64,000 bases of DNA from an uncultured Chitinophagaceae bacterium (GTDB lineage Bacteria; Bacteroidota; Ignavibacteria; UBA10030; UBA8401). A program made the translations under genes and the position numbers. The stretch covers positions 6,103 through 70,102 of the forward strand of contig CAYLMV010000004.1 of assembly GCA_964384415.1 (NCBI GenBank), given 5' to 3'. The notes under the pieces are model-generated. The model had not been told where the DNA came from. It did no database searches and saw only the letters and a program-made list of their open reading frames with translations. Positions 1 through 64,000 of this stretch are shown here, piece after piece (position 1 is the stretch's first letter; every line of letters begins with the position of its first letter).

Positions 1-1
1 T

Positions 2-358
2 TCGGTCAGCGCTATCCTGAAATTCGGGAGCGGACTTCCGTACACGCCTGCGATCGGTTCGGGGTTCGGCTCGCAGATCGAAACGAATTCGGGGACTGCT
101 CCGGCCGGATTGGTTGTCGATGTGCGTGCTGAGAAAGAGTTTGAGCTGGGCGGGCTCGGCATGAGCGCGTTCGTGCGCGTCTTCAACCTCTTCAACACGA
201 CGTATTTCAACGGCTCGGTCTTTCAGACGACCGGCAGTCCCGATTATTCGCTCGCCGCAACCGCCGACAGGGACATGCTTGCCAACCCGTTGCGATATTA
301 CGCCCCGAGAAAAATTGAGATTGGCATTTCGTTGTCTCAACTTGCGTCCGCAATGTAA
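2..358 (+). CDS. 3' end of an outer-membrane beta-barrel protein, TonB-dependent-receptor-like (partial, runs off the left edge)
   Basis: Frame 2 is open from the window edge to the TAA at 356-358. Alternating aromatic/polar strand-like segments (FVRVFNLFNTTYFNG, RYYAPRKIEIGISL) resemble TBDR/OMP barrel C-termini. The next co-oriented gene starts 19 nt downstream. Only about 118 aa are visible. Confidence 0.45.
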   Translation, partial: SVSAILKFGSGLPYTPAIGSGFGSQIETNSGTAPAGLVVDVRAEKEFELGGLGMSAFVRVFNLFNTTYFNGSVFQTTGSPDYSLAATADRDMLANPLRYYAPRKIEIGISLSQLASAM

Positions 359-377
359 CCTAGGGAGAGCTTCTTAT

Positions 378-3300
378 ATGAGAAAATACGGTCTCGTTCT
401 CTTTATTCTCTTCTTCATGTCGCCAAGTCTGCTCCATTCGCAGCTCCTTCCGGTTGTGCCATCGGACCAGCGCGGTACTTCGGACGCGGAGCGTATGGGG
501 ACGCACGATGCCAACAATATTGCGACGAGGTTCTGGAATTACGGCATGGTCGGCGATTTCTATTCCATAGATCCCGCAAATGTCAACCTGGCGGAATTCC
601 ATTCCGTCGAAGTTGGCGGTACAGGAATGAACTACAGCGACGGGATCACGCCGTTTGTCCTCGCGAAAGTCAAGCAGAACTCCGGCTCCACCGCGTACAT
701 CATGGAAACTGGTTACCGGGAAGGGCAGGGTACGAGCGTGGTGTTCAACCGGATTATGCGTTTTGAGCCCCGACCGGGATATTTCCAGAAGGACCCAGGT
801 ATCAACACATTGCGATCTGTTGCCATCAGCAGTGAGCCGAAGACATGGCCGCCCACATGGCCGGACAAGGATGCATCATGGAATGGACGTTGGAACGGGT
901 ATTTCGGAACATCGACCGCGTTTGCGCCGGATCAGGAAAGTTATACCGTTATGGATGATCAGTTTTACGATTCGTGGGATTACACTCCCGATAACAGGGA
1001 TGCAACGCGGCATGGGTTAGGTATGAAGATCGCCGTACGTGGTTTTCAATGGGCTACGCCTCAGGCGGGCGATGTGATCTTTTGGCATTACGATGTGACG
1101 AACGAAAGCACCACCGATTATCCGCAGAGCGGGAGCCCTGAGAACATCATCTTCGGCTTATACATGGACTCCGGCGTAGGCGGCTCGGCGCAAGGCTGCG
1201 ATCCGGTTCCCGAATCGGACGACGACAACGCTTTCTTTAATCGCACAAATTCACTGGGACTGAACCTGGTCTACACGTGGGATACGTACGGCCACGGCGT
1301 CGACCTTGTCAGCAAATGCAGCAGAACAGGATACCTGGGATATGCATACCTCGAGACTCCGGGAAAGTCGTTAGACGGGATCGATAATGACGGCGACGGC
1401 ATTATTGATGAGAGCAGATCCAGCGGTCCGGGTCAGAAAATTGTCGGGCAGCAGAATATCATTGCCTATCTTCAATCACACCCCGAAAAATACAACCTCA
1501 GCGCGTTCGAGGCTTACTACGGCAAGATCACCGACCGGCCGGCGTATAAGGCGGGCGTGTGGTGGACCGGAGATGAGGATATGGACTGGGTTGCCTCTCT
1601 GAATGATTTTGGACAGGACGGCGAACCGAATACTCACGACATCGGTGAAGGCGACGGAATTCCGACCGAGGGAGAACAGAATTTTGACGGCACTGATCTG
1701 CATGAATCCGATCAAATAGGTCTGACGGGTTTCAGAATGTGGAAGATCGGTTCCACGCAGGGACTGCCGACCGACGGCGGGATAACGTTTTATGACAACG
1801 GGAAACAAAATTATCCGCAGCTCTTTTATAATTTCTTCACCAACTCCTCGCCTTTGGCCCGGTTCGATACTGCGGTCGCCAACAATTATAATGTAGGCTT
1901 CCTGTTTGCGTCAGGCCCGTTCACGCTGAAAGCAGGAACACAGGAACGTTTCAGCCTTGCCCTGGCGTTCGGGTGGGACTTGAATGAGTTGATCAACACG
2001 ACAAAAGTAGTGCAGGCGATCTACAACGGAAATTACAAGTTCGCCACTCCGCCTCCCGTACCGACATTGTCTGCCGAAGCAGGCGACGGTTATGTTCAAC
2101 TTCGCTGGGACGATGTGGCGGAGCATTCCACGGATCCCACGACAGGGATCAACGATTTCGAAGGCTACAAGGTTTACCGTTCGACCGACTACCAATTCAA
2201 AGATGTCAACACCGTCATCTCCGCGCGCGGCATATCGCAGACGAGCAATGGAAATCCGATGGCGCAGTTCGACCTGAAGGATGGAATCGACGGGTACTCG
2301 ACCCAAGTGGTCAATGGACTGGCGTTCTATTTGGGGACCGAGACAGGACTCCAACATTCATTCCGCGATACCACAGTGGTTGACGGTCAACAATATTTCT
2401 ACGCAGTTACCTCGTATGATTTCGGCGCCACGATAATTCAGGGACTCTCAGGGGAGGCATTTACATTCTATCCCGCAGAGAATTCAATTTCGGTGTCGCG
2501 GACGCTTCTCGGGGGAATAAGTCTTCCGAAGAACGTCGTCGCTGTTCGCCCGAATCCAAGAGTGCTTGGATATCAACCGGCCGGGACGTCGGCCATCACG
2601 AAAATATCGGGGACCGGAATAGGAACCGTATCGGTGAAGGTGCTCTCCTCATCCCTTGTTCCCGCCGATCATATCATGAAGATTACCTTTAATACCAGTC
2701 CCGACAGCGTGCATCCTCTATCGTACAATTTAATAGACAGCACGGACGGCGATAAGGTAATTTTCAGCACCGGGAACGATTTTGACGCCTTGGGGAATGG
2801 AATCTCGGGCCTGGGAATTCAACCCGTCGTAAAGACCCTGCAAACGTACCAGGTCGACACGGCGCACACGGGTTTTGCTTTTGGAAGCCCGACGAATGCT
2901 CAACTCGATATAGGGTACATGGGAACATGGCCAGTCAACTTCAAGAGAACTGGCTTTCCAAATAGTTTCACTATCACGTTTGCCGATTCGACGATAGATA
3001 CGACGTATTCGGAACATTGGTACGATCCGATTATTCCGGTCAAATTCACCATCATCGCACATACGGAGAACGGAGATAAAAAACTGAAGTTCACGTTCTT
3101 TGACAGCAATAACGATTCAACGCTGAGCTATTCCAGCAATGCTGAGGAAATCGATATCCTCACGGGTGATGATTCGGTCGCTGCAGACCAGCGACTCACG
3201 TGGAGAGTGAGACTCAAGAACGCGACCGCCAGCACAAAGACTCCGGGCAAGGGAGATGTCTATGAATTCAAGACGATTCTTCCTTTCAGCTGGAATGATG

Positions 3301-3671
3301 TTTTCGTCTTCAAATCATCTGCGCTTCTTGTAGATCCGAATTCCGCCAAGCAGCAGTTCAAGCAAGGTCCCTACGTCGTTCCGAACCCGTATGTGGGGGC
3401 TGCCAGCTTTGAGCCGGCCCCGTTCGAAGTGCAGGGACGGGGCGACCGGAGAATGGAGTTTCGGAACCTGCCGAGGAGCTGTGTCATCAGGATCTACACT
3501 GTCCGTGGAGATTTGGTGAGAACATTGACGCACGACGGTTCTGTCGAGGGGTTCGTCGCATGGGATTTGCGGACCAAGGACAATTTGGATGTAGCGCCTG
3601 GATTGTATATCTATCAAGTTGACGGCGGCACCGCGGGCACGAGTATCGGGAAATTTGCAATCATCAAGTAA
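378..3671 (+). CDS. Large secreted protein of unknown function (1,097 aa): signal peptide, acidic Ca-binding-like repeats, Fn3-like domain, FlgD-Ig/T9SS-like C-terminal beta-sandwich
   Basis: I re-picked the start to the ATG at 378, which gives MRKYGLVLFILFFMSPSLLHSQ, a signal peptide. It has DGIDNDGDGIIDE and DFGQDGEPNTHDIGEGDGIPTEGEQNFDGTD acidic repeats and the Fn3-like segment PPVPTLSAEAGDGYVQLRWDD...YKVYRS. The C-terminus VIRIYTVRGDLVRTL...APGLYIYQV...GKFAIIK resembles a T9SS/FlgD-Ig sorting domain. I recognised no catalytic motif. Confidence 0.6.
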   Translation: MRKYGLVLFILFFMSPSLLHSQLLPVVPSDQRGTSDAERMGTHDANNIATRFWNYGMVGDFYSIDPANVNLAEFHSVEVGGTGMNYSDGITPFVLAKVKQNSGSTAYIMETGYREGQGTSVVFNRIMRFEPRPGYFQKDPGINTLRSVAISSEPKTWPPTWPDKDASWNGRWNGYFGTSTAFAPDQESYTVMDDQFYDSWDYTPDNRDATRHGLGMKIAVRGFQWATPQAGDVIFWHYDVTNESTTDYPQSGSPENIIFGLYMDSGVGGSAQGCDPVPESDDDNAFFNRTNSLGLNLVYTWDTYGHGVDLVSKCSRTGYLGYAYLETPGKSLDGIDNDGDGIIDESRSSGPGQKIVGQQNIIAYLQSHPEKYNLSAFEAYYGKITDRPAYKAGVWWTGDEDMDWVASLNDFGQDGEPNTHDIGEGDGIPTEGEQNFDGTDLHESDQIGLTGFRMWKIGSTQGLPTDGGITFYDNGKQNYPQLFYNFFTNSSPLARFDTAVANNYNVGFLFASGPFTLKAGTQERFSLALAFGWDLNELINTTKVVQAIYNGNYKFATPPPVPTLSAEAGDGYVQLRWDDVAEHSTDPTTGINDFEGYKVYRSTDYQFKDVNTVISARGISQTSNGNPMAQFDLKDGIDGYSTQVVNGLAFYLGTETGLQHSFRDTTVVDGQQYFYAVTSYDFGATIIQGLSGEAFTFYPAENSISVSRTLLGGISLPKNVVAVRPNPRVLGYQPAGTSAITKISGTGIGTVSVKVLSSSLVPADHIMKITFNTSPDSVHPLSYNLIDSTDGDKVIFSTGNDFDALGNGISGLGIQPVVKTLQTYQVDTAHTGFAFGSPTNAQLDIGYMGTWPVNFKRTGFPNSFTITFADSTIDTTYSEHWYDPIIPVKFTIIAHTENGDKKLKFTFFDSNNDSTLSYSSNAEEIDILTGDDSVAADQRLTWRVRLKNATASTKTPGKGDVYEFKTILPFSWNDVFVFKSSALLVDPNSAKQQFKQGPYVVPNPYVGAASFEPAPFEVQGRGDRRMEFRNLPRSCVIRIYTVRGDLVRTLTHDGSVEGFVAWDLRTKDNLDVAPGLYIYQVDGGTAGTSIGKFAIIK

Positions 3672-3683
3672 CAGAGGACAACT

Positions 3684-4694
3684 ATGACAAAAGGAATTGC
3701 AGTGTTCTTCGCTCTGCTTGTCCTCGCAGCGACTCAGGCACAAGCACAATCCAAAACAGGCACTACTGTGGGAGCGTTTCTCTCTATCGAACCGAGCGCT
3801 CGCATCGCCGGAATGGGGAATGCAGGGGTGACTAACTACGGCGAACCTGAAGCTGCGTACTATAATCCGGGCAGCGTCGGCTTTCTTCACGGAAATTCGG
3901 CCGAGTTCACGCACAGCCTGTGGCTTGCCGATATCACGTACGACTATGGAGTACTGACATTCGAGGTCGGGAACGCGGGCAATTTCTATGCAACGATGAC
4001 GTCTCTGAATTCGGGCGATATCGACGTGCGGACGGTTGCGCAACCTCTCGGCACGGGCGAACGCTATACTGTTTCGGATGTCGCCGTTGGAGTCGGGTTC
4101 GCGCGCCAGATTTCGGAGCGGTTTTCCGCCGGCTTAGAATTGAACTACATCCAGGAGACCATTTGGCACAGCGCCATGGGCGCGTATTCCATCAGCGTCG
4201 GAACGATCTACAGGATGTCGCCGGATGGGTTTCATCTGGGGGCCAGCATCTCCAACTTCGGGACGCGCGGCAAGTTCGACGGACGAGATTTGCGCGTACT
4301 CTACGACCAGAACATCGCAACGAACGGAGACAACGGAAACCTTCCGGCGGAATTATATACCGACAATTTTCCCTTGCCGATCATGCTCCGCATCGGTGTT
4401 GGATTGCCGATCAAAGTAGGGGAGGAGGACAAAATCACACTCGCGGCCGACGCGTTTCATCCGAGCGATAACACGGAGAGCGTAAGCTTCGGCGGAGAGT
4501 ACCTCTTCCAGAACATCTTTGCCTTGCGCGCAGGCTACCAAAACCTCTTTCTGCAGGATTCCGAAGTCGGTTTGACTCTCGGCGCTGGCATCCAGTACGA
4601 TATGGTGGGGTACAAATTGAACTTCGATTACGGCTGGGCAGATCACGGAAGGCTGAAAGACACACATCGACTCACCGTCGGGCTGTCGTTCTAG
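3684..4694 (+). CDS. PorV/PorQ-family outer-membrane beta-barrel protein (T9SS-associated, FadL-like)
   Basis: Signal peptide MTKGIAVFFALLVLAATQAQAQ. The N-terminal block GTTVGAFLSIEPSARIAGMGNAGVTNYGEPEAAYYNPGSVG matches the PorV/PorQ signature (..FL.IG.gARa.gMGgA..A..dd.sA.YWNPAGL). It ends in a barrel-closing strand (HRLTVGLSF). The gap to the upstream cargo gene is 12 nt. Confidence 0.7.
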   Translation: MTKGIAVFFALLVLAATQAQAQSKTGTTVGAFLSIEPSARIAGMGNAGVTNYGEPEAAYYNPGSVGFLHGNSAEFTHSLWLADITYDYGVLTFEVGNAGNFYATMTSLNSGDIDVRTVAQPLGTGERYTVSDVAVGVGFARQISERFSAGLELNYIQETIWHSAMGAYSISVGTIYRMSPDGFHLGASISNFGTRGKFDGRDLRVLYDQNIATNGDNGNLPAELYTDNFPLPIMLRIGVGLPIKVGEEDKITLAADAFHPSDNTESVSFGGEYLFQNIFALRAGYQNLFLQDSEVGLTLGAGIQYDMVGYKLNFDYGWADHGRLKDTHRLTVGLSF

Positions 4695-4733
4695 TGCTCG
4701 GCACCGATTTCTAAAAGACAAAAAGAGAAACTG

Positions 4734-7133
4734 TTGAAGACTTCGTACGGACATTTTTCAAAGGACGGAAGAGAGTTTGTGATCACGACGCCGCGGACGC
4801 CGCGACCTTGGATCAACGTCATCAGCAACGGTGATTACGGGATCACCGTTTCCCAGACAGGGAGCGGATACAGCTGGCGGACGCATGCTCAGCTCAACCG
4901 TCTCACGCGCTGGGACCAGGACCTTATCAAAGATGAATGGGGGAAATACATCTATCTGCGCGATGAACGGGGCAATGTCTGGTCTGCGGGTTGGAAGCCC
5001 GTGTGTGCGGAACCGGACAAGTATCGATGCAGGCACGGCATCGGATATACCATTATCGAGTCGAGCAATTACGGTATTGAGACTGAACTCCTCGTATTCC
5101 TGCCGGTCGATGAACCGATCGAGATTTGGAAACTGACGCTCCGCAACACTTCAAGAAAAACACGAGTGCTCGATCTCTTCACTTTTTTTGAATGGGCGCT
5201 CGGCCAGTCTCCCGATTGGCACCGGGAGTTTCACAAATCGTTCATCGAGACCGATTTTGATCCGAAGACGCATTCCGTTCTTGCGACGAAGCGCTTGTGG
5301 GAAGTGCCGACGAGCCGGGGACACTGGAACACAGACTGGCCGTATGTGGGGTTCCATTCTGTAGACATGAAGCCCGTTTCCTTCGAAACGGACAAGGAAT
5401 CATTCCTGGGGATGTATGGAAACCAGTCGCACCCAGCAGCCCTTGCGGGGAAACGGCTCAAGCAGATGAAAGGGAACTGGATCGACCATATCGGAAGTCT
5501 CCAGAATCGAGTTACGCTGAGACCAAACGAAGAAAAGACAATCTGCTATACGCTCGGCTGTGCAGGTTCGAAAGAAGAGGCGGCAACGCTTTCCAGAAAA
5601 TACCATTCTGCAGTAAATGTCAATAAGGCGTTCGAAAAAGTCCGCGAAAGATGGGGGACGATTCTGCGTACGGTGGAGATTGACACGCCGGACGAATCGA
5701 TGAACATCATGGAAAACGTCTGGCTGAAATATCAGGCCATCTCCGGGCGAATGTGGGGGAGAAGTGCTTACTATCAAACCGGCGGGGCGTTTGGATTTCG
5801 TGACCAGTTACAGGACAGCCAGCTCTGGCTTGTTATCGATCCGCAGCGTACAAAGGAGCAGCTGAAGCTGCACGCGAGGCATCAGTTCAAAGACGGAACG
5901 GTCTATCACTGGTGGCATCCGCTCTCCGAGATCGGCATGAAGAACCAGATTTCCGATAATCTGCTCTGGCTGCCGTATGTCATGAATGCGTATCTCCAGG
6001 AAACAAAGAATTTTTCCGTATTGGACGAGCGTGAACCCTTCGTCGATTTTCAAGAGCCGGCGACGATGTACGATCATTGCGTCCGAGCCATCGACAAAGC
6101 CCTGGAGCGGTTTAGCGTGCGGGGACTCCCTCTTATCGGGGCCGGAGATTGGAACGACGGTCTGAGTGCCGTCGGCCTCGAAATGAAAGGTGAATCAGTG
6201 TGGCTGGGACATTTTCTTCACAGAATCCTGCGTGACTTTGCGGTCATCGGAGAGACCGTCAAGGACAATCAGCGGGCAGAAAATTACAGAACCCGGGCGC
6301 AGAAGTTAAGAGATGTTCTTAATGCGGAGGGATGGGACGGTGAATATTACTTCGGCGCTACGAAGGACTCGGGAGAAAAAATCGGAAGCAGGGAGAATGC
6401 TGAAGGTTCTGTCTGGCTCAACCCTCAAACATGGGCAATCATCGGCGGCGTTGCAGATGATGAGCGGGCCCGCCAGGTGATGGATGTTGTTGAGAAGAAG
6501 TTGGAGAAGAAGATCGGCCCCCTGCTCCTCTCGCCCGCCTACACGAAGAGCGATTCAGAGATTGGCTATTTGACCCGCTACAGTCCGGGCATGAGGGAGA
6601 ACGGCGGCGTGTACACTCATGCGTCCACCTGGGCAGTCATCGCTGAGGCGATGCTGGGAAGAGGGGATGCGGCGTTTCGGATCTACTCGAAGCTGAATCC
6701 CATCAACCGGGGCAAGGAACCAAATACGTACGTCGCCGAGCCGTATGTGACGTCCGGAAATATCGAAGGGCCGGATTCAAAATTCTTCGGACGCGGCGGC
6801 TGGACCTGGTACTCCGGCTCCGCCACGTGGCTGTTCAAAGTCGGGTTAGAATGGATTCTGGGCGTCCGTCCCACAGTTGAAGGACTTCTTATCGATCCGT
6901 GCATTCCGAAGAAGTGGAGCACCTATACCGTCCGGCGAATGTTTCGCGGCGCAGAATACAACATCGAAGTGAGAAATCCCGGCCATGTCAACTGCGGCGT
7001 TCTGGAGATCTGGGTCGACGGAGAACAGCATTGCATGACGAAGGGGCCGCGGGAAAAAGTGATTCCCCAATTTGATGCTGGGACAAAACATGCGGTTCTC
7101 GCGGTGCTCGGCAAGGCAGAAGGAAACTCCTGA
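4734..7133 (+). CDS. GH94 glycoside phosphorylase (cellobiose/chitobiose/beta-gluco-oligosaccharide phosphorylase family), cytoplasmic
   Basis: The N-terminus MKTSYGHFSKDGREFVITTPRTPRPWINVIS parallels GH94 disaccharide-phosphorylase N-termini. It has the motifs GGAFGFRDQLQD, GAGDWNDGLS (catalytic Asp region) and ENGGVYTHA. There is no signal peptide. The start is a TTG at 4734. Substrate specificity cannot be read from the sequence. Confidence 0.8.
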   Translation: MKTSYGHFSKDGREFVITTPRTPRPWINVISNGDYGITVSQTGSGYSWRTHAQLNRLTRWDQDLIKDEWGKYIYLRDERGNVWSAGWKPVCAEPDKYRCRHGIGYTIIESSNYGIETELLVFLPVDEPIEIWKLTLRNTSRKTRVLDLFTFFEWALGQSPDWHREFHKSFIETDFDPKTHSVLATKRLWEVPTSRGHWNTDWPYVGFHSVDMKPVSFETDKESFLGMYGNQSHPAALAGKRLKQMKGNWIDHIGSLQNRVTLRPNEEKTICYTLGCAGSKEEAATLSRKYHSAVNVNKAFEKVRERWGTILRTVEIDTPDESMNIMENVWLKYQAISGRMWGRSAYYQTGGAFGFRDQLQDSQLWLVIDPQRTKEQLKLHARHQFKDGTVYHWWHPLSEIGMKNQISDNLLWLPYVMNAYLQETKNFSVLDEREPFVDFQEPATMYDHCVRAIDKALERFSVRGLPLIGAGDWNDGLSAVGLEMKGESVWLGHFLHRILRDFAVIGETVKDNQRAENYRTRAQKLRDVLNAEGWDGEYYFGATKDSGEKIGSRENAEGSVWLNPQTWAIIGGVADDERARQVMDVVEKKLEKKIGPLLLSPAYTKSDSEIGYLTRYSPGMRENGGVYTHASTWAVIAEAMLGRGDAAFRIYSKLNPINRGKEPNTYVAEPYVTSGNIEGPDSKFFGRGGWTWYSGSATWLFKVGLEWILGVRPTVEGLLIDPCIPKKWSTYTVRRMFRGAEYNIEVRNPGHVNCGVLEIWVDGEQHCMTKGPREKVIPQFDAGTKHAVLAVLGKAEGNS

Positions 7134-8717
7134 ATGAAAAAGTTCTTGAGATCGCTTACGGTTTTTGCTTTGTGCGCATTGGCAACCGGAGCGTCGGCGC
7201 AGACCACCGATGCTCTGCTGGATTCCATCCAGCATGGAGCTTTCAATTTTTTCTGGAAGGAGGCAAATCCCGCCAACGGTCTGATCAAAGACCGCAGCGC
7301 GCAGAATGCTCCGTGCAGTATCGCCTCTCTCGGTTTTGGACTGAGCGCGATCTGCATCGGAGTTGATCACGGGTGGGTGAGTCGGGAAGCTGCACGCGAC
7401 CGGGTGCTCACAGCGCTTACCACGCTCTGGCTTTCTCCGCAAGGAGGCGGAGAAAACGGGTATGCCGGCGAGTTTGGATTGTTTTATCACATGCTTGATA
7501 TGAGTACAGCAACCCGCACATGGAACAGTGAACTCTCGACGATCGACACGGCGCTCCTTCTCGCGGGGATCATCGATGCGCGTCAGTATTTTGACGGCAC
7601 CGATTCGCTGGAGACTCGCGTGCGCAGCCTTGCCGATTCGATCTACTACCGGATGGATTGGAACCTCATGCGAAACTACAATCCCGGTATTCTCATGGCA
7701 TGGCAGCCGACGACCGGGTTTGCAGGATATGGGCAATGGGTTGGATATTGCGAAGCCTCCATCATGTACCTTCTGGCGCTCGGTTCGCCGACGCATCCGA
7801 TAGATTACGACGGCTGGCTGACGTGGACACACGGCTATTCGTATGCGACAGAGTACGGGCAATCATATGTTGTATTTCCGCCGCTCTTTGGCCACCAGTA
7901 TTCCCAGTGCTGGATCGACTATCGGAATATTGCCGACGACTACATGCGGGACCATGGGCTGACCTATTTTGAGAATTCCCGCCGGGCAACCTTGGCCCAG
8001 CGCTCCTATTCCATCGCGAACCCCGGCCATCACGCCGGGTACAGCGATTCTCTCTGGGGAATCACCGCAAGCGATGCTCCGGGCGGCTACAGTGCGCGCG
8101 GCGCTCCCCCCGCTCAGGATGATGATGGGACCATTGCACCGACAGCGCCCATAGGCTCCATCGCCTTCGCACCGGAAGTCGTGATCCCGGTGATACATAA
8201 GATGTGGGATACATATCATGATCAACTCTGGACAACCTACGGGTTCCGCGACGCGTTCAACCTCGATCAGAACTGGTGGGATACCGACGTCATCGGCATC
8301 GATGAAGGTCCGATGATCATCATGATAGAGAACTACCGGACGCAGAAGGTCTGGAACAGATTCATGCAGAATCCCGACGTTCAACGCGGATTGGCAAATG
8401 CCAGATTCACTTCGGTGACGGCAGTTCCTCTTTCTATGACATCGCCGAAGGAATTTGCCCTCCTTCAAAACTACCCAAACCCGTTTAATCCGACGACACA
8501 GATACGCTACGAGCTGCAGGAACGATCGCACGTTCTCGTAAGAGTTTTCAATATTCTTGGCCAGCAGATAGCATTGCTTGCGGATGAAATGCAGGAACCC
8601 GGAATTCATCGGTACATCTTCCCCGGCCGCGATCAAAATCTGCCGAGCGGTGTCTATGTATACTCGGTGGCTGCAGGCGGAAAAGTGGCGACAAAAAAAA
8701 TGGTGTTGATCAAATGA
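7134..8717 (+). CDS. GH144-like endo-beta-1,2-glucanase ('glucoamylase family protein') with T9SS type-A C-terminal sorting domain
   Basis: Signal peptide MKKFLRSLTVFALCALATGASAQ. It has the blocks FFWKEANPANGLIKDRS, ELSTIDTALLLAG, LALGSPTHP, FGHQYSQCWIDYR, YFENSRRAT, DDDGTIAPTAP and GIDEGPMIIMIENYR. The C-terminus is LLQNYPNPFNPTTQIRYEL...VYVYSV...KKMVLIK. The start abuts the GH94 stop (TGA ATG). Confidence 0.75.
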   Translation: MKKFLRSLTVFALCALATGASAQTTDALLDSIQHGAFNFFWKEANPANGLIKDRSAQNAPCSIASLGFGLSAICIGVDHGWVSREAARDRVLTALTTLWLSPQGGGENGYAGEFGLFYHMLDMSTATRTWNSELSTIDTALLLAGIIDARQYFDGTDSLETRVRSLADSIYYRMDWNLMRNYNPGILMAWQPTTGFAGYGQWVGYCEASIMYLLALGSPTHPIDYDGWLTWTHGYSYATEYGQSYVVFPPLFGHQYSQCWIDYRNIADDYMRDHGLTYFENSRRATLAQRSYSIANPGHHAGYSDSLWGITASDAPGGYSARGAPPAQDDDGTIAPTAPIGSIAFAPEVVIPVIHKMWDTYHDQLWTTYGFRDAFNLDQNWWDTDVIGIDEGPMIIMIENYRTQKVWNRFMQNPDVQRGLANARFTSVTAVPLSMTSPKEFALLQNYPNPFNPTTQIRYELQERSHVLVRVFNILGQQIALLADEMQEPGIHRYIFPGRDQNLPSGVYVYSVAAGGKVATKKMVLIK

Positions 8718-10093
8718 AGAATCGCTTCAACGCACATCTTGGTGTTTGGTGCCTCCTTCTCCTTGTCCATTCGTCGTGGTCCCAGACGACTTCAACGACG
8801 GGTCCCTTCATTGATACCCTTCAGAATCGCACGATACAGTGGTTCCTCGATGTCACGCCGCGGGAAACCGGATTCACGCCGGACCGGTGGCCCACGCCGT
8901 CGCCGTCGAGCATCGCCGCTGTAGGGTTTGCACTGACGACGTATCCGATTGCTGTCGATCGAAAGCTCATCACCAGGAACGATGCTGCGGCCCGCACTCT
9001 CAATACGCTCCGTCATTTGTGGAACCTGCCGCAAAGCGCAAGCGCCGATGCAACCTCCGGCTACAAAGGCTTCTTCTATCACTTCATCGACACGAAGACG
9101 GGACTTCGCGCGTGGAACTGTGAACTTTCGACGATCGATACAGGCATCCTGATGGCCGGCGTTATTTTTGCCCAGTCGTTTTTTGACCGGAACGATCGTC
9201 AAGAAAAAGAGATACGAGCCATGGCCGATTCCTTGTTTCAAAGGGTCGACTGGCAATGGGCGATGAACGGTCAAAAGGGAGTCGTGATGGGATGGACGCC
9301 CGAAGAAGGATTCCATCATTCCATATGGCACGGCTATAATGAAGCCATGATCCTGTATGTTCTTGCTCTTGGATCTCCAACACATCCGGTTCCGGAGACT
9401 GCATGGAATGCCTGGACCAGCACCTATTTGTGGGCTGACTATTACGGCCAGGCTCACGTCGCCTTCATGCCTCTCTTCGGGCACCAATACTCGCAGGCAT
9501 GGATAGATTACAGGGGAATCAAAGATTCATACATGCAGAAGAAAGGGATCGATTATTTTGAGAATTCTCGCCGCGCGACGTACGTTCACCGGGAATATGC
9601 GCGAAAGAATCCGAATCACTGGATCGGTTATTCCGATTCCGTGTGGGGCATGACCGCGTGCGATGGACCACTGGATACGACGATGACTGTGGAAGGGCGC
9701 AGCCGGCTGTTTCGTTCATATTCAGCCCGCGGAACCGGAGCTGAAGAGGAGGTTGATGATGGAACGCTTTCACCCTGTGCGGCGGCCGGGTCCATTCCGT
9801 TTGCCCCGGAAATTTGTATTCCAGCACTCACGGCGATGAAAAATGTGTACGGTGACAAACTTTGGACGCGCTACGGTTTTGTCGATGCGTTTAATCCTAC
9901 CTTTCTTACTCCTTCGACTCCCGGCGGCTGGTTTGATCATGACTACCTCGGCATTGACCAGGGGCCCATCGTTCTGATGATTGAAAATTATCGAACTGGC
10001 TTCGTATGGGAAGTCATGAAGAAGAATCATTATATTGTGACCGGCTTGAAAAGAGCAGGGTTTACGGGCGGATGGCTGGAAACAAAGAAATAG
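8714..10093 (+). CDS. GH144-like endo-beta-1,2-glucanase paralogue, signal peptide but no T9SS domain (periplasmic)
   Basis: It shares blocks with the upstream paralogue: ELSTIDTGILMAG, LALGSPTHP, FGHQYSQAWIDYR, YFENSRRAT, DDGTLSPCAA and GIDQGPIVLMIENYRTG. Signal peptide MKNRFNAHLGVWCLLLLVHSSWSQ. Its start overlaps the previous stop by 4 bp (ATGA). Confidence 0.75.
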   Translation: MKNRFNAHLGVWCLLLLVHSSWSQTTSTTGPFIDTLQNRTIQWFLDVTPRETGFTPDRWPTPSPSSIAAVGFALTTYPIAVDRKLITRNDAAARTLNTLRHLWNLPQSASADATSGYKGFFYHFIDTKTGLRAWNCELSTIDTGILMAGVIFAQSFFDRNDRQEKEIRAMADSLFQRVDWQWAMNGQKGVVMGWTPEEGFHHSIWHGYNEAMILYVLALGSPTHPVPETAWNAWTSTYLWADYYGQAHVAFMPLFGHQYSQAWIDYRGIKDSYMQKKGIDYFENSRRATYVHREYARKNPNHWIGYSDSVWGMTACDGPLDTTMTVEGRSRLFRSYSARGTGAEEEVDDGTLSPCAAAGSIPFAPEICIPALTAMKNVYGDKLWTRYGFVDAFNPTFLTPSTPGGWFDHDYLGIDQGPIVLMIENYRTGFVWEVMKKNHYIVTGLKRAGFTGGWLETKK

Positions 10094-10229
10094 CTTTTTC
10101 CTCCCTTTTCCTGATTGACGAACCGAAAGCGCATTGCACCTCTCGCTGAGGCTTCTTCATACCTGATGTCGATCAACTTTCTTTCACCATTGAAACGGCT
10201 GAGAGCCGATTTGTCAGACAAATTGTCGA

Positions 10230-12038
10230 ATGAGGCTAAAACTGATCATGGAAAAAATCTCCTCTGTGAGCGCTGGAAGACTGCCGCTCTTCGTGCTCAT
10301 CTTTTTCCTGATGCTCATGGCAGCGAGAGAATCTCTACAGGCCCAGCCGTCGGCCATTACCACCTACTGCAATCCGATCGACATCAACTATCAATACAAC
10401 TTCGAGCAGATCAACGAAAACATATCATACCGCTCCGGCGCCGACCCGGTGATCGTGAACCACAACGGTGAGTATTATCTCTTCGTGACAAATTCGGGGG
10501 GTTGGTGGCATTCAAAGGATCTGCTCCGCTGGGAATATGTTGTGCCGGACAAATGGCCGATGGAAGATATCTGTGCGCCGGCCGCATTGTCGGTCCGCGA
10601 TACGCTTTATTTATTCCAATCCACTTTCATTCCGCGGCCGATCCTGTTTAGCACCAAACCTGAAACGGGACACCTTCAGTTCTTCAACCGGCTTATGCCT
10701 GATCTTCCGGACTCCGTCAAGGGTCCATGGGACCCGGATATTTTCTGGGATGCGGAAAAAGATCGGTGGTACCTCTATTGGGGCTCCTCAAATCTCTATC
10801 CCATTTACGGCATCGAGCTGGACCATCACAACCGGTTGGTGTACAGCGGAAAACCAAAGGAACTGATCTATCTGCATCCCGAGCGCCACGGATGGGAAAG
10901 ATTCGGTCAGGACCACACTGGGACGATCAATCCCTATGTGGAAGGGGCCTGGATGACCAAACATGAGGGCAAGTATTATCTCCAGTATGCGGCTCCCGGA
11001 ACGGAATACAACGTGTATGCAAACGGTACGTATATTGGAGACGATCCTCTCGGTCCCTTCACCTACGCTCCCTATAATCCCGTCTCCTACAAACCAGGGG
11101 GTTTTATGGCGGGGGCGGGCCACGGAAACACGTTCCAAGACAACTACGGCAATTACTGGAACACCGGAACGCCCTGGATCGGATTCAACTGGACCTTCGA
11201 GCGCCGCATCGCGATGTTCCCGACTGGTTTCGATTCCGACGGCCAGATGTACGCCAATACTCGCTTTGGAGATTTTCCGCAAACGTTGCCGAAGTCACGC
11301 TGGACAAAAAGCGATGATCTGTTTGCCGGCTGGATGCTGCTCTCATACAAGAAACCCGTCGCCGCCTCGTCCGCTCGCGATACCTTTTATGCCAGCTGCG
11401 TCACTGACGAGAATCCGCGGACGTTCTGGGTGGCCGCCGCAAACTCACCGGCCGAATGGCTTGCGATCGATCTTGGGCATGTTGACGACATCAAAGCAGT
11501 GCAAGTGAATTATGCCGATTACAAATCGAATATTTTTTCGAGCGATTCGACGATCTACACGCGATTCACAATCTCATCCTCTGTCGACGGAAAAGAGTGG
11601 AGAACAATCGCCGATCTTTCGAAAGAAAATCGAGATCGCCCGAATGCCTACATTGAGTTGCCGTCGACGGTGAAAGCGCGGTACATTCGATACAATCATC
11701 TCTACGTTGCGTCCCCCAATCTTGCCATCAGCGATATTCGTGTCTTCGGATACGGCGGCGAGCGGCTTCCCGATCCGCCTGCAGGCTTCTCCGTTCGCAG
11801 GGAAACGGACAGGCGGAATGCGATTGTTCAATGGAAGGGAGTTCCGGGGGCCGTTGGCTACAACATTCGCTGGGGGATACGGAGAGACAGACTGTATGAA
11901 ACGTACCAGGTTTTTGCAGACATGGAGACGAAACTCGAAATCCGGGCGCTCACCACTGAACAAGGATATTACTTTGCCGTTGAGACCTTTAATGAAAGGG
12001 GAGTCTCGGCGCTCAGTGAGGTCGCAGTTTGTCCCTAG
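10230..12038 (+). CDS. GH43-like beta-propeller glycoside hydrolase with C-terminal F5/8 type C (discoidin/CBM32-like) and Fn3-like domains
   Basis: ADPVIVNHNGEYYLFVTNSGGWWHSKDLLRWEYV and YVEGAWMTKHEGKYYLQYAAPG are GH43-type propeller blades. FWVAAANSPAEWLAIDLGHVDDIKAVQVNY is discoidin-like. There is a signal peptide. An alternative ATG lies at 10248. Confidence 0.65.
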   Translation: MRLKLIMEKISSVSAGRLPLFVLIFFLMLMAARESLQAQPSAITTYCNPIDINYQYNFEQINENISYRSGADPVIVNHNGEYYLFVTNSGGWWHSKDLLRWEYVVPDKWPMEDICAPAALSVRDTLYLFQSTFIPRPILFSTKPETGHLQFFNRLMPDLPDSVKGPWDPDIFWDAEKDRWYLYWGSSNLYPIYGIELDHHNRLVYSGKPKELIYLHPERHGWERFGQDHTGTINPYVEGAWMTKHEGKYYLQYAAPGTEYNVYANGTYIGDDPLGPFTYAPYNPVSYKPGGFMAGAGHGNTFQDNYGNYWNTGTPWIGFNWTFERRIAMFPTGFDSDGQMYANTRFGDFPQTLPKSRWTKSDDLFAGWMLLSYKKPVAASSARDTFYASCVTDENPRTFWVAAANSPAEWLAIDLGHVDDIKAVQVNYADYKSNIFSSDSTIYTRFTISSSVDGKEWRTIADLSKENRDRPNAYIELPSTVKARYIRYNHLYVASPNLAISDIRVFGYGGERLPDPPAGFSVRRETDRRNAIVQWKGVPGAVGYNIRWGIRRDRLYETYQVFADMETKLEIRALTTEQGYYFAVETFNERGVSALSEVAVCP

Positions 12039-12156
12039 GTATCGCCGGCTCGGCGGCGGAAAATCATTGGGCTTGTGTTGAGCATCCTCTCACACCCCAG
12101 ATGCTGAAGATGGTTCGCTCAATCAGATTGACTCAAACGGAATAGGAGAAAATGGA

Positions 12157-14277
12157 ATGAGTTTTACTGCGGCAAAAGGGTACTTTCTAAAAGACGGCAA
12201 GCCCTATTTTGTAATTTCCGGAGAGGTCCATTATTTCAGGCTCGATCCGCGGCTTTGGGAGAAACATCTCATTCTGCTGAAAAAGGCGGGCGCGAACACG
12301 ACATCGACATACATTCCGTGGGACTGGCATGAAGTCGAGGAGGGGAGATTTGATTTTTCTGGAGACACGCATCCCGCCAGAAACCTTTTGAAATACTTCG
12401 AGCTCTGCAAAAAAGTCGGATTGCAGCTCATCGTAAAGCCGGGTCCATACATTCTTGCGGAATATGAATCGCACGGCCTCCCCGGATGGCTTCTGAGCCG
12501 GTGCGGGAAGAATGGTCACGCGCAGGATGAAAACGGAAATGTGATCTCGCCCGACCTCATGTCGTACATGTCCGAGGAGTTCCTCCATTATACTTTTCTC
12601 TGGTATGATAAGATCATGCCCATCATACGCGGATACCAGGAAAGCAACGGCGGCCCGATTTCGATGATACAGGTGTGCAACGAGGTGGGCGTGTTCCAGT
12701 GGCTTTCGGGTAAAATCGATTACAATCAGTCGGTCATCAGATTATACAGAGATTTTCTGCAAGGGAAGTACCCGGCGATTGCAGAAATGAACCGGACGTA
12801 CGGGACCCGTTATGCCTCATTCGACGACGTAGTCGCTCCGAGGGGAAAAATCGAAAACAGACAGGAATATTGCGCGTACTATGACTTTCATCTTTTCTAT
12901 AGACACTACTATGCGTTGTATCTCGATACGCTCATAAAGAAAATCAAAAGCTTCGATATTTCGTTGCAGCTTACTCACAACATTCCCGGCTGGATTTACG
13001 GCAATGCCGCCGAATTGCCGATGCTCATCAGTACATATGAAGAGGTTATGAGGACGCGCTCCGATATCGTTTTTGGATTGGATCACATTCCGGAATTCGT
13101 CTCCTTTCGGAATGCGCATTCAGATCTGGCATGCAATAAGATTCTCGAAGCGATGCAGCCTTATGGACCGGTCTGGGCGGCTGAATTCCAGGCAGGGACG
13201 AGGGAACACAAAGTGAATTGCGACGCGAATGATATGGAAACGTTCTACGCCGCATCGCTGGCGCATGGATTGAAAAGCTTCAATTACTATTCGTTCTCTC
13301 AGGGGATCAATCCGAAGGGGAAAGGGTTTTTCGGGAAGACGTTTTATTTCCAGACGCCTCTCGATCCTCAGGGAGCCAAATCGCCATTATATGCAGTCAT
13401 CAAGAAAATAGACAAGTTCATCAATCGCGAAAAAGATCATCTGTTGCTCAGCAAAACCAGGGCGGATATTTGCGTGGGATTTTACAAACCGTATTTTTAT
13501 ACCGAGATGACGACATCTCAACTCCTCAAAGAGCGCAGACTGCAGGTAGAAAAACTGGGCCTTTCGCTTGATCCCAGATTTATTCGCGAAGAGCTCTTCT
13601 TTAACGGACTGTTGCGTGGCCTTCAGACGCTGAACTTCAATTATGATATCCATGACTTGCAGACGAATGGACATGACGTATTGATGAAGTATAAACAACT
13701 ATGGGTGGTGACGACTGAATTCATGGATAGCGCCACCCAGAGCCTCCTCGTCCAATACGTGAAGAAGGGGGGCCATCTGGTGATCTATCCGGCGATACCG
13801 ACGTATGATACGTATCTGAATCCCTGCACGATCCTCAGGGATGAACTGGATCTTCCTTTTGCCAAGTCGATGAGTTCCAATAAGGTTGATGCCTTTGATA
13901 TTGAGGACGTTTTTACTTTATTGAAGGAAAAGCAGGTCTTTCGGGCGGAAGGCGGAGAGGCAGTCTCGAAAACGAAGCGGGGAGAAGTATGCGGTCTCCG
14001 GAAAAAAGTTGACAGCGGCGTGGTCACAGCGCTTGGATACGCCTTCGGATACACCACGGACGAGCATCTGCAGCTGTATGAAAGAATTGTAGGTTCTGAA
14101 AAAATCAAAAAAGGGGCGAAAGTTTCTGACCCTGAAATCCAATTTGTCATCCGAAAAGGGAAGAAATATTCGTACTTGTTTTTACTGAACTACCACAACG
14201 AAAAGAAGAAATTCACAGTCGATTCGAAACAATTCACACTCCCTCCTCTATCGTGCAAGATCATCAAGAGGAAATAG
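12157..14277 (+). CDS. GH35-family protein, cytoplasmic (beta-galactosidase-like fold; possibly a beta-1,2-glucosyltransferase, see findings)
   Basis: The GH35 N-terminal pattern is FLKDGKPYFVISGEVHYFRLDPRLWEKHLILLKKAGANTTSTYIPWDWHE. The acid/base region is MIQVCNEVG and the nucleophile region is PVWAAEFQAG. There is no signal peptide. Confidence 0.7.
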   Translation: MSFTAAKGYFLKDGKPYFVISGEVHYFRLDPRLWEKHLILLKKAGANTTSTYIPWDWHEVEEGRFDFSGDTHPARNLLKYFELCKKVGLQLIVKPGPYILAEYESHGLPGWLLSRCGKNGHAQDENGNVISPDLMSYMSEEFLHYTFLWYDKIMPIIRGYQESNGGPISMIQVCNEVGVFQWLSGKIDYNQSVIRLYRDFLQGKYPAIAEMNRTYGTRYASFDDVVAPRGKIENRQEYCAYYDFHLFYRHYYALYLDTLIKKIKSFDISLQLTHNIPGWIYGNAAELPMLISTYEEVMRTRSDIVFGLDHIPEFVSFRNAHSDLACNKILEAMQPYGPVWAAEFQAGTREHKVNCDANDMETFYAASLAHGLKSFNYYSFSQGINPKGKGFFGKTFYFQTPLDPQGAKSPLYAVIKKIDKFINREKDHLLLSKTRADICVGFYKPYFYTEMTTSQLLKERRLQVEKLGLSLDPRFIREELFFNGLLRGLQTLNFNYDIHDLQTNGHDVLMKYKQLWVVTTEFMDSATQSLLVQYVKKGGHLVIYPAIPTYDTYLNPCTILRDELDLPFAKSMSSNKVDAFDIEDVFTLLKEKQVFRAEGGEAVSKTKRGEVCGLRKKVDSGVVTALGYAFGYTTDEHLQLYERIVGSEKIKKGAKVSDPEIQFVIRKGKKYSYLFLLNYHNEKKKFTVDSKQFTLPPLSCKIIKRK

Positions 14278-14351
14278 GAAAAGTGGTCAGCGTGCTTAGC
14301 ACGCCGATCTGATCCCGTAATACTGCTCATCTCACATACTCTCACTGCGCA

Positions 14352-16562
14352 ATGAAATCATTCCGGACAATTACCCTCGCGGGCATTCTCTTCAGCACAA
14401 TTGCAGTTTCCCAGAATCAGGCCACCGAGGCGAAAATCGATTCACTTCTGAAACGAATGACCCTTGATGAAAAGCTCGGCCAACTGAATCAGGTGATCGG
14501 CACGCATGCTCCCGGCAGTGATGAACGGATAAGCGAGGAGCAAGTGGAGCTGCTGCGCAAGGGGAAGATCGGTTCGTTCCTTGGAATCATCGGAGCAAAA
14601 GAAACTGGGAGGATCCAACATATCGCTGTTGAGAAGTCCCGGCTCCACATCCCTCTTTTGTTCGGACTCGATGTGATCCATGGATACAGAACAGTCTTCC
14701 CGATTCCTCTCGCTGAGGCAAGCACATGGAATCCGTCCCTCATTGAACAAGAAGCACACGCGGCCGCTTCCGAAGCGTCAGCCGCCGGAATCCACTGGAC
14801 CTTTGCGCCGATGGTGGATATTGCCCGCGATCCCAGATGGGGTAGGATTGCAGAGGGAGCAGGGGAAGATCCTTGTCTGGGATCTGCCATGTCTGCTGCC
14901 CGTGTCCGCGGATTTCAGGGAAATGATGTGCGCGAACAAGGGAGGCTTCTTGCGTGCGCGAAACACTTTGCGGCATACGGCGCCGCCGAGGCCGGAAGAG
15001 ATTACAACACCGTCGATGTTTCTGAACGGACGTTGCGCGAGATCTATTTGCCGCCGTTCAAAGCCGCGGTCGATGCAGGCGCGTGGACCCTTATGAGCGC
15101 TTTTGACGACATCGGAGGGATACCGAGTTCGGCTCATCGCTGGCTGCTCACCGACGTGTTGCGCGGAGAATGGGGCTTCAAGGGATTTGTGGTGAGCGAT
15201 TGGGAGGCTATCGGCGAATTGTTGAATCATAGGATTGCAGGTTCTCGGGCGGAGGCCGGCGTCCTTGCCCTCGGCGCCGGAGTCGATATGGACATGGTGA
15301 GCGAAATCTATGAAAATGAAATGCCCGACGCAGTCCGCTCCGGATTGCTTTCAGAAGATTTCGTCAACCTCTCGGTTCGCCGAGTGTTGAGGGCGAAGTA
15401 TGCATATGGTTTGTTCGAAAATCCATACCGCAATTGCGACACGTTGAAAGAAAAGAGGGAGATGTTGACGCCGGAACACCTTGCGCTTGCCCGGACGATT
15501 GCGCAGCAATCAATTGTGCTGCTGAAGAATGAGAAGGGCGCGCTTCCTCTCGATAGGTCAGTCGGGACAATTGCGTTGATCGGACCTCTCGCCGATAACA
15601 AAGTTGACCCTCTCGGTCCCTGGGATGGCGTTGGGCGGCCGGAGGATGTCGTCACCGTTCTCGAAGGAATGAAAAAAGCTGTTGGTTCTCATGCAAAAAT
15701 CCTCTATGCCAAGGGATGTGATGTAACGGGAGACTCTGCCGATTTTGCGGCGGCATTGCGCGCGGCACGGCAATCGGATGTTATCGTAGCGGTCCTTGGA
15801 GAAGATCGGGACATGACCGGTGAGGCTTCAAGTCGTTCAATCCTCGACCTTCCGGGGAAAGAATCCGAGTTGCTCGCTGCGCTCCGCGAAACACGAAAGC
15901 CCATCGTCCTTGTCCTCATGAACGGACGTCCGCTTGTCCTCACGTCGGTTTCGGAAAATGCAGATGCGATTGTCGAGGCATGGTTTCTTGGAGTTGAATC
16001 GGGCAATGCGCTTGCGGATATTTTATTTGGAGCCGTAAGTCCGAGCGGTAAACTGCCGGTGACTTTCCCCCGCAACGTCGGCCAGATTCCGTTATACTAC
16101 AATCACAGGAGCACCGGGCGACCGATTGTGGACTCCGATCGCTTCACTTCCCGGTATCTCGACGTTCCAAACACACCCCTTTATGTATTTGGGTACGGCC
16201 TGTCGTACGCCAGTTTCAAATATACCAACCTTCGCCTTTCTTCGGCCTCCATCGCCAGGAAGCAAAGCATCAGAGCGACCGTCGATGTGGAGAATACCGG
16301 CAAATGCGCAGCGGATGAAATTGTCCAGCTCTACATCGAAGACGAGGTGGCGAGTGTTGCCCGTCCGGTCGAAGAGTTGAAGGGATTCAGGAGGATGACC
16401 CTGCGCCCCGGGGAGAAGCAATCTGTCGAGTTCATCATAACGCCCGATGATCTTTCATTCTATGATCAGTCGATGCATAAGGTCATTGAGCCGGGAGGGT
16501 TCAAAGTTTTTGTCGGCGGAAATTCTGTCGACGTTCTGGAGACCAGGTTCGTGGTTCAATAA
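14352..16562 (+). CDS. bglX: GH3 beta-glucosidase (BglX-type), periplasmic
   Basis: Signal peptide, then MTLDEKLGQLNQ, the GFVVSDWEAI nucleophile motif, and a C-terminal Fn3-like domain. At 736 aa it is typical of BglX. Confidence 0.85.
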   Translation: MKSFRTITLAGILFSTIAVSQNQATEAKIDSLLKRMTLDEKLGQLNQVIGTHAPGSDERISEEQVELLRKGKIGSFLGIIGAKETGRIQHIAVEKSRLHIPLLFGLDVIHGYRTVFPIPLAEASTWNPSLIEQEAHAAASEASAAGIHWTFAPMVDIARDPRWGRIAEGAGEDPCLGSAMSAARVRGFQGNDVREQGRLLACAKHFAAYGAAEAGRDYNTVDVSERTLREIYLPPFKAAVDAGAWTLMSAFDDIGGIPSSAHRWLLTDVLRGEWGFKGFVVSDWEAIGELLNHRIAGSRAEAGVLALGAGVDMDMVSEIYENEMPDAVRSGLLSEDFVNLSVRRVLRAKYAYGLFENPYRNCDTLKEKREMLTPEHLALARTIAQQSIVLLKNEKGALPLDRSVGTIALIGPLADNKVDPLGPWDGVGRPEDVVTVLEGMKKAVGSHAKILYAKGCDVTGDSADFAAALRAARQSDVIVAVLGEDRDMTGEASSRSILDLPGKESELLAALRETRKPIVLVLMNGRPLVLTSVSENADAIVEAWFLGVESGNALADILFGAVSPSGKLPVTFPRNVGQIPLYYNHRSTGRPIVDSDRFTSRYLDVPNTPLYVFGYGLSYASFKYTNLRLSSASIARKQSIRATVDVENTGKCAADEIVQLYIEDEVASVARPVEELKGFRRMTLRPGEKQSVEFIITPDDLSFYDQSMHKVIEPGGFKVFVGGNSVDVLETRFVVQ

Positions 16563-16563
16563 G

Positions 16564-17865
16564 ATGGCGCACGCCGTGAAACACTATCTCCGCATGTTAA
16601 CGGTATTCCTTCTTGCGAGTATGTCCGGCGTGAGATGCCGCTCCTCGTCCGATGCATCGGAGACGATCAAATTCTGGGCGATGGGAAATGAGGGCGAAAT
16701 GGTCCGCCAGCTCATTCCGGAGTTTGAACGGTTGAACCCGAATATCCATGTTGTTGTCCAGCAGATCCCGTGGACTGCAGCGCACGAGAAACTGCTCACC
16801 GCCTTCGCCGGCGAATCGACTCCCGACGTGTGTCAGCTCGGGAACACGTGGCTCCCCGAGTTTTCAGTCCTCCATTCTTTGGAGCCGCTTGATCGTTTCG
16901 CGGCGCACTCCCCGAATATCCGCCTCGATGATTTTTTTGAAGGTGTCTTGAAGACGAATATCATTGATTCCGAGTTGGTCGGGATCCCCTGGTATGTCGA
17001 CACGCGCGTCATTTTTTATCGCCGGGACCTTCTGGCCGAAGCCGGGTACACCGCGGTTCCCGCAACATGGGATGAAATGCTGAAGCTGTGTAACGTGATG
17101 CAGCGCGATGCGAGAGCGAAACATATCACGCAGTATCCTTTCTTTTTGCCCACGGGTGAATGGGTTCCGGCCATTATCCTCGGGATGCAATCGGGGGGAA
17201 ACTTCCTCCGGGATGGAAATACGCGGAGCAATTTCAGCGGCCCGCAGTTCCGCAAAGCCTTCGAACTTCTTGCGCAGTTTTATCACAAGGAGTATTCCCC
17301 GGCTGGCATGCAGCTGATCACTAACATGTACAATTCATTTTCCGACGGGCTGATAACAATGTACATCACCGGCCCCTGGAACATTGGCGAATTCACACGG
17401 AGAATTTCCCCACACCTCCAGAGCGAGTGGATGACTGCGCCGCTGCCTTCAATGGATTCGACATCTCCCGGTATCTCGCTTCCTCTCGGAACAAGCCTCT
17501 CATTATTCCGGCGGAGCAGTCACAAGGAAGCAGGTTGGAAGCTTATTGAATTCCTGACGTCGCGCGATCAGTCGGTTGAATTCTACAGGATTACCGGAAA
17601 CCTTCCTCCCAGGAAATCGGCCTGGAATGATTCGTCCCTCTCTCAGAACAAGTATATTCAGGCGTTTTACAAGCAGCTGCAGCGAGTCGATCTGCTCCCT
17701 CAGGTAGCAGAGTGGGAGCAGATTGTCATCAAGCTCCAATTATACGTGGAGTATGTCGCCACGCAGACAATGACTGTCGAGGAAGCTCTACGCAAATTTG
17801 ACGGCGAAGTCGACCAGATGTTGGAGAAGCGCCGATGGCTTGCAGAGAGGGACAAACACCAATGA
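16564..17865 (+). CDS. ABC sugar transporter (CUT1) substrate-binding protein
   Basis: I re-picked the start to the ATG at 16564, just after the GH3 stop. The N-terminus MAHAVKHYLRMLTVFLLASMSG is hydrophobic. IKFWAMGNEGEMVRQLIPEFERLNPNIHVVVQQIPWTAAHEKLLTAFAG is typical of family-1 solute-binding proteins. Confidence 0.8.
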   Translation: MAHAVKHYLRMLTVFLLASMSGVRCRSSSDASETIKFWAMGNEGEMVRQLIPEFERLNPNIHVVVQQIPWTAAHEKLLTAFAGESTPDVCQLGNTWLPEFSVLHSLEPLDRFAAHSPNIRLDDFFEGVLKTNIIDSELVGIPWYVDTRVIFYRRDLLAEAGYTAVPATWDEMLKLCNVMQRDARAKHITQYPFFLPTGEWVPAIILGMQSGGNFLRDGNTRSNFSGPQFRKAFELLAQFYHKEYSPAGMQLITNMYNSFSDGLITMYITGPWNIGEFTRRISPHLQSEWMTAPLPSMDSTSPGISLPLGTSLSLFRRSSHKEAGWKLIEFLTSRDQSVEFYRITGNLPPRKSAWNDSSLSQNKYIQAFYKQLQRVDLLPQVAEWEQIVIKLQLYVEYVATQTMTVEEALRKFDGEVDQMLEKRRWLAERDKHQ

Positions 17866-18767
17866 GCGCCAAGACCGGAAAAGTTCGTCATGGAAATCAT
17901 ACAGCTGCGGCGTGGCTTTTTCTAGCCCCCGCAATGACAGCGATCGGCGTTTTTTTTGTCGTTCCGGTTCTCAGCGCCTTCATCCTGAGTCTGACAGATT
18001 TTGACATTTACGCGCTCGGCGATCTGAGCGTCGTGCGGTTCACGGGCTTCCACAACTATCTCCGCATTCTTGAAACACCTCTGTTTTGGACTGCTCTAAA
18101 GAATACTTTCTATTTCGTCCTCGTCGGCGGTCCTTTGTCGGTTGCGGCATCTCTTGGCGCCGCGCTGATGGTAAATTCTAAGCTTGCCAGATTTAAATCG
18201 TTCTTCCGGACTGTCTATTTTCTCCCCGTTGTCACCAGTCTCGTCGCCGTTGCTGTGGTGTGGCGCTATTTGTATCACCCCGCGCACGGACTGCTGAACC
18301 TCTTTCTCTCGTGGTTCGGCGTTGCGCCGATAGACTGGCTGGGCAACCCGGCGATCGCGATGCCGGCCATCATCATCCTCGCTGTGTGGAAGAATTTCGG
18401 TTACAACATGCTCATATTCATCGCGGGCCTGCAGAACATACCGGACGACCTGTACGAAGCCGCCCATATCGACGGCGCTGGGAGCTGGAGACAATTTGTC
18501 GACATCACAATACCGATGCTGGCTCCGACGACGGTATTTGTCGTGATGATTACGATTATTGGATACTTCCAGCTTTTTGCCGAGCCGTACGTCATGACGG
18601 AAGGAGGGCCGATGAATGCCACGACAAGCATTGTGCTGATGATGTATGAACAGGGATTCAGGTGGTGGAATATGGGTTTCGCCGCCGCCGTTGCGTTCGT
18701 CCTTTTTGCGGTGATCCTCTTCTTCTCGATCGTTCAGATGATCATCCAAAGGAGGCTCCAGCAATGA
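17862..18767 (+). CDS. ABC sugar transporter permease (MalF/UgpA-like)
   Basis: It has multiple transmembrane segments and the EAA loop EAAHIDGAGSWRQFVDITIPMLAP. Its start overlaps the substrate-binding-protein stop (ATGA). Confidence 0.85.
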   Translation: MSAKTGKVRHGNHTAAAWLFLAPAMTAIGVFFVVPVLSAFILSLTDFDIYALGDLSVVRFTGFHNYLRILETPLFWTALKNTFYFVLVGGPLSVAASLGAALMVNSKLARFKSFFRTVYFLPVVTSLVAVAVVWRYLYHPAHGLLNLFLSWFGVAPIDWLGNPAIAMPAIIILAVWKNFGYNMLIFIAGLQNIPDDLYEAAHIDGAGSWRQFVDITIPMLAPTTVFVVMITIIGYFQLFAEPYVMTEGGPMNATTSIVLMMYEQGFRWWNMGFAAAVAFVLFAVILFFSIVQMIIQRRLQQ

Positions 18768-19585
18768 ATCGCCGCGCCTCAGCTCTTGCACTTAACGCAG
18801 GATTATTTTTGCTGGCAATTGTCACCGCGGTGCCTGTTGCATGGATGCTTTCGGCTTCGTTCATGGCGCCTGGCGAGGCGAGCACGACGCCGATCCATTT
18901 CTTTCCGTTGCACCCAACCCTCGAACATTACAAAGCATTGACCGAACGCCTCCACGTCGGACGCTACTTCATGAATAGTCTTATCATAGCCTCGGCAGTA
19001 ACGCTGATCTCCACTCTCATCAATTCAATGGCGGGGTTTGCGTTCGCAAAATATCAGTTTCCCGGCCGTAACAAACTGTTTAGGTTTCTGCTCAGCGGCA
19101 TGATCGTTCCGGCTCAGGTGACAATGCTCCCGCTCTTCCTGATGATGAAGACGATGGGCTTTGTCAACACGTACGCGGGCGTGATACTGCCCGGAATGGC
19201 CAGCATTTTCGGTATTTTTCTCATTCGCCAATTTGCCGGTTCAATTCCCGACAGTCTCATCGAAGCTGCGCGCATCGACGGCGCGAGTGAGTTCAAGGTC
19301 TATCGGTCTATAGTTCTTCCGCTGTGCCGGCCGATTCTGTACACTCTCGCGCTCTTCACATTCATGGGAACATGGAACGACTTCATGTGGCCTCTTATTA
19401 TCATGAGTGACAATGCAAACTACACGCTGCCTGTTGCCATCGCAAATCTGAAGGGGGAACATTTACTGGACCTCGAATTGATGATGGCCGGGTCGGTCAT
19501 CACCGTGCTTCCCGTGTTGATTCTCTTCCTTTCATTCCAGCGTCATTACATTCGTGGAATCATGGTTGGCGGCGTGAAAGAGTAA
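18764..19585 (+). CDS. ABC sugar transporter permease (MalG/UgpE-like)
   Basis: EAA loop EAARIDGASEFKVYRSIVLPLCRP. Its start overlaps the previous stop (ATGA). I re-picked the start to the ATG at 18764. Confidence 0.85.
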   Translation: MNRRASALALNAGLFLLAIVTAVPVAWMLSASFMAPGEASTTPIHFFPLHPTLEHYKALTERLHVGRYFMNSLIIASAVTLISTLINSMAGFAFAKYQFPGRNKLFRFLLSGMIVPAQVTMLPLFLMMKTMGFVNTYAGVILPGMASIFGIFLIRQFAGSIPDSLIEAARIDGASEFKVYRSIVLPLCRPILYTLALFTFMGTWNDFMWPLIIMSDNANYTLPVAIANLKGEHLLDLELMMAGSVITVLPVLILFLSFQRHYIRGIMVGGVKE

Positions 19586-19610
19586 TTCCGTTCATCCGAT
19601 GGAGTGTCCG

Positions 19611-22600
19611 ATGAAAATTCTCCCCCTTTCGCTCTTCTTCGCGGCCGCTCTCGTGCGCACTCAGGCTCCCGTGCAGCTCGATGACTGCGACAAGAGCGAC
19701 AATTGGAAAACACTCCAGTCTGCAGGCGTCGAAGTAGCACGCGGCGGCGGCGACGGAATTCACGGCGCCGCTCTTCGATTTGACGTTTCGTTCACCAAGG
19801 GATCCGGATACGGAGGGGTCTATCGCAATTTCGACGTACCGCTTCCGGACAATTATGAAATCACATTTTGGATGCGCGCCACTGTTCCGGTGAACAATTT
19901 CGAATTCAAAGTCAGCAACGACTCGTCCGGTCAGGACATCTGGTGGGTAAACAATAAGAACTACTCATATTCAAGCGAATGGAAGAGAATCGTCGTCAAG
20001 AAGCGCCATCTCGCTTTTGCATGGGGGCCTCATCCTGCACCGAAACCCGAGATGCTCAGGCGTCTGGAGCTGGTTGTAACGGCTGGAACCGGGGGGAGCG
20101 GCAGCGTGTGGATCGACGACGTCCAACTTGTCCCCCTTCCGCCGCCGCCTTCAAAAATTCCAATCCCTGCAGTCGCGGCTTCTTCAGTGGACAGGAAATC
20201 TGATGCGCCTTCGAATGTATTGCCCGGCAACAAAGGATCGTGGAGAAGCAGGACGGCAGGGGAGGAGTGGATTGAAGTTGATTATAAATACAGGCGCGAG
20301 ATCGGCGGAGTCCATCTCACCTGGGATCCCGGCATCAGCGGCCTTTCCTATGATATCTTGGGCTCTATCGATGGAAAGACATACGACACTCTCCATTCAG
20401 TTCGCGAAGGAAAGGGAGGAGCTGTCCTGATTTTCACTCCGGAATCTGAGGTTCGGCAATTGCGCATAGCAATGCATGCCGATCGGTCACGCAAACCGTT
20501 CCGGCTGGAAGAAATCTCCCTCGTTCCGAGTGAATCCCTTTCGACAGCGAACCAGTTCATCGAACATCTCGCCGCCGATGCACCGCGAGGATGGTATCCG
20601 CGATATTTTCGCAACGAAGCTTCGTACTGGACGATCGTGGGCGTTGCCTCCGATCCAAAGGAATCTCTGTTCAATGAAGATGGTTCCTTTGAAGTTGACA
20701 AGCAGCAATTCTCTGTCGAGCCTGTCATCGCATTGGAGGCAGGCAACCAACTGCTCACATGGGCTAACGCACGAACGGAACAGACGTTGGAAAAAGGTTA
20801 TCTTCCGATACCGAGCGTGATTCGCAGGTATGACGGCATGACGCTTTCTGTGACCCTGCTGGCTGCGGGGGAGGTCGATCGTTCAGAGCTTCTTGCCCGT
20901 TACGTGTTGAAGAACACCTCGCCGCAGAAGTCTCGAGGAATATTCTATTTGGCGATGCGGCCCTTCCAGGTTAATCCGACATACCAATGGCTGAATTTTG
21001 AAGGGGGATACGCGAAGACGGAGTCGATCACAATAGATGGAAACCGTGCCGTTGTTGGATCGAAAAGTGTCACTGTCTCCGGGCATCCGGCAAATGTAGG
21101 TGCAACGGCGATTGATGGGGGAGAAATCATCGAGCATATCGCGCAGGGACAACTTCCGCGCGCGGCGAAAATCTCCGATCCGTACGGAATGGCTTCTGGG
21201 GCCTTCAGTTTTCCGTTCGACCTCGGCCCCGGCGATTCTTCTGTGGTCATTGCTGCGGTTCCGTTTACGCCTTCAGCCGATACATGGCAAAACTCGCCGC
21301 CTACCCCGGAGGAATTTGAGCGTGCGAAAGCGGAGGTCTGCTCAGGCTGGGAGCAGAGACTGAATGCCGTTCGATTCAATCTCCCCCCGGAAGGAGAACG
21401 GTACGCCGATATTATCCGTTCAAACCTCGCCTATGTTTTGATCAATAAAGACGGACCGGGTTTTCAGCCAGGTTCCCGCTCATACGAGCGGTCGTGGATC
21501 CGCGACGGATCCATGACATCGGCCGCGCTCCTCAAGCTCGGCCTTCGCTCTGAAGTGAAGAATTTTATCGATTGGTATTCATCCTACCAGTATGAAAACG
21601 GAATGGTTCCCTGTGTGGTTGATCAGAGAGGACCCGACCCGGTTCCCGAGAACGACAGCCACGGCGAGCTCATCTTTGCGTGCATGGAGTATTTTCGTTT
21701 CACCGCGGATACGGCATTTCTCCGGGGACATTGGAAGCACATCGCCGCAGCGGCGGATTATATCCAGCGCCTCAGGGCAGAACAGATGACGCCGGATTTC
21801 CGCGAAGGCGACGACGGAAAGCGATCGTGCTATGGCCTCGTCACCGAATCCATCAGTCACGAAGGGTACTCGTCGAAACCAATGCATTCCTACTGGGACG
21901 ATTTTTTCGCGCTGAAAGGACTTAAGGATGCCGCAGATGCGGCGAAGATTCTTCACGAAGATCGGGCGGCATACTTCTATGACAGCGTTGCGCATGCATT
22001 TCGCGATGACTTCTACCGATCGGTCTCGCTCGTGATGGCTGCAAAGAAGATCGATTATGTGCCTGGCTGCGCAGAGCTCGGGGATTTCGATGCAACGTCG
22101 ACATCGATCGCGCTGTTTCCCTGCGCCGAGTTCGACCAGATCCCTCAACCTGCCTTCAGCCGGACGTTTGACAAATACTACGAATGGTGCAGTCGACGCA
22201 TGGCGGGGAAATTGGAGTGGGATGCCTTCACGCCCTATGAGATACGCAATGTTGGCACGTTTGTCTATCTGGGGCAAAAAGACCGCGCCCACACATTGCT
22301 CGAGTGGTTTCTCAAGTATCAGCGCCCGACCGGATGGAATCAGTGGGCGGAAGTTGTCTGGAAGGATGAGCGCCTGCCCCGGTTCATCGGCGACATGCCT
22401 CATACGTGGGTGGGATCCGATTACATCAATGCCATCCGGGCGATGTTTGTGTATGAGAACGATAAATCTCTCGTCGTCGGCGCTGGATTGAAGGCTTCCT
22501 GGGTTCTTCACGGATTGTCGGTCGAGAATCTTCCGGTGCATTCGGGAACGCTTTCATATTCCATCCAGCGATCCGGTCTCTCCGGAATCACCGTGCACCT

Positions 22601-22754
22601 GAACGGATCGGTCAAGGGAATGGATATTCTTCTTCCGACCGGGCTATTGTCAAGGCCTTTGATATCTGCCAAAGTCGATGGAGTCGTCACGCAACCGGCG
22701 GGAAAATTTGTGCCGGTTTCTCATCTTCCGGCAACTGTGGAACTGGAATATTGA
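19611..22754 (+). CDS. Secreted multidomain protein: N-terminal CBM-like beta-sandwich, discoidin (F5/8 type C) domain, C-terminal (alpha/alpha)6-barrel glycoside-hydrolase-like domain; family unassigned
   Basis: Signal peptide MKILPLSLFFAAALVRTQAP (ATG at 19611). The segment from GYGGVYRNFDVPLPDNYEITFWMR to SVWIDDVQLVPLP is CBM-like. WRSRTAGEEWIEVDYKYRREIGGVHLTWD is discoidin-like. SYERSWIRDGSMTSAALLKLG, ENDSHGELIFA and ESISHEGYSSKPMHSYWDDFFALKG recall GH15-like (alpha/alpha)6 enzymes. Confidence 0.55.
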   Translation: MKILPLSLFFAAALVRTQAPVQLDDCDKSDNWKTLQSAGVEVARGGGDGIHGAALRFDVSFTKGSGYGGVYRNFDVPLPDNYEITFWMRATVPVNNFEFKVSNDSSGQDIWWVNNKNYSYSSEWKRIVVKKRHLAFAWGPHPAPKPEMLRRLELVVTAGTGGSGSVWIDDVQLVPLPPPPSKIPIPAVAASSVDRKSDAPSNVLPGNKGSWRSRTAGEEWIEVDYKYRREIGGVHLTWDPGISGLSYDILGSIDGKTYDTLHSVREGKGGAVLIFTPESEVRQLRIAMHADRSRKPFRLEEISLVPSESLSTANQFIEHLAADAPRGWYPRYFRNEASYWTIVGVASDPKESLFNEDGSFEVDKQQFSVEPVIALEAGNQLLTWANARTEQTLEKGYLPIPSVIRRYDGMTLSVTLLAAGEVDRSELLARYVLKNTSPQKSRGIFYLAMRPFQVNPTYQWLNFEGGYAKTESITIDGNRAVVGSKSVTVSGHPANVGATAIDGGEIIEHIAQGQLPRAAKISDPYGMASGAFSFPFDLGPGDSSVVIAAVPFTPSADTWQNSPPTPEEFERAKAEVCSGWEQRLNAVRFNLPPEGERYADIIRSNLAYVLINKDGPGFQPGSRSYERSWIRDGSMTSAALLKLGLRSEVKNFIDWYSSYQYENGMVPCVVDQRGPDPVPENDSHGELIFACMEYFRFTADTAFLRGHWKHIAAAADYIQRLRAEQMTPDFREGDDGKRSCYGLVTESISHEGYSSKPMHSYWDDFFALKGLKDAADAAKILHEDRAAYFYDSVAHAFRDDFYRSVSLVMAAKKIDYVPGCAELGDFDATSTSIALFPCAEFDQIPQPAFSRTFDKYYEWCSRRMAGKLEWDAFTPYEIRNVGTFVYLGQKDRAHTLLEWFLKYQRPTGWNQWAEVVWKDERLPRFIGDMPHTWVGSDYINAIRAMFVYENDKSLVVGAGLKASWVLHGLSVENLPVHSGTLSYSIQRSGLSGITVHLNGSVKGMDILLPTGLLSRPLISAKVDGVVTQPAGKFVPVSHLPATVELEY

Positions 22755-22778
22755 ATGGAGACAAAAATGGAGTTTCCG

Positions 22779-22807
22779 AAAGAGAGGCAAATTCCTCTCT
22801 TTTGTTT
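22779..22807 (+). terminator. Rho-independent terminator closing the glycan locus
   Basis: The stem AAAGAGAGG (22779-22787) pairs with CCTCTCTTT (22794-22802) across the loop CAAATT, followed by TGTTT. It lies 25 nt after the stop of the 1,047-aa gene. Confidence 0.6.
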
Positions 22808-22840
22808 CCGTATCGCCCCCACCTATGCTGACAGACTGAA

Positions 22841-24682
22841 ATGTTGAGAATTCTCTTATTCCCACTCTTCCTTGCTTACGGCTCTCCTCAGGAACAGAAT
22901 GCCGCAGATAACCTGATTCATGATACTCTTGCCGTTGTTGACCACTCGCCGATCACCGCTCTCGACTTGTATGAACGCCTTCAGATGATGCCGTTCGAAT
23001 CGAAATTGAGGGATCGGGATTTCGAGTCTGTGAAACGGAAAGCCGTGGAGTCGCTCGTCGGCGAGCGCTTGCTGTCGGACTCTGCGCCCGCACTCCCCGA
23101 TTCGGACAAATGGCGGCTCGAAACAATGGGGGCTGTGCTCCGGAAAATGTTCACGCGCGATGCGATGTACAGAAAAGAAATACACGATCGTGCGACGGTG
23201 TCTCCCCGTGAAGTGAGACAAAATATGTTCAAGTACGGCCTGCGCCGACAGTTGTTGGCCGTTACCGCAAGCTCTGCTGAATCCGCAAAGAAATTTTCTG
23301 CGCTGTGGCGCCGTCGCAGGGCTCTGGGCGAATCAAATGCATCGATCATCTCCGCTGCGGGGTTCCAGCCCGACACAATCTATATCACACTTGGCTCAGT
23401 TGATACTTCGCTTGAAGAAGCTGCATTCGATCTCAAAGACACACTCGATATCTCAGGACCTGTTCAATCGAAGCTCTTCGGCCCTCTCGTGATTACACTG
23501 CTCCATGACGAACCGAGCGCCGACGCGCTAAAAAAATCGATGCCGCAGAGAGAAAGGGCGGTGCGGGATCTTCTGAGAGACCGGAAAGAACAACTGCTGA
23601 GCCAGGCGTTTGTCAATCCTTTGTTCCGCGGACAGCGCATGGAGGCAGACAGCGGTCTCTTCCGTCTTCTTTCCCGAAGGCTGTGGGAAACCATGAAGGA
23701 GGACACGAGTGCGCGAAGTGTTCCCGGCGGGTATCGGTACTTGCCTGAAGACGCATACCGGCTGCTGAACGAATTTCATACCGTGAGGGATACGCCTGTC
23801 GTTCGCGGGAGCTTTGGAGTTTTGCGGCTTGGCGAATTCCTTGAGAGCTTGCTCCACTACGATTTCGTCATTCCGTCGCTCAAGCCGAGATCGTTCGCCG
23901 TAGCTTTTTTTGATATTCTTCGAGGGATGACTGAGGCGGAGATTCTCGCGCAAGAGGGATTACGGAGGGGGTATCAATACAACGCAGATGTGCAGCGAGA
24001 AGTGTCGATCTGGAGTGATTACTGGCGGTCGCGCTCTGCAGAGTTCAATGTTGTAGATACCGTTACAATTCAGCCGTGGGAATCATCCTGGTCTATGTGG
24101 CGGAATAATTCGGCCGCCGTGGAATCCACATGCTTCCTGAGCGTGCAGGAAATCCTGCGATCCGATTCAGCCAGCGCCGCCACGATCGCGGCGATGCTTC
24201 ACAACGGAGCGGAGATGGATTCCCTGGCACGCGTCTATTCGATCCGGACCGAATGGCGTATGAACGGGGGCAAATCCGGGTGGTTTAGCTGCCGGGATCG
24301 GTGGGAGCTGACCGGGCACATCATGATGATGAGTGAGGGAGAGTTGAAGGGGCCGATGAAGCTTTCGGAGGGATACAGCGTTGTGCGTCTTCTCGGCAGG
24401 AAGTTTGTAGGGGATGGTGCCGATTCTCTTCTCCGTCTGGAAGGACGCCGCGTACGAGTGGAGCATCAGCAGGCATCACTCAACAGGTATCTTGCTCAAA
24501 CGGCGCTGGCCCATGACGTAAGGATCTTTTACGACAGAATTTCGCATGCTGATGTCCAAAATGTGGATATGTTTACCCGGCGGCTGATTGGCTTCGGTGG
24601 AAAAATCAATGCCGCCCCGCTTCTAATCCCTCAATGGGAATGGGTGGGAGAGTGGAAGCAGATGCTGAGTAAGGTACCGTGA
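22841..24682 (+). CDS. Periplasmic peptidyl-prolyl isomerase, SurA/parvulin (PpiC) type
   Basis: Signal-like N-terminus MLRILLFPLFLAYGSPQ. The N-terminal segment is SurA-like and helical. The C-terminal parvulin-like block is GGKSGWFSCRDRWELTGHIMMMSEGELKGPMKLSEGYSVVRLLGRK. The assignment rests on domain pattern only. Confidence 0.5.
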   Translation: MLRILLFPLFLAYGSPQEQNAADNLIHDTLAVVDHSPITALDLYERLQMMPFESKLRDRDFESVKRKAVESLVGERLLSDSAPALPDSDKWRLETMGAVLRKMFTRDAMYRKEIHDRATVSPREVRQNMFKYGLRRQLLAVTASSAESAKKFSALWRRRRALGESNASIISAAGFQPDTIYITLGSVDTSLEEAAFDLKDTLDISGPVQSKLFGPLVITLLHDEPSADALKKSMPQRERAVRDLLRDRKEQLLSQAFVNPLFRGQRMEADSGLFRLLSRRLWETMKEDTSARSVPGGYRYLPEDAYRLLNEFHTVRDTPVVRGSFGVLRLGEFLESLLHYDFVIPSLKPRSFAVAFFDILRGMTEAEILAQEGLRRGYQYNADVQREVSIWSDYWRSRSAEFNVVDTVTIQPWESSWSMWRNNSAAVESTCFLSVQEILRSDSASAATIAAMLHNGAEMDSLARVYSIRTEWRMNGGKSGWFSCRDRWELTGHIMMMSEGELKGPMKLSEGYSVVRLLGRKFVGDGADSLLRLEGRRVRVEHQQASLNRYLAQTALAHDVRIFYDRISHADVQNVDMFTRRLIGFGGKINAAPLLIPQWEWVGEWKQMLSKVP

Positions 24683-24882
24683 TCCCCGCCGCCAAAAGGC
24701 AAACACTTCTCGAAATTGTTGACAAATATGAACGCCGCCGTTTCACCAATGAGGGCATGGAACAGAACGCTGCCATTATTGAACGTGGTGAGCCAGGTCC
24801 GGAACAATTGGGGGAGGCGATTTAGCGAAGAAACTTAAGTAGGGGTTTGTCGATGGACTGAGGACATTTTCCTCTCGCCAAC

Positions 24883-24909
24883 GCGAAGCCCATCGTGGCC
24901 GGGCTTCGC
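24883..24909. terminator. GC-rich hairpin between convergent genes (possible bidirectional terminator)
   Basis: GCGAAGCCC (24883-24891) pairs with GGGCTTCGC (24901-24909) across a 9-nt loop. On the + strand it is followed by GTTTCTGG...GATTTTTGG. On the - strand it lies 43 nt after the stop of the 142-aa gene but has no T-tract there. Confidence 0.35.
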
Positions 24910-24951
24910 GTTTCTGGCGCTAGGATTTTTGGCCTTTCATTTTGCGGTTGT

Positions 24952-25380
24952 TCATTCATGAGATGCGAGGAACTTCTGCTCTAACTGCTCCGAGATCTGC
25001 TTGAAAATGTATCCATGATTGCTCGACGCGCTTTCCGGAGTCAAATCGATCGTTGAGCTGTTGCTCAGATACATGTAGGCGAGCTGAGCCTTGTAGCTGA
25101 TGGAGGCATCTTGATTATCCTCGGCTACCCGCTGTAAGAGCGAAGCAAGTTGAGCGTAATCGAGTTGCGGAAACCTGTTCTTGAAGATCACCACATTGTA
25201 GATTGTCGATTCGACGATGCCCGGATATTCCTCCAGGTGAAGCGAGTACTCGAAGTTTTTCAGAGCGAGCGCCTGATACGTTCCGCTCTTTTCCGGTTTG
25301 TCCGGATGAGCCGTTGCTCCCGATGCGATGATCAAGGCCATGACGGCCGTTGCGAAAATCCGCTTGGTTGTACTTCCCAT
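24952..25380 (-). CDS. Small secreted hypothetical protein (142 aa, helical)
   Basis: ATG start and signal peptide MGSTTKRIFATAVMALIIASGATA. I recognised no family motif. It lies next to the sigma-54 two-component system. Confidence 0.5.
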   Translation of the reverse strand: MGSTTKRIFATAVMALIIASGATAHPDKPEKSGTYQALALKNFEYSLHLEEYPGIVESTIYNVVIFKNRFPQLDYAQLASLLQRVAEDNQDASISYKAQLAYMYLSNSSTIDLTPESASSNHGYIFKQISEQLEQKFLASHE

Positions 25381-25495
25381 AAATATTTCCTCCTTAAAGT
25401 TTATTGAATGTTGGCTGCATCCCTTAGTCTATCAAACCCAATGCCAAACTAAGAAGCTGTTTTGAATGTTTCTGGCGGATTCCGGAGATCGCGAC

Positions 25496-25511
25496 GCAGA
25501 GAGGAGTGCCA
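25496..25511 (-). promoter_or_regulatory. Near-consensus sigma-54 (-24/-12) element with a 1-nt over-long spacer
   Basis: The minus strand reads TGGCAC-TCCTC-TCTGC. The GG and GC dinucleotides are separated by 11 nt, whereas the canonical spacing is 10. It lies about 115 nt upstream of the 142-aa gene and next to an NtrC-type activator gene. Confidence 0.2.
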
Positions 25512-25768
25512 CGCTAGCGCATGTTCATCTGAATTGTCGCTCAGATCTTGTTGATGTACAATCGCTTGAGAGAGAACCGGGTTGCTGTGGCTTTATGCAG
25601 ATTTGTGGCAGGTCTTCAGCGTGAAGCAAAATGAAGCGAGTGTTACAGTCCGGTTAAGGGATGATGGCGAAGGGCTGGACTAAAATTAAAACTACAGTCA
25701 TTTCGAGGAATACCTTTCAACGCGGGGCGATGACGCAATGACCTTCACTGGCGTTGATGATGCGGCTT

Positions 25769-27196
25769 CTACGTTTCCTCCTCAGGATCTTTCTGCGGTC
25801 TCCGGAGCCTGTTGTTCAGCGCCCGGCGGGAAATCCCGAGCAGCTCCGCGGCGATGGTCTGGTTCCCTTCAGCACGAAGGAGGGCTTCTGCGATGAGAGC
25901 TTCTTCCGCTTCTCCCAGGGTCGGGAACCGATTTGGAAAAGAGAGAAGCGCGTCGGATGATTGAAGGGGATGAGGATGTTCATTCATCGCCGTCCGTCCG
26001 ATTTTCTTCCGTATCGAATCGAGCGAAAGGACGCCCGACTGATGAACGCTGATCGCGTCGAAAATGATTCCCTCAAGCTCACGGATGTTGCCGGGAAACT
26101 CGTAGTTCGCGAGGAGGGTGTAGAGTTCTTTCGGCGCCGTCGGTCTCTTCTTACCGAGTTTCGCCGCGGCCTTCGTGATGAAATGATCGATGAGGAAGGG
26201 AAGGTCGGATTTTCTCTCGCGCAACGGCGGGATTGCGACATGATGCGGCTTCAATCGATAATACAAATCCTGGCGGAATGAATCGCCTTTCTGCATCGTG
26301 GCCACATCCCGATGCGTTGCAACGATGATTCTCGCATCCGACAGCTTTGCCATGTCGGATCCGAGAGGATAGTAACTGCCATCCTGCAAGAGCCGCAGCA
26401 GTTTCACCTGGGACTCGATGCTGAGATCGCCTATCTCATCAAGAAAAAGTGTGCCCTGGTCGGCCTGTTCAATCAATCCTTTTCTTTCTCCTTCGGCTCC
26501 GGTGAATGCGCCCTTCTTGTGTCCGAACAGCGTGTCCGAGAAGAAATCGTCGTCGAGCCCCGCGACATTCACGGTGACCATTTCGCCGGTCCGACCGCTG
26601 GCGGAATGAATTGCCCGCGCGAAGAGTTCTTTTCCGGTTCCCGTTTCGCCGGTGATGAGAACGGGGAGAATGGTTTTCGCAATCGCCTCGATATACCGGA
26701 AAATCGACTGCATGGAGGAACTGTGAGTAACAATCTCAAGGAATGATTCGGGATGCTCGAGAGTTTCGCGGAAGAGGGATTGGCGCAGCAGTTCGTTCTC
26801 GCTCCGTACCTCGGCAATCTCAAGTCCTCGTTTGACGGTCGTGACAAGTTTCGTGTCGTTGACCGGCTTCACGATGTAGTCGAAAGCTCCTTCCTTGATG
26901 CAGAGGACCGCGCTGTCGACGTCGTTGATCGCGGTAATCATCACCACCGGTATTTGGGGGAAGTACTGCACGATCTGTCGCAGCAGCTCGATTCCTGAAA
27001 TATGCTGCATGTTGACGTCGAGGGCTACCAGCGAATACGGTTTCATCTGGAGGAGCGATATCACTTTTCGGCTGTCGGCGCATGTCTCGGCGTTGTTGAT
27101 TCCGTTCGATGAAAGTGTGAGCTCGGCACTCAGAAGAAAGTGCTCTTCATCATCCACGAGCAGGACGGGGTTCGTCGGGAATATTTTGGAGCTCAT
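25769..27196 (-). CDS. Sigma-54-dependent response regulator (NtrC family: receiver + AAA+ + Fis-type HTH)
   Basis: I re-picked the start to the ATG at 27196 (MSSKIFPTNPVLLVDDEEH). It has Walker A GETGTGKE, the sigma-54 contact loop GAFTGA, and the C-terminal HTH QTIAAELLGISRRALNNRLRR. Its start overlaps the kinase stop by 4 bp (ATGA). Confidence 0.9.
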   Translation of the reverse strand: MSSKIFPTNPVLLVDDEEHFLLSAELTLSSNGINNAETCADSRKVISLLQMKPYSLVALDVNMQHISGIELLRQIVQYFPQIPVVMITAINDVDSAVLCIKEGAFDYIVKPVNDTKLVTTVKRGLEIAEVRSENELLRQSLFRETLEHPESFLEIVTHSSSMQSIFRYIEAIAKTILPVLITGETGTGKELFARAIHSASGRTGEMVTVNVAGLDDDFFSDTLFGHKKGAFTGAEGERKGLIEQADQGTLFLDEIGDLSIESQVKLLRLLQDGSYYPLGSDMAKLSDARIIVATHRDVATMQKGDSFRQDLYYRLKPHHVAIPPLRERKSDLPFLIDHFITKAAAKLGKKRPTAPKELYTLLANYEFPGNIRELEGIIFDAISVHQSGVLSLDSIRKKIGRTAMNEHPHPLQSSDALLSFPNRFPTLGEAEEALIAEALLRAEGNQTIAAELLGISRRALNNRLRRPQKDPEEET

Positions 27197-28419
27197 ACAT
27201 TTGCCTCCGTTGCCGGAGCAGCGTGGGCGGGAAAGGAGACCCGGGCAATCGTCCCTTTGTCCGGGGCGCTGTTCAGGATGAGCGATCCCCCGTGACTTTT
27301 GACGATGCTGTAAGAAACGGAAAGGCCGAGTCCGGTTCCCCCCATTTCCCGTTTCGTCGTGAAGAAGGGATCCATGATGTACTGCAAATCCGCTGATTTG
27401 ATTCCGATGCCCTGGTCCTCCACCTTGATCCTGACCTTGTCTCTGATTCTGTTGAAATATGTCGAAACCTTTATCTCCGCCGATGTATCTCGCAGAGACT
27501 GGCACGCATTATTAATGAGATTGATCACCACCTGTTCAAGCTGCTGAGCATTGCCTTTGATTGCCGGAATATCGGCTCCGTATTCGACCTTGAAATTGGA
27601 GGTCGTCTTCCTGATCAGATTTCCCGTGATGAGTACCGCCATTTCCACAACCTTGTTGACCTCGACGAGCTCGTTGAGCTGGCCGCTGTCGGCGCGGGCG
27701 TACTCGGTAAGACTTTTGGTGATATTTTGTATCCTCTCGGATCCCCTGAAGATCCCGTCAAGCGACTGTGCAATCTTTTCTTTGGATGCGCTGTACGGCA
27801 TCCCCGCGATGCTGAAATCGCCGTTCTGAGAGTAGTACGAATCGAGGACGGGAGCAATATCTTTCCAGACCTTGGTGAAGAGCTGCACATTGAGGAGGAT
27901 GAAATTGTTTGGATTGCTTATTTCATGCGCGATGCCCGATACCAGAATTCCGAGCGAAGCCATTTTGTCTGCCTGCTTCAGCTGCTGATTGCGGAGGGCC
28001 GCGGCAACTTCTGCTTTCTTTAGCTGCGTGATATCGTTGATCAGCCCGTCGTAGGCAACAGGATTACCGGCCTCATCTTTCGTGAGGACGATTTTGTTCT
28101 TTATCCATCGAATGGAACCGTCCCGATGAACAATCCGATGTTCGAGGGGATCAACTTCCTGTCCGGCGAGAGCCAACCGCGCCTGGTTGAGCACTTTCTC
28201 CCGGTCCCTTTTGTGGACCATTCTAAACCAGAGGTCAGGATCTTGTTTGTAGTCGTCCGACGTGTAGCCGGTGACCGAAACACATCCCGGACCATGGAGC
28301 GTGTCGACGACGACTCCGTTTTGTATCGTAACGGTGTAGATGTAATCCGTCAGATAGTTAATAAGTTTTTCGTAGCGTTGCCCTATTTCCATCCACCATC
28401 CAACAAAAGTGTTTGACAA
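27193..28419 (-). CDS. Cytoplasmic PAS-domain sensor histidine kinase
   Basis: The PAS block is YKQDPDLWFRMVHKRDREKV...HRIVHRDGSIRWIKNK...INDITQLKKAE. The H-box is GIAHEISNPNNF. The HATPase blocks are NLINNACQS, DQGIGI and GGTGLGLSVS. There are no transmembrane segments. The track start at 28419 is a TTG, and an ATG alternative lies at 28392. Confidence 0.85.
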   Translation of the reverse strand: MSNTFVGWWMEIGQRYEKLINYLTDYIYTVTIQNGVVVDTLHGPGCVSVTGYTSDDYKQDPDLWFRMVHKRDREKVLNQARLALAGQEVDPLEHRIVHRDGSIRWIKNKIVLTKDEAGNPVAYDGLINDITQLKKAEVAAALRNQQLKQADKMASLGILVSGIAHEISNPNNFILLNVQLFTKVWKDIAPVLDSYYSQNGDFSIAGMPYSASKEKIAQSLDGIFRGSERIQNITKSLTEYARADSGQLNELVEVNKVVEMAVLITGNLIRKTTSNFKVEYGADIPAIKGNAQQLEQVVINLINNACQSLRDTSAEIKVSTYFNRIRDKVRIKVEDQGIGIKSADLQYIMDPFFTTKREMGGTGLGLSVSYSIVKSHGGSLILNSAPDKGTIARVSFPAHAAPATEANV

Positions 28420-28684
28420 GTATTATACTAAATATATGAATCTTTAAAGATTTATAGAAGCGAATCGTTGTCTGGCGGAAAGAAAAATGGAGCGTGCACG
28501 TAACCGAATCAGCTCCCGTTCAATATCAGCCTTTGTCATCATACGTTGATTCGCGAAAACGATCCCATGAGGAACGAATCTTTAGCATCTTTCATGCGTA
28601 AGAATCAATGGGAGTTGAACGCCGCTGAATATCATCCCGGTTCAATCGCTCCCGGTTTCGCATTTGAATCAAAGAGACTACACC

Positions 28685-29926
28685 ATGCACGAATCCCCTC
28701 AACATGCCAGCTTCGAGGACGATGTTCGGCATTTGACCTCCAAGTACGTCGGGGTCTGGCACGAACTTCCAGATGCTGAGCCGGAATTCAATCGCCGATT
28801 CACCCAATGGCAGCAGCGTGAAAATGAGAGACAAGTGTCGCAACAGCTCCAAAAAGCTCCCCGCTCGTATGGAGTATACGATTCATTGACGGATGATGAC
28901 AAAGCCCATATCTCGCTCGACGTAATGAAGTCAGTTGCCGGATCATCGCTGTTGTCGCGTGAAATACAAAACGATAGGTTTTTCACGGAATCAGAGAAGG
29001 TAACAAGGCGCTTTTTGAATGAGGCAAAGGCCTTTGATCCGACCCTGTCTGAAGGGGATCTTCATCAGGCGCTGCGGAATCTCTGGGTATTCAACAGCAT
29101 TCAATTGTTTACAGGAAAAAGCATTCTGCTCACTCCCTCGTCATTCGCATACAGTCTTTTGTATCCCTACGTTGACAACGGGCTCGATGCCGCAGAGCGT
29201 ACAGCGGAAGACAAAATCGGGTTGGTTCGCTGGATCTCGAAATGGTTTCGCGGGAATGGATGCCCGCCCATCGATGATTTGACGAACAAGATCGGGCGGC
29301 TCCTTTCCATGATAAGTGAAGAATACCCGCGCAAGGAATTCCCCAAGGTATATCATAGCCTGCATGCTATTCTCTCTGCACAGCAGAAGAGCATCCTGTT
29401 CCAATATGACCAGTCGGCACTCGATGATACATATCTCTTGACAGTGACAGTGGAAAAAGGGGGGACGTCCGTTCTGGCCGACGGATACCTGGCGGCGGGG
29501 GATCTGAGTGCGAGTTCAGCCGATGCTATCTTTGAATACGGGGTTGTGCTTCAGTTAATCGATGACCTGCAGGATCTCGGGGAGGACAATACTTCCGGCC
29601 ACGAGACTCCATTTCAAAGGTACGCTGAGAGGAGTGAAACCGAGAAAATTACGCAACGGCTCCTCCGATTTTCCGGACGGTGCGCCACCCACCTGGGCAA
29701 AGAAGATAATTCGCGAAGTGATTCAATTCAACAGATGATCGAGCGAAGTTGCACTTTCCTTATTCTCGATGCAGTTGCTCAACACTTTGTTCACTATTCC
29801 GAACAATTTCTCCATAGAATTGAATCTGCGATGCCCTTACGTCCCGCTTTTTTGCGGGAACTGCATAAGGAAAGGGAGTTACGCCAATCCCGGTATTCAA
29901 AGGAGGCCGCGCTAAGTCTTCATTAA
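28685..29926 (+). CDS. Divergent class I isoprenoid-synthase-fold protein (trans-prenyltransferase-like), function unknown
   Basis: I re-picked the start to the ATG at 28685. The second Asp-rich region fits the polyprenyl-synthase pattern: EKGGTSVLADGYLAAG...FEYGVVLQLIDDLQDLGED, compare K..a......GA.LAG...fG..fQ..DD..D. The first motif is degenerate (LLYPYVDNGLDAAER). The assignment is by motif pattern only. Confidence 0.45.
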   Translation: MHESPQHASFEDDVRHLTSKYVGVWHELPDAEPEFNRRFTQWQQRENERQVSQQLQKAPRSYGVYDSLTDDDKAHISLDVMKSVAGSSLLSREIQNDRFFTESEKVTRRFLNEAKAFDPTLSEGDLHQALRNLWVFNSIQLFTGKSILLTPSSFAYSLLYPYVDNGLDAAERTAEDKIGLVRWISKWFRGNGCPPIDDLTNKIGRLLSMISEEYPRKEFPKVYHSLHAILSAQQKSILFQYDQSALDDTYLLTVTVEKGGTSVLADGYLAAGDLSASSADAIFEYGVVLQLIDDLQDLGEDNTSGHETPFQRYAERSETEKITQRLLRFSGRCATHLGKEDNSRSDSIQQMIERSCTFLILDAVAQHFVHYSEQFLHRIESAMPLRPAFLRELHKERELRQSRYSKEAALSLH

Positions 29927-29970
29927 TGTCGTCCATCTTGATTTCATCTCGCTGCAAGTCTCTATCCGCG

Positions 29971-30014
29971 ATTCCATCATCCCCACCATTCCATTATTCC
30001 ATTTCCCCACCTAA
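29971..30014 (+). repeat. 44-nt G-free, C/T/A tract with ATTCCA/CCCCACC repeats immediately 3' of the isoprenoid-synthase-like gene
   Basis: The sequence is ATTCCATCATCCCCACCATTCCATTATTCCATTTCCCCACCTAA and contains no G. It starts 45 nt after the stop codon. Confidence 0.6.
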
Positions 30015-30262
30015 GTCACTTTTACAGACAAGAGTTCTTATTCCCCTAATAATTTAACCTCACAGCTCTTACCGTACCGTAATACTGCGGCAACACATCG
30101 CAATTATATTTGTCCCCGGGTCAACGGAGCTTCTTTGTATTCCGTCTCCTTCGATAAACGATGTTCGAACTCCCGGTCAAAAATCAAAAGAGCAAACTAA
30201 TCGAGACAGAACTACTATTTCATCGACAACAGGATTCGAACAAGAAGACAATTGTGCATGCA

Positions 30263-33043
30263 ATGAGTTCCATTCGCGTGATCGCGCTTCTTCTCACCTG
30301 CGTGTTTGCGTTAAATGCTCTCGATGCAGGAACAATCCAGGGGATTGTGAGGGCTAGATCCAATAATGAGCCCATCGTCGGCGCGAGCATAAGCGTACTG
30401 GGGACCGTATTGGGAAGCGTAAGTGGTGAAGATGGAGCGTTTAGAGTAGATCGCATACCGTCGGGTGTCTACTCTGTCCGAATTGAAATGCTCGGCTTCA
30501 AAAAGAAAGAAATTATGAACTTAGATGTTCAATCCGATTCGGCGACTCTGCATATCAACATTCTCCTGGAAGATGCTCCCTTAAACATGGCTGAAGTTGT
30601 CGTCCAGGCCCGTGCTAACAGAGAACTTGAGTCATCCGGGATTCAAAGCGAGTTTCAGGCGAAGAATATTATCAGTGTTATCACAGCACAGACGATCGAT
30701 CGTTCCACCGACCGGACTGCCGCAGATGTCCTTCAACGCGTTTCGGGCATGTCGCTTATCCGCGATCAAGACGAAGGGCGGTATGTCGTTATGCGCGGCC
30801 TGGCTCAACAATACAACAATACTCTCGTCGATGGGATCAAAATACCGAGCCCGGAGTCCAATGACCGATTCCTGCCGCTGGATATTTTTCCGTCCGGACT
30901 CTTTGAGCGGATCGAAGTTACCAAGTCTCTCACTCCTGATGTTGCTGGGGATGCGATAGGCGGATCGACAAATCTTTTACTGCGTGAAGCTCCTGAGAGG
31001 TTTGTGTTTTCCGCAAGTGTCGCCGAGGGATCCACCTCAAGCGTTGCCGGCAACGGGTTTAGCGTCTTTAACAGAAGGACTGTCAACGAACTCGACCCTG
31101 AGCGCCTCCATGGAACCGTGAGCGATGCAGATCCTACCGCGCAGATCAAACCCCGGTACAATCCACCCGCTTCTGACTTTACAACCGCCAATCTGAAATT
31201 CACAAATGGCACGGCACCGGTTGACGGACTTTATTCCGCTCTTATCGGCAATCGTTTTTTTGGAGAAAAGCTCGGGCTGATGGCTGCGGGCAGTTTTCAG
31301 AATACCTATAACCGAATTCAAACGGATTTCTACTCTCTCGGATCCGATATCAACACCGTCGACAGTGAGGGACACCTCATTCCCTATGCATCCACATATG
31401 ACAATCAAACCTACTACACAAACAGGACTCGGGACGGTGCGGTAGCAAAGGCGGATTTTATCGCGGATGAAGGACAAGAACTGTCCTCAACTTATATGTT
31501 TGTCCGACAGGAGGAGGCGCAAACTCGTTTCGGGCTTCAGACGGAAATTGACGGGGCAAGAGGCGCTAATGATCTCACCTACACCGATCGTTCCGCACTG
31601 AGGACTCAGGACGTCTCCAGCATCTCTTTCGCCGGGAGCCATTTTACGACCTCTCCTTTTTCTTTTAGCTGGGTAGCCAACAGCACCGATGCCGTCCAGG
31701 ATCGCCCCGACGAAGCCGAATACTCGCTCCTGCAGAATTACGACGCCCATGGAAATCTTCAGCCTTTTGTGGGATTAGGCAGCATTACGCATTCATGGAG
31801 AAAGAACGACGATCATCAATACCTGGGCAAAATGGATGGAACGCTGCGTTTGACGTCGGATGGGATGAATACTCTCCAGGCAGGATTCGTTGTGCAAAAA
31901 CTCAGCCGCGTGAACTATGAAGACGATTACAAACTCAACCCGTCGATCATTCACGGAAGCACACAGCCGTTTACCACGATCGATAGCGCTAAGGTCACCG
32001 TTTTCGGGTATGCGAGCACGTCGGGGACATCTGTGTACGGATATCAAAACTACAAGGCCAGCGAAAAATTCTTTTCTTCGTATCTGCAGTACACCCTCAA
32101 TCTTGGGCAGCTTCAAATCCTAAGCGGGTTGAGATGGGAACAGGCACATGATAACTACTTTACCATGGCGTCGGCGTCCTTCACAGGGCAGCACGCTGAC
32201 GTCAAAATGGTGGATTTCTTGCCGGGAATCCATTTCAGATACGAGTTCACCCCGGAACAAATCGGCCGGCTTTCGATTTCCCGCACCCTCAGCCGTCCCA
32301 GCTATTTTGACCTTGTTCCAGCAGTTGACCGGTCCGACGCAAGCCAGTCCCAAGGAAATCCTAATCTGCTTCCGGCACGTGCAACAAACGTCGATCTCCG
32401 CTATGAGTATAACCCCAACCCGTCAGACGTGTATTCTGCCGGCGTCTATTACAAGAGAATAACCGATCCGATCGAAGACCAATTTCAATCGGTCGGTGTG
32501 GTCCTGGTAACGACGAAAGGGAATGGCGATCCGGCAACGGTCTACGGATTCGAAGCAGTCCTCTCAAAGCATCTTGGCCCGATCGGTATTTCTGCAAATT
32601 ACAGTTATGTCGTCTCGAGAATTACGAGCACAAAACAGGTTTCGGCAGAAAACCTCAACGGAGATCTGGTTCAAACATATTACCAGCAAACCCGGCCGCT
32701 CCAATCGCAGTCTCCGCAGATCGCCAATGTCATTCTTTCGTACGGGAACGAAAGCTGGGGCACAGAAGCAACTGTGTCCTACAATTATACCGGGCGCCGT
32801 CTATTTGCCGTCAGCAGGCTGGATGGATATGACACATATCAGGATGGTGTGGGCGAGATCGATCTCTCCGCCGACCAGCAATTGTTTGCCAATCTGAAGT
32901 TGAGCGTAAAGCTGATCAATCTTACAAGCGCTCCGGCGATCACGGAAGTAGCTTCGGGCGATTTCATCAAGCATGATCCAATTGTTATCGAACGTGATTT
33001 GAATCGTATGCGGGGCTCGATTGGGATCAGCTACAGACTCTAG
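30263..33043 (+). CDS. TonB-dependent receptor with N-terminal carboxypeptidase-regulatory-like domain
   Basis: I re-picked the start to the ATG at 30263 (MSSIRVIALLLTCVFALNALDA). CarboxypepD_reg block: GTIQGIVRARSNNEPIVGASISVLGT...GAFRVDRIPSGVYSVRIEMLGF. Plug block: AADVLQRVSGMSLIRDQDEGRYVVMRGL...NTLVDGIKIP. It ends in the barrel strand GSIGISYRL. Confidence 0.85.
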   Translation: MSSIRVIALLLTCVFALNALDAGTIQGIVRARSNNEPIVGASISVLGTVLGSVSGEDGAFRVDRIPSGVYSVRIEMLGFKKKEIMNLDVQSDSATLHINILLEDAPLNMAEVVVQARANRELESSGIQSEFQAKNIISVITAQTIDRSTDRTAADVLQRVSGMSLIRDQDEGRYVVMRGLAQQYNNTLVDGIKIPSPESNDRFLPLDIFPSGLFERIEVTKSLTPDVAGDAIGGSTNLLLREAPERFVFSASVAEGSTSSVAGNGFSVFNRRTVNELDPERLHGTVSDADPTAQIKPRYNPPASDFTTANLKFTNGTAPVDGLYSALIGNRFFGEKLGLMAAGSFQNTYNRIQTDFYSLGSDINTVDSEGHLIPYASTYDNQTYYTNRTRDGAVAKADFIADEGQELSSTYMFVRQEEAQTRFGLQTEIDGARGANDLTYTDRSALRTQDVSSISFAGSHFTTSPFSFSWVANSTDAVQDRPDEAEYSLLQNYDAHGNLQPFVGLGSITHSWRKNDDHQYLGKMDGTLRLTSDGMNTLQAGFVVQKLSRVNYEDDYKLNPSIIHGSTQPFTTIDSAKVTVFGYASTSGTSVYGYQNYKASEKFFSSYLQYTLNLGQLQILSGLRWEQAHDNYFTMASASFTGQHADVKMVDFLPGIHFRYEFTPEQIGRLSISRTLSRPSYFDLVPAVDRSDASQSQGNPNLLPARATNVDLRYEYNPNPSDVYSAGVYYKRITDPIEDQFQSVGVVLVTTKGNGDPATVYGFEAVLSKHLGPIGISANYSYVVSRITSTKQVSAENLNGDLVQTYYQQTRPLQSQSPQIANVILSYGNESWGTEATVSYNYTGRRLFAVSRLDGYDTYQDGVGEIDLSADQQLFANLKLSVKLINLTSAPAITEVASGDFIKHDPIVIERDLNRMRGSIGISYRL

Positions 33044-33108
33044 CGAGAGCGTGCTCGATCAGAAATTCAACCAACCCATCTAATCATAAATAGATCCAAG
33101 GAGGTACC

Positions 33109-34563
33109 ATGTCGAAAATCCTTATAGCTATGCTCTTCTTTGTTCTGGCGGGCACGACGAACTCGCAGGCTCAGCTTCCGCTGACGCTTTCCGGCGTTGT
33201 CAAAGGGAGAACATCGCCAAACCTCACTTACACTGTTCAGGATAGTCTGGTGATCAATGCCGGAGACACTCTCCAGATCAGCTCTGGCGACACCTTAATC
33301 ATGGCAAGCCCTACCGGTTGGATTCATGTCCTCGGCACCTTTATTTGCGATGGCACGAAGGCGAGCCCTAATTTCATCACAGTTCCGGTAGATAAAAGAA
33401 CGGGGCCCGGCCAATGGGGAGGAATCGTGGGAGACTCGTGTGCCTACTTTGAAATGAAGTGGACGACTATTCTTTGGGCGGGAGGGAGCGATGTATCGGG
33501 CCACGCGTATCGCACCATCGATATCTATTCGGATTTTGCCAACACCACAACAACAGTTTTTACGGACAATACTGTCATTGGCACAGTCGACGATTGCATC
33601 GGTCTGCATGGCGGGAATGCCAGCATTCTTCGGAATACGATCAAATGGTGCGGGGCGCCGGACGGCGATAACATTAACATCAAAGCCGGAACCATCGGTG
33701 AGGTAGCCTATAATGTGATCTGGGGCTCGGGCGGAAACGGCATTAAGATCAATGCAGATGTGACCTTGCCGCGGTTAACAAACATGTGCGTTCATAACAA
33801 TACCATTGTCGCGGGCGGATGGCGGCGCGTCGGAGAACTCGGCTATGCGATTCTGGTCGATGGCAGCGGCCGTGCGCAAATCTATAATAATATCATGGGC
33901 GACATGTACCAGGAACTTGAGATCACGACAAAAGCAGACACGGTCCGGACCGTCCATGACGATAACCTTTATTTCTACTCAGTCGACAGCCTGGGTGGAT
34001 CGGCACGGTACTTTCCAGACGATGGAGTGAACAGGCAATCAGCTCATGATATTGTTGGAATCAAGGCAAGCGCACTTTTTGTCAGTTACAATCCATTCTT
34101 TTCAAACGATTGGTTCGCGCTCGATGGAAACAACGACTACCATCTTCTCTCGACGTCGATGGCCGCAGGTCATGGATTTACGCCGCCGGGTTCATGGACA
34201 AATCCCTATTTCGCCGGTAATCTGCCGGGTGACGTCAATATCGGGGCGCTTGCTCCCTCTGTGACGTCAGGCGCGAACAAATCCATAAACCCACTGCCAT
34301 CGGGCTACACATTGGAACAGAACTATCCGAACCCCTTTAACCCATCGACGGTGATCAGTTATCAGTTACCGGTGAACAGCCATGTGACGCTCAGGGTCTT
34401 CAACATTTTAGGTCAAGAAATTGCAACGATTGCCGATGGAGAGCAGAGCGCAGGATTGCACACTGTCGGGTTCGATGCACATGATCTTGCGAGCGGTTTG
34501 TACTTCTATCGCTTGAGCACTCCCGGCCGCGATATTGTCAGAAAAATGCTTTTGATGAAGTAG
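33109..34563 (+). CDS. Secreted right-handed beta-helix repeat protein with T9SS type-A sorting domain
   Basis: An AAGGAGG Shine-Dalgarno sequence lies upstream, and there is a signal peptide. The repetitive G/N-rich coils (NTIKWCGAPDGDNINIKAG, VIWGSGGNGIKINAD, VHNNTIVAGG) are typical of pectate-lyase-fold proteins. The C-terminus is LEQNYPNPFNPSTVISYQLP...LYFYRLS...RKMLLMK. Confidence 0.7.
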   Translation: MSKILIAMLFFVLAGTTNSQAQLPLTLSGVVKGRTSPNLTYTVQDSLVINAGDTLQISSGDTLIMASPTGWIHVLGTFICDGTKASPNFITVPVDKRTGPGQWGGIVGDSCAYFEMKWTTILWAGGSDVSGHAYRTIDIYSDFANTTTTVFTDNTVIGTVDDCIGLHGGNASILRNTIKWCGAPDGDNINIKAGTIGEVAYNVIWGSGGNGIKINADVTLPRLTNMCVHNNTIVAGGWRRVGELGYAILVDGSGRAQIYNNIMGDMYQELEITTKADTVRTVHDDNLYFYSVDSLGGSARYFPDDGVNRQSAHDIVGIKASALFVSYNPFFSNDWFALDGNNDYHLLSTSMAAGHGFTPPGSWTNPYFAGNLPGDVNIGALAPSVTSGANKSINPLPSGYTLEQNYPNPFNPSTVISYQLPVNSHVTLRVFNILGQEIATIADGEQSAGLHTVGFDAHDLASGLYFYRLSTPGRDIVRKMLLMK

Positions 34564-34719
34564 TTCGAATACGAACAAGAACAGGGTGCCTTGATACAGT
34601 CTCCTGAAGATTGTATCGAGGCCGCCTGATGAATACGGGTAACCTCGCGGAATTGAGTTCGTCATTGGAAGCATGTGACCCCCAATTCTATCCTCATTAT
34701 CACACCGAACGGAGATTTC

Positions 34720-35640
34720 ATGCAACGCAAGACTAGCTTCGGATTGTACCTCTTGTTGTCTCTTCTTTTCCTATGTATTGACTCTCATCAGCCAAGGCTT
34801 TTCGCACAGCAAAAAATAAAAATAGCCCTCTGGGGAGATTCTAGGGAAAACGCAGAAAACGCCTGCTCGGATATTGCCCACATCTTGCTCTACAAGATTA
34901 CCGACTGGGACTTCCAGATTCATACGGGAGATTTCACTCACGACGGGAGCGAGGCTGCCTGGCAACGGACTCTGCATTATGCCGGTATTGACAGCGTTTT
35001 TGTGCGTGGGAAGTTTTTTATGACGACAAGCAATCATGAATTCAAGAGCAGCGCGGGCCGAGAGAATTTTGACAAGTATACCGCGGGGGTTTTGCCGGTA
35101 AACTCGGTAGACGGCACGACACACTTTTACTCCTATCACTTCGGCAACGTAGATGTCATTTGCTGCGACGGGTACGCTACGAGCCATGATGTCATGCAAC
35201 GCTGGCTCGACAGCCTCCTCGCTACGATTCCCGAGAATGATTGGATCATCGCCGCCTGGCACAATCCGACGTATGGAGATTTGTCGTACAAGGAAAGTTA
35301 CGCCGAGACCTGTTTGCCCTGGGTCAAGAGCCTCTATCAGCACCATTGCAAATTCATCGTGAATGGGCACGCTCATATTTACCTTAGAACAAAACCATTG
35401 CGTCCCGACGGGACGGTTGAAGACAAGGATGGTATTGTGCATATCATTAACGGGACCGGAGGAGCAAGTTTTAAGGATCCCACCCCTGAAAGCCCGAAGA
35501 CAGCGTTCGCTCCGGAGGGAAAGTCTTTTCCCTGCATAGCATTCCTCACGATCGAGGGAGACGAAGCGAAGCTCGAAACAGTCGACGCGCGGCCGGGCGA
35601 ACATCTCCGTATCATCGATAACTGCACATTTTATCGGTGA
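34720..35640 (+). CDS. Secreted metallophosphoesterase, purple-acid-phosphatase-like
   Basis: I re-picked the start to the ATG at 34720, which gives a signal peptide. The calcineurin-like motifs appear in order: ALWGDSRE, HTGDFTHDG, TSNHEF, AAWHNP, VNGHAHIY. Confidence 0.75.
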   Translation: MQRKTSFGLYLLLSLLFLCIDSHQPRLFAQQKIKIALWGDSRENAENACSDIAHILLYKITDWDFQIHTGDFTHDGSEAAWQRTLHYAGIDSVFVRGKFFMTTSNHEFKSSAGRENFDKYTAGVLPVNSVDGTTHFYSYHFGNVDVICCDGYATSHDVMQRWLDSLLATIPENDWIIAAWHNPTYGDLSYKESYAETCLPWVKSLYQHHCKFIVNGHAHIYLRTKPLRPDGTVEDKDGIVHIINGTGGASFKDPTPESPKTAFAPEGKSFPCIAFLTIEGDEAKLETVDARPGEHLRIIDNCTFYR

Positions 35641-35670
35641 TGTCCTGGATAGTGCATTGCTGTCAATAGG

Positions 35671-35695
35671 AGAGATTTACGTAATCTCTGTTTTC
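35671..35695 (+). terminator. Candidate rho-independent terminator after the phosphoesterase gene
   Basis: AGAGATT (35671-35677) pairs with AATCTCT (35683-35689) across the loop TACGT, followed by GTTTTC. The stem is short and AT-rich. Confidence 0.4.
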
Positions 35696-35954
35696 TGCAA
35701 TCTTCATTCCAAACCCGAATCCGCATCTTGATTGTATCGATTGGCCGGGCTGGACGAAAAGTGTTGGTACTGCAGATCGCCGGCCCCGCCCTAATCTCAT
35801 GTGACGGCTGCCTCCCATGCAATTGTGCTATACCGGACACCTCATCTTTCACGGACATCTCTTAAGGATTACCCTCAATGCAATGTCTGTTTATCCTTGG
35901 TAACTCTCCCTCTTTTTCGTATCTTCCTAGCCGAACCTCTATCACGATGCGTCG

Positions 35955-36644
35955 ATGCAAAGACAGAACGTCCGCCGTTTATTCGATTCTATTGCCCATC
36001 GTTACGATCTCCTGAATCATCTTCTGAGCGGGGGGATAGATTTCTATTGGCGCCGCGCGGCTATTGATGCGCTCAGGTCATCCGCGCCAAAGAGGATACT
36101 CGATGTTGCTACCGGAACTGCCGATCTGGCGATAGCGTCGCTCCGCTTAAACCCCGCTGAAGTAATCGGTGTCGATATCTCCACACCTATGCTCGAACTG
36201 GGAAGGCGGAAGGTCGAAGCAAAGAACGCTTCGGCTGTCATTCATCTGCAGGAAGGGGAAGCTGAGCATCTGGAATTTCCCAGCGGTGATTTTGACGCCG
36301 CGATCGTAGCGTTTGGGGCGCGCAATTTTGAGAACCTCGCTGGGGGACTCAGGGAGATGAATCGTGTCCTCAGGAAGAGGGGAAGAATTGTCGTGCTTGA
36401 GTTTTCAAAACCGCGGGCATTTCCCATCCGGCAAATATATTTTTCTTACTTCCGCCATATTCTCCCCCTTGTGGGAAGGCTGATCTCAAGAGAGAAACAG
36501 GCATACCAATATCTTCCCGATACGGTAATGGCATTCCCGGACGGCGAAGAGTTTGTCCGGATTCTCAGGGATGCCGGTTTTTCCAGCATCACGGAACAAC
36601 GATTGACCTTCGGAATCGTCTCAATATATTGCGGCGAGAAATAA
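35955..36644 (+). CDS. ubiE: Demethylmenaquinone/ubiquinone C-methyltransferase (UbiE/MenG family)
   Basis: VRRLFDSIAHRYDLLNHLLSGGIDFYWRR is the UbiE N-terminal signature. The SAM motif is ILDVATGTADLA. At 229 aa the length is typical. Confidence 0.85.
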   Translation: MQRQNVRRLFDSIAHRYDLLNHLLSGGIDFYWRRAAIDALRSSAPKRILDVATGTADLAIASLRLNPAEVIGVDISTPMLELGRRKVEAKNASAVIHLQEGEAEHLEFPSGDFDAAIVAFGARNFENLAGGLREMNRVLRKRGRIVVLEFSKPRAFPIRQIYFSYFRHILPLVGRLISREKQAYQYLPDTVMAFPDGEEFVRILRDAGFSSITEQRLTFGIVSIYCGEK

Positions 36645-36680
36645 GAGAGACTAACTAGCCAGTAAAAGGAATCACTAACA

Positions 36681-37517
36681 ATGACCGACAGAGTAATCCG
36701 GGTTGGACATAGTCCCGATCCCGATGACGCATTTATGTTCTACGGTTTGTCGAGCGGGAAAGTTAAGCTTGAAGGAATCCACATTGAACATATGCTGGAA
36801 GATATTCAATCGCTCAATGTTCGTGCAATGAAAGCGGAACTCGAAGTGACGGCGATTTCGGCCCATGCGTATCCTTACGTCTCGGGTAAATATTGGATCA
36901 TGGCGACCGGCGCAAGCATGGGAGAGGGCTACGGACCGGTGATCGTATCGAAGAAATTCAAAACCCTCGAAGAGCTCAAAGGCAAGAGAGTCGCGACCCC
37001 GGGGAAACTCACCACGGCGACCCTGATCTTCAAGACGTTCACACAGGGGATCGAGAACGTCGACATACCGTTCGATCAGATCATGGAGAGGGTTTCAAAC
37101 GGTGAGTTCGACGCCGGACTGCTCATCCACGAAGGGCAGCTCACCTACAAAGCCGAGGGGTTTAACAAGGTGCTGGACTTTGGCGAGTCGTGGCAGAAAG
37201 AATCGGGCGGGCTGCCGCTGCCTTTGGGTCTTGATGTCGTCAGGAAAGACCTGGGCGAAGACCTGGCGCGAAAACTTTCTTACGGGCTCAAGCAGTCTAT
37301 TCACTACGGCTACACGCACCAGAACGATTCCATTCCGTACGCTCTGAAATGGGGGAGAGGCATCAACCAGAAGCTCGGAGAGCAATTCGTGAAAATGTAC
37401 GTAAGCGAGTTGACGATCGATATGGGTGAAAAGGGAAAGCAAGCGCTCGAACGTCTCTTCACGCTGGCGGGACAAAAAGGACTCATTCCTCCAGTGGCGG
37501 AAATCCAGCTCTTTTAA
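36681..37517 (+). CDS. mqnD: MqnA/MqnD-family protein (PF02621 type), best fit 1,4-dihydroxy-6-naphthoate synthase MqnD
   Basis: The N-terminus IRVGHSPDPDDAFMFYGL resembles the MqnD pattern (G.SPCPND.F.FYAL) more than the MqnA pattern (ISYLN..P). It has a periplasmic-binding-protein-like length (278 aa) and follows ubiE by 36 nt. Confidence 0.6.
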   Translation: MTDRVIRVGHSPDPDDAFMFYGLSSGKVKLEGIHIEHMLEDIQSLNVRAMKAELEVTAISAHAYPYVSGKYWIMATGASMGEGYGPVIVSKKFKTLEELKGKRVATPGKLTTATLIFKTFTQGIENVDIPFDQIMERVSNGEFDAGLLIHEGQLTYKAEGFNKVLDFGESWQKESGGLPLPLGLDVVRKDLGEDLARKLSYGLKQSIHYGYTHQNDSIPYALKWGRGINQKLGEQFVKMYVSELTIDMGEKGKQALERLFTLAGQKGLIPPVAEIQLF

Positions 37518-37538
37518 CCAAAGCCAAAACGATATCTC

Positions 37539-38405
37539 ATGCGCCTGGGCGAACTCTTCCGACGGTTTAGCAAGGGGATCATCATCGCCACGGTGCTGGT
37601 CGTCATCGAGAACATTGCGTGGATCGCCGAGCCGTCCCTTTTCGGCAACGTCATCGATGCCCTCATCGAAAAAGCGGCGCTGCCAGTCACGGCCACGTTC
37701 ATCCTTCCGTTGTCAATCTGGATCTCCGTATTTCTCCTCAACTCAGGAGTCGGGGCTCTTCGCCGCGCTCTCGATCCGAGGATCTTTCTGAAAATGTTTA
37801 CCGAAATTGCCACCGACGTTGCAATATCGGCCAAAGAGAGGGGGGACTCGGTTTCGAAGACCGCCGCACGGGCTGAGCTGTCGCGCGAGTTCATTACGTT
37901 CGCGCAGTACCGCGTCCCGGATATCATCGAACAGACAATCTCGATCGGCGGTGCGGTTTTTGCCCTTGTTTTCTTCGACTGGAGAATCGCCTTCGCATGC
38001 ATTTTCATTGTTCTTCCGCTTCTTTTGATTTCGCGGATTTACAACAAGCGGGTACTCACAATCCAAAAAGACCTGCATGATACAAGGGAAGACGCCTATG
38101 ATGTGTTTTCCAGCAAAGATCCTGAGAAAGTGCGGTCCTATTACACGAGACAATCAAAAGCCGAGCAAAAAATTGCAAATTGGGGAGCGTTCAACTTTGG
38201 AGCGATGCGGGTTTTCCTTCTAATGATTTTTCTTGTCGTTCTTTATATCGCTATCGACCTGGACGATTTCAGCACGGGGAGCATCTATTCGATAGTCGCC
38301 TACCTCTGGACGTTCGTCACTTCGTCCGAATATCTGCCGGAATTAATGGAAAGCTGGACCTCGCTGAAGGACATATCGCGAAGGTTGATGACGGAGAGTG
38401 TTTGA
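37539..38405 (+). CDS. ABC-exporter-type six-helix transmembrane domain protein with no ATPase domain
   Basis: About six predicted transmembrane helices are arranged like a type-I ABC exporter transmembrane domain (GIIIATVLVVIENIAWIAEPSLFGNVIDALI at the start). The ORF stops at 288 aa, and there is no Walker A/B or signature motif here or in a neighbouring ORF. It lies 21 nt after mqnD. Confidence 0.55.
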   Translation: MRLGELFRRFSKGIIIATVLVVIENIAWIAEPSLFGNVIDALIEKAALPVTATFILPLSIWISVFLLNSGVGALRRALDPRIFLKMFTEIATDVAISAKERGDSVSKTAARAELSREFITFAQYRVPDIIEQTISIGGAVFALVFFDWRIAFACIFIVLPLLLISRIYNKRVLTIQKDLHDTREDAYDVFSSKDPEKVRSYYTRQSKAEQKIANWGAFNFGAMRVFLLMIFLVVLYIAIDLDDFSTGSIYSIVAYLWTFVTSSEYLPELMESWTSLKDISRRLMTESV

Positions 38406-38493
38406 GACGGAAGGGAAGATGGAGGAAGGGAGATGGAAAATGGAAGATGGAAGATGGCAAATGGAAGAGGGATGGACGAAATGGCGGAAGGTG
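38406..38493. repeat. 88-nt strand-asymmetric purine-rich degenerate tandem repeat (ATGGAAG heptads) filling the whole gap between convergent genes
   Basis: There are eight ATGG-initiated units, including five consecutive 7-mers at 38433-38467 (ATGGAAA ATGGAAG ATGGAAG ATGGCAA ATGGAAG). I count about a dozen GGA triplets on the + strand. The - strand is C/T-rich and G-poor. No hairpin is possible. Confidence 0.85.
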
Positions 38494-39585
38494 TTACGCT
38501 GCCTTCGCTCTTGGAAAGACCTTTTTTATGTCGTAAAGCGTGCCTCTCTGCACCGCGTCAAACCCCGATTCGTGGATGAGCTGAATGCACTCTTCGGTGT
38601 TCGTTTTGTTGACAAAGTTCGCCGCCGCATGAACATTCTCTTCGAGGAGCGTCCCGCCGAAATCATCGGCCCCGAAATGGAGGGCAATCTGTCCGGTCTT
38701 TTTTCCCTCTGAGAACCACGAAGCCTGTATGTGGGGAAAATTGTCGAGGTAGATCCTCGAGAATGCGATCATCTGCAGATAGCGTGTCGCCGTGGCATAG
38801 TGAGGGATAATTTTTTCCAGGGGAGTGTTGCCCGGCTTGAAGCTCCACGGCACGAACGCCGTAAATCCACGATGCTCATCCTGGAGCTTCCGGATGCTTT
38901 CCAGGTGCTCGAGGATATCCTCATCGTTCTCGAGATGTCCATACATCATCGTCGCCGTCGATTTGTAGCCGATCTTGTGAGCCTCGCGCATGACACTCAG
39001 CCATTCTTCCGATGTTCCCTTTTTGCTGCTGATCTTCTTCTTCACGCGGTCCGAGAGAATTTCGGCCCCGCCGCCGGGGAGCGAACGAAGCCCGGCATTC
39101 CAAAGTTGTTTCAGCACCTCATCTATTGGCAGGTTCGCTACGCGTGACATGCCGATAACTTCGGAGGTCGAGAAATAGTGGGGATAGATTTGGGGCACCT
39201 CGGCGATTGTGCGCCGGACGAGTTCGAGATAATAGTCGAAGGGAATTGCCGGATTCACTCCTCCCTGCAGCAGCGCAGTCGTTACGCCTTTAGCGGCCGC
39301 GTCCTTCAGGTTGCGGAGCATATGGTCGACGGAGTAGGTGTATTCTCCCTGTTCGCCCGGATGGCGGTAGAATGCGCAAAAGATGCAATCGACATTGCAG
39401 ACGTTCGTATAGTTGGGGTTCGTATCGACGACGAACGTTATTTGCGGGGCCGGGTTCTTCTTGAAGCGGATGTTGTTCGCGAGATCAGCGAGGTCGAGGA
39501 GTTCGGCATTCCGGAGGAGGAAGAGCCCTTCGCTTTCTGAGATGCGCTCGCCGTTTCGAATCTTGGAGTAGAGTGCCGATTGCAT
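38494..39585 (-). CDS. mqnC: Radical SAM menaquinone (futalosine pathway) enzyme, best fit cyclic dehypoxanthine futalosine synthase MqnC
   Basis: The cluster motif is NYTNVCNVDCIFCAFYR. It also has the blocks LLQGGVNP, LPGGGAEIL and TATMMYGH. The FTAFVPWSFKPGNT block fits my recollection of MqnC (..F..W.F.) rather than MqnE (FIPLAF). Confidence 0.65.
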   Translation of the reverse strand: MQSALYSKIRNGERISESEGLFLLRNAELLDLADLANNIRFKKNPAPQITFVVDTNPNYTNVCNVDCIFCAFYRHPGEQGEYTYSVDHMLRNLKDAAAKGVTTALLQGGVNPAIPFDYYLELVRRTIAEVPQIYPHYFSTSEVIGMSRVANLPIDEVLKQLWNAGLRSLPGGGAEILSDRVKKKISSKKGTSEEWLSVMREAHKIGYKSTATMMYGHLENDEDILEHLESIRKLQDEHRGFTAFVPWSFKPGNTPLEKIIPHYATATRYLQMIAFSRIYLDNFPHIQASWFSEGKKTGQIALHFGADDFGGTLLEENVHAAANFVNKTNTEECIQLIHESGFDAVQRGTLYDIKKVFPRAKAA

Positions 39586-39599
39586 ACCAACTTCACCAA

Positions 39600-40406
39600 T
39601 TAGATTGATACCGAGTAACCTGCCGCTTTTAATTCCTTGATGAGGCTGAAACTGATTTCTTCCAGCTTCACGACAATTTCTTTTTTCTGTACGCCGGGAA
39701 TGTTTTTCGGCACCTGACTGTCTTTCGGATAGATGCAGCAGACCCTGTTCGGACCTATTTTCCCGACGAGATATCCCAACTCGTACATCGCACTCGGAAT
39801 ATCGTCCGCCGGAACGAGATAAAACGCGAAGTGCGTTGGCGGCTGTTTGTCGAAACTGGTAAGGAGCGCATCGCTTCCGCCGCCCGTGCGCTGATACACG
39901 GACGCCTCGATACCAAGCTCCTTGAGGAATGCGACGAGCTGCTGAAGAAGCGGATTATTCGCCGCAGAGACAATGAAGACGCGATTGCTGGCCGTTGGCG
40001 TCGTTTTCGCCGGAGCAGTTTTGGGGACCTCCACAACTTTTGGCTTCTCGGCTTCCAAGGGCGGTTTGGGGGACGGCGGTTCGGCCGGCGCTTTGACCGG
40101 TGCTGGTTCTACATGTGCCGGCGCAGAGGTCTCGGCAATCTTCAAGGCATCCTTGAGGGCATCGTTCACTTTCTGAGCGGAGGACTGATAGAAGTACGCC
40201 CCGTTCTCGTCGTTTGCTATCTGTGCGCGGATACCTGCCCCTTTCTCGCCGCACTTTGCAAGAGCGTCGAGACAATTTTTCCGCCAGAGGAGATACTGGC
40301 TCTGCATCTTTGCGTTGTACCCGGAGAACTCGAGACCTCCCTCGGGAACAAGCTTATCTCCCTGTTGAATCAATTCCCGAATTTTAGCCGCTAATGCTGC
40401 ATCCAT
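39600..40406 (-). CDS. Two-domain protein: helical N-domain, Pro/Ala/Lys-rich linker, C-terminal TIR-like (COG4271/PF10137-type) / nucleoside-2-deoxyribosyltransferase-like domain
   Basis: I re-picked the start to the ATG at 40406 (MDAALAAKIRELIQQG). The linker is APAHVEPAPVKAPAEPPSPKPPLEAEKPKVVEVPKTAPAKTTP. The C-domain is RVFIVSAANN...HFAFYLVPADDIPSAMYELGYLVGKIGPNRVCCIYPKDSQVPKNIPGV, which carries the (F/Y)ELGY..GK signature. The gene is packed into the mqn operon with gaps of 19 and 14 nt. Confidence 0.5.
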   Translation of the reverse strand: MDAALAAKIRELIQQGDKLVPEGGLEFSGYNAKMQSQYLLWRKNCLDALAKCGEKGAGIRAQIANDENGAYFYQSSAQKVNDALKDALKIAETSAPAHVEPAPVKAPAEPPSPKPPLEAEKPKVVEVPKTAPAKTTPTASNRVFIVSAANNPLLQQLVAFLKELGIEASVYQRTGGGSDALLTSFDKQPPTHFAFYLVPADDIPSAMYELGYLVGKIGPNRVCCIYPKDSQVPKNIPGVQKKEIVVKLEEISFSLIKELKAAGYSVSI

Positions 40407-40425
40407 GATCAGAGTGTAGGGTTTG

Positions 40426-42294
40426 TCAACCAGGTTGAATAGATACTTCGATCTCTTCGTAGAGCTTTCGGAACACCTCCATTGCCGTTCTTTCCCGTTC
40501 GCCGAGCCGGTAGTTGAATCCTTCAAGATATTCTTGCGTCTCGGAAGGCGTTAATCCGATTTGTTTACCGTGAAGCGCTCCCACAATATCGAGCCTTGCT
40601 TCGTTTCTGTCGAGGGCAGTTTCCAACAAGATCTGCAATTCCGATTTCTTCTCCGCTGAGAGCGACTTCTTAACGGCCCAAGCTGCAAAGACAAATGGAA
40701 GTTTTTGCCACTCGTACCATTCTCTCGCAAGGTCGAACACGAGTTCGAATCCGGGGAGCCCGTACTTATTCCGCCGAAGCGCCTCATCGCCGATGAGGAG
40801 CACCGCATCGTACGAACTGTAGTCGTTTACTCCCGAATGCAATCTGGCAAACGTGGCGCGGACCCCGTGCTTCTTCAGCAGGAGTACTTGAAGTAGCCGG
40901 ATCGACGTCGCCGTGTCGTCGGTAATGCCGATGCGTTTTCCTTCCAGGTCGCCCCATCCTTCTTTCGAGAAGAGCATGACGCTTTTCACCTGGTCGCGCG
41001 TCGCGATGCAATAATTCATCAGTTCAAGGGTGTCGTCCTGCGAAAAATAATCCATCAGAGAAAAAATGCCGGCATCGATTTCCCCCTTCGATGCGAGTTC
41101 GCCCATCCTGCGGGGGACCACCGGCAGAATTTTGAATTGCCGCTTTTCGAACCCCGCGTAGAAGGGGACAGAATTCAGGTACGGGATTTTGCCGATGACG
41201 TTATCTGTGTGCAGGCGGAGAGGGTTGTAGTAGGCGTCGCGTTCGACCGGTATTTTCCCAGCATCTCTGATGATCTTGATGATCTGCTCTTTGGCCAGGC
41301 TCATCGGGCTTACGGCTCCGGCATCGTGGGCGATGTTCTCGCCGCCGACAATACCGTCCATATCGTCCGCCCCGAAGTTCAGCGCTACCGAGGCGACTTC
41401 TTCCGTGAGCATGACCCAGTATGCTTTGATGTGTGGAAAATTATCCAGCATCAAGCGGGAAACAGCGATCGTTTTGAGATCGTCGATCGCAGAGGTGAAT
41501 TCATTTTTCGGTTTGATGCCCGTGACCCCGGGCTGGAACGCCAGAGGTATGAACGTAAGGAATCCGCCCGTCTCGTCCTGCGCCTCCCGGAGCTTCATCA
41601 TGTGCACGACCCGCTCTTCGTACGTCTCGATGTGGCCGTAGAGGAGAGTTGAGTTTGTAGGGATTCCGAGTTTATGCGCGGTTCGATGGACTTCGAACCA
41701 CGTTCTTGCACCGATCTTTTGATTGAAAAGAAGTTTTCGCACTCTCTCGGAAAAGACCTCAGCGCCGCCGCCGGGCATGGTGCGCAAGCCGGCCTCTTTG
41801 AGTTGAAGCAGGACCTCCTCGATAGGCATCTTGAATTTTTTGTGGAAGAAATCAATCTCGACGGCGGTGAACGCCTTCACATCAACGGCGGGGAAGTTCT
41901 TCTTTATCTGCCTCACCATATCGAGGTAATAATTCCATTCCCAGTCGGGGTGAAGCCCCCCGGTGATATGCACTTCTTGAATCTCCGGGGTCAGTTTGGC
42001 GAGTATGCTTTCTATCGTCATCTCGTAGGCGTTCGGCTTCCCCGGCTTCGTCGCAAAATCACAGAATTTGCACGAAAGAACGCAGATGTTGGTCGGCTCG
42101 ATCTTCTGGTTCAGCACAAAGTAAATTGAATCGCCGCTCTTTTGCTGCTGAACCGCATGAGCCATTTTGCCGACCGAGACGAGATCGGGGGAGTTGAACA
42201 TCGTCACGCCGTCGGCGAGTGAGAGCCGAATGCCGTTCTGGACTTTGTCCCAGATCGGGACGAGCTGCTGATCTCTAAAAATTATATCGATCAC
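40426..42294 (-). CDS. mqnE-mqnA: Fusion protein: radical SAM aminofutalosine synthase (MqnE-like) N-terminal domain + chorismate dehydratase (MqnA) C-terminal domain
   Basis: I re-picked the start to the GTG at 42294, 19 nt after the UbiD-like stop; the 704-aa track ORF overlaps that gene. The rSAM motifs are TNICVLSCKFCDFA, TGGLHP, MPGGGAEVF, TLLYGH and GGFLTFIPLAFQPG. The C-terminal 258 aa (about 41202-40429), IGKIPYLNSVPFYAG...GEIDAGIFSLMDY...VLLIGDEALR...LPFVFAAWAV, match the MqnA pattern. Confidence 0.7.
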   Translation of the reverse strand: MIDIIFRDQQLVPIWDKVQNGIRLSLADGVTMFNSPDLVSVGKMAHAVQQQKSGDSIYFVLNQKIEPTNICVLSCKFCDFATKPGKPNAYEMTIESILAKLTPEIQEVHITGGLHPDWEWNYYLDMVRQIKKNFPAVDVKAFTAVEIDFFHKKFKMPIEEVLLQLKEAGLRTMPGGGAEVFSERVRKLLFNQKIGARTWFEVHRTAHKLGIPTNSTLLYGHIETYEERVVHMMKLREAQDETGGFLTFIPLAFQPGVTGIKPKNEFTSAIDDLKTIAVSRLMLDNFPHIKAYWVMLTEEVASVALNFGADDMDGIVGGENIAHDAGAVSPMSLAKEQIIKIIRDAGKIPVERDAYYNPLRLHTDNVIGKIPYLNSVPFYAGFEKRQFKILPVVPRRMGELASKGEIDAGIFSLMDYFSQDDTLELMNYCIATRDQVKSVMLFSKEGWGDLEGKRIGITDDTATSIRLLQVLLLKKHGVRATFARLHSGVNDYSSYDAVLLIGDEALRRNKYGLPGFELVFDLAREWYEWQKLPFVFAAWAVKKSLSAEKKSELQILLETALDRNEARLDIVGALHGKQIGLTPSETQEYLEGFNYRLGERERTAMEVFRKLYEEIEVSIQPG

Positions 42295-42313
42295 AAAAAT
42301 CTCACGTTTACGG

Positions 42314-44086
42314 TTATTTCCAGTATTCGTCCCAACGTTGATCCACGAGCCTGACGATCTTCTCGTCCATAAGGAGAGGATCGGGATAGCCTGGTTTCCA
42401 TGTTGCATCGATGCCGAGGGTTCCATGGTAGACGGGGGAGATGCCGACCAGCTTTTGTTCCCTAAATTGAACGTCTCTTTCGCAGTCGAAACGCGTAAAG
42501 ATTCCCCAAATATAACTCTCCTGGCGATGAATATCCACATCCGGGCTCACGACCGCGAGAAGTTTAATGCCATCGATGATCGGCGATCTCAGGAGTCTTT
42601 TCAACACGGCTCCGCCTTCATGCTTCACCTTGACGATCAACAGCGTATCCTCGATGATGATCGTTTCCACTATCCTTCGGTCATGCTCGGGCAGCTGGGC
42701 AATGAAGTGCTGCGTCTTTCGCGGTACCCGGAACCTGCTTCTCGGCCGCTGTTTTCTCGTTGCATCGACAATCATCTTGCTTCCGAGATTCATTTTATAC
42801 GATGTGAAATCGAGCGTGTCCAACGGCACCTTCGGCAGCAGCATGAAATCGAAATGCGGATCAAAATTTTCGCGCACGGCTCGAAGGACCGAAGGAAAAT
42901 CTCTCGGGTCCACTTCTTCCGGGACGGTGACAAGGCATTTCGTGAGGGAGAGCTGTTGTGTGCCCATTAATCCCAGGGCCGTTTTCATCCCTTCTTTTTG
43001 GTATCGCTCCTCGACGGAGACAGCGAGGAAGTTATGAAACCCTGCCTCGTAGTACGCCCAAAGGCCCTTGACTTCGGTGTGAAGCAGTTTCGCGAGGGGA
43101 CCGAGAATTCTCTGCGTTGCGTCGCCGAGGAATTTGTCCTCCATCGGCGGGATGCCGACGATGGTGGCCGGATAGATCGGATCTCGCCGGTGTGTCATCG
43201 CGGTAATATGAAATACCGGAAACTCTGCCGCCGCAGAGTAATGTCCAAAATGATCGCCAAACGGTCCCTCGGTCCGTCGCTCCTTTGGAGGGACGATTCC
43301 TTCGAGAATGAATTCTGCATTTGCGGGGACGTTGATGGAGATCGAACGACCGCCGACAAGCTGCGTGCTTTTTTTTCGGAGGAACCCGGCAAACATCGCC
43401 TCGTCGATCCCCTCCGGCAGAGGGGCGACGGTTGCCAGGAGCAAGGCCGGGTCAGTCCCGAGGGCGACGGCGACTTCCAGCGGCCTGTCGAGTTTCATCG
43501 ATTGGAAAAAATGGAAGCCGCCTCCTTTCTGGATCTGCCAATGCATGCCGGTTGTCCGTCCGTCGAAAACGTGCATCCGGTACATGCCGATGTTTCGTTT
43601 GCTGTTGCGCGGATCGTACGTAACGACCTGCGGCAATGTGATAAACCGTCCTCCATCCTGGGGCCAGCACTGGATGATTGGTAACTCACCCAGGTTTGGA
43701 TTCTCGACAACTTCCTGAGAGGGGGCGATGCTGATGTCGCTCGTTCTTGAAGAGAGGAAGCGCCGTAGCATTGCGCGATGTTTCGTGAGGGACTTTGCGC
43801 TGGGGGGGATGGCGTGCTCGAAGAAGGAAATGAGTTCTTCGCCCAGGCGGTCCGGATGTTCGCCGAGTGCAAGCTCAATACGCCGCTCGCTCGCCAACGT
43901 GTTGATGACGAGAGGATATTTTGCTCCCTTCACCTTTTCGAAGTAGAGAGCCGGTTTTCCTTCCCTCAACGCACGAATCGCAATCTCGGAAATCTCAAGG
44001 ATGGGGTCGACCTCGACTTTTACCCGATGGAGTTCTCCGGACTTCTCGAGGTATTGGACAAATTCACGAAGAGCGGTAAATCGCAT
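42314..44086 (-). CDS. UbiD-family (prFMN-dependent) decarboxylase, menaquinone-biosynthesis type
   Basis: The N-terminus is MRFTALREFVQYLEKSGELHRVKVEVDPILEISEIAIRALREGKPALYFEKVKG. The protein is 590 aa and lies next to ubiX and a UbiA-family prenyltransferase in an mqn operon. Confidence 0.8.
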   Translation of the reverse strand: MRFTALREFVQYLEKSGELHRVKVEVDPILEISEIAIRALREGKPALYFEKVKGAKYPLVINTLASERRIELALGEHPDRLGEELISFFEHAIPPSAKSLTKHRAMLRRFLSSRTSDISIAPSQEVVENPNLGELPIIQCWPQDGGRFITLPQVVTYDPRNSKRNIGMYRMHVFDGRTTGMHWQIQKGGGFHFFQSMKLDRPLEVAVALGTDPALLLATVAPLPEGIDEAMFAGFLRKKSTQLVGGRSISINVPANAEFILEGIVPPKERRTEGPFGDHFGHYSAAAEFPVFHITAMTHRRDPIYPATIVGIPPMEDKFLGDATQRILGPLAKLLHTEVKGLWAYYEAGFHNFLAVSVEERYQKEGMKTALGLMGTQQLSLTKCLVTVPEEVDPRDFPSVLRAVRENFDPHFDFMLLPKVPLDTLDFTSYKMNLGSKMIVDATRKQRPRSRFRVPRKTQHFIAQLPEHDRRIVETIIIEDTLLIVKVKHEGGAVLKRLLRSPIIDGIKLLAVVSPDVDIHRQESYIWGIFTRFDCERDVQFREQKLVGISPVYHGTLGIDATWKPGYPDPLLMDEKIVRLVDQRWDEYWK

Positions 44087-44091
44087 GGAGG

Positions 44092-44643
44092 TTATTCCAG
44101 TTCTTCGGCTCTCCAGCCCTTTGATGTTCTCTCGCCGAGAACTCCGAGGAGTTTATCGGTGAAGGCCGAAATGTATTCATCGACAGACTTGGGGACAAAA
44201 TAGAGCGGCGGGGATATTGGCATGATGACGGCCCCGTTTCGCGACAGCTGCGCGCATTGTTCGAGCGATGTCGTGGATAGCGGAGTCTCACGGACGCAAA
44301 GTACTAATTTAAACCTCTCCTTCAAGGCAACCTGAGCGGACCGCGTAATTAACGTATCGCCGATACCCGAAGCAATTTTTCCGAGTGTGGATGTTGAGCA
44401 TGGCAGAATAACGCAGGCGTCGACATGATTGGAGCCTGAAGCGATCGGAGCGGCAAGGTCATCGTTCGAAAACTGGCGCTTCACAAACGGCTGAAGGTCT
44501 TTCTCGCTGAGGTTCAATTCATCTTTCAGCAGTATTTTTCCCCATTTGCTCATGACGAGATATTTTTCCGAACTCGATTGCCTGAGAAAATCGAGCGCAA
44601 ACGCCGCTCCCGACGAGCCGGTGATACCGACGACAATCTTCAT
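44092..44643 (-). CDS. ubiX: Flavin prenyltransferase UbiX
   Basis: MKIVVGITGSSGAAFALDFL is the flavoprotein N-terminus. The protein is 183 aa. Its start overlaps the upstream gene's stop by 4 bp (ATGA), and the UbiD-like gene starts 5 nt downstream. Confidence 0.85.
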   Translation of the reverse strand: MKIVVGITGSSGAAFALDFLRQSSSEKYLVMSKWGKILLKDELNLSEKDLQPFVKRQFSNDDLAAPIASGSNHVDACVILPCSTSTLGKIASGIGDTLITRSAQVALKERFKLVLCVRETPLSTTSLEQCAQLSRNGAVIMPISPPLYFVPKSVDEYISAFTDKLLGVLGERTSKGWRAEELE

Positions 44644-45473
44644 GAGATTACCGTCGGAAGAATGACCATCGCAAAGATGTTGAAGCCCAGCAAGATGTTG
44701 ATCCTAAAGAAGGCAAGCTCGACGTCATCCGCTTTCTTCTGCTCCAGGAACAGCAGCAGCCCGCTCAGAAGGAGGGGCGGAACGGCAACGAGTCCCTTGA
44801 GTGAATGGAAAAACAGAACCACGAGGACGAGGAAGGCGAGAAAATGAAGCCCTGCCGATATTTGCAGCGCGCGCTCTTTGCCAAACCGGGAAGGGAAGGA
44901 AAAGAGATTCGCTCCGCGGTCGAACTGTTCGTCCAATGTGGAGTAGATGATATCAAAACCGGATCCCCAAAAAAGGACAAACGTGGGAAGGATCAGGCCG
45001 GTGCTGAGGTTCGCGAATGATCCGGTGATCGCGAACCATCCTCCCAGGGGAGCCATTGCCATGCCAAGTCCGACTCCAAAGTGTGCGAGCGGCGTGAAGC
45101 GTTTGAGATAGGGATAGACAATAAACACGAACAGGGGAATCGGCGAGAGACGAAAACAGAAATCAGAAATCTGATATGCTGCCGCCAGATATAAGAAAAG
45201 AGCGCCAGTTAAAACGATGGAGACTTGCCAAAGAGTCAGCTTGCCGCTCGGCAATTCGCGACCCGTGGTTCGGGGATTTCTTTTGTCAATCTCCCTGTCT
45301 ATGATCCTGTTCAACGTCATGGCTACCGTCCGTGCGCCGACGGAGGCGAGAAGAACCAGAAGAAGCAGCTCGTTGGACGGTTTTTCTTTGGAGGCCAGAA
45401 ACACGCCGCTGTAGATCATCGGAAGCGTAAAGAGGGCGTGCTCTATTTTGATGAAATTGAGGAGCTTTTTCAA
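44640..45473 (-). CDS. UbiA-family polyprenyltransferase (menaquinone-pathway MqnP-like)
   Basis: It is a polytopic membrane protein with NRIIDREIDKRNPRTTGRELPSGKL, the UbiA Asp-rich motif, and a second motif region YSTLDEQFD. It is the first gene of the minus-strand mqn operon. Confidence 0.8.
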   Translation of the reverse strand: MKKLLNFIKIEHALFTLPMIYSGVFLASKEKPSNELLLLVLLASVGARTVAMTLNRIIDREIDKRNPRTTGRELPSGKLTLWQVSIVLTGALFLYLAAAYQISDFCFRLSPIPLFVFIVYPYLKRFTPLAHFGVGLGMAMAPLGGWFAITGSFANLSTGLILPTFVLFWGSGFDIIYSTLDEQFDRGANLFSFPSRFGKERALQISAGLHFLAFLVLVVLFFHSLKGLVAVPPLLLSGLLLFLEQKKADDVELAFFRINILLGFNIFAMVILPTVIS

Positions 45474-45799
45474 TCAATCAGGGAGATAATTTAGATGCGC
45501 ATACGGATGTTTTTCCGGGCTGCAAAGGCAATTGCCGGACAAATTTACCCAAAAAAAAACAGCGAGTCAAGACAGGAAAGTGCGGAGGAAGCTTCGGTTT
45601 GAACTTGCGCCTCAAACCTTGCGAAGGCTTCCTTTGACGAGCAATGCGAGAACGAGGGATCCGAAAATTGGAAAGGAAACCTTCGCAAGGTTCCGCATAC
45701 GGGATCAGCCGCAGTAACGCTGAGGTCTCTATCTATTTGGAACTCCAAGTCACTTTTTGTATATTTTGAAAACTTCATGCCGAAAAGACTCAACTCCAA

Positions 45800-46819
45800 A
45801 TGCACACAGTAACTCTTATTCCCGGCGACGGAATTGGCCCGAGCATTGCCGAAGCGGCTTGCCGGGTTATCGAGGCGACGGGGGTGAAAATTCAATGGGA
45901 AACTGCCCATGCGGGCATGACGGCGATCGAAATGTACAAGGACCCGATCCCCGAATCGACGGTGGCGTCGATTCAGAAGAACAAAGTCGCTTTGAAAGGA
46001 CCCCTTACGACGATGAGCGGCAAGGGATTCCGGAGTGTTAACGTTGCATTGAGGAAGGAATTTGATCTCTTTGTCAATCTTCGTCCGGCGAAGTCGTTTG
46101 AGGGCGTGGCTTCTCGGTACAAGAATGTCGACCTCGTGATGTTTCGGGAAAACATTGAAGAGTTTTACTCCGGTATCGAGCACTACATCGATGCCCAGAA
46201 GAGCGCCGCTGAAACAATCGGCATCGTGACGCGGTTCGGCTCCGAAAGAATTGTCCGTGCGGCCTTTGAGTACGCCCGGAAGAACGGCAGAAAGAAAGTG
46301 ACGATTGTCCACAAGGCGAACATCATGAAGTTCTCCGGCGGACTCTTTCTCGAGGTTGCGCGGGAAGTTTCTCAGAAATATCCCGAGATTGGCGCGGAGG
46401 ACCGGATCGTCGACAACATGGCAATGCAGCTTGTCCTTAATCCTTCACAGTTCGACGTTATTGTGACAACAAATCTGTTCGGAGACATCCTCTCCGACCT
46501 CTGCTCGGGCCTGGTTGGCGGACTTGGGCTCGCTCCGGGCGCGAACATCGGCGCCAACGCGGCAATCTTCGAAGCGGTGCACGGCAGCGCGCCCGACATC
46601 GCCGGAAAAAATATCGCCAACCCCTGCGCAATTATCCTGGCCGGCGCCATGATGCTCGACCATCTTGGTGAAACAGAAGCTGCTGCTAAGGTGAACGCCG
46701 CCGTCGAAGATGTTTTGAAACGAGGAATACACGTCACTCGTGACCTTGATCCGCACTCGACCACCGGAACCAGCGAAATGGCCGATGCACTTATCGCTCA
46801 TATCAGATCAACTTCCTAA
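45800..46819 (+). CDS. NAD-dependent isocitrate dehydrogenase (isocitrate/isopropylmalate dehydrogenase family, IDH3-like)
   Basis: It has [55 protein letters not shown] and [14 protein letters not shown]. The protein is 339 aa. Confidence 0.75.
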
Positions 46820-46828
46820 GAGAAAACT

Positions 46829-47617
46829 ATGAAATCGTTCGCTCATTTTATTTTGTTCGTGATGGTGACACTCTCGTTCACTCTTTCCACTGCCTCAGGC
46901 CAAACAAGAAACGTCGGCAGGGGAGTTAAAGTGACATGGTACGGCCATGCTGCATTCAAGGTCGAAACGGCGAAAGGCAAGGTAATCCTGATTGACCCAT
47001 GGCTCGACAACCCAAAAGCTCCGAGCAGCGCCCGGAACATTGACAAAGTCGATCTTATTCTCGTGACGCACGGTCATTCCGATCATATCGGCAACACCGT
47101 TGAGCTCTCGCAGAAGTTCGATGCCCCCGTTGTCTGCAATAGCGCTCTGGCCGCCTACCTGACGGGCAAAGGAGTGAAGAAGACGATCATTCTGGACTAC
47201 TCCGGTTCCTACGAAGCGGACAATGTGAAGATCGTCATGGTTCACGCAGACCATAGCTCGACGATTGAAGACGGAGGAGCAAGAATCGATGGAGGACTCG
47301 CCGCAGGATTTGTGATCCAGTGCGAGAATGGCGTGACCGTTTATCACGCGGGCGACACCGGCGTTTTCGGCGACATGAAGCTCATCGCGGATCTCTATAA
47401 GCCGGACATCGTGATGATTCCGATCGGAGGAGTGTATACGATGGGACCCCGCGAGGCCGCGAAGGCCTGCGAGCTGCTCAATCCAAAATGTATTATACCG
47501 ATGCACTACGGAACATTTCCCGCGCTGACGGGCGCTCCCGAAGAAATGAAGGGATATTTGCCCGTCCAATTGAAGAGCAGAGTGGTGGATATACTTCCGG
47601 GCGACACGATTAACTGA
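46829..47617 (+). CDS. Metallo-beta-lactamase-fold hydrolase (UPF0173-like), with signal peptide
   Basis: It has VTWYGHAAFKVE, the LILVTHGHSDHIG metal motif, and HAGDTG. Confidence 0.7.
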   Translation: MKSFAHFILFVMVTLSFTLSTASGQTRNVGRGVKVTWYGHAAFKVETAKGKVILIDPWLDNPKAPSSARNIDKVDLILVTHGHSDHIGNTVELSQKFDAPVVCNSALAAYLTGKGVKKTIILDYSGSYEADNVKIVMVHADHSSTIEDGGARIDGGLAAGFVIQCENGVTVYHAGDTGVFGDMKLIADLYKPDIVMIPIGGVYTMGPREAAKACELLNPKCIIPMHYGTFPALTGAPEEMKGYLPVQLKSRVVDILPGDTIN

Positions 47618-47632
47618 CGAACTGAGAAGAAA

Positions 47633-48634
47633 GTGAAGATAGGTTCCCTCGAAATAAATAATCCTATACTCCTCGCGCCGATGGAAGACGTGACGGACCC
47701 GCCGTTTCGCCTTGTTTGCAAACGGCTCGGGGCCGATATTGTCTACACCGAATTTGTGAACTCCGAGGGACTTGTCAGGAACAGCGAGAAGACGAAGAAG
47801 AAGATGTTCTTCTCCGAAGAAGAACGCCCTTTCGGAATTCAAATCTACGGAGGCGAGGAATCGTCGATGGGCGGAGCGGCCGCGATTGCCGAGAGCCTTA
47901 ATCCGGATATTATCGATATCAACTGCGGCTGTTGGGTGAAAGATGTTGCCATGAGGGGAGCCGGCGCGGGGCTGCTGAAGGATTTGCCGAGAATGGAGAG
48001 GATTGTCTCCACCGTCGTCAAGGCGACGACGAAGCCTGTCACTGTCAAAACGCGTCTCGGGTGGGATGAAAATTCCATACGGATTGTGGAAGTGGCTAAG
48101 ATGCTGGAGGGAGTAGGCGTGCAGGGCCTGACAGTCCATTGCCGCACCCGCGCTCAGGCGCACAAGGGTTTTCCCGACTACTCCTGGATTCCCAGAATAA
48201 AAGAAGCGGTGAAGATTCCGGTCATCGTCAACGGAAATATTTTTGAGCCCGCGGATGTGCAGCGCGTATTTGACGACACCGGCTGCGATGGAGTGATGAT
48301 CGGCAGGGGCGCCATTGACAACCCCTGGATCTTCCGTCAGGCAAAGGAATTCATGCAGACGGGAAAAGTGTCCGTTTTCGTTTCATTGGACGAACGCGTT
48401 GCGCTTTGCATTGAACACCTGAAACTTTCGATCGAGTACAAAGGCGACCGGACCGGTATCCTCGAAATGAGAAAGCATTATTCAGGCTACCTTCACGGCA
48501 CGCCGAATGTCGCAAAACTTCGTGCAGAATTGATGACCTATACTGCTTTCGATCCCATTGTCGAACGGCTGCATCGGTTCACGGAAGAAGCGCTCATTCG
48601 TCCCGAGTCATCCGAATCGATTGTCTTTGTATAA
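47633..48634 (+). CDS. dusB: tRNA-dihydrouridine synthase (Dus family)
   Basis: It has LAPMEDVTDPPFRLVCKRLGADIVYTEFV, INCGCW and VTVKTRLGW. The start codon is GTG. Confidence 0.8.
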   Translation: MKIGSLEINNPILLAPMEDVTDPPFRLVCKRLGADIVYTEFVNSEGLVRNSEKTKKKMFFSEEERPFGIQIYGGEESSMGGAAAIAESLNPDIIDINCGCWVKDVAMRGAGAGLLKDLPRMERIVSTVVKATTKPVTVKTRLGWDENSIRIVEVAKMLEGVGVQGLTVHCRTRAQAHKGFPDYSWIPRIKEAVKIPVIVNGNIFEPADVQRVFDDTGCDGVMIGRGAIDNPWIFRQAKEFMQTGKVSVFVSLDERVALCIEHLKLSIEYKGDRTGILEMRKHYSGYLHGTPNVAKLRAELMTYTAFDPIVERLHRFTEEALIRPESSESIVFV

Positions 48635-48759
48635 ACGCTTTGCGATTCAGCCTCATTTCAATTATCTTCCACTGCGCGGCGAAGTCAACAGTTGCAGAAC
48701 TCCTCGCGCCGCGCAACTGCTTCTGTCGCCGAACGATTCCTCACAACTGAACGAGCTGG

Positions 48760-49377
48760 ATGATCGCCTTCATCGTCGGATTTATCGTAGGATTCTTTAC
48801 GTCGATGCCCATCGGGCCGATCAATATCGCGGTCATGATGAAAGGGCTCTCGAACAAAACCGGCCAGGGTTTCATGATCGGCGCCGGTTCAGGGTGGATG
48901 GATTTCGTCTATTGCGCCGCTGCGATGTTCGGGATCTCGGTTCTGAATTCCAACCCCAAGATCGATCTCGTTTTCAGGATCCTTGCCTTTGTTATATTCC
49001 TTGCATTCGGCATACGAACGACATTCTTCAAGATGCGCGAAGCCAAACTCGCGAAAAGCGAGGAGGCTCCCGGCTTCAAGCGGTATTTCCTTTTCGGCAT
49101 CGTCCTCTATCTTTCCAATCCCTCCTTTATTGCCTACTGGATCACAGTCGCAGGCATCATTCATGGATATCACATTCTTGCAATATCAGCGTACAATAAC
49201 TTGTTTTTCGCGTTGGGTACCGGGTTCGGAACAACAGGGTGGTTTGTCGTCCTCCTCGAACTTGTCGAACGGCAGAAGATGAAACTCGATCATGCGCTCA
49301 TCGAGAAGATCACTCGCGGTTTTGGTATCGTCCTGATTGTGATCAGCCTGATCATGGGGTATCGATTGCTCTCGTGA
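48760..49377 (+). CDS. LysE/RhtB-family amino-acid exporter
   Basis: It is a 205-aa, six-helix membrane protein. The N-terminal MIAFIVGFIVGFFTSMPIGPINIAVM is typical of the LysE family. Confidence 0.6.
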   Translation: MIAFIVGFIVGFFTSMPIGPINIAVMMKGLSNKTGQGFMIGAGSGWMDFVYCAAAMFGISVLNSNPKIDLVFRILAFVIFLAFGIRTTFFKMREAKLAKSEEAPGFKRYFLFGIVLYLSNPSFIAYWITVAGIIHGYHILAISAYNNLFFALGTGFGTTGWFVVLLELVERQKMKLDHALIEKITRGFGIVLIVISLIMGYRLLS

Positions 49378-49456
49378 TGTCGAGTCCCGGCGTGAAGCGT
49401 TTGTAGGATTGCCAATAATTTATCGTCCCAACCTCTCAATCTAAAGGAGCATTGTC

Positions 49457-51433
49457 ATGGCCACGACAGTTCCACAAGGCAGCGGTGTAAACATTACTTC
49501 GGTCCTGAAGGAATTCCGCGTGTTTAAGCCGAGTGCAAAATTTGCCAAGACGGCGGCGTTGAAGTCGTTTACGCAATATCGAAAGATGTACAATGAGTCG
49601 ATCCACTCGCCGGAAAAATTCTGGGGGGAAATGGCAAATGAGCTTTCGTGGTACAAGAAATGGACTAAAGTTCTTCGATGGAAGCTTCCCTTCGCGCAAT
49701 GGTTTGTCGGAGGAAAAATAAATGTCTCGTATAATTGCCTGGACCGGCATCTGCTGACGTGGAGAAAGAACAAAGCGGCGATCATATGGGAAGGGGAGCC
49801 GGGAGATACCCGGACTCTCACCTATGGCGACCTTCATCGCGAGGTGTGCCGGTGTGCAAATGTGTTGAAGAAGCTCGGCGTTGAAAAGGGCGATCGCATT
49901 GTCATATATATGCCGATGATTCCCGAGCTCCCTATCACGATGCTCGCGTGCGCCAGAATCGGCGCGACCCATAGTGTAATCTTCGGTGGATTTAGCGCAG
50001 AAGCGTTGAAGGACAGGATCAATGACGCCCAGGCAAAACTCGTTGTTACAGCTGATGGGGGATACCGCCGCGGCGGAGTTATTCCATTAAAGGCAAACGT
50101 CGATGAGGCGCTCAAGGTCTCGCCGTCGGTGGAGAGTGTCATCGTCGTCAACAGGGTGGGACTCGATGTCACGATGGATCCAGGCCGCGATCACTGGTGG
50201 GAAGCTCTCATGTCCACCACGTCAGCAGAATGTGAGCCGGAAAAATTGGATTCGGAACACCCCCTCTATATACTCTACACGAGCGGAACCACCGGCAAAC
50301 CAAAAGGAGTGGTTCATTCGACTGCGGGCTACCTGCTCGGCTGCCATCTCACGATGAAATACGTATTCGATCTGAAAGACACCGATACATACTGGTGCAC
50401 CGCAGACATTGGCTGGGTGACCGGGCATAGCTACATCGTTTACGGGCCTTTCTCAAACGGCGCCACGGTTGTCATGTACGAAGGAGCGCCCAATCACCCC
50501 GAGCCGGACCGTTTCTGGAGCATTATTGAAAAATACAAGGTTAACATATTTTATACGGCTCCGACCGCTATTCGCGCCTTTATTAAGTGGGGAGAACAAT
50601 GGCCCCTCAAACACGACCTAAGTTCACTGCGCCTCCTTGGGACAGTGGGTGAGCCGATCAACCCAGAGGCCTGGATGTGGTATAACAAGATCATCGGGAA
50701 GGGAAAATGCCCTATTGTTGATACCTGGTGGCAAACCGAGACCGGCTCTATTATGATTTCCCCTATCCCGGGAGTAACCCCCACGAAACCCGGCACCGCC
50801 ACGTTGCCTTTCTTCGGCATCCAGCCGGACGTGGTAAACAAAGAGGGAAAGTCAGTGCCCGTTACCCAGGGCGGCTATCTTGTGATCAAGAAACCATGGC
50901 CTTCGATGATGCGCGGAGTGTACGGAGATCCTGAGAGATTCAAGAAGACATATTGGAGCGATATCAAGGGCGTCTATTTTACGGGTGACGGCGCGAGGCG
51001 CGACAAGGATGGTTATTACTGGATCATGGGGAGAGTGGACGATGTTATCAACGTCTCAGGTCATCGGCTCGGCACAATGGAAGTGGAAAGCGCTCTGGTT
51101 AGCCATCCGTATGTTGCCGAAGCAGCCGTAGTCGGAAAGCCGGATGAGATAAAGGGGTCGGCGATATGCGCCTTTGTAACGCTGGAGGGAAAGCGATCTC
51201 CGACGGCTCAGTTAAAGGAAGAGCTGAGGCTCCATGTCGCGAAAGAAATAGGCGCAATGGCAAAACCGGATGACATTAGATTCACGGACGCGCTTCCAAA
51301 AACAAGAAGCGGCAAGATTATGCGCAGATTGTTGCGGGAGATCGCTGCCGGCGGCGCAACGACGGGGGACACAACAACGCTCGAGGATTTTTCCGTGATT
51401 GAAAAATTGCGCCATCACGAGGACGAAGAATAG
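49457..51433 (+). CDS. acs: Acetyl-CoA synthetase (AMP-forming)
   Basis: It has [53 protein letters not shown] and [11 protein letters not shown]. The protein is 658 aa. Confidence 0.95.
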
Positions 51434-51657
51434 AGAAGCAAAGCGGGGACTGCGGCAGCACTTGGCGTTCAGCAAAAGGTCTTCCGATTCAAAATCTACA
51501 ATGATGAGCGCGTCCCGGAGTTCGAGAAACTCACCGTAGGGTGAGAAGCCGACATCTGCGGCCAAGATTATACTTGCGCCATTTTCTCGACTTTGCTATA
51601 TTCAGACGTCCTCGGTTGAGCAGGAGAATCCACCACCACGTTTTTTCTTCATCCGTA

Positions 51658-52167
51658 ATGCCCAAAGTTTACTGCACATCATTCGATTCGAAGATAGGCC
51701 ATATCTATATCGCTTCAACCGATCGGGGAGCGTGCAAGATAAGCATCCCGAAAGAATCGAAGAAGGATTTTTTTGATTGGCTGTCGATGCATTTCGACGA
51801 CGAAGACGTGGTCGAGAACAAAAGCCGTAACAAAGATACGATCGACCAGCTTAATCGATACTTCAACGGGAAACTGGCAAAGTTCTCGGCGCCGATCGAC
51901 CAGATCGGGACCGCATTTCAACTGCGCGTATGGAAAGAGTTGATGCACATCCCGTACGGCACCACTATCACCTACAAGCAGCTCGCTCGAAGAGTCGGAG
52001 TCCCGCGCGGATTTCGCGCCGTCGGCACCGCGAACGGCAGCAACCCTCTTCCGATTGTCGTTCCGTGCCACAGGGTCGTGGGGCATGATGGCTCTCTTGC
52101 AGGATACTCGGCCGGGGTAAAGACAAAAGAATTTCTTCTCCGCCTCGAAGGGGCAATCATTCTCTAA
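51658..52167 (+). CDS. ogt: Methylated-DNA-protein-cysteine methyltransferase
   Basis: I re-picked the start to the ATG at 51658. It has the PCHRVV active site and the helix-turn-helix block TYKQLARRVG. Confidence 0.85.
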   Translation: MPKVYCTSFDSKIGHIYIASTDRGACKISIPKESKKDFFDWLSMHFDDEDVVENKSRNKDTIDQLNRYFNGKLAKFSAPIDQIGTAFQLRVWKELMHIPYGTTITYKQLARRVGVPRGFRAVGTANGSNPLPIVVPCHRVVGHDGSLAGYSAGVKTKEFLLRLEGAIIL

Positions 52168-52799
52168 TTCGCGTTCCCGGTTTTCTCTCCCCGTTCTCTC
52201 TCCCCATATAGCGGTTTCTCACTTTGCATTAAAGCACTCTTCTTTCTCTGATGCCAGAGAGAGAAGCGAAGTCCCGCTGTGCGGGATCCCGCCTTTCATA
52301 GCCTTTTGAAAGCGGGAAGAGCATTCGGAATCGGAACGAAGCGATGCTTTTGCGTGCATTTCCTGAAGAAAACGGCTTCCACAAGCCATGGCTCTTCCCG
52401 GCCGTTTTCTAAACGCACGCATCGTCTTCTCCCACAATACCGCCGATTCCGGGGCCATCGCTTCTTCGCGAGTCAAACGAGTCGAAATCGACGGGTGCGC
52501 GGGAGGGTAGGATTCAATCGAAGGGTTTCAATTTCGACGCAACTACTCACCGCTTGAAAACTCAAGAATGTTGAAGCGCCGAAATTGTCAGTTTGTGTGA
52601 TAGGGATTGAATCCGCGCGTTTCGATTTCGACGGATTTCTTTGGTTACTTTCTTTCTCGGAAAGAAAGTAACATCGAATACGTGAACGGCGTGAATTATT
52701 TCTAAACGGCTAGCTATGTCAACCCGGCCGTAATGCAATTTACCCGGTTGCATCACTTTGGTAATTTGCGTATTATTCCGCACGCATCTTCAAATTCCC

Positions 52800-55049
52800 A
52801 TGGACTTGACGAACGAACTAAACTCCGTACAAAAGCAAGCCGTCTCCGCTATGGAGGGTCCGGTCATGATTGTCGCCGGCGCCGGAAGCGGCAAGACCCG
52901 AGTCCTTACCTACCGAGTCGCCCATCTTATCGACCAGGGAGTGAAGCCGTACCAAATCCTCGCGCTCACCTTCACGAACAAGGCTGCGAAAGAGATGAAG
53001 CACCGGATCGAACATCTCGTCGGCGACCATGCGCGAGACGTTTGGGCGGGCACGTTTCATTCTATCTTTGCGCGTATTCTTCGTCACGAATGCGAAGCGA
53101 TCGGGTTCCAGAGAAATTTTACGATCTACGACAGCGACGACAGCCTGGGTCTTGTGAAGTCGATCATGTCCTCGCTGAATATCTCCGCCCAGCAGTTCAA
53201 CCCGAGAGGGGTTCAATCCAGGATCAGCGGAGCGAAGAATCATCTTGTCTCGCCCCAGGAATACGACAACGTGGCCAAGGATCCGTTCGAGCAGTGCGCT
53301 GCGACGGTCTTCAAAGAATACCAGCAGCGCCTGCAAAAGAACAATGCAATGGACTTTGACGATCTGCTGTTGAAGCCGATAGAATTGTTCCAGAAACATG
53401 ACGGGATCCTCGAAAAGTATCAATACCGGTTCCGGTATTTGCTCGTGGACGAGTATCAGGATACGAACCGGGCTCAGTATGTCCTTATCAATTTGCTCGC
53501 CAAGCGTTTCAGCAACATTTGCGTCGTCGGCGATGATGCTCAGAGCATTTACGCCTTCCGCGGCGCGGACATCAAGAATATCCTTGATTTTGAACGGGAT
53601 TATCCACATTGCCGGGTTTTCAGGCTCGAACAAAACTACCGGTCAACGAAGACAATCCTCGCCGCGGCAGACTCCGTTATCAAGAACAACAAGAACCAGA
53701 TCCACAAGACTCTATGGACCTCCAACCCTCAGGGCGAGTTGATCACTATTATTGAGGCGGAGGATGACAAAGACGAAGGCCTGAAAATCGTCTCGCATAT
53801 CCAGGATCAATGCGCGAAGATGAAACTGGACCTTAAGGATTTTGCCGTTTTGTATCGCACCAACGCGCAGTCACGCTCGCTGGAGGATGGACTGAGAAGG
53901 AACGGCATACCGTACGTCATCATCGGAGGAGTCGAATTCTACAAGCGAAAAGAAATCAAGGACGTGCTGGCGTACCTCCGGGTGATCGTCAATCCGAAGG
54001 ACGAAGAGGGTCTCTTGAGGATCATCAATTATCCTGTCCGCGGAATAGGCGATACGACGATCGAAAAGCTGCTTCTCCTTTCCCGTGCCCCGGGGGCGAA
54101 GGATATTTTTGACGTGCTGAAGAATGCCGGCTCGGTCACAACGATCGGCGAGAAGACGAGAAATGGGATTCTTCAATTTGCTGCGTTCATTCAGAAATAC
54201 ATTGATTTGAAGACCCAGATGTCGGCCAGCGAATTGGCGCGGTCGATGGTGGATGAACTCGGAATTCTGCGGAGCCTGAAAGACGAAGCAACTCCCGAAG
54301 CGCTGGGACGGTGGGAGAATATCCAGGAACTCCTTTCGGCGATCACGGAGTTCACTTCCGAAAAACCGGACGCCAGGCTGGAGGACTTTCTGGAAGAGGT
54401 CTCGCTCGTGTCGCCCGTGGATGAAGCGGTGGATCAGCGGAATGCCGTGACGCTCATGACCCTCCATGCGGCCAAAGGACTCGAGTTTCCCGTCGTCTTC
54501 ATCGGCGGGTTGGAGGAGGGGCTGTTTCCGTTGTATCAGGTAGCTCCGGAGCCGGACGAGCTGGAAGAGGAACGGCGGTTGTTCTATGTTGGAATTACCC
54601 GGGCGATGAAGAAATTGTACATGACGCACACCCGGCTTCGCTATCGATTCGGAGATGTCACATATCCCGTGATCTCAAGATTTGCCGAAGAGATCGACTC
54701 GTCCCTCGTTCAGCACGAATCTCCCCGTCATTTTTCACTCTCCGGCTCGCGCCCGGACCTGCGTCCTCGCCGCACTGACGACGAGATGGCGGTGAAGTCG
54801 AGCTACACGACCGAACGGGCCCACGCGCCGAAGTACGGAGCCGAAAACGATCAAACGCCAGACTATGAAAATGAATCGCAAGAGGTTGTTGTGTTGAGGG
54901 TCGGTGCGAAGGTCGAACACGAGGCGTTTGGAAGAGGAAAAATTCTTCAGCTTGCCGGAAAAGGAGACTCTTCGAAGGCGGTAGTGTTGTTTGAAAGCGT
55001 TGGTGCGAAAAACCTCATGCTCAAGTACGCGAAGCTTCGTCTTCTCTGA
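52800..55049 (+). CDS. UvrD/PcrA/Rep-family ATP-dependent DNA helicase
   Basis: I re-picked the start to the ATG at 52800 (MDLTNELNSVQKQAV). It has Walker A AGAGSGKT, plus DEYQDTN, FRLEQNYRS and TLHAAKGLEF. Confidence 0.9.
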   Translation: MDLTNELNSVQKQAVSAMEGPVMIVAGAGSGKTRVLTYRVAHLIDQGVKPYQILALTFTNKAAKEMKHRIEHLVGDHARDVWAGTFHSIFARILRHECEAIGFQRNFTIYDSDDSLGLVKSIMSSLNISAQQFNPRGVQSRISGAKNHLVSPQEYDNVAKDPFEQCAATVFKEYQQRLQKNNAMDFDDLLLKPIELFQKHDGILEKYQYRFRYLLVDEYQDTNRAQYVLINLLAKRFSNICVVGDDAQSIYAFRGADIKNILDFERDYPHCRVFRLEQNYRSTKTILAAADSVIKNNKNQIHKTLWTSNPQGELITIIEAEDDKDEGLKIVSHIQDQCAKMKLDLKDFAVLYRTNAQSRSLEDGLRRNGIPYVIIGGVEFYKRKEIKDVLAYLRVIVNPKDEEGLLRIINYPVRGIGDTTIEKLLLLSRAPGAKDIFDVLKNAGSVTTIGEKTRNGILQFAAFIQKYIDLKTQMSASELARSMVDELGILRSLKDEATPEALGRWENIQELLSAITEFTSEKPDARLEDFLEEVSLVSPVDEAVDQRNAVTLMTLHAAKGLEFPVVFIGGLEEGLFPLYQVAPEPDELEEERRLFYVGITRAMKKLYMTHTRLRYRFGDVTYPVISRFAEEIDSSLVQHESPRHFSLSGSRPDLRPRRTDDEMAVKSSYTTERAHAPKYGAENDQTPDYENESQEVVVLRVGAKVEHEAFGRGKILQLAGKGDSSKAVVLFESVGAKNLMLKYAKLRLL

Positions 55050-55054
55050 TGATC

Positions 55055-55480
55055 TCAGGTGTCAATCCCGAAGTTGCGCGAACGCAGCAACGTCATATTC
55101 CCCCAATAGTCGCGGTGGATGTAGTGAGTGATGATCGCAGTGAATTGGGGAATCAAGGCCGGAGGGAGGAGGAAGCAGATGCGCGACGCTTTCCCGTTCT
55201 CCGGATTTTTGTGGTCGAAGAATACGTCGTATTGGGTCAACGAGTGCAGCGACTCCAGGTCTTCGTCCTCCGTTTTGATGACGCCGATGACGAACCGCTG
55301 TTGTGCTTCGTCAAAGGCGAAGACGTCCGGCTGCTTCTTCATTTGGTCGCCGTAGCCGTCGTTCGGCAGGGCCGCCGGCGGACGCAGTCCCGGAACATTT
55401 TTCGCGCCGACAATCGTTAACTGTTCGGATCGAAAATACTCCAGCAGTTCTTCAGCGAGGCGTGTAAGGATCTCTTCCAT
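55055..55480 (-). CDS. Hypothetical cytoplasmic protein (141 aa)
   Basis: It has an ATG start and ordinary composition, and I recognised no family motif. It converges on the helicase gene with a 5-nt gap. Confidence 0.4.
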   Translation of the reverse strand: MEEILTRLAEELLEYFRSEQLTIVGAKNVPGLRPPAALPNDGYGDQMKKQPDVFAFDEAQQRFVIGVIKTEDEDLESLHSLTQYDVFFDHKNPENGKASRICFLLPPALIPQFTAIITHYIHRDYWGNMTLLRSRNFGIDT

Positions 55481-55525
55481 TGCACAGTAAAATTAATTTT
55501 TTCGGTCACGAAATGCAACGGACTC

Positions 55526-56281
55526 ATGTCAATTTCTGATACCAGAGCGGCGAATCCCTCTTCTCTCCTCCAGAAAACTTGGTCCGTGCTGGCAGTCATC
55601 GGTTGTTTCGCGCTCGTCGAGTGGATCTCTTCGTTTCATTTCTTAGTCAGAATTTTCCCGCTCCCGTCATCCCTCTCCACCGGACTCGCCTGGCATTTTG
55701 AACATCAGGTGTGGCAATTCGGCATCGGCATGCTGGCGATCACGATCCTCTCGCGGGGCCATCTCTGGAGCTACGGGATTAACTCCTCTGAAATCCGGCT
55801 CTCGATGTCGATCCTGCTGAACTTTTATGCTGCGGGGCTGGTCCTCATTGTCGGTCTGATCGTCCTTCCCCTTCTTCTCTCTAGAACCTTGCCCCCTTAT
55901 TTTACGGATATGAGCCGCACAGATATGGTCGTTTGGATTCTATTTCAATGGATGGCTGCGGCAGTGGGCGACGAGATATTCTTTCACGGGCTGTGCCAGA
56001 CGCTGCTCTTGAAATACTGGAAGGGGAAGATTGTTGTGAAAACATTTGAATTGCCAGTCGTCGTCATTGTGATGGGAGCAGCGTTTGCACTCGGCAGGTC
56101 AAATGTTCTGGTCTACGGTAATCACTGGCTGGAATATCTTTTGGCCCTGCTGATCGGCCTTTATGGAGGGATTGTATACTACCGCACGAGGAGTCTGCTT
56201 ACTCCAATGCTCTCACAGGCCTTTTTCTACGGCTTTCCGTTCGTCGTTCGCTTCATCTATCTTGCCGTAGCATCGCGGTAA
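55526..56281 (+). CDS. CPBP-family (CAAX/Abi) intramembrane metalloprotease
   Basis: It is polytopic and has AAVGDEIFFHGL (an EExxxR-type motif variant) and a later FALGRSNV...H region. Confidence 0.6.
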   Translation: MSISDTRAANPSSLLQKTWSVLAVIGCFALVEWISSFHFLVRIFPLPSSLSTGLAWHFEHQVWQFGIGMLAITILSRGHLWSYGINSSEIRLSMSILLNFYAAGLVLIVGLIVLPLLLSRTLPPYFTDMSRTDMVVWILFQWMAAAVGDEIFFHGLCQTLLLKYWKGKIVVKTFELPVVVIVMGAAFALGRSNVLVYGNHWLEYLLALLIGLYGGIVYYRTRSLLTPMLSQAFFYGFPFVVRFIYLAVASR

Positions 56282-56304
56282 CCCGCCTCAGTTCTCCCCG
56301 AACG

Positions 56305-57444
56305 TCATGCACCCTGAGCTGCCTTTGTATTCAAGATGCGTTCGTAGTGGCGCTCGTACTGCGCAACGATCTGCTCGATATCAAAATTTTCCACCGCACG
56401 TCTTCGTCCTGCCTTCGCGAACATTTCCCGGCGGGTGTCGTTTGTCAGGAGTTCAATCGCATATTTCGCCATCCGTTCCACATCGCCGATTTCGGCGATA
56501 TACCCCGTCTCGCCGTGAACATTAAGTTCTGGCAGGCCGCCGACGCTCGATGAGACCACCGGAACTCCGCACGACATCGCCTCGAGAGCCGAAAGTCCGA
56601 AACTTTCAGACTGGCTCGGCATTAGGAACAGGTCGGACGCCGATAACAGCTCTACCAATTCTGCCTGCTTTCCCAGGAACATGACACGGTCCTCCAGCTT
56701 GAGCTCGCGGCTCAGATTCTCGCAGCTGGACCTGTCCGGGCCGTCTCCGACGAGGAGGAGTTTCGAAGGGATTTTTTTCTGAACCAGGTCGAAGATGCGA
56801 ATGACGTCGGTGACGCGCTTCACCAGCCGGAAGTTGGAAATATGGATCAGCACTTTCTCTCCCTTCGGCGCAATGGCGTTCCGGGCATCCGGCTTTTCCA
56901 TCCGCGTGAAGAGCTGCGTATCGACAAAGTTCGGTATGACCTCGATATCTTTCTGCACGTTGTAATTCGTCAACGTCTTTTCTTTCAGGAAACGAGATAC
57001 TGCTGTCACTCCATCGCTCTTTTCTATGCTGAACTTCATCACGGGGAGAAAGCTTGGTTCCAGGCCTACGAGAGTGATGTCGGTTCCGTGGAGAGTCGTG
57101 ACGATTCGCAGATTGTCGTCGGCGAGAATTTGCTTTGCAAGGTAAGCGCTCGTCGCATGGGGAACTGCATAATGAGCGTGGATCAGGTCGAGCTTTTCAA
57201 ATTTCGTCACCTCGACCATCTTGCTCGCCAGCGCCGGAGTATAGAGAGGGAATTCGAACAAGGGATACGTGGACATCTCGACTTCATGGTAGAAGATATT
57301 GTTCATGAATCCGTTCAGTCTCATCGGAATAGCGTAACTGATGAAATGAATCTGATGGCCCCGTTTCGCCAGCGCTTTGCCAAGTTCCGTCGCGACGACG
57401 CCGCTGCCGCCATATGTCGGGTAACAGGTGATGCCAATTTTCAT
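56305..57444 (-). CDS. bshA: N-acetyl-alpha-D-glucosaminyl L-malate synthase (bacillithiol biosynthesis GT4)
   Basis: MKIGITCYPTYGGSGVVATELGKALAKRGHQIHFISYAIPMRL closely matches the BshA N-terminus as I remember it. The GT4 C-terminal motif is PSQSESFGLSALEAMSCGVPVV. Confidence 0.8.
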   Translation of the reverse strand: MKIGITCYPTYGGSGVVATELGKALAKRGHQIHFISYAIPMRLNGFMNNIFYHEVEMSTYPLFEFPLYTPALASKMVEVTKFEKLDLIHAHYAVPHATSAYLAKQILADDNLRIVTTLHGTDITLVGLEPSFLPVMKFSIEKSDGVTAVSRFLKEKTLTNYNVQKDIEVIPNFVDTQLFTRMEKPDARNAIAPKGEKVLIHISNFRLVKRVTDVIRIFDLVQKKIPSKLLLVGDGPDRSSCENLSRELKLEDRVMFLGKQAELVELLSASDLFLMPSQSESFGLSALEAMSCGVPVVSSSVGGLPELNVHGETGYIAEIGDVERMAKYAIELLTNDTRREMFAKAGRRRAVENFDIEQIVAQYERHYERILNTKAAQGA

Positions 57445-57740
57445 TTTTTGAATCCTTTCAGAGTGAAAGGTAATACCTAATCCGTAGAATTACAAGGAGC
57501 GATGCATTACGCTAGTGTTACGGTTTGGAAGGTCGCTCGACGCATGCGGGCATGATACTCCTCGAGGTGCGTCATTCCGTAGCGGTTAAGTCGGGGATCT
57601 TTGCCTCAACTGTTCAATGTACTAAGATTGCAACACCACAGGCATGGCGTGCTTCGTCAATGCGGCTTGATGGACCTCATTGCACCCGAGCCGCCATTTT
57701 GCTACTTTGTCGCATTCGTTACTTACCCACAGGAGGAACA

Positions 57741-58823
57741 ATGAAAGCTCTCACCATGATAATGTCAATCCTGCTTATGCTGACGATGGCCCAATCCCAA
57801 ACGAAAAGAGAGGTGAAAAAGCTTCCCCCCGATGTCGTGCCCGCCCCGAAGACGTACGATGGAAAAATCTGGGGCATGACGTTCAGCGATTTCTCTTACG
57901 TCGCTCAGTCGGAAGACGCGGTTCAAAAAGGGACGAATTCGTTTGCATTCCGGCGCATATACCTCGGCTACGACCAGAGCATTTCCGATCAATTTTCGGC
58001 ACAAATACTTCTTGAGGCCAGCAATGCAGACACCTCGTTTACGGGGACGATGGACTTTCATGTGAAGCACGCTTATCTCGAATGGAAGGAACTTGTTCCA
58101 TCCTCGAGCATTTTCTTCGGCCTTTCCCAGACTCCTTCGATGGCGCTCTCCGAAAAAATGTGGGGCTACCGATCGCTCGAGAAGGTAATTCTGGATCGGA
58201 ACGGTTTAGTCCAGACAAGCGACATGGGTGTGGGATTGAAGGGTCAGTTTGCGTCGGATGGGAGTGTAGGGTATGCCCTAATGGCCGGTAACGGACAGGG
58301 AATCAGGTTGGAGAACGACAAGCTAAAACGTTTTTACGGTGAATTCTATTTTCAACCGATAAAGGGGGGAGTGGTAGAATTGTATACCGACTACGAAAAC
58401 GGAGCGAACGCCGAATCCAAGCTGACGGGCAAGGGACTTCTCGGATACCAATCGCCGGGTGCATCAATCGGGGCGGAGGGGTTTTACCGAACCGTGAAGA
58501 ACGGCGCGGCAGGAACGGCGGGAGCCGATTCGAATATTGTCGGAGCTTCTGCATACACATCATTTCATATTGCAGAGTCGTTCCGCGGCGTTCTTCGCGC
58601 CGACTTTTACGACGCCAATTACGCTGTAACAACCTCCGGTCTTCGCGAAATATTCGGCTTGGCAGGACTCGACTACGAACCTGCAAAGGATATCGATGTT
58701 ATCCCAAACGTACTTTACACGCACCGGCTGTATAAGAACAAACAGGGCGGGGATCCCTCGTTGACCGACGATATCACTGTACGGCTGACCGTTGCCTACG
58801 CATTTTCCGCTCGCGTTCCATGA
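57741..58823 (+). CDS. Outer-membrane porin (OprO/P-like beta-barrel)
   Basis: I re-picked the start to the ATG at 57741, which is preceded by AGGAGG at 57731-57736. It has the signal peptide MKALTMIMSILLMLTMAQSQ and amphipathic strands (FRRIYLGYDQ, HVKHAYLEWK), and ends in VRLTVAYAFSARVP. Confidence 0.55.
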   Translation: MKALTMIMSILLMLTMAQSQTKREVKKLPPDVVPAPKTYDGKIWGMTFSDFSYVAQSEDAVQKGTNSFAFRRIYLGYDQSISDQFSAQILLEASNADTSFTGTMDFHVKHAYLEWKELVPSSSIFFGLSQTPSMALSEKMWGYRSLEKVILDRNGLVQTSDMGVGLKGQFASDGSVGYALMAGNGQGIRLENDKLKRFYGEFYFQPIKGGVVELYTDYENGANAESKLTGKGLLGYQSPGASIGAEGFYRTVKNGAAGTAGADSNIVGASAYTSFHIAESFRGVLRADFYDANYAVTTSGLREIFGLAGLDYEPAKDIDVIPNVLYTHRLYKNKQGGDPSLTDDITVRLTVAYAFSARVP

Positions 58824-59446
58824 GAGACGAGTATCAATCTGTGAAGTCTCCGCATTCGAAGACCCTGAAAGTTGAGGGCTCGAAATTTATTGCTGATGCG
58901 TTCCCGGTCGAAAGCCGCACAGAAGCCGACGCGTGGCTGGCAAAGGTCCGAAAAAAGTATCACGATGCTACTCACCATTGCTTTGCGTACGCGATCGGGA
59001 GCGAACGGGACGAATTCCGCTACTCCGATGCCGGCGAGCCCTCTGGAACGGCCGGGATCAAAATATTCTCAGCGATTCAGTCAAAAGATCTCTCGGACAT
59101 TTCTCTTGTCGTGACAAGATATTTTGGTGGGACAAAACTTGGAGTGGGGGGACTTGGACGGGCGTACTTTGATGCCGCGAGTTTGGTGCTCTCAGAATCC
59201 GAAGTCGTAAAGAAAATAATCGCCGAGGAAATTCAGATCACATTTCCGTATGAGGACACGAACGGAGTGATGACGCTTATTACCCGCAGCCGCGTGAAGA
59301 TTGCCGATACTGTTTACGATGATGACGTTACGCTTCGCATCCTGGTACGCGAAGGAATGGCAGCGGGCCTGCTCGGAGAACTGAAAAACGTCACAAGGGG
59401 AAATCTGGCATCGAAAGTCATGTCGACGGGGCCCCGGTTGGCGTAA
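58820..59446 (+). CDS. YigZ/IMPACT-family protein (UPF0029)
   Basis: It has KFIADAFPVESRTEADAWLAKVRKKYHDATHHCFAYAIG and GEPSGTAG. Its start overlaps the porin stop (ATGA). Confidence 0.75.
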   Translation: MRDEYQSVKSPHSKTLKVEGSKFIADAFPVESRTEADAWLAKVRKKYHDATHHCFAYAIGSERDEFRYSDAGEPSGTAGIKIFSAIQSKDLSDISLVVTRYFGGTKLGVGGLGRAYFDAASLVLSESEVVKKIIAEEIQITFPYEDTNGVMTLITRSRVKIADTVYDDDVTLRILVREGMAAGLLGELKNVTRGNLASKVMSTGPRLA

Positions 59447-59534
59447 GATTGAAGTGCGGCTTTGACGATCCACGAACGCGGGCAAATCTCCAAATCGCGG
59501 AATAATGATCACACCTGGACACTCTTGTCGGACA

Positions 59535-60746
59535 TCAACCTGATTGCTTAGTGAATCCGCAGATCGTAGCCGTGTCGAGCGCTATCATCAATTCTTCGTT
59601 GGTGGGAACAACGAAGACCTTCACACGAGAGTCGGAAGTTTGAATCGCCTTTTCCTTTTCGGATGAGCTGTTCTTCGATTCGTCCAATTCGATCCCGAGA
59701 AATCCCAGGTTCTGACAGCACATCTTTCGGACATCCGGGCTGTTCTCGCCGATCCCGCCGGTGAATACAATCGCATCGGCTCCTCCCATTGCGGCCATAT
59801 ATGCTCCGATGTATTTCTTGATCCTGTAGTTAAAAACATCGAAGGCATACTGGGCTCTCTTGTTTCCCTGTTTCATCTCAGAGATGATTTCGCGCATATC
59901 GCTGCTCACTCCGGAAATCCCCATGAGGCCGCTATGCTTATTCAATAGAGTGTTCGCTTCCGAATAATTCAGGCCTTCCTTCGACATGATATGAAGAATA
60001 ATATACGGATCGATATCGCCGCTGCGTGTTCCCATGAGGAGCCCCTCGAGCGGAGTTAACCCCATGGATGTATCTACGGAGGTTCCTCTGTCGACCGCCG
60101 CCATACTGCAGCCATTGCCGAGGTGGCAGGTGACCAGTTTCAGGTCGGCGTACTCCCGCCTCATTAATTCAGCCGTTCGTTGTGCGACAAACTTATGACT
60201 AGTCCCATGGAATCCATAACGGCGTATTTTGTGTTCGGAGTAAAGGGAATACGGAATTCCATACAAGTACGCGTGCGGGGGCATCTTCTGGTGAAACGCC
60301 GTATCGAAGACTGCGACCTGCGGCACATTCGGGAGGTGAACGTGGCACGCGCTGATGCCGCGCAGGTTGTGCGGGTTATGCAGCGGTGCAATGTCAACAT
60401 TGTCGCGGATCCGTTTGATGACATCATCATCAATAAGAACGGAGGCGCTGAACGCTTCGCCGCCGTGAACCACGCGATGGCCGACGGCATCGATCTGCCC
60501 TTTGTCCGTGAGAACGCCGTGGTTCTTGCTCAGAAGGACGGCAAGGATGTACTCGATCGCCGTCGTGTGGTCGAGAATCTCGCCCGTAATTTTTATTTCA
60601 TCGCCGTCCGACCGAAGATTGGTCAGTACCGCACCGCTCATTCCGATCCGGTCGACGATTCCTTTCGCGCGCGCCTGACGTGTTTCGATTTCGATCAGTT
60701 GGTACTTGACAGAGGAACTGCCGCAGTTGACAACAAGAATATTCAT
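59535..60746 (-). CDS. ackA: Acetate kinase
   Basis: It has MNILVVNCGSSSVKYQLIE, GHRVVHGG, RYGFHGTSH and the C-terminal TNEELMIA. Confidence 0.95.
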   Translation of the reverse strand: MNILVVNCGSSSVKYQLIEIETRQARAKGIVDRIGMSGAVLTNLRSDGDEIKITGEILDHTTAIEYILAVLLSKNHGVLTDKGQIDAVGHRVVHGGEAFSASVLIDDDVIKRIRDNVDIAPLHNPHNLRGISACHVHLPNVPQVAVFDTAFHQKMPPHAYLYGIPYSLYSEHKIRRYGFHGTSHKFVAQRTAELMRREYADLKLVTCHLGNGCSMAAVDRGTSVDTSMGLTPLEGLLMGTRSGDIDPYIILHIMSKEGLNYSEANTLLNKHSGLMGISGVSSDMREIISEMKQGNKRAQYAFDVFNYRIKKYIGAYMAAMGGADAIVFTGGIGENSPDVRKMCCQNLGFLGIELDESKNSSSEKEKAIQTSDSRVKVFVVPTNEELMIALDTATICGFTKQSG

Positions 60747-60781
60747 CGTCTTTTAAGGTTGGGTTCTAAAGTGGGGGAGCG

Positions 60782-61717
60782 TCAGGCGGAGTGTTTCCCC
60801 TGATCATTGTATTTGAAAAAGCCCTCGCCGTTCTTTCGCCCCAATTTTCCTTCGCGCACCATCCGGCGTAGAAGAGGGCAGGGACGATACTTTGCATCGC
60901 CTAGCTCATGGAAGAGAGACTCCATCCAGGCAAGGACTTCATCCAGCCCCATCATATCGGCGAGTTCGAGAGGGCCGTACTGGAAATTGTAGCCAAGCTT
61001 CATTGCCGTGTCTATGCCCTCGGCGGTCGCGACCCCTTCCATGAGCACGTGCATTGCTTCGTTGAGCAGGGGAACGATAACCCGGGTCGTGACGAACCCG
61101 GGATATTCGAAAACCTCCACAGGAGTCTTGCCGAGCCTCTCGGCAAACTTCTTGACGACCAGAAAAGTGGCGTCGGAAGTCTTGAGACCACGCACCAACT
61201 CGACTAACGGAATTTTCGGTACGGGATTCAGAAAATGCATGCCGATCACTTTGTCGGGACGCTTTGTCGCCGCTGCGAGCTTCGAGAGGTTGAGCGTGGA
61301 CGTGTTCGAAATAAAAATCGTTTCCGGCGAACACAACTCATCGAGCTCGGCAAATATCCTTCTTTTCATTTCGAAGTTTTCGTCGACTGCCTCGATGATG
61401 AGGTTGCACTCCGCTGCGTTCTTGAACTCTGTGGAGCCGTGAATGCGTGAGAAAATGGCGTTCTTTTCGCTCTTGGTGATCGTCCATCGCTGAATATCCC
61501 GATCCATTCCCTCCAGCAGCGAATTCGTCATTGCTGTCAATTGCTTGTCTGTTTTTTCAATTGCGACGACTTCGATGCCGTGCGCCGCAATAGTTTGAGC
61601 GATACCCTGGCCCATGACGCCAAGCCCGATAACGGCGACAGCATTAATCCCGTCCTGATCAGTCTTCTCCAGCTTCATATCCCTGAGAATATCTTCTATC
61701 TTGATGTTCGTAGCCAT
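60782..61717 (-). CDS. hbd: 3-hydroxyacyl/3-hydroxybutyryl-CoA dehydrogenase
   Basis: It has the Rossmann motif VAVIGLGVMGQGIAQ, plus GMHFLNPVP, PGFVTTRV and GYNFQYGPLELADMMGLD. Confidence 0.8.
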   Translation of the reverse strand: MATNIKIEDILRDMKLEKTDQDGINAVAVIGLGVMGQGIAQTIAAHGIEVVAIEKTDKQLTAMTNSLLEGMDRDIQRWTITKSEKNAIFSRIHGSTEFKNAAECNLIIEAVDENFEMKRRIFAELDELCSPETIFISNTSTLNLSKLAAATKRPDKVIGMHFLNPVPKIPLVELVRGLKTSDATFLVVKKFAERLGKTPVEVFEYPGFVTTRVIVPLLNEAMHVLMEGVATAEGIDTAMKLGYNFQYGPLELADMMGLDEVLAWMESLFHELGDAKYRPCPLLRRMVREGKLGRKNGEGFFKYNDQGKHSA

Positions 61718-61746
61718 TGTAGTATTGTCAATCGAATAGTTATTAA

Positions 61747-61763
61747 GGTCACACGTAATGTGA
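61747..61763. promoter_or_regulatory. Perfect inverted repeat GTCACA-N5-TGTGAC upstream of hbd (candidate operator)
   Basis: The sequence GTCACACGTAATGTGAC lies 30-46 nt upstream of the hbd start codon on the other strand, in a 636-bp divergent intergenic region. Confidence 0.25.
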
Positions 61764-62288
61764 CAAATGTGATGCCAAGCCCTAAATCGCTTATTCTCTT
61801 CAAATTAGGAACATTGTTCTGCACTATTTGTGATTTCGAGAAAAAATCCACTGAAACTTACCCAAAAATGATACCCAAGTCAACAACAGGAACCGGGAGT
61901 TGTCGAGTCAATTTGAAAAGGCCTGCGGAGGTGGCGTGATTGATTTCGGTAAATGCACTCGACCTATCAATCTGATCAGAAAATCGCTGGATGAATCATA
62001 AAGTGCCGAAGCTCAGACAATGAGCCAGTTTCGGTCCGTCAGTATGACAAGAGTGGTCTATTTTGAGTCATGGGTCATTGCGACGCGTTTTTTGGCGAAG
62101 CAATCCCCGTGATAAATGGTGGATCGCTTCGCCTCCCCACATAGAACGCCGGGGTCCTTGCAATGAATCGTTCTTCCAAAATGCACCGCTACCAAAGCCC
62201 ATTGATTCTTGACTTTTCGCCTCAGGTTGATTATTTTATGTGAGTGTTTGATGTGTGCCGAACGAATTTGGTCGGATTGATGTTATAC

Positions 62289-62315
62289 TGGCAGAGGTTT
62301 TTGCCACTTTTTTTT
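62289..62315 (+). terminator. Terminator-like hairpin plus T8 run upstream of iscR (orphan terminator or leader element)
   Basis: TGGCA (62289-62293) pairs with TGCCA (62302-62306) across an 8-nt loop, followed by C and TTTTTTTT (62308-62315). There is no annotated + strand gene upstream. The iscR ATG is at 62354. Confidence 0.3.
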
Positions 62316-62353
62316 GGATGTAAATAAGACTTTTTAGGTCGGGTATAGAGTAG

Positions 62354-62758
62354 ATGCTCAAGCTGTCGAAAAAAATTGAATACGGACTAATCGCCATCAG
62401 GCATATCGCTGCGGCTGATTCCAGCAGGATCACGACAGCGAAAGAAATCGCTGACCGGTATAAGATCCCGTACGAGCTCCTCGCGAAAGTGATGCAGAAA
62501 CTGGCGAAGAGGGGATTTATCGTATCGCACCAGGGGGTCTATGGAGGTTATACTCTGGCGAAAGGTGCGGGCGAGATGTCAATCTCGTCGATCATCAACG
62601 CGATTGAAGGACAGCTGCCCGCGATTACTCAGTGCATTGCCGAGAGCCCCGATAGTTGTTCTATCTATGATAATTGCACCATAAAGAATCCACTGGGTAA
62701 AATACAGATGAACATCGATTCGGTTTTTAAAACGATGAAGCTTTCTGAGATCGTCTGA
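62354..62758 (+). CDS. iscR: Rrf2-family transcriptional regulator (IscR-like)
   Basis: MLKLSKKIEYGLIAIRHIA is the Rrf2 winged-helix N-terminus. It has a Cys cluster region (QCIAESPDSCSIYDNC). It lies immediately upstream of a cysteine desulfurase gene and overlaps it. Confidence 0.75.
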   Translation: MLKLSKKIEYGLIAIRHIAAADSSRITTAKEIADRYKIPYELLAKVMQKLAKRGFIVSHQGVYGGYTLAKGAGEMSISSIINAIEGQLPAITQCIAESPDSCSIYDNCTIKNPLGKIQMNIDSVFKTMKLSEIV

Positions 62759-63969
62759 TGAAACTTCCCGTCTACATGGACAATCATGCTACAACGCCGG
62801 CGGACCCGAGAGTGGTTGAAGCGATGATGCCGTATTTCACGGAGCGTTTTGGAAACGCCGCGAGCCATCAGCACCGTTTCGGTTGGGAAGCTGACGGGGC
62901 TGTTGAGCATGCCAGAAAGACAATCGCACGTGCGATCAATGCCGATTCGAAGGAAATTGTATTTACGAGCGGGGCGACAGAGGCGAACAACCTGGTTCTC
63001 AAAGGGGTTGCAGAAGCATTGCGCGCAAAGGGAAATCACATCGTCACTTCAAAAACCGAACACCGTTCGGTGCTGGATGTCTGTGCAGTACTTGAAAAGA
63101 GCGGATTCCGGGTCAGTTACATTGATGCGGATGAACATGGAATCGTCCATCCTGAGTCCGTTCGAGAGGCAATCACTGACGATACGGTTCTCGTATCTGT
63201 CATGATGGCGAACAACGAAATCGGATCAATTGCCCCCATCGCGGAGATCGGCAAACTGTGTCTCGAGAAGGGAGTTCTCTTCCATTCGGACGCGACGCAG
63301 GCGTTCGGCAAGACTGCTGTCGATGTTCGCTCGATGAACATTCATCTTCTCTCGATGAGCGCGCACAAGATGTATGGTCCCAAGGGAATCGGCGCGCTCT
63401 ACGTCCGTTCGAAAAACCCCCGCGTTCGGGTTGTTCAGCAGCAAGATGGCGGCGGACACGAACAAGGAATGCGTTCCGGCACTTTGAATGTTCCGGCCAT
63501 TGTCGGATTCGGAAGAGCGGTCGAAATCGCCATGAGGGAGTTGCCTGAAGAATCTGCCAGGGTGGCATCGCTGCGCGACAGGCTTGAAACGCGCCTGCTC
63601 TCGATAGACGGAGTTCGGCGCAACGGTCATTCGGAGCATCGTCTCTATAGCACGATCAGTGTTACAATACCGTTCGTTACAGCGGACAATTTGATATCTG
63701 AGCTGAAAAATGACGTTGCTCTTTCATCAGGATCTGCCTGTTCCTCGGCCGATCGCGATGCGGGGAAAGTCTCGCACGTTCTCTCTGCCATCGGCCTCGA
63801 TAGTGACAGCGCTCGGTGCACCATCCGCATAGGATTGGGACGATTCACCACGGTCGAAGAAGTCGAGTACGTAAGTTCAAAGATCGGGGATGCGGTCGCA
63901 TCGCTTCGGGCATCATCCCCCCAATATCAGATGAGCAAAAAAAACGAATCGCATAAGATGACGGCGTAA
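62758..63969 (+). CDS. iscS: Cysteine desulfurase, class I (IscS/NifS type)
   Basis: It has YMDNHATTPADPRVVEAM, FTSGATEANN, the PLP-lysine motif SAHKMYGPKGIGALY, and the active-site loop SSGSACSS. Confidence 0.9.
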   Translation: MKLPVYMDNHATTPADPRVVEAMMPYFTERFGNAASHQHRFGWEADGAVEHARKTIARAINADSKEIVFTSGATEANNLVLKGVAEALRAKGNHIVTSKTEHRSVLDVCAVLEKSGFRVSYIDADEHGIVHPESVREAITDDTVLVSVMMANNEIGSIAPIAEIGKLCLEKGVLFHSDATQAFGKTAVDVRSMNIHLLSMSAHKMYGPKGIGALYVRSKNPRVRVVQQQDGGGHEQGMRSGTLNVPAIVGFGRAVEIAMRELPEESARVASLRDRLETRLLSIDGVRRNGHSEHRLYSTISVTIPFVTADNLISELKNDVALSSGSACSSADRDAGKVSHVLSAIGLDSDSARCTIRIGLGRFTTVEEVEYVSSKIGDAVASLRASSPQYQMSKKNESHKMTA

Positions 63970-64000
63970 TCCTCAATAGGGAAAGAACGACTCCATTATG

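Follow-up and report, generated by a model that had tools for sequence, protein, structure and literature searches.

How does a bacterium that lacks SusD capture and import polysaccharide fragments across its outer membrane? We asked this of a 64,000-nt stretch of DNA (hereafter, the window) from an uncultured Chitinophagaceae bacterium (GCA_964384415.1, contig CAYLMV010000004.1, positions 6,103 to 70,102), in which three genes for predicted outer-membrane or secreted proteins precede genes for beta-1,2-glucan enzymes. An initial annotation had proposed that a barrel protein, a 1,097-aa secreted protein and a PorV/PorQ-like barrel form a surface glycan-capture or uptake complex that could functionally replace SusC/SusD. 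To test the underlying observation, we re-examined the gene coordinates and junctions. The features of the locus are as follows, in window coordinates.

2..358 (+), 5'-open: the C-terminal 118 codons of an 892-aa TonB-dependent receptor
378..3671 (+): a 1,097-aa secreted protein of an unnamed family, hereafter the large partner
441..2063 (+): its N-terminal domain (residues 22-562), a single compact, mostly-beta domain with a predicted beta-supersandwich and acidic DxDxDG-like loops
2064..2534 (+): an Fn3-like or Ig-like beta-sandwich segment (residues 563-719)
2535..3347 (+): a variable beta-sandwich stalk (residues 720-990)
3348..3668 (+): a divergent T9SS-type C-terminal sorting domain (residues 991-1097)
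3684..4694 (+): a 336-aa PorV/PorQ-family outer-membrane beta-barrel
4734..7133 (+): a GH94 phosphorylase with no signal peptide, the first catabolic gene after the three
7134..8717 (+): a GH144-type endo-beta-1,2-glucanase homologue with a type-A T9SS sorting domain, so probably the surface enzyme
8714..10093 (+): a second GH144 homologue, without a sorting domain

The first three genes are separated by gaps of 19 and 12 nt. GH94 starts at a TTG at 4734, 39 nt after the barrel's stop, and its N-terminus is typical of GH94 proteins (PF17167, 409.8 bits; PF06165, 273.2 bits). The GH94 stop (7131-7133) abuts the ATG of the first GH144 gene at 7134 (PF10091, 251.8 bits; TIGR04183, 35.1 bits), and this gene shares ATGA at 8714-8717 with the second GH144 gene (PF10091, 282.9 bits). 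Every sequence observation of the initial annotation was confirmed. The initial annotation also proposed that the three genes are apparently co-transcribed with GH94. We found no terminator-like structure at any of the three junctions and no significant structure in the 39-nt gap, and synteny is conserved, making co-transcription plausible on sequence grounds.

To identify the first gene, we recovered its full length from the contig (C4:3782-6460, where C4 is the contig of this locus); the full gene begins 2,321 nt before the window. It encodes a TonB-dependent receptor with a signal peptide, a CarboxypepD_reg N-terminal extension (PF13715, 70.7 bits), a Plug domain (PF07715, 27.8 bits against a cut-off of 23.9) and a 22-strand-type barrel (PF00593, 101.9 bits against a cut-off of 27). 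The receptor is not a member of the SusC family, as it scored only 81.8 bits against the 368-bit cut-off of the SusC/RagA model TIGR04056, with a match restricted to residues 35-157, the N-terminal extension and the start of the plug.

The large partner has a Sec-type signal peptide at about residues 1-22 with no lipobox, and no Pfam or NCBIfam model matched it at E<=0.01. More than 1,754 homologues were recovered in one search and 3,907 clusters at 50% identity in another, and the homologues that carry a source name are all called 'hypothetical protein'. To gain insight into its N-terminal domain, we predicted its structure with AlphaFold2 from 78 sequences (pLDDT 93.2, pTM 0.92). The top Foldseek hits to this model were mostly supersandwich-bearing GH15, GH94, GH149, GH116 and GH63 enzymes (probability 0.97-1.0, TMq 0.24-0.37), although the domain has too few helices for an (alpha/alpha)6 barrel. 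It carries DxDxDG-like acidic loops, for example DGIDNDGDGIIDE, and the only PDB sequence match for this region is a weak EF-hand hit (E 0.24). Assignment of the following Fn3-like segment, evident around residues 563-700, rests on the strand pattern of the full-length model, a weak Fn3-like PDB match (3mpc) and Fn3-chain hits in Foldseek. The N-terminal domain and the Fn3-like segment are conserved among paralogues, whereas the stalk (pLDDT 88-95) is the least conserved part in both paralogues (identity 0.15-0.30) and orthologues (identity 0.27-0.48).

We next asked if the C-terminal domain (PYVVPNPY...RGDRR.EF.NLP...GKFAIIK) is a T9SS sorting domain, as the initial annotation had described a C-terminal sandwich that differs from the NYPNPFNP-type domains of the two other T9SS cargos in the window. 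The full protein gave no hit to the curated type-A models (TIGR04183, PF18962) at E<=0.01, the last 113 aa gave only FlgD_ig at E 0.024, and a type-A model trained on this genome missed the copies on contigs C4 and C12 and hit four paralogues only weakly. The type-B models (CHU_C PF13585, TIGR04131) did not match the window copy either, and the paralogue on contig C39 reached only E 0.017. However, profile-profile comparison (hhalign) of the tail against 190 type-A tails of this genome gave a probability of 97.8% and E 9e-13 over 48 columns, demonstrating that the tail is a divergent homologue of the type-A sorting domain and closer to type A than to type B. The best PDB sequence match of the tail is the retained sorting domain of PorZ (5m11, E 0.063). 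The tail is among the most conserved parts across paralogues. Full-length matches to this tail type occur in only 8 ORFs of the genome, 7 of which are followed directly by a PorV/PorQ-family gene (the exception, on contig C76, has no adjacent barrel gene), while about 181 ordinary type-A cargos were found by the same kind of search. The next-best match of the tail model is the genome's PorU candidate, which is itself followed by the PorV candidate.

The third gene product passes the PorV/PorQ family model NF033709 with 195.5 bits (cut-off 90) over residues 27-336 of 336, but fails the equivalog cut-offs for PorV (NF033710, 88.7 bits against 250) and PorQ (NF033711, 83.9 bits against 220). A Pfam scan at E<=0.01 returned only PF19572 (PorV) and no PorP_SprF match, and the only PDB match is Flavobacterium johnsoniae PorV (6h3i_F, E 2.7e-12). 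The canonical candidates lie elsewhere in the genome, with the best PorV candidate at C84:1706-2833 (239.6 bits, next to a PorU-like gene) and a PorQ candidate that passes its cut-off at C37:18457-19425 (232.5 bits). The barrel is an extra, separate paralogue, apparently dedicated to the preceding gene, and is not shown to be a PorV orthologue. T9SS is present in this genome, as SprA, PorU-like, PorV and PorQ candidates were identified.

To determine if this arrangement occurs by chance, we looked for it elsewhere. The genome contains at least 7 copies. Receptor, large partner and barrel keep the same order and strand in all 80 orthologous loci wherever the contig allows, and in 39 of 40 diverse paralogous loci from about 30 genomes, so that the order is kept in about 119 of 120 loci examined across Ignavibacteria, Rhodothermales, Calditrichia, KSB1, Eisenbacteria and Krumholzibacteriia, with median gaps of 2-15 nt. 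The recurrence shows that the arrangement is not due to chance. The direct adjacency of barrel and cargo genes in these loci, and the barrel gene that follows 7 of the 8 ORFs with this tail type in this genome, are as found for specific cognate cargo-barrel pairs. The three genes also co-diverge as a unit (r 0.83-0.93), although this does not single out a tail-barrel link, as the partial r of 0.34 is explained equally well by en-bloc duplication.

The genomic context of these cassettes is mostly one of T9SS-sorted CBM proteins and glycoside hydrolases, sugar importers and LacI regulators. The orthologous locus keeps a 666-aa cargo gene (66 of 80), GH144 (57), LacI (49) and GH94 (46). Among 79 nearest neighbours of paralogue cassettes we counted Por_Secre_tail (40), CBM9 (7), sugar SBP (6), GH2 (4), LacI (4), CBM4_9 (4), GH16 (3), malectin (3) and CBM20 (2). 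Copies in this genome sit beside GH16+malectin/MFS/GH3, an ABC importer plus a GH, CBM9 cargo, CBM20/48 cargo and, in one case, an M6 peptidase, indicating that the cassette is not restricted to glycans.

To assess the relationship of the cassette to SusD, we searched for SusD (PF07980, PF14322) and found none in the window or anywhere in the 98%-complete genome, while a Bacteroides control was positive. However, in a sample of 151 genomes of the phylum, 36 of the 64 with strong matches to the cassette also have SusD, so it is not a strict replacement.

From these data, we propose, with moderate confidence, that the three genes encode one outer-membrane nutrient-capture and import unit, the head of a SusD-less polysaccharide-utilisation locus for beta-1,2-glucan that probably does the job of SusC/SusD in Bacteroides. 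In this view, a LacI-type regulator would control the locus, and T9SS would export ordinary type-A cargo, the upstream 666-aa protein and the first GH144, to the surface, where the glucanase would cut the polymer. The large partner would cross the inner membrane by Sec, be recognised by T9SS through its divergent C-terminal domain, and be taken from the translocon by its own PorV/PorQ-family barrel rather than the general PorV. The C-terminal domain would not be cleaved but stay bound to the barrel, which would act as a membrane anchor, as PorQ does for PorZ and SprF does for SprB. The anchored protein would sit beside or over the receptor, where its Ca-stabilised supersandwich domain would capture oligosaccharide and pass it on for TonB-powered import, the role that SusD and the surface glycan-binding proteins play in Bacteroides. 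Periplasmic GH144 and GH3, an ABC importer and the cytoplasmic GH94 would finish the job.

The gene content, order and spacing, the homology of the tail and the barrel, the predicted fold of the N-terminal domain, the multi-copy nature of the cassette, its CAZyme context, the absence of SusD and the presence of T9SS are established by our analysis, whereas co-transcription with GH94, T9SS export, surface exposure, retention of the tail, tail-barrel binding, association with the receptor in a physical complex, and sugar binding are inferred without direct evidence. The supersandwich fold is typical of sugar-acting enzymes and occurs here without their catalytic barrel, but the fold match is partial and covers only the supersandwich, so sugar binding is an analogy. 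In addition, it is the N-terminal domain that is conserved and the stalk that varies, which is not what one expects if the N-terminal domain alone sets substrate specificity across loci for different substrates. The interpretation given in the initial annotation is thus partly supported: comparative evidence favours its core idea of a surface capture and uptake module in a SusD-less genome. The initial annotation could name no characterised precedent, but half of the arrangement, a T9SS cargo with a cognate barrel encoded by the neighbouring gene, is known from PorZ-PorQ, PorU-PorV, SprB-SprF and PG1035-PorP (PMC10202324, PMC9143113, PMC12618676). We found no paper describing the combination of such a pair with a TonB-dependent receptor.

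We considered other explanations for this arrangement. It is possible, although we think it unlikely, that the barrel is only a dedicated export shuttle that extracts the large partner from the T9SS translocon, after which the protein is released or attached to lipopolysaccharide, so that the link to the receptor is one of shared regulon only, with no stable three-part complex. PorP/SprF-type barrels are needed for secretion of their cognate cargo (PMC12618676), and gene adjacency alone cannot separate a shuttle from an anchor. However, the strict fusion of the pair to a TonB-dependent receptor gene, with such short gaps in about 119 of 120 loci, is hard to explain without joint function, and in the characterised cognate pairs the barrel also remains the anchor (PMC9143113, PMC10202324). 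Less likely still, the large partner could be an unrecognised surface enzyme (a new glycoside hydrolase, lyase or esterase) that pre-digests substrate for the receptor, given that the structural neighbours of its N-terminal domain are carbohydrate-active enzymes and that it has many invariant Asp, Glu and His residues. Yet the matches cover only the non-catalytic supersandwich, no catalytic (alpha/alpha)6 or TIM barrel is present in the model, the same conserved N-terminal domain sits in loci for beta-1,2-glucan, beta-1,3-glucan (GH16), starch-type (CBM20/48) and a peptidase locus, and the loci already encode dedicated T9SS-sorted enzymes.

We regard as very unlikely the possibility that the cassette is an outer-membrane biogenesis or structural unit rather than a nutrient importer, comparable to the Bacteroidota BAM complex, which contains the FadL/PorV-like barrel BamG and peptidyl-prolyl isomerases. 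A PpiC-type isomerase gene follows the barrel in 10 of 40 paralogue loci, BamG is a FadL-type barrel that binds surface proteins (PMC12578637), and one paralogue gives a weak BamG hit. In contrast, there are 5-11 differently diverged copies per genome, each in a different catabolic locus under sugar regulators, and the receptor has a Plug domain typical of TonB-dependent import.

To place the cassette among characterised systems, we compared it with each in turn. Like the SusC/SusD (RagA/RagB) core of Bacteroidota polysaccharide utilisation loci, it has a TonB-dependent receptor gene with a CarboxypepD_reg extension followed directly by the gene of a putative surface partner, occurs in many paralogous copies per genome, and heads loci of CAZymes, surface binding proteins, regulators and inner-membrane importers. 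It differs in its receptor, in a partner that is not a TPR-type SusD lipoprotein but a 1,000-1,600-aa all-beta protein with a Sec leader and a T9SS-like tail, and in an obligatory third gene for the barrel. In the PorZ-PorQ and PorU-PorV pairs of the Porphyromonas gingivalis T9SS attachment complex, a cargo keeps its C-terminal domain and is held on the surface by a PorV/PorQ-family barrel (PMC10202324), but those pairs are single-copy parts of the secretion machine, whereas the pair described here is multi-copy, fused to a TonB-dependent receptor and located in catabolic loci, with tail retention only inferred. In type-B cargo systems (SprB-SprF, Fjoh_3952-Fjoh_3951, PG1035-PorP), the barrel is likewise encoded immediately downstream of its cargo, pairing is specific and stoichiometric, and the barrel serves as both shuttle and anchor (PMC9143113, PMC12618676), but these are PorP/SprF barrels and no TonB-dependent receptor is part of them ('TonB' occurs zero times in both papers). 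In BtuB-BtuG type pairs, a TonB-dependent transporter is capped by a surface-exposed all-beta partner that captures the ligand, but BtuG is a surface lipoprotein and no T9SS tail or anchoring barrel is involved.

A broader reading, which we hold only tentatively, is that the cassette defines a third class of T9SS sorting signal with its own PorV-family anchor and a second, SusD-independent architecture of TonB-dependent 'utilisome' (receptor plus T9SS-delivered, barrel-anchored catcher), which would be the main glycan-import device of Ignavibacteria, Rhodothermales, Calditrichia, KSB1, Eisenbacteria and related phyla, and possibly an older solution than the SusD lipoprotein lid. Polysaccharide utilisation loci are recognised and counted by the SusC/SusD pair, and genomes without SusD are therefore scored as having few or none. 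If this cassette is the working equivalent, glycan-degrading capacity has been under-called in Ignavibacteria, Calditrichia, KSB1, Eisenbacteria and similar abundant sediment, soil and groundwater lineages, and a simple three-gene marker would locate their substrate-specific loci. It would also extend the principle of a cargo with a private barrel from motility adhesins and the secretion machine itself to nutrient uptake, and give a function to a family of several thousand large proteins currently all called hypothetical.

For beta-1,2-glucan specifically, the cassette would name the candidate outer-membrane uptake step left open by work on the Ignavibacterium album endo-beta-1,2-glucanase (SGL) gene cluster, IALB_1177-1187. 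This is the orthologous locus, with GH94, two GH144, a GH35-type beta-1,2-glucosyltransferase, an ABC binding protein and a TonB-dependent transporter (PMC8861115). The large partner and the barrel do not appear in the passages of that paper describing the cluster, and the word 'hypothetical' does not occur in its text. In our comparison, two I. album MAG loci (L051 and L052) carry the same trio.

To verify the gene arrangement at the start of the window, we re-examined its open reading frames and junctions, and we extended the first, truncated gene by reading upstream on its contig (C4). The window is C4:6103-70102 of a 4.6-Mb, 98%-complete draft genome whose closest relatives are Ignavibacteria-type MAGs. 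The features of this region are:

window 2..358 (+), 5'-open, end of the receptor gene
window 378..3671 (+), gene for the 1,097-aa large protein
window 3684..4694 (+), gene for the PorV/PorQ-family barrel
window 4734-7133, GH94 gene, TTG start
contig C4:1676-3676 (L002:1676-3676, L002 being our handle for this locus), gene for a 666-aa protein, upstream of the window
contig C4:3684-3719 (L002:3684-3719), hairpin, about 2.4 kb upstream of window base 1

The gaps between the first three genes are 19 and 12 nt, the GH94 gene follows after 39 nt and abuts the first GH144 gene, and the two GH144 genes share ATGA. The ORFs and junctions described in the initial annotation were all confirmed. The truncated first gene encodes an 892-aa TonB-dependent receptor with a CarboxypepD_reg extension, a Plug and a barrel, and it scores far below the SusC/RagA cut-off. 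Ahead of the receptor gene lie a LacI-family regulator and the gene for the 666-aa protein, which has a type-A T9SS sorting domain but no other recognisable domain and no PDB relative. This protein is conserved directly upstream of the receptor in 66 of 80 orthologous beta-1,2-glucan loci. We consider it a candidate beta-1,2-glucan surface-binding protein or an unclassified enzyme. The GH94 gene encodes a protein of the short (799-aa) cellobiose-phosphorylase-like type, although it sits in a beta-1,2-glucan locus; the characterised 1,2-beta-oligoglucan phosphorylases are longer.

To assess what the large protein is, we first scanned it, whole and in four pieces, against Pfam and NCBIfam, and found no match above noise. 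The protein belongs to a very large family, with more than 1,754 hits in one search, of which those that carry a source name are all called 'hypothetical protein', and 3,907 clusters at 50% identity in an exhaustive search, with lengths mostly of 1,000-1,600 aa. A search for contigs encoding the window's own protein returned no record. A full-length AlphaFold2 model was only moderate (pLDDT 73), and a Foldseek search with it returned generic Fn3/Ig chains at TM below 0.1, which is uninformative. We therefore modelled residues 22-562 alone with a deeper alignment of 78 orthologues and paralogues, which predicted one compact domain (pLDDT 93.2, pTM 0.92). The structural neighbours of this model are nearly all enzymes that carry an N-terminal beta-supersandwich, namely GH15-type dextran dextrinase and glucodextranase, GH94 phosphorylases, GH149, GH161, GH116 and GH63 (best hits: probability 0.97-1.0, TMq 0.24-0.37). 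As the query has only a handful of short helices, it is predicted to share the sugar-associated sandwich but not the catalytic (alpha/alpha)6 barrel. Acidic DxDxDG-like loops are present in the large protein, but their only match in a profile search of the PDB was a weak hit to an EF-hand protein (E 0.24). The N-terminal domain is followed by an Fn3-like segment, a confidently folded but poorly conserved beta-sandwich stalk (residues 720-990) and a C-terminal domain. The C-terminal domain, the N-terminal domain and the Fn3 segment are conserved, while the stalk varies.

The C-terminal domain fails the curated type-A and type-B T9SS models. However, a profile-profile comparison with about 190 type-A tails from this genome gave 97.8% probability and E 9e-13, and the best PDB sequence match of the family profile, although weak (E 0.063), is the tail of PorZ, which stays uncleaved and binds PorQ (PMC10202324). 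The third gene passes only the PorV/PorQ family model, and its sole PDB relative is PorV. The genome encodes separate canonical T9SS candidates, including a PorV candidate beside a PorU-like C25 peptidase, a PorQ candidate and SprA, together with about 181 type-A cargos. With a rough estimate of about 4,000 genes in 4.6 Mb, these cargos make up 4-5% of all genes, an unusually large T9SS secretome. In a tree of PorV/PorQ-family barrels the deep branches were unresolved, and the cassette barrels are not shown to form a clade apart from the PorV candidate.

To determine if the three genes form a recurrent unit, we searched for them elsewhere in this genome and in public genomes. In this genome, the receptor, the large protein and the barrel recur together on contigs C67, C39 and C41, and partial copies sit at contig ends on C12, C193, C194, C58 and C238. 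The C41 copy (C41:1492-7737) is a variant with a shorter middle protein, in which an 815-codon frame that ends in the same tail type lies between a 988-aa receptor and a PorV/PorQ-family barrel; a six-frame search shows that this frame is open, which rules out a reading of this copy as decayed. In public genomes, 586 loci encode relatives, and MAGs labelled Ignavibacterium album and Melioribacter roseus carry the locus. The best 80 are orthologous loci from MAGs labelled Ignavibacteria, Eisenbacteria, Krumholzibacteriia, Calditrichia, KSB1 and Rhodothermales, plus a few labelled Fibrobacteraceae, and all show receptor, large protein and barrel on one strand wherever the contig allows. Of 40 deliberately diverse paralogous loci from about 30 genomes of the phylum, 39 show the same order; the exception, in another genome (locus L127:3976-11423), has the order receptor, barrel, large protein. 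Median intergenic gaps are 2-15 nt, and pairwise distances of all parts correlate at r 0.79-0.93, from which we conclude that the cassette duplicates and diverges as a unit. For the same reason, a mirror-tree test for a specific link between tail and barrel did not discriminate, as every part co-diverges with every other part.

We next asked whether the cassette is associated with glycan degradation. The orthologous loci keep the 666-aa cargo (66/80), GH144 (57), LacI (49) and GH94 (46), which matches the I. album beta-1,2-glucanase cluster (PMC8861115), for which only a TonB-dependent transporter 'without biochemical evidence' is mentioned in the passages searched. Among the 79 nearest neighbours of the diverse paralogous cassettes, we found 40 proteins with a type-A sorting domain, 10 PpiC-type isomerases, 7 CBM9, 6 sugar-binding proteins of ABC importers, 4 each of GH2, LacI and CBM4_9, 3 GH16, 3 malectin and 2 CBM20. 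In this genome, the other copies sit beside GH16+malectin, MFS and GH3; an ABC importer and a GH94-superfamily enzyme; CBM9 cargo and CBM20/48 cargo; and, in one case, an M6 peptidase. Occurrence of the trio in random contexts, which had been set beforehand as a result that would count against a link to glycans, was therefore not observed, although the cassette is not strictly glycan-only. The PpiC-type peptidyl-prolyl isomerase (540-620 aa, possibly SurA-like) is encoded immediately after the PorV-like barrel in about a quarter of the cassettes (C67:9516-11135 and C12:38811-40661 in this genome; 10 of the 40 paralogue loci, L102-L141), and may be a periplasmic chaperone for the outer-membrane proteins of the cassette.

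To look for a specific link between tail and barrel, we ran a model of the large protein's tail over the six-frame translation of the genome. The model matches end to end in only eight ORFs, seven of which are followed directly by a PorV/PorQ-family gene. The one orphan of this tail type (C76:4508-6931) is a protein of approximately 800 aa that carries this C-terminal domain over its full length (71.9 bits), has no adjacent PorV/PorQ-family gene or receptor, and lies between a LysM/SLT protein and a type-A cargo. The next-best hit is the PorU candidate, which is followed by the PorV candidate, whereas ordinary type-A tails match only partially and weakly. This pattern mirrors the published rule for type-B cargo and PorP/SprF barrels, in which the barrel is encoded by the next gene, is needed in stoichiometric amounts and stays as the anchor (PMC9143113, PMC12618676).

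Neither SusD model matches this genome, in agreement with the absence of a SusD-like gene from the window that had been noted initially. To test if the cassette and SusD exclude each other, we examined 151 sampled genomes of the phylum, of which 64 have strong matches to the large-protein family (typically 4-11 copies), 78 have SusD and 36 have both. We found no anticorrelation by presence or absence (Fisher p 0.41); SusD copy number is only lower where the cassette is present. In the window's own class, 25 of 37 genomes have strong matches and 9 of 37 have SusD, mostly as a single copy. The cassette is thus the dominant arrangement in this lineage, and it coexists with SusCD elsewhere.

The three junctions from the receptor to GH94 have no significant RNA structure (z 0.25 to 0.71), and no terminator-like site lies at any of them. 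Sigma-70 promoter and terminator scans were at chance level, although this promoter model may not apply to this lineage, and an Rfam search of positions 1-12,000 returned nothing. Co-transcription of the trio with GH94, as proposed in the initial annotation, is therefore plausible on sequence evidence alone. The hairpin between the gene for the 666-aa cargo and the receptor gene has a 16-bp GC-rich stem (-54.5 kcal/mol, z -6.9) with no U-tract after it, and comparable hairpins (z < -3) lie within 160 nt upstream of the receptor gene in 29 of 101 related loci. This element may be a partial terminator, or a transcript-stabilising element that sets the cargo-to-receptor expression ratio.

Together, the best-supported reading of these data is that the cassette is a receptor-centred capture and import unit, whose surface partner would be delivered by T9SS and held by a private PorV-family barrel. 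Such a unit would be functionally parallel to SusC/SusD and mechanistically parallel to PorZ-PorQ and SprB-SprF. The gene order, the cassette's recurrence, the tail homology and the neighbouring genes are results of our analysis, while export, anchoring, capture and import are inferred from them. The initial proposal of a surface glycan-capture or uptake complex that could replace SusC/SusD is thus partly supported. Literature searches that combined PorV or T9SS with TonB, SusC/SusD, Ignavibacteria or related subjects found no description of this combination. Alternatively, the barrel may serve only as a shuttle, the large protein may be an enzyme, or the cassette may have a role in biogenesis.

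Finally, PorV/PorQ-family genes in this genome also occur outside the cassette, as two tandem paralogues (299 and 315 aa) at C25:35532-37389 have no large-protein or receptor gene next to them.

Follow-up and report, generated by a model that had tools for sequence, protein, structure and literature searches.

The gene lying between the mqnE-mqnA fusion and mqnC in the window (the whole stretch of 64,000 nucleotides analysed in this work), hereafter referred to as gene X, very probably descends from the PDC-S35 family of TIR-like proteins, otherwise regarded as anti-phage candidates, and became a vertically inherited, strongly conserved member of the menaquinone (vitamin K2) gene cluster in an Ignavibacteria-like lineage. 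The best reading of its present role is a tie to menaquinone biosynthesis in general. The fuller proposal, in which gene X is a domesticated, menaquinone-linked PDC-S35/TIR-like protein that would probably act as a nucleosidase using a glutamate residue, is put forward tentatively, and the specific nucleosidase mechanism contained in it has to be regarded as doubtful. It must be emphasised that gene X is probably not simply the missing nucleosidase of the futalosine pathway, since it stays intact where the neighbouring genes of this pathway decay.

The bacterial members of this TIR-like clade are known to act as NADases in immunity. Gene X, found throughout the lineage, vertically inherited, and strongly constrained inside a menaquinone operon, would clearly exemplify the domestication, within bacteria, of a defence-type module for use in cell physiology. 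It also marks a conserved, so far uncharacterised member of the menaquinone clusters of Ignavibacteria-like Bacteroidota, a class widespread in the environment. The lineages replacing the futalosine route, together with a subclade devoid of the presumed catalytic triad, constitute a natural experiment indicating which activities are worth testing. If the nucleosidase reading were true, the protein would bring a new enzyme fold to a step targeted by drugs in Helicobacter, Campylobacter, and Chlamydia. In the literature, we found no paper linking futalosine/menaquinone synthesis with TIR-like proteins, nor one mentioning PDC-S35.

Gene X and the surrounding menaquinone genes

As had been claimed from the sequence alone, gene X is a 268-aa minus-strand ORF placed inside an operon (Table 1): it begins 19 nt past the mqnE-mqnA stop (at 40426) and ends 14 nt ahead of the mqnC start (at 39585), and neither of these gaps contains a promoter-like or terminator-like site. 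An alternative, longer start (TTG at 40526) would overlap mqnE-mqnA and is used by no homologue, as all of them start at the MD.. position in the homologue alignment. The composition of gene X (GC 0.539, GC3 0.613) is similar to that of its neighbours. Hundreds of full-length homologues and dN/dS values of 0.01-0.12 in both folded domains indicate that it is not a chance ORF.

Table 1. Coordinates of gene X, its domains, and the neighbouring menaquinone genes in the window.
Feature	Coordinates	Strand	Remarks
Gene X, 268-aa domesticated PDC-S35/TIR-like protein (very probable descent)	39600..40406	-	Stop codon included; ORF and translation from ATG
Gene X N-domain, four-helix, aa 1-95	40122..40406	-	Most conserved part of the family
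Gene X linker, disordered, Pro/Ala/Lys/Glu, aa 96-138	39993..40121	-	pLDDT <50 (AlphaFold, segment 95-138)
Gene X C-domain, TIR-like alpha/beta, aa 139-268	39600..39992	-	PF10137 match; pLDDT 80-93
Glu209 codon (..AMYELGY..)	39780..39782	-	Position of the catalytic Glu in CAP12/Pycsar TIR domains
mqnE-mqnA fusion (aminofutalosine synthase and chorismate dehydratase-type PF02621)	40426..42294	-	Directly upstream of gene X; TIGR03700 (MqnE) 474.6 bits, PF02621 165.4 bits
mqnC (cyclic dehypoxanthinyl futalosine synthase)	38494..39585	-	Directly downstream of gene X; TIGR03699 447.8 bits, cut-off 428.1
Upstream part of the gene X operon	42314..45473	-	MqnP-like UbiA, UbiX-like, and UbiD-like genes
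MqnP-like UbiA prenyltransferase	44640-45473	-	PF01040; MqnP models 190-230 bits, below their cut-offs
UbiX-like	44092-44643	-	PF02441
UbiD-like menaquinone decarboxylase	42314-44086	-	PF01977; TIGR03701 497 bits
Convergent operon	35955..38405	+	menG/ubiE, MqnD-type, and ABC_membrane_3 genes
menG/ubiE methyltransferase	35955-36644	+	PF01209 201.9 bits; TIGR01934 245.6 bits
MqnD-type PF02621 protein	36681-37517	+	PF02621 237 bits
TM-only ABC_membrane_3 protein	37539-38405	+	PF13748 93 bits

The mqnE-mqnA fusion, which probably starts with the GTG at 42294 as judged by comparison with homologues, is conserved in all related loci. The second PF02621 protein was taken to be MqnD by elimination, the MqnA-type domain being already accounted for by the fusion to MqnE. 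The window carries every step of the futalosine pathway except the nucleosidase, and the reported lack of mqnB and MTAN in it was confirmed. A Pfam scan of 39 window proteins, gene X itself included, gave no match to PNP_UDP_1 (PF01048), and tblastn searches with the MTAN sequences of E. coli and H. pylori gave none either in the window or across 877 kb of related loci, the matches at E 4-6 inside group-C copies of gene X being noise.

Domain organisation and relationship to PDC-S35

The AlphaFold model of gene X agrees with the earlier description of a helical N-domain, a linker rich in Pro, Ala, Lys, and Glu, and an alpha/beta C-domain. The N-domain helices span residues 3-93 (3-19, 32-50, 53-68, and 77-93), and an alignment of 34 sequences revealed 27 invariant columns in this domain together with the conserved motifs PEGGLEFSGYNAKMQSQYLLWRKNCLD and DENGAYFYQ.SAQ. 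Its homology with the corresponding domain of canonical PDC-S35 was shown indirectly (see below), and N-domains of this type were found only in fusion with TIR-type domains. The linker varies in length between about 40 and about 200 aa in the homologues.

The C-domain has a beta-alpha, flavodoxin-like topology in the model, and its proposed TIR-like character was upheld by a PF10137 match of 36.9 bits (gathering score 24.7) covering aa 142-242 and profile positions 1-115 of 119, while for three clade members (P0123, P0125, and P0127) no PF10137 match is on record. Amongst the PADLOC profiles, gene X matched PDC-S35 with 77.8 bits (profile positions 97-258, C-domain only) and PycTIR with 22.7 bits. 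The best Foldseek match was TIR-STING (9lmq; E 1.4e-3 and 1.5e-3, probability 0.99-1.0), with low TM-scores and with generic flavodoxin-like folds ranking closely behind. A model of the C-domain alone was worse (pLDDT 68.8 against 80-93 in the full-length model) and did not sharpen the fold search, and a search of PDB sequences with the profile of the gene X family returned only noise (E 0.3).

In the case of NDT/DNPH1 (PF05014), to which the earlier note had also connected gene X, we rejected any kinship, as there was no PF05014 match at E<=0.1, the hhalign probability against DNPH1 was 0.1%, and no such protein was found in the top 50 Foldseek matches; the likeness is confined to the short ..YELGY.. 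motif.

Gene X shares its two-domain plan with PDC-S35, a candidate single-gene defence system of PADLOC. Homology to canonical PDC-S35 over the full length is supported indirectly, via the Zixibacteria homologue L041, which matches the PDC-S35 profile with 262 bits (positions 7-262 of 264) and aligns with gene X over the N-domain motifs. In a neighbour-joining tree the X clade is monophyletic and its branch adjoins the canonical PDC-S35-type proteins, from which gene X differs in its strongly diverged C-domain, the long disordered linker, and a neighbourhood that does not resemble a defence island.

Glu209 is invariant in groups A and B of the X clade and replaced by Ala in group C. In the former two groups the whole set of Glu209, Arg173, and Asp202 is invariant (more than 150 sequence clusters), and since these residues lie at or just past the C-terminal ends of predicted beta-strands, we infer that they form one predicted pocket. 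The residues of the beta1 loop vary between the subgroups (SAANN, SSSET, GEEND), which would be odd for a fixed substrate pocket. No member of the X clade has the FIVHGHD motif of beta1 or the CC-loop insert of about 20 aa with PRARQN, located before FELGY; both occur in L041, P0136, P0138, P0139, P0142, P0143, and P0145. These hallmarks of the canonical NADase form are lost in gene X. The CC-loop beta-hairpin was described as distinctive of the CAP12/Pycsar TIR clade (10.64898/2026.04.30.722052). The effectors of this clade belonging to PF10137 (such as SfTIR-STING, PycTIR, and TIR-SAVED) resemble gene X in profile, predicted topology, and the Glu at ..FE(L)G(Y).., but apart from the two missing elements gene X also has neither a cyclic-nucleotide sensor domain nor a partner cyclase, resides in a biosynthetic operon, and is vertically inherited. 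It is unlikely that a putative NADase activity of gene X would be constitutive.

Conservation and selection across related loci

Of 49 species genomes, 47 have gene X in this slot, which is also conserved in divergent representatives. The gene is placed between mqnE-mqnA and mqnC, with gaps of 10-20 nt, in groups A and C and in most of group B, and the neighbourhood survey showed that the linkage of homologues to mqn genes is recurrent and not a one-off. Every member of the X clade that was found lies among quinone genes. The only relatives located elsewhere are canonical PDC-S35 outgroups, and these adjoin integrase, SIR2_2, PD-(D/E)XK-like, and MNT/HEPN-type genes. The dN/dS values were 0.02-0.12 for the N-domain, 0.01-0.08 for the C-domain (group A), and 0.07-0.58 for the linker; for the C-domain they were 0.04-0.07 in reduced group-B loci and 0.16-0.29 in group C.

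The futalosine genes next to gene X are gone or decaying in about 26 of the 88 related loci that could be classified, all but a few of them belonging to group B, a large group of which L035 is a representative and no lone exception. Deletions, frameshifts, or remnants affect mqnE-mqnA, mqnC, mqnD, and ubiA/X/D in many relatives of this group. L085 and L129 carry the same MqnC frameshift and L104 a different one, L093 and L094 retain a 62-aa MqnC remnant, MqnE-A remnants are found in L083, L084, and L085, and an MqnD remnant in L083. In the decayed loci gene X is intact, keeps the Glu motif, and has a whole-gene dN/dS of about 0.1; thus, its persistence does not depend on the presence of mqnE or mqnC at its locus. 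In six loci the place of ubiA-ubiX-ubiD-mqnE/A immediately upstream of gene X is taken by a prenyltransferase labelled MenA-like on the basis of JGI names and of NCBIfam scores below threshold. In the reduced loci, such as those of GCA_001802245.1, GCA_964581115.1, and CAZHOJ01, gene X is found beside menG/ubiE, between metG and Amidohydro_2/ubiE. As Ignavibacterium album was reported to use a complete men set (PMC3362086), switching of the route within the class is plausible.

In group C, the gene still lies between mqnE-mqnA and mqnC, and it shows Glu209 changed to Ala, Arg173 changed to His, and the loss of the Asp pair. This joint loss, combined with the relaxed constraint on the C-domain, is what would be expected if the residues made up one functional site, and the retention of an operon copy lacking the Glu suggests that some function of gene X needs no catalysis. 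Two group-C loci (L047 and L048) contain extra genes, which were considered as a source of a compensating nucleosidase; their translations, inspected by eye, bear no resemblance to nucleosidases.

Possible functions of gene X

As stated at the beginning, a gene of the PDC-S35 family was very probably recruited in an Ignavibacteria-like lineage to become a co-transcribed member of the menaquinone cluster. Under the fuller, tentative proposal, its C-domain may still cleave or bind an N-ribosyl compound via Glu209, and its N-domain may provide the oligomerisation required by TIR domains. In TIRs of PF10137 the corresponding Glu cleaves the N-glycosidic bond of NAD+, and oligomerisation is needed (10.64898/2026.04.30.722052). 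Our best guess at the substrate would be an adenosyl compound that arises from the SAM enzymes encoded in the cluster, the candidates being S-adenosylhomocysteine (from MenG/UbiE), 5'-deoxyadenosine (from MqnC), and, where MqnE is present, aminofutalosine. The role would then be a broad, MTAN-like service and not a dedicated MqnB step. MTAN of Campylobacter and Helicobacter acts on AFL, 5'-dAdo, and SAH. Disposal of SAH and 5'-dAdo is normally ensured by unlinked housekeeping genes, which counts against such a broad nucleosidase. It is rather unlikely that gene X represents the first recruitment of a TIR-fold enzyme into primary metabolism, as a Glu-dependent N-ribosyl hydrolase replacing MTAN in Ignavibacteria. 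In that form it would cleave aminofutalosine for MqnC and rid the SAM enzymes involved in menaquinone synthesis of SAH and 5'-deoxyadenosine. This would account for its place in the operon and also for its survival once the futalosine route has been replaced.

The main suggestion of the earlier note, a non-orthologous replacement of MqnB/MTAN dedicated to aminofutalosine/futalosine and supplying DHFL to MqnC, appears improbable, although several points speak for it. Gene X sits exactly at this step in a cluster holding all the others, this slot recurs across groups A and C and most of B, the TIR-like superfamily performs N-glycosidic chemistry, groups A and B retain the Glu, and neither the window nor the 877 kb of related loci yielded a PNP_UDP_1 gene. 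Sequence and fold make gene X (TIR/flavodoxin-like) unrelated to MTAN (Pfs/MtnN) and MqnB, which have the PNP_UDP_1 fold, so the resemblance could be one of functional analogy only. What weakens the suggestion is the intact state of gene X amid the decay of futalosine genes in about 26 of 88 loci, unexpected for a dedicated MqnB, as well as the MenA-like gene directly upstream of it in six loci, the plausible switching to the men route in the class (I. album; PMC3362086), and the loss of Glu, Arg, and Asp in group C, still in the operon slot. Another reading makes gene X an accessory factor without catalytic activity, serving the late steps at the membrane that both menaquinone routes share (prenyltransferase, MenG/UbiE). 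As a tethered adaptor or scaffold it would bind partners or a ligand through its N-domain and its TIR-like domain, with the flexible linker bridging the two, comparable perhaps in spirit to UbiJ/UbiK of ubiquinone synthesis. The only constant partners in every arrangement are a prenyltransferase (MqnP-like or MenA-like) and/or ubiE, the N-domain is the most conserved part in all groups including the Glu-less one, the linker is long and hypervariable, and the canonical catalytic-site motifs are eroded. Nevertheless, we consider this role unlikely, as the invariance of Glu209, Arg173, and Asp202 in over 150 clusters and the very low dN/dS of the C-domain suggest an active or ligand site and not a mere scaffold, and no membrane-binding feature was seen in gene X.

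A housekeeping role apart from menaquinone (turnover of NAD(P) or nucleotides, or signalling), with gene X riding in a stable syntenic block, would account for its constant position between metG and Amidohydro_2/ubiE whatever the fate of the futalosine genes and for the equally strong selection in reduced and full loci. Such a role is quite unlikely, given the tight co-transcription geometry (gaps of 10-20 nt) in groups A and C and most of B, the quinone genes that flank gene X even after rearrangement (MenA-like upstream, ubiE convergent), and the confinement of the X clade to quinone-gene neighbourhoods. As regards the alternative raised earlier, a defence gene embedded in an essential operon, it holds for the ancestry, whereas a present function as an anti-phage or abortive-infection TIR NADase of the PDC-S35 type is highly improbable, because inheritance is vertical and the canonical motifs are lost. 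The best profile matches (PDC-S35 and PycTIR), the neighbourhoods of the outgroups with their integrase, SIR2_2, PD-(D/E)XK-like, and MNT/HEPN-type genes, and the retained Glu speak for it. Against it, gene X has been inherited strictly vertically in a single slot throughout a class-level clade, its composition is native, and its dN/dS is low, a picture opposite to the patchy distribution typical of defence genes. Further points against it are the missing HGHD motif and CC-loop hairpin insert and the fall of the PF10137 score from 134 bits in a canonical relative to 37 bits in gene X and to no match on record in P0123, P0125, and P0127; moreover, we found no published validation of PDC-S35 itself. 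A role as flavodoxin-like reductant for the two radical-SAM enzymes was also considered and dropped, the beta1 loop being variable and devoid of an FMN-phosphate motif.

The domestication of gene X that we favour has a parallel in the TirB/C/D proteins of Dictyostelium, domesticated TIRs of the CAP12/Pycsar type, some copies of which act independently of the catalytic Glu (10.64898/2026.04.30.722052). In both cases host physiology would have taken over a TIR of the immune type, and the two belong to one Pfam clade; the Dictyostelium proteins, however, are eukaryotic, were acquired by horizontal transfer, and stay within immunity, whereas gene X remained within bacteria and resides in an operon of primary metabolism.

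Gene X and its operon

The earlier note had placed gene X, whose product carries a TIR-like C-terminal domain, inside an operon, and this was borne out: X lies 19 nt downstream of the mqnE-mqnA stop codon at 40426 and 14 nt upstream of the mqnC start, both neighbors were identified by profile searches (TIGR03700, PF02621 and TIGR03699), and no terminator-like or promoter-like site was found within the two gaps. On the same strand, 5' of mqnE-mqnA, there are genes encoding a UbiD-like menaquinone decarboxylase, UbiX and an MqnP-like UbiA prenyltransferase, and a convergent operon encodes MenG/UbiE, an MqnD-type PF02621 protein and a TM-only ABC_membrane_3 protein. The GC content of X (0.539; GC3 0.613) is like that of its neighbors. 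The claim that the window contains no mqnB or MTAN gene also stood, as PNP_UDP_1 was absent from the 39 window proteins in the profile search and tblastn with MTAN queries gave no match. MqnE and the MqnA-type PF02621 domain are encoded by a single gene (~620 aa), fused in each related locus examined.

Features of the window
Feature	Position	Strand	Remarks
X	39600..40406	-	ORF, 268 aa from ATG
mqnE-mqnA fusion	40426-42294	-	TIGR03700 474.6 bits + PF02621; likely start GTG at 42294
mqnC	start 39585	-	TIGR03699 447.8 bits
ABC_membrane_3 gene	37539-38405	+	PF13748; without ATPase domain
Polysaccharide-utilization stretch	3684-16562	+	PorV-like, GH94, two glucoamylase-like, GH43, GH35/42, GH3
ORF, 1130 aa	279-3671	+	no Pfam match at 1e-5
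ORF, 420 aa	28664-29926	+	no Pfam match at 1e-3
ORF, 422 aa	46895-48163	-	no Pfam match at 1e-3
ORF, 432 aa	57525-58823	+	no Pfam match at 1e-3

Domain architecture and ancestry of X

The domain plan read previously from the sequence agrees with the AlphaFold model, in which residues 3-93 form an N-domain of four helices, residues 95-138 are a disordered linker with a pLDDT of less than 50, and the C-domain is of the alpha/beta type, with pLDDT values of 80-93. The assignment of the latter to the PF10137-type TIR-like domains was upheld (36.9 bits, gathering score 24.7), and PADLOC models of PDC-S35, a candidate single-gene defense family, and PycTIR matched it with 77.8 and 22.7 bits, respectively. 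No NCBIfam model matched X and the PDB sequence search was empty; among solved structures TIR-STING ranked first (E 1.4e-3), and generic flavodoxin-like folds came next. Kinship to nucleoside deoxyribosyltransferases/DNPH1, as suggested in the earlier note, was not supported (no PF05014 match, hhalign 0.1%, none in the top 50 structures).

A Zixibacteria homolog (L041) matched PDC-S35 from end to end (262 bits; PF10137, 134 bits) and has the N-domain motifs GG..GYN.K.QS.Y..WR and D..G.YFYQSSAQ in common with X. It is accompanied by PD-(D/E)XK-like and MNT/HEPN-like genes, with no mqn context, and a second outgroup relative adjoins integrase and SIR2_2 genes. The X-type N-domain was found solely as a fusion to TIR-type domains. 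Among 1.84 billion representative proteins there were 4366 relatives at E<=1e-3 and 14 at E<=1e-30, which indicates that X belongs to a small, distinct branch, monophyletic in the NJ tree. In contrast to canonical members, the FIVHGHD motif that follows beta1 is absent throughout this branch, as is the CC-loop insert of about 20 aa, ending in PRARQN, ahead of the FELGY helix. X is, in summary, a domesticated PDC-S35/TIR-like protein. According to a 2026 preprint (10.64898/2026.04.30.722052), typical features of the PF10137-type TIR clade are a beta-hairpin in this CC loop, a catalytic Glu and a requirement for oligomerization.

Recurrent linkage and selection

The neighborhood survey confirmed that the linkage recurs among homologs: X directly adjoins mqnE-mqnA, mqnC or both, in the same orientation, in 47 of the 49 species-representative genomes encoding a relative, and the same slot is occupied in divergent representatives (P0122, P0123, P0125, P0127, P0131 and P0362). 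Across the species-representative genomes the identity of X drops to ~45% and that of the neighboring enzymes remains at 70-95%. The N-domain has a dN/dS of 0.02-0.12 and the C-domain one of 0.01-0.08, with values of 0.07-0.58 in the linker. X is co-transcribed with menaquinone genes and under strong constraint. Such linkage is unlike the behavior of a defense gene, and that X is still a live one, as its ancestry could imply, is highly improbable. It is a TIR module from a defense family that has become a fixed part of a primary-metabolism cluster; our literature search found no paper dealing with PDC-S35, nor any that ties TIR-like proteins to futalosine or menaquinone biosynthesis.

All relatives are labeled Bacteroidota/Ignavibacteria, with which the type IX secretion markers and glycoside-hydrolase cluster of the window agree. 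Two X-bearing contigs (L032 and L048) are filed as Synechococcus sp. and Acidobacteriota MAGs, probably through binning or labeling errors; their gene content is that of Ignavibacteria-like loci.

Subgroups of the X branch and the Glu site

Group A, which includes the window, comprises 41 of the 47 GTDB species loci with X embedded in the operon and has the motif ..MFELGY.., with invariant Glu209 and Arg173 and near-invariant Asp202. The same residue set is present in group B (more than 120 clusters, 509 hits, labeled Ignavibacteria or Ignavibacteriales), with the motif ..MFELGHF... In group C (L045-L048, L053, L054 and P0126) X keeps its slot between mqnE-mqnA and mqnC and reads ..EL(M/I)ALGY.., with Ala in place of Glu, and TH..GIW instead of QR; the Asp pair is gone. 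Here dN/dS reaches 0.16-0.29 in the C-domain and is still 0.08-0.14 in the N-domain. This joint loss suggests that in groups A and B the three residues make up a single site; this invariant set, at the strand ends, is probably an active or ligand site. Group C also shows that part of the role of X is independent of it.

Residues 62-114 of E. coli MTAN gave weak tblastn matches (E 4-6) in two group-C C-domains (L047, 8537-8680; L048, 3214-3369), which, as the X genes are homologous, count as one event at noise level. In the group-C locus L053, a Cu-oxidase_4 gene (PF02578, YfiH/FAMIN-type; 13696-14400, minus strand), absent from the window, lies two genes past ubiE on the same strand. Phosphorylase or deaminase activities on purine nucleosides occur in this family, and the gene could be a nucleoside-processing candidate.

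Persistence of X after loss of the futalosine genes

The full group-B locus L064 is arranged BamA-holB-metG-ubiA-ubiX-ubiD-mqnE/A-X-mqnC, followed by convergent Amidohydro_2-mqnD-ubiE and then by a TonB-dependent receptor, TatD and SDH. Reduced loci have the same outer synteny (metG-X, Amidohydro_2-ubiE, TonB-dependent receptor), and the six missing genes could not be accommodated in their intergenic gaps, which measure 115, 80 and 25 nt. With 80 further loci from a metagenome scan using the group-B profile, futalosine neighbors were present in ~62 of the 88 classifiable loci (L035 and L050-L144) and absent from ~26.

Various stages of in situ decay were found in several group-B lineages. An mqnC frameshift near residue 266 is common to L085 and L129, from different samples, and L104 carries a separate one near residue 43; mqnC is reduced to a 62-aa remnant in L093 and L094 (mqnD persists in the latter), and C-terminal mqnE-mqnA remnants occur in L083, L084 and L085, together with an mqnD remnant in L083. 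In L085 (7597-11093), L104, L129, L106, L111 and L087, ubiA-ubiX-ubiD-mqnE/A is replaced by a gene directly upstream of X encoding a MenA-like prenyltransferase of 297 aa. In NCBIfam this protein scores best with models of 1,4-dihydroxy-2-naphthoate polyprenyltransferase (110 bits, below cut-offs), in agreement with JGI naming. In all decayed or replaced loci X is intact, with the Glu motif, and its whole-gene dN/dS is ~0.1. X is thus independent of the futalosine genes at its locus. In the X tree the non-futalosine loci are interspersed with relatives that have full loci, and the futalosine genes were lost more than once, since the decay states are not derivable from one another. A complete men set was reported for Ignavibacterium album (PMC3362086), which makes route replacement within the class plausible; it looks like this has happened repeatedly within Ignavibacteria.

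In groups A and C the ABC_membrane_3 gene occupies the third position of the ubiE-mqnD operon, and its only NCBIfam matches are sub-threshold ones to ABC transporters. In group B its place is taken by Amidohydro_2 (PF04909; e.g., L035, 10957-11886, minus strand), without an NCBIfam model and kept along with X and ubiE in reduced loci.

Possible function of X

The chemistry of the family is presumably N-glycosidic cleavage, and the loss of canonical NAD+-site features indicates that the substrate of X is probably no longer the canonical one. The proposal of the earlier note, a dedicated replacement of MqnB, appears unlikely. Against the nucleosidase proposal stands group C, in the operon slot without the Glu, Arg and Asp pair; the larger problem is that X outlives the futalosine genes in group B. 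MTAN of Campylobacter and Helicobacter serves aminofutalosine, 5'-deoxyadenosine and SAH. Tentatively, X might be a broad adenosyl nucleosidase acting on the same three substrates, which would reconcile the operon slot with its survival after route replacement.

Two further explanations should be weighed against this broad nucleosidase. A non-catalytic accessory factor of late menaquinone steps, with which the site-less group C is compatible, seems somewhat improbable, and a housekeeping role unrelated to menaquinone, compatible with the reduced loci of group B, is rather doubtful given the recurrent mqn linkage.

Other features of the window

Some of the four long ORFs without Pfam matches may be over-extended or wrong-strand. 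The type IX secretion markers of the window are PorV and Por_Secre_tail; within the polysaccharide-utilization stretch, one glucoamylase-like protein bears a type IX secretion tail and the GH43 protein a discoidin domain.
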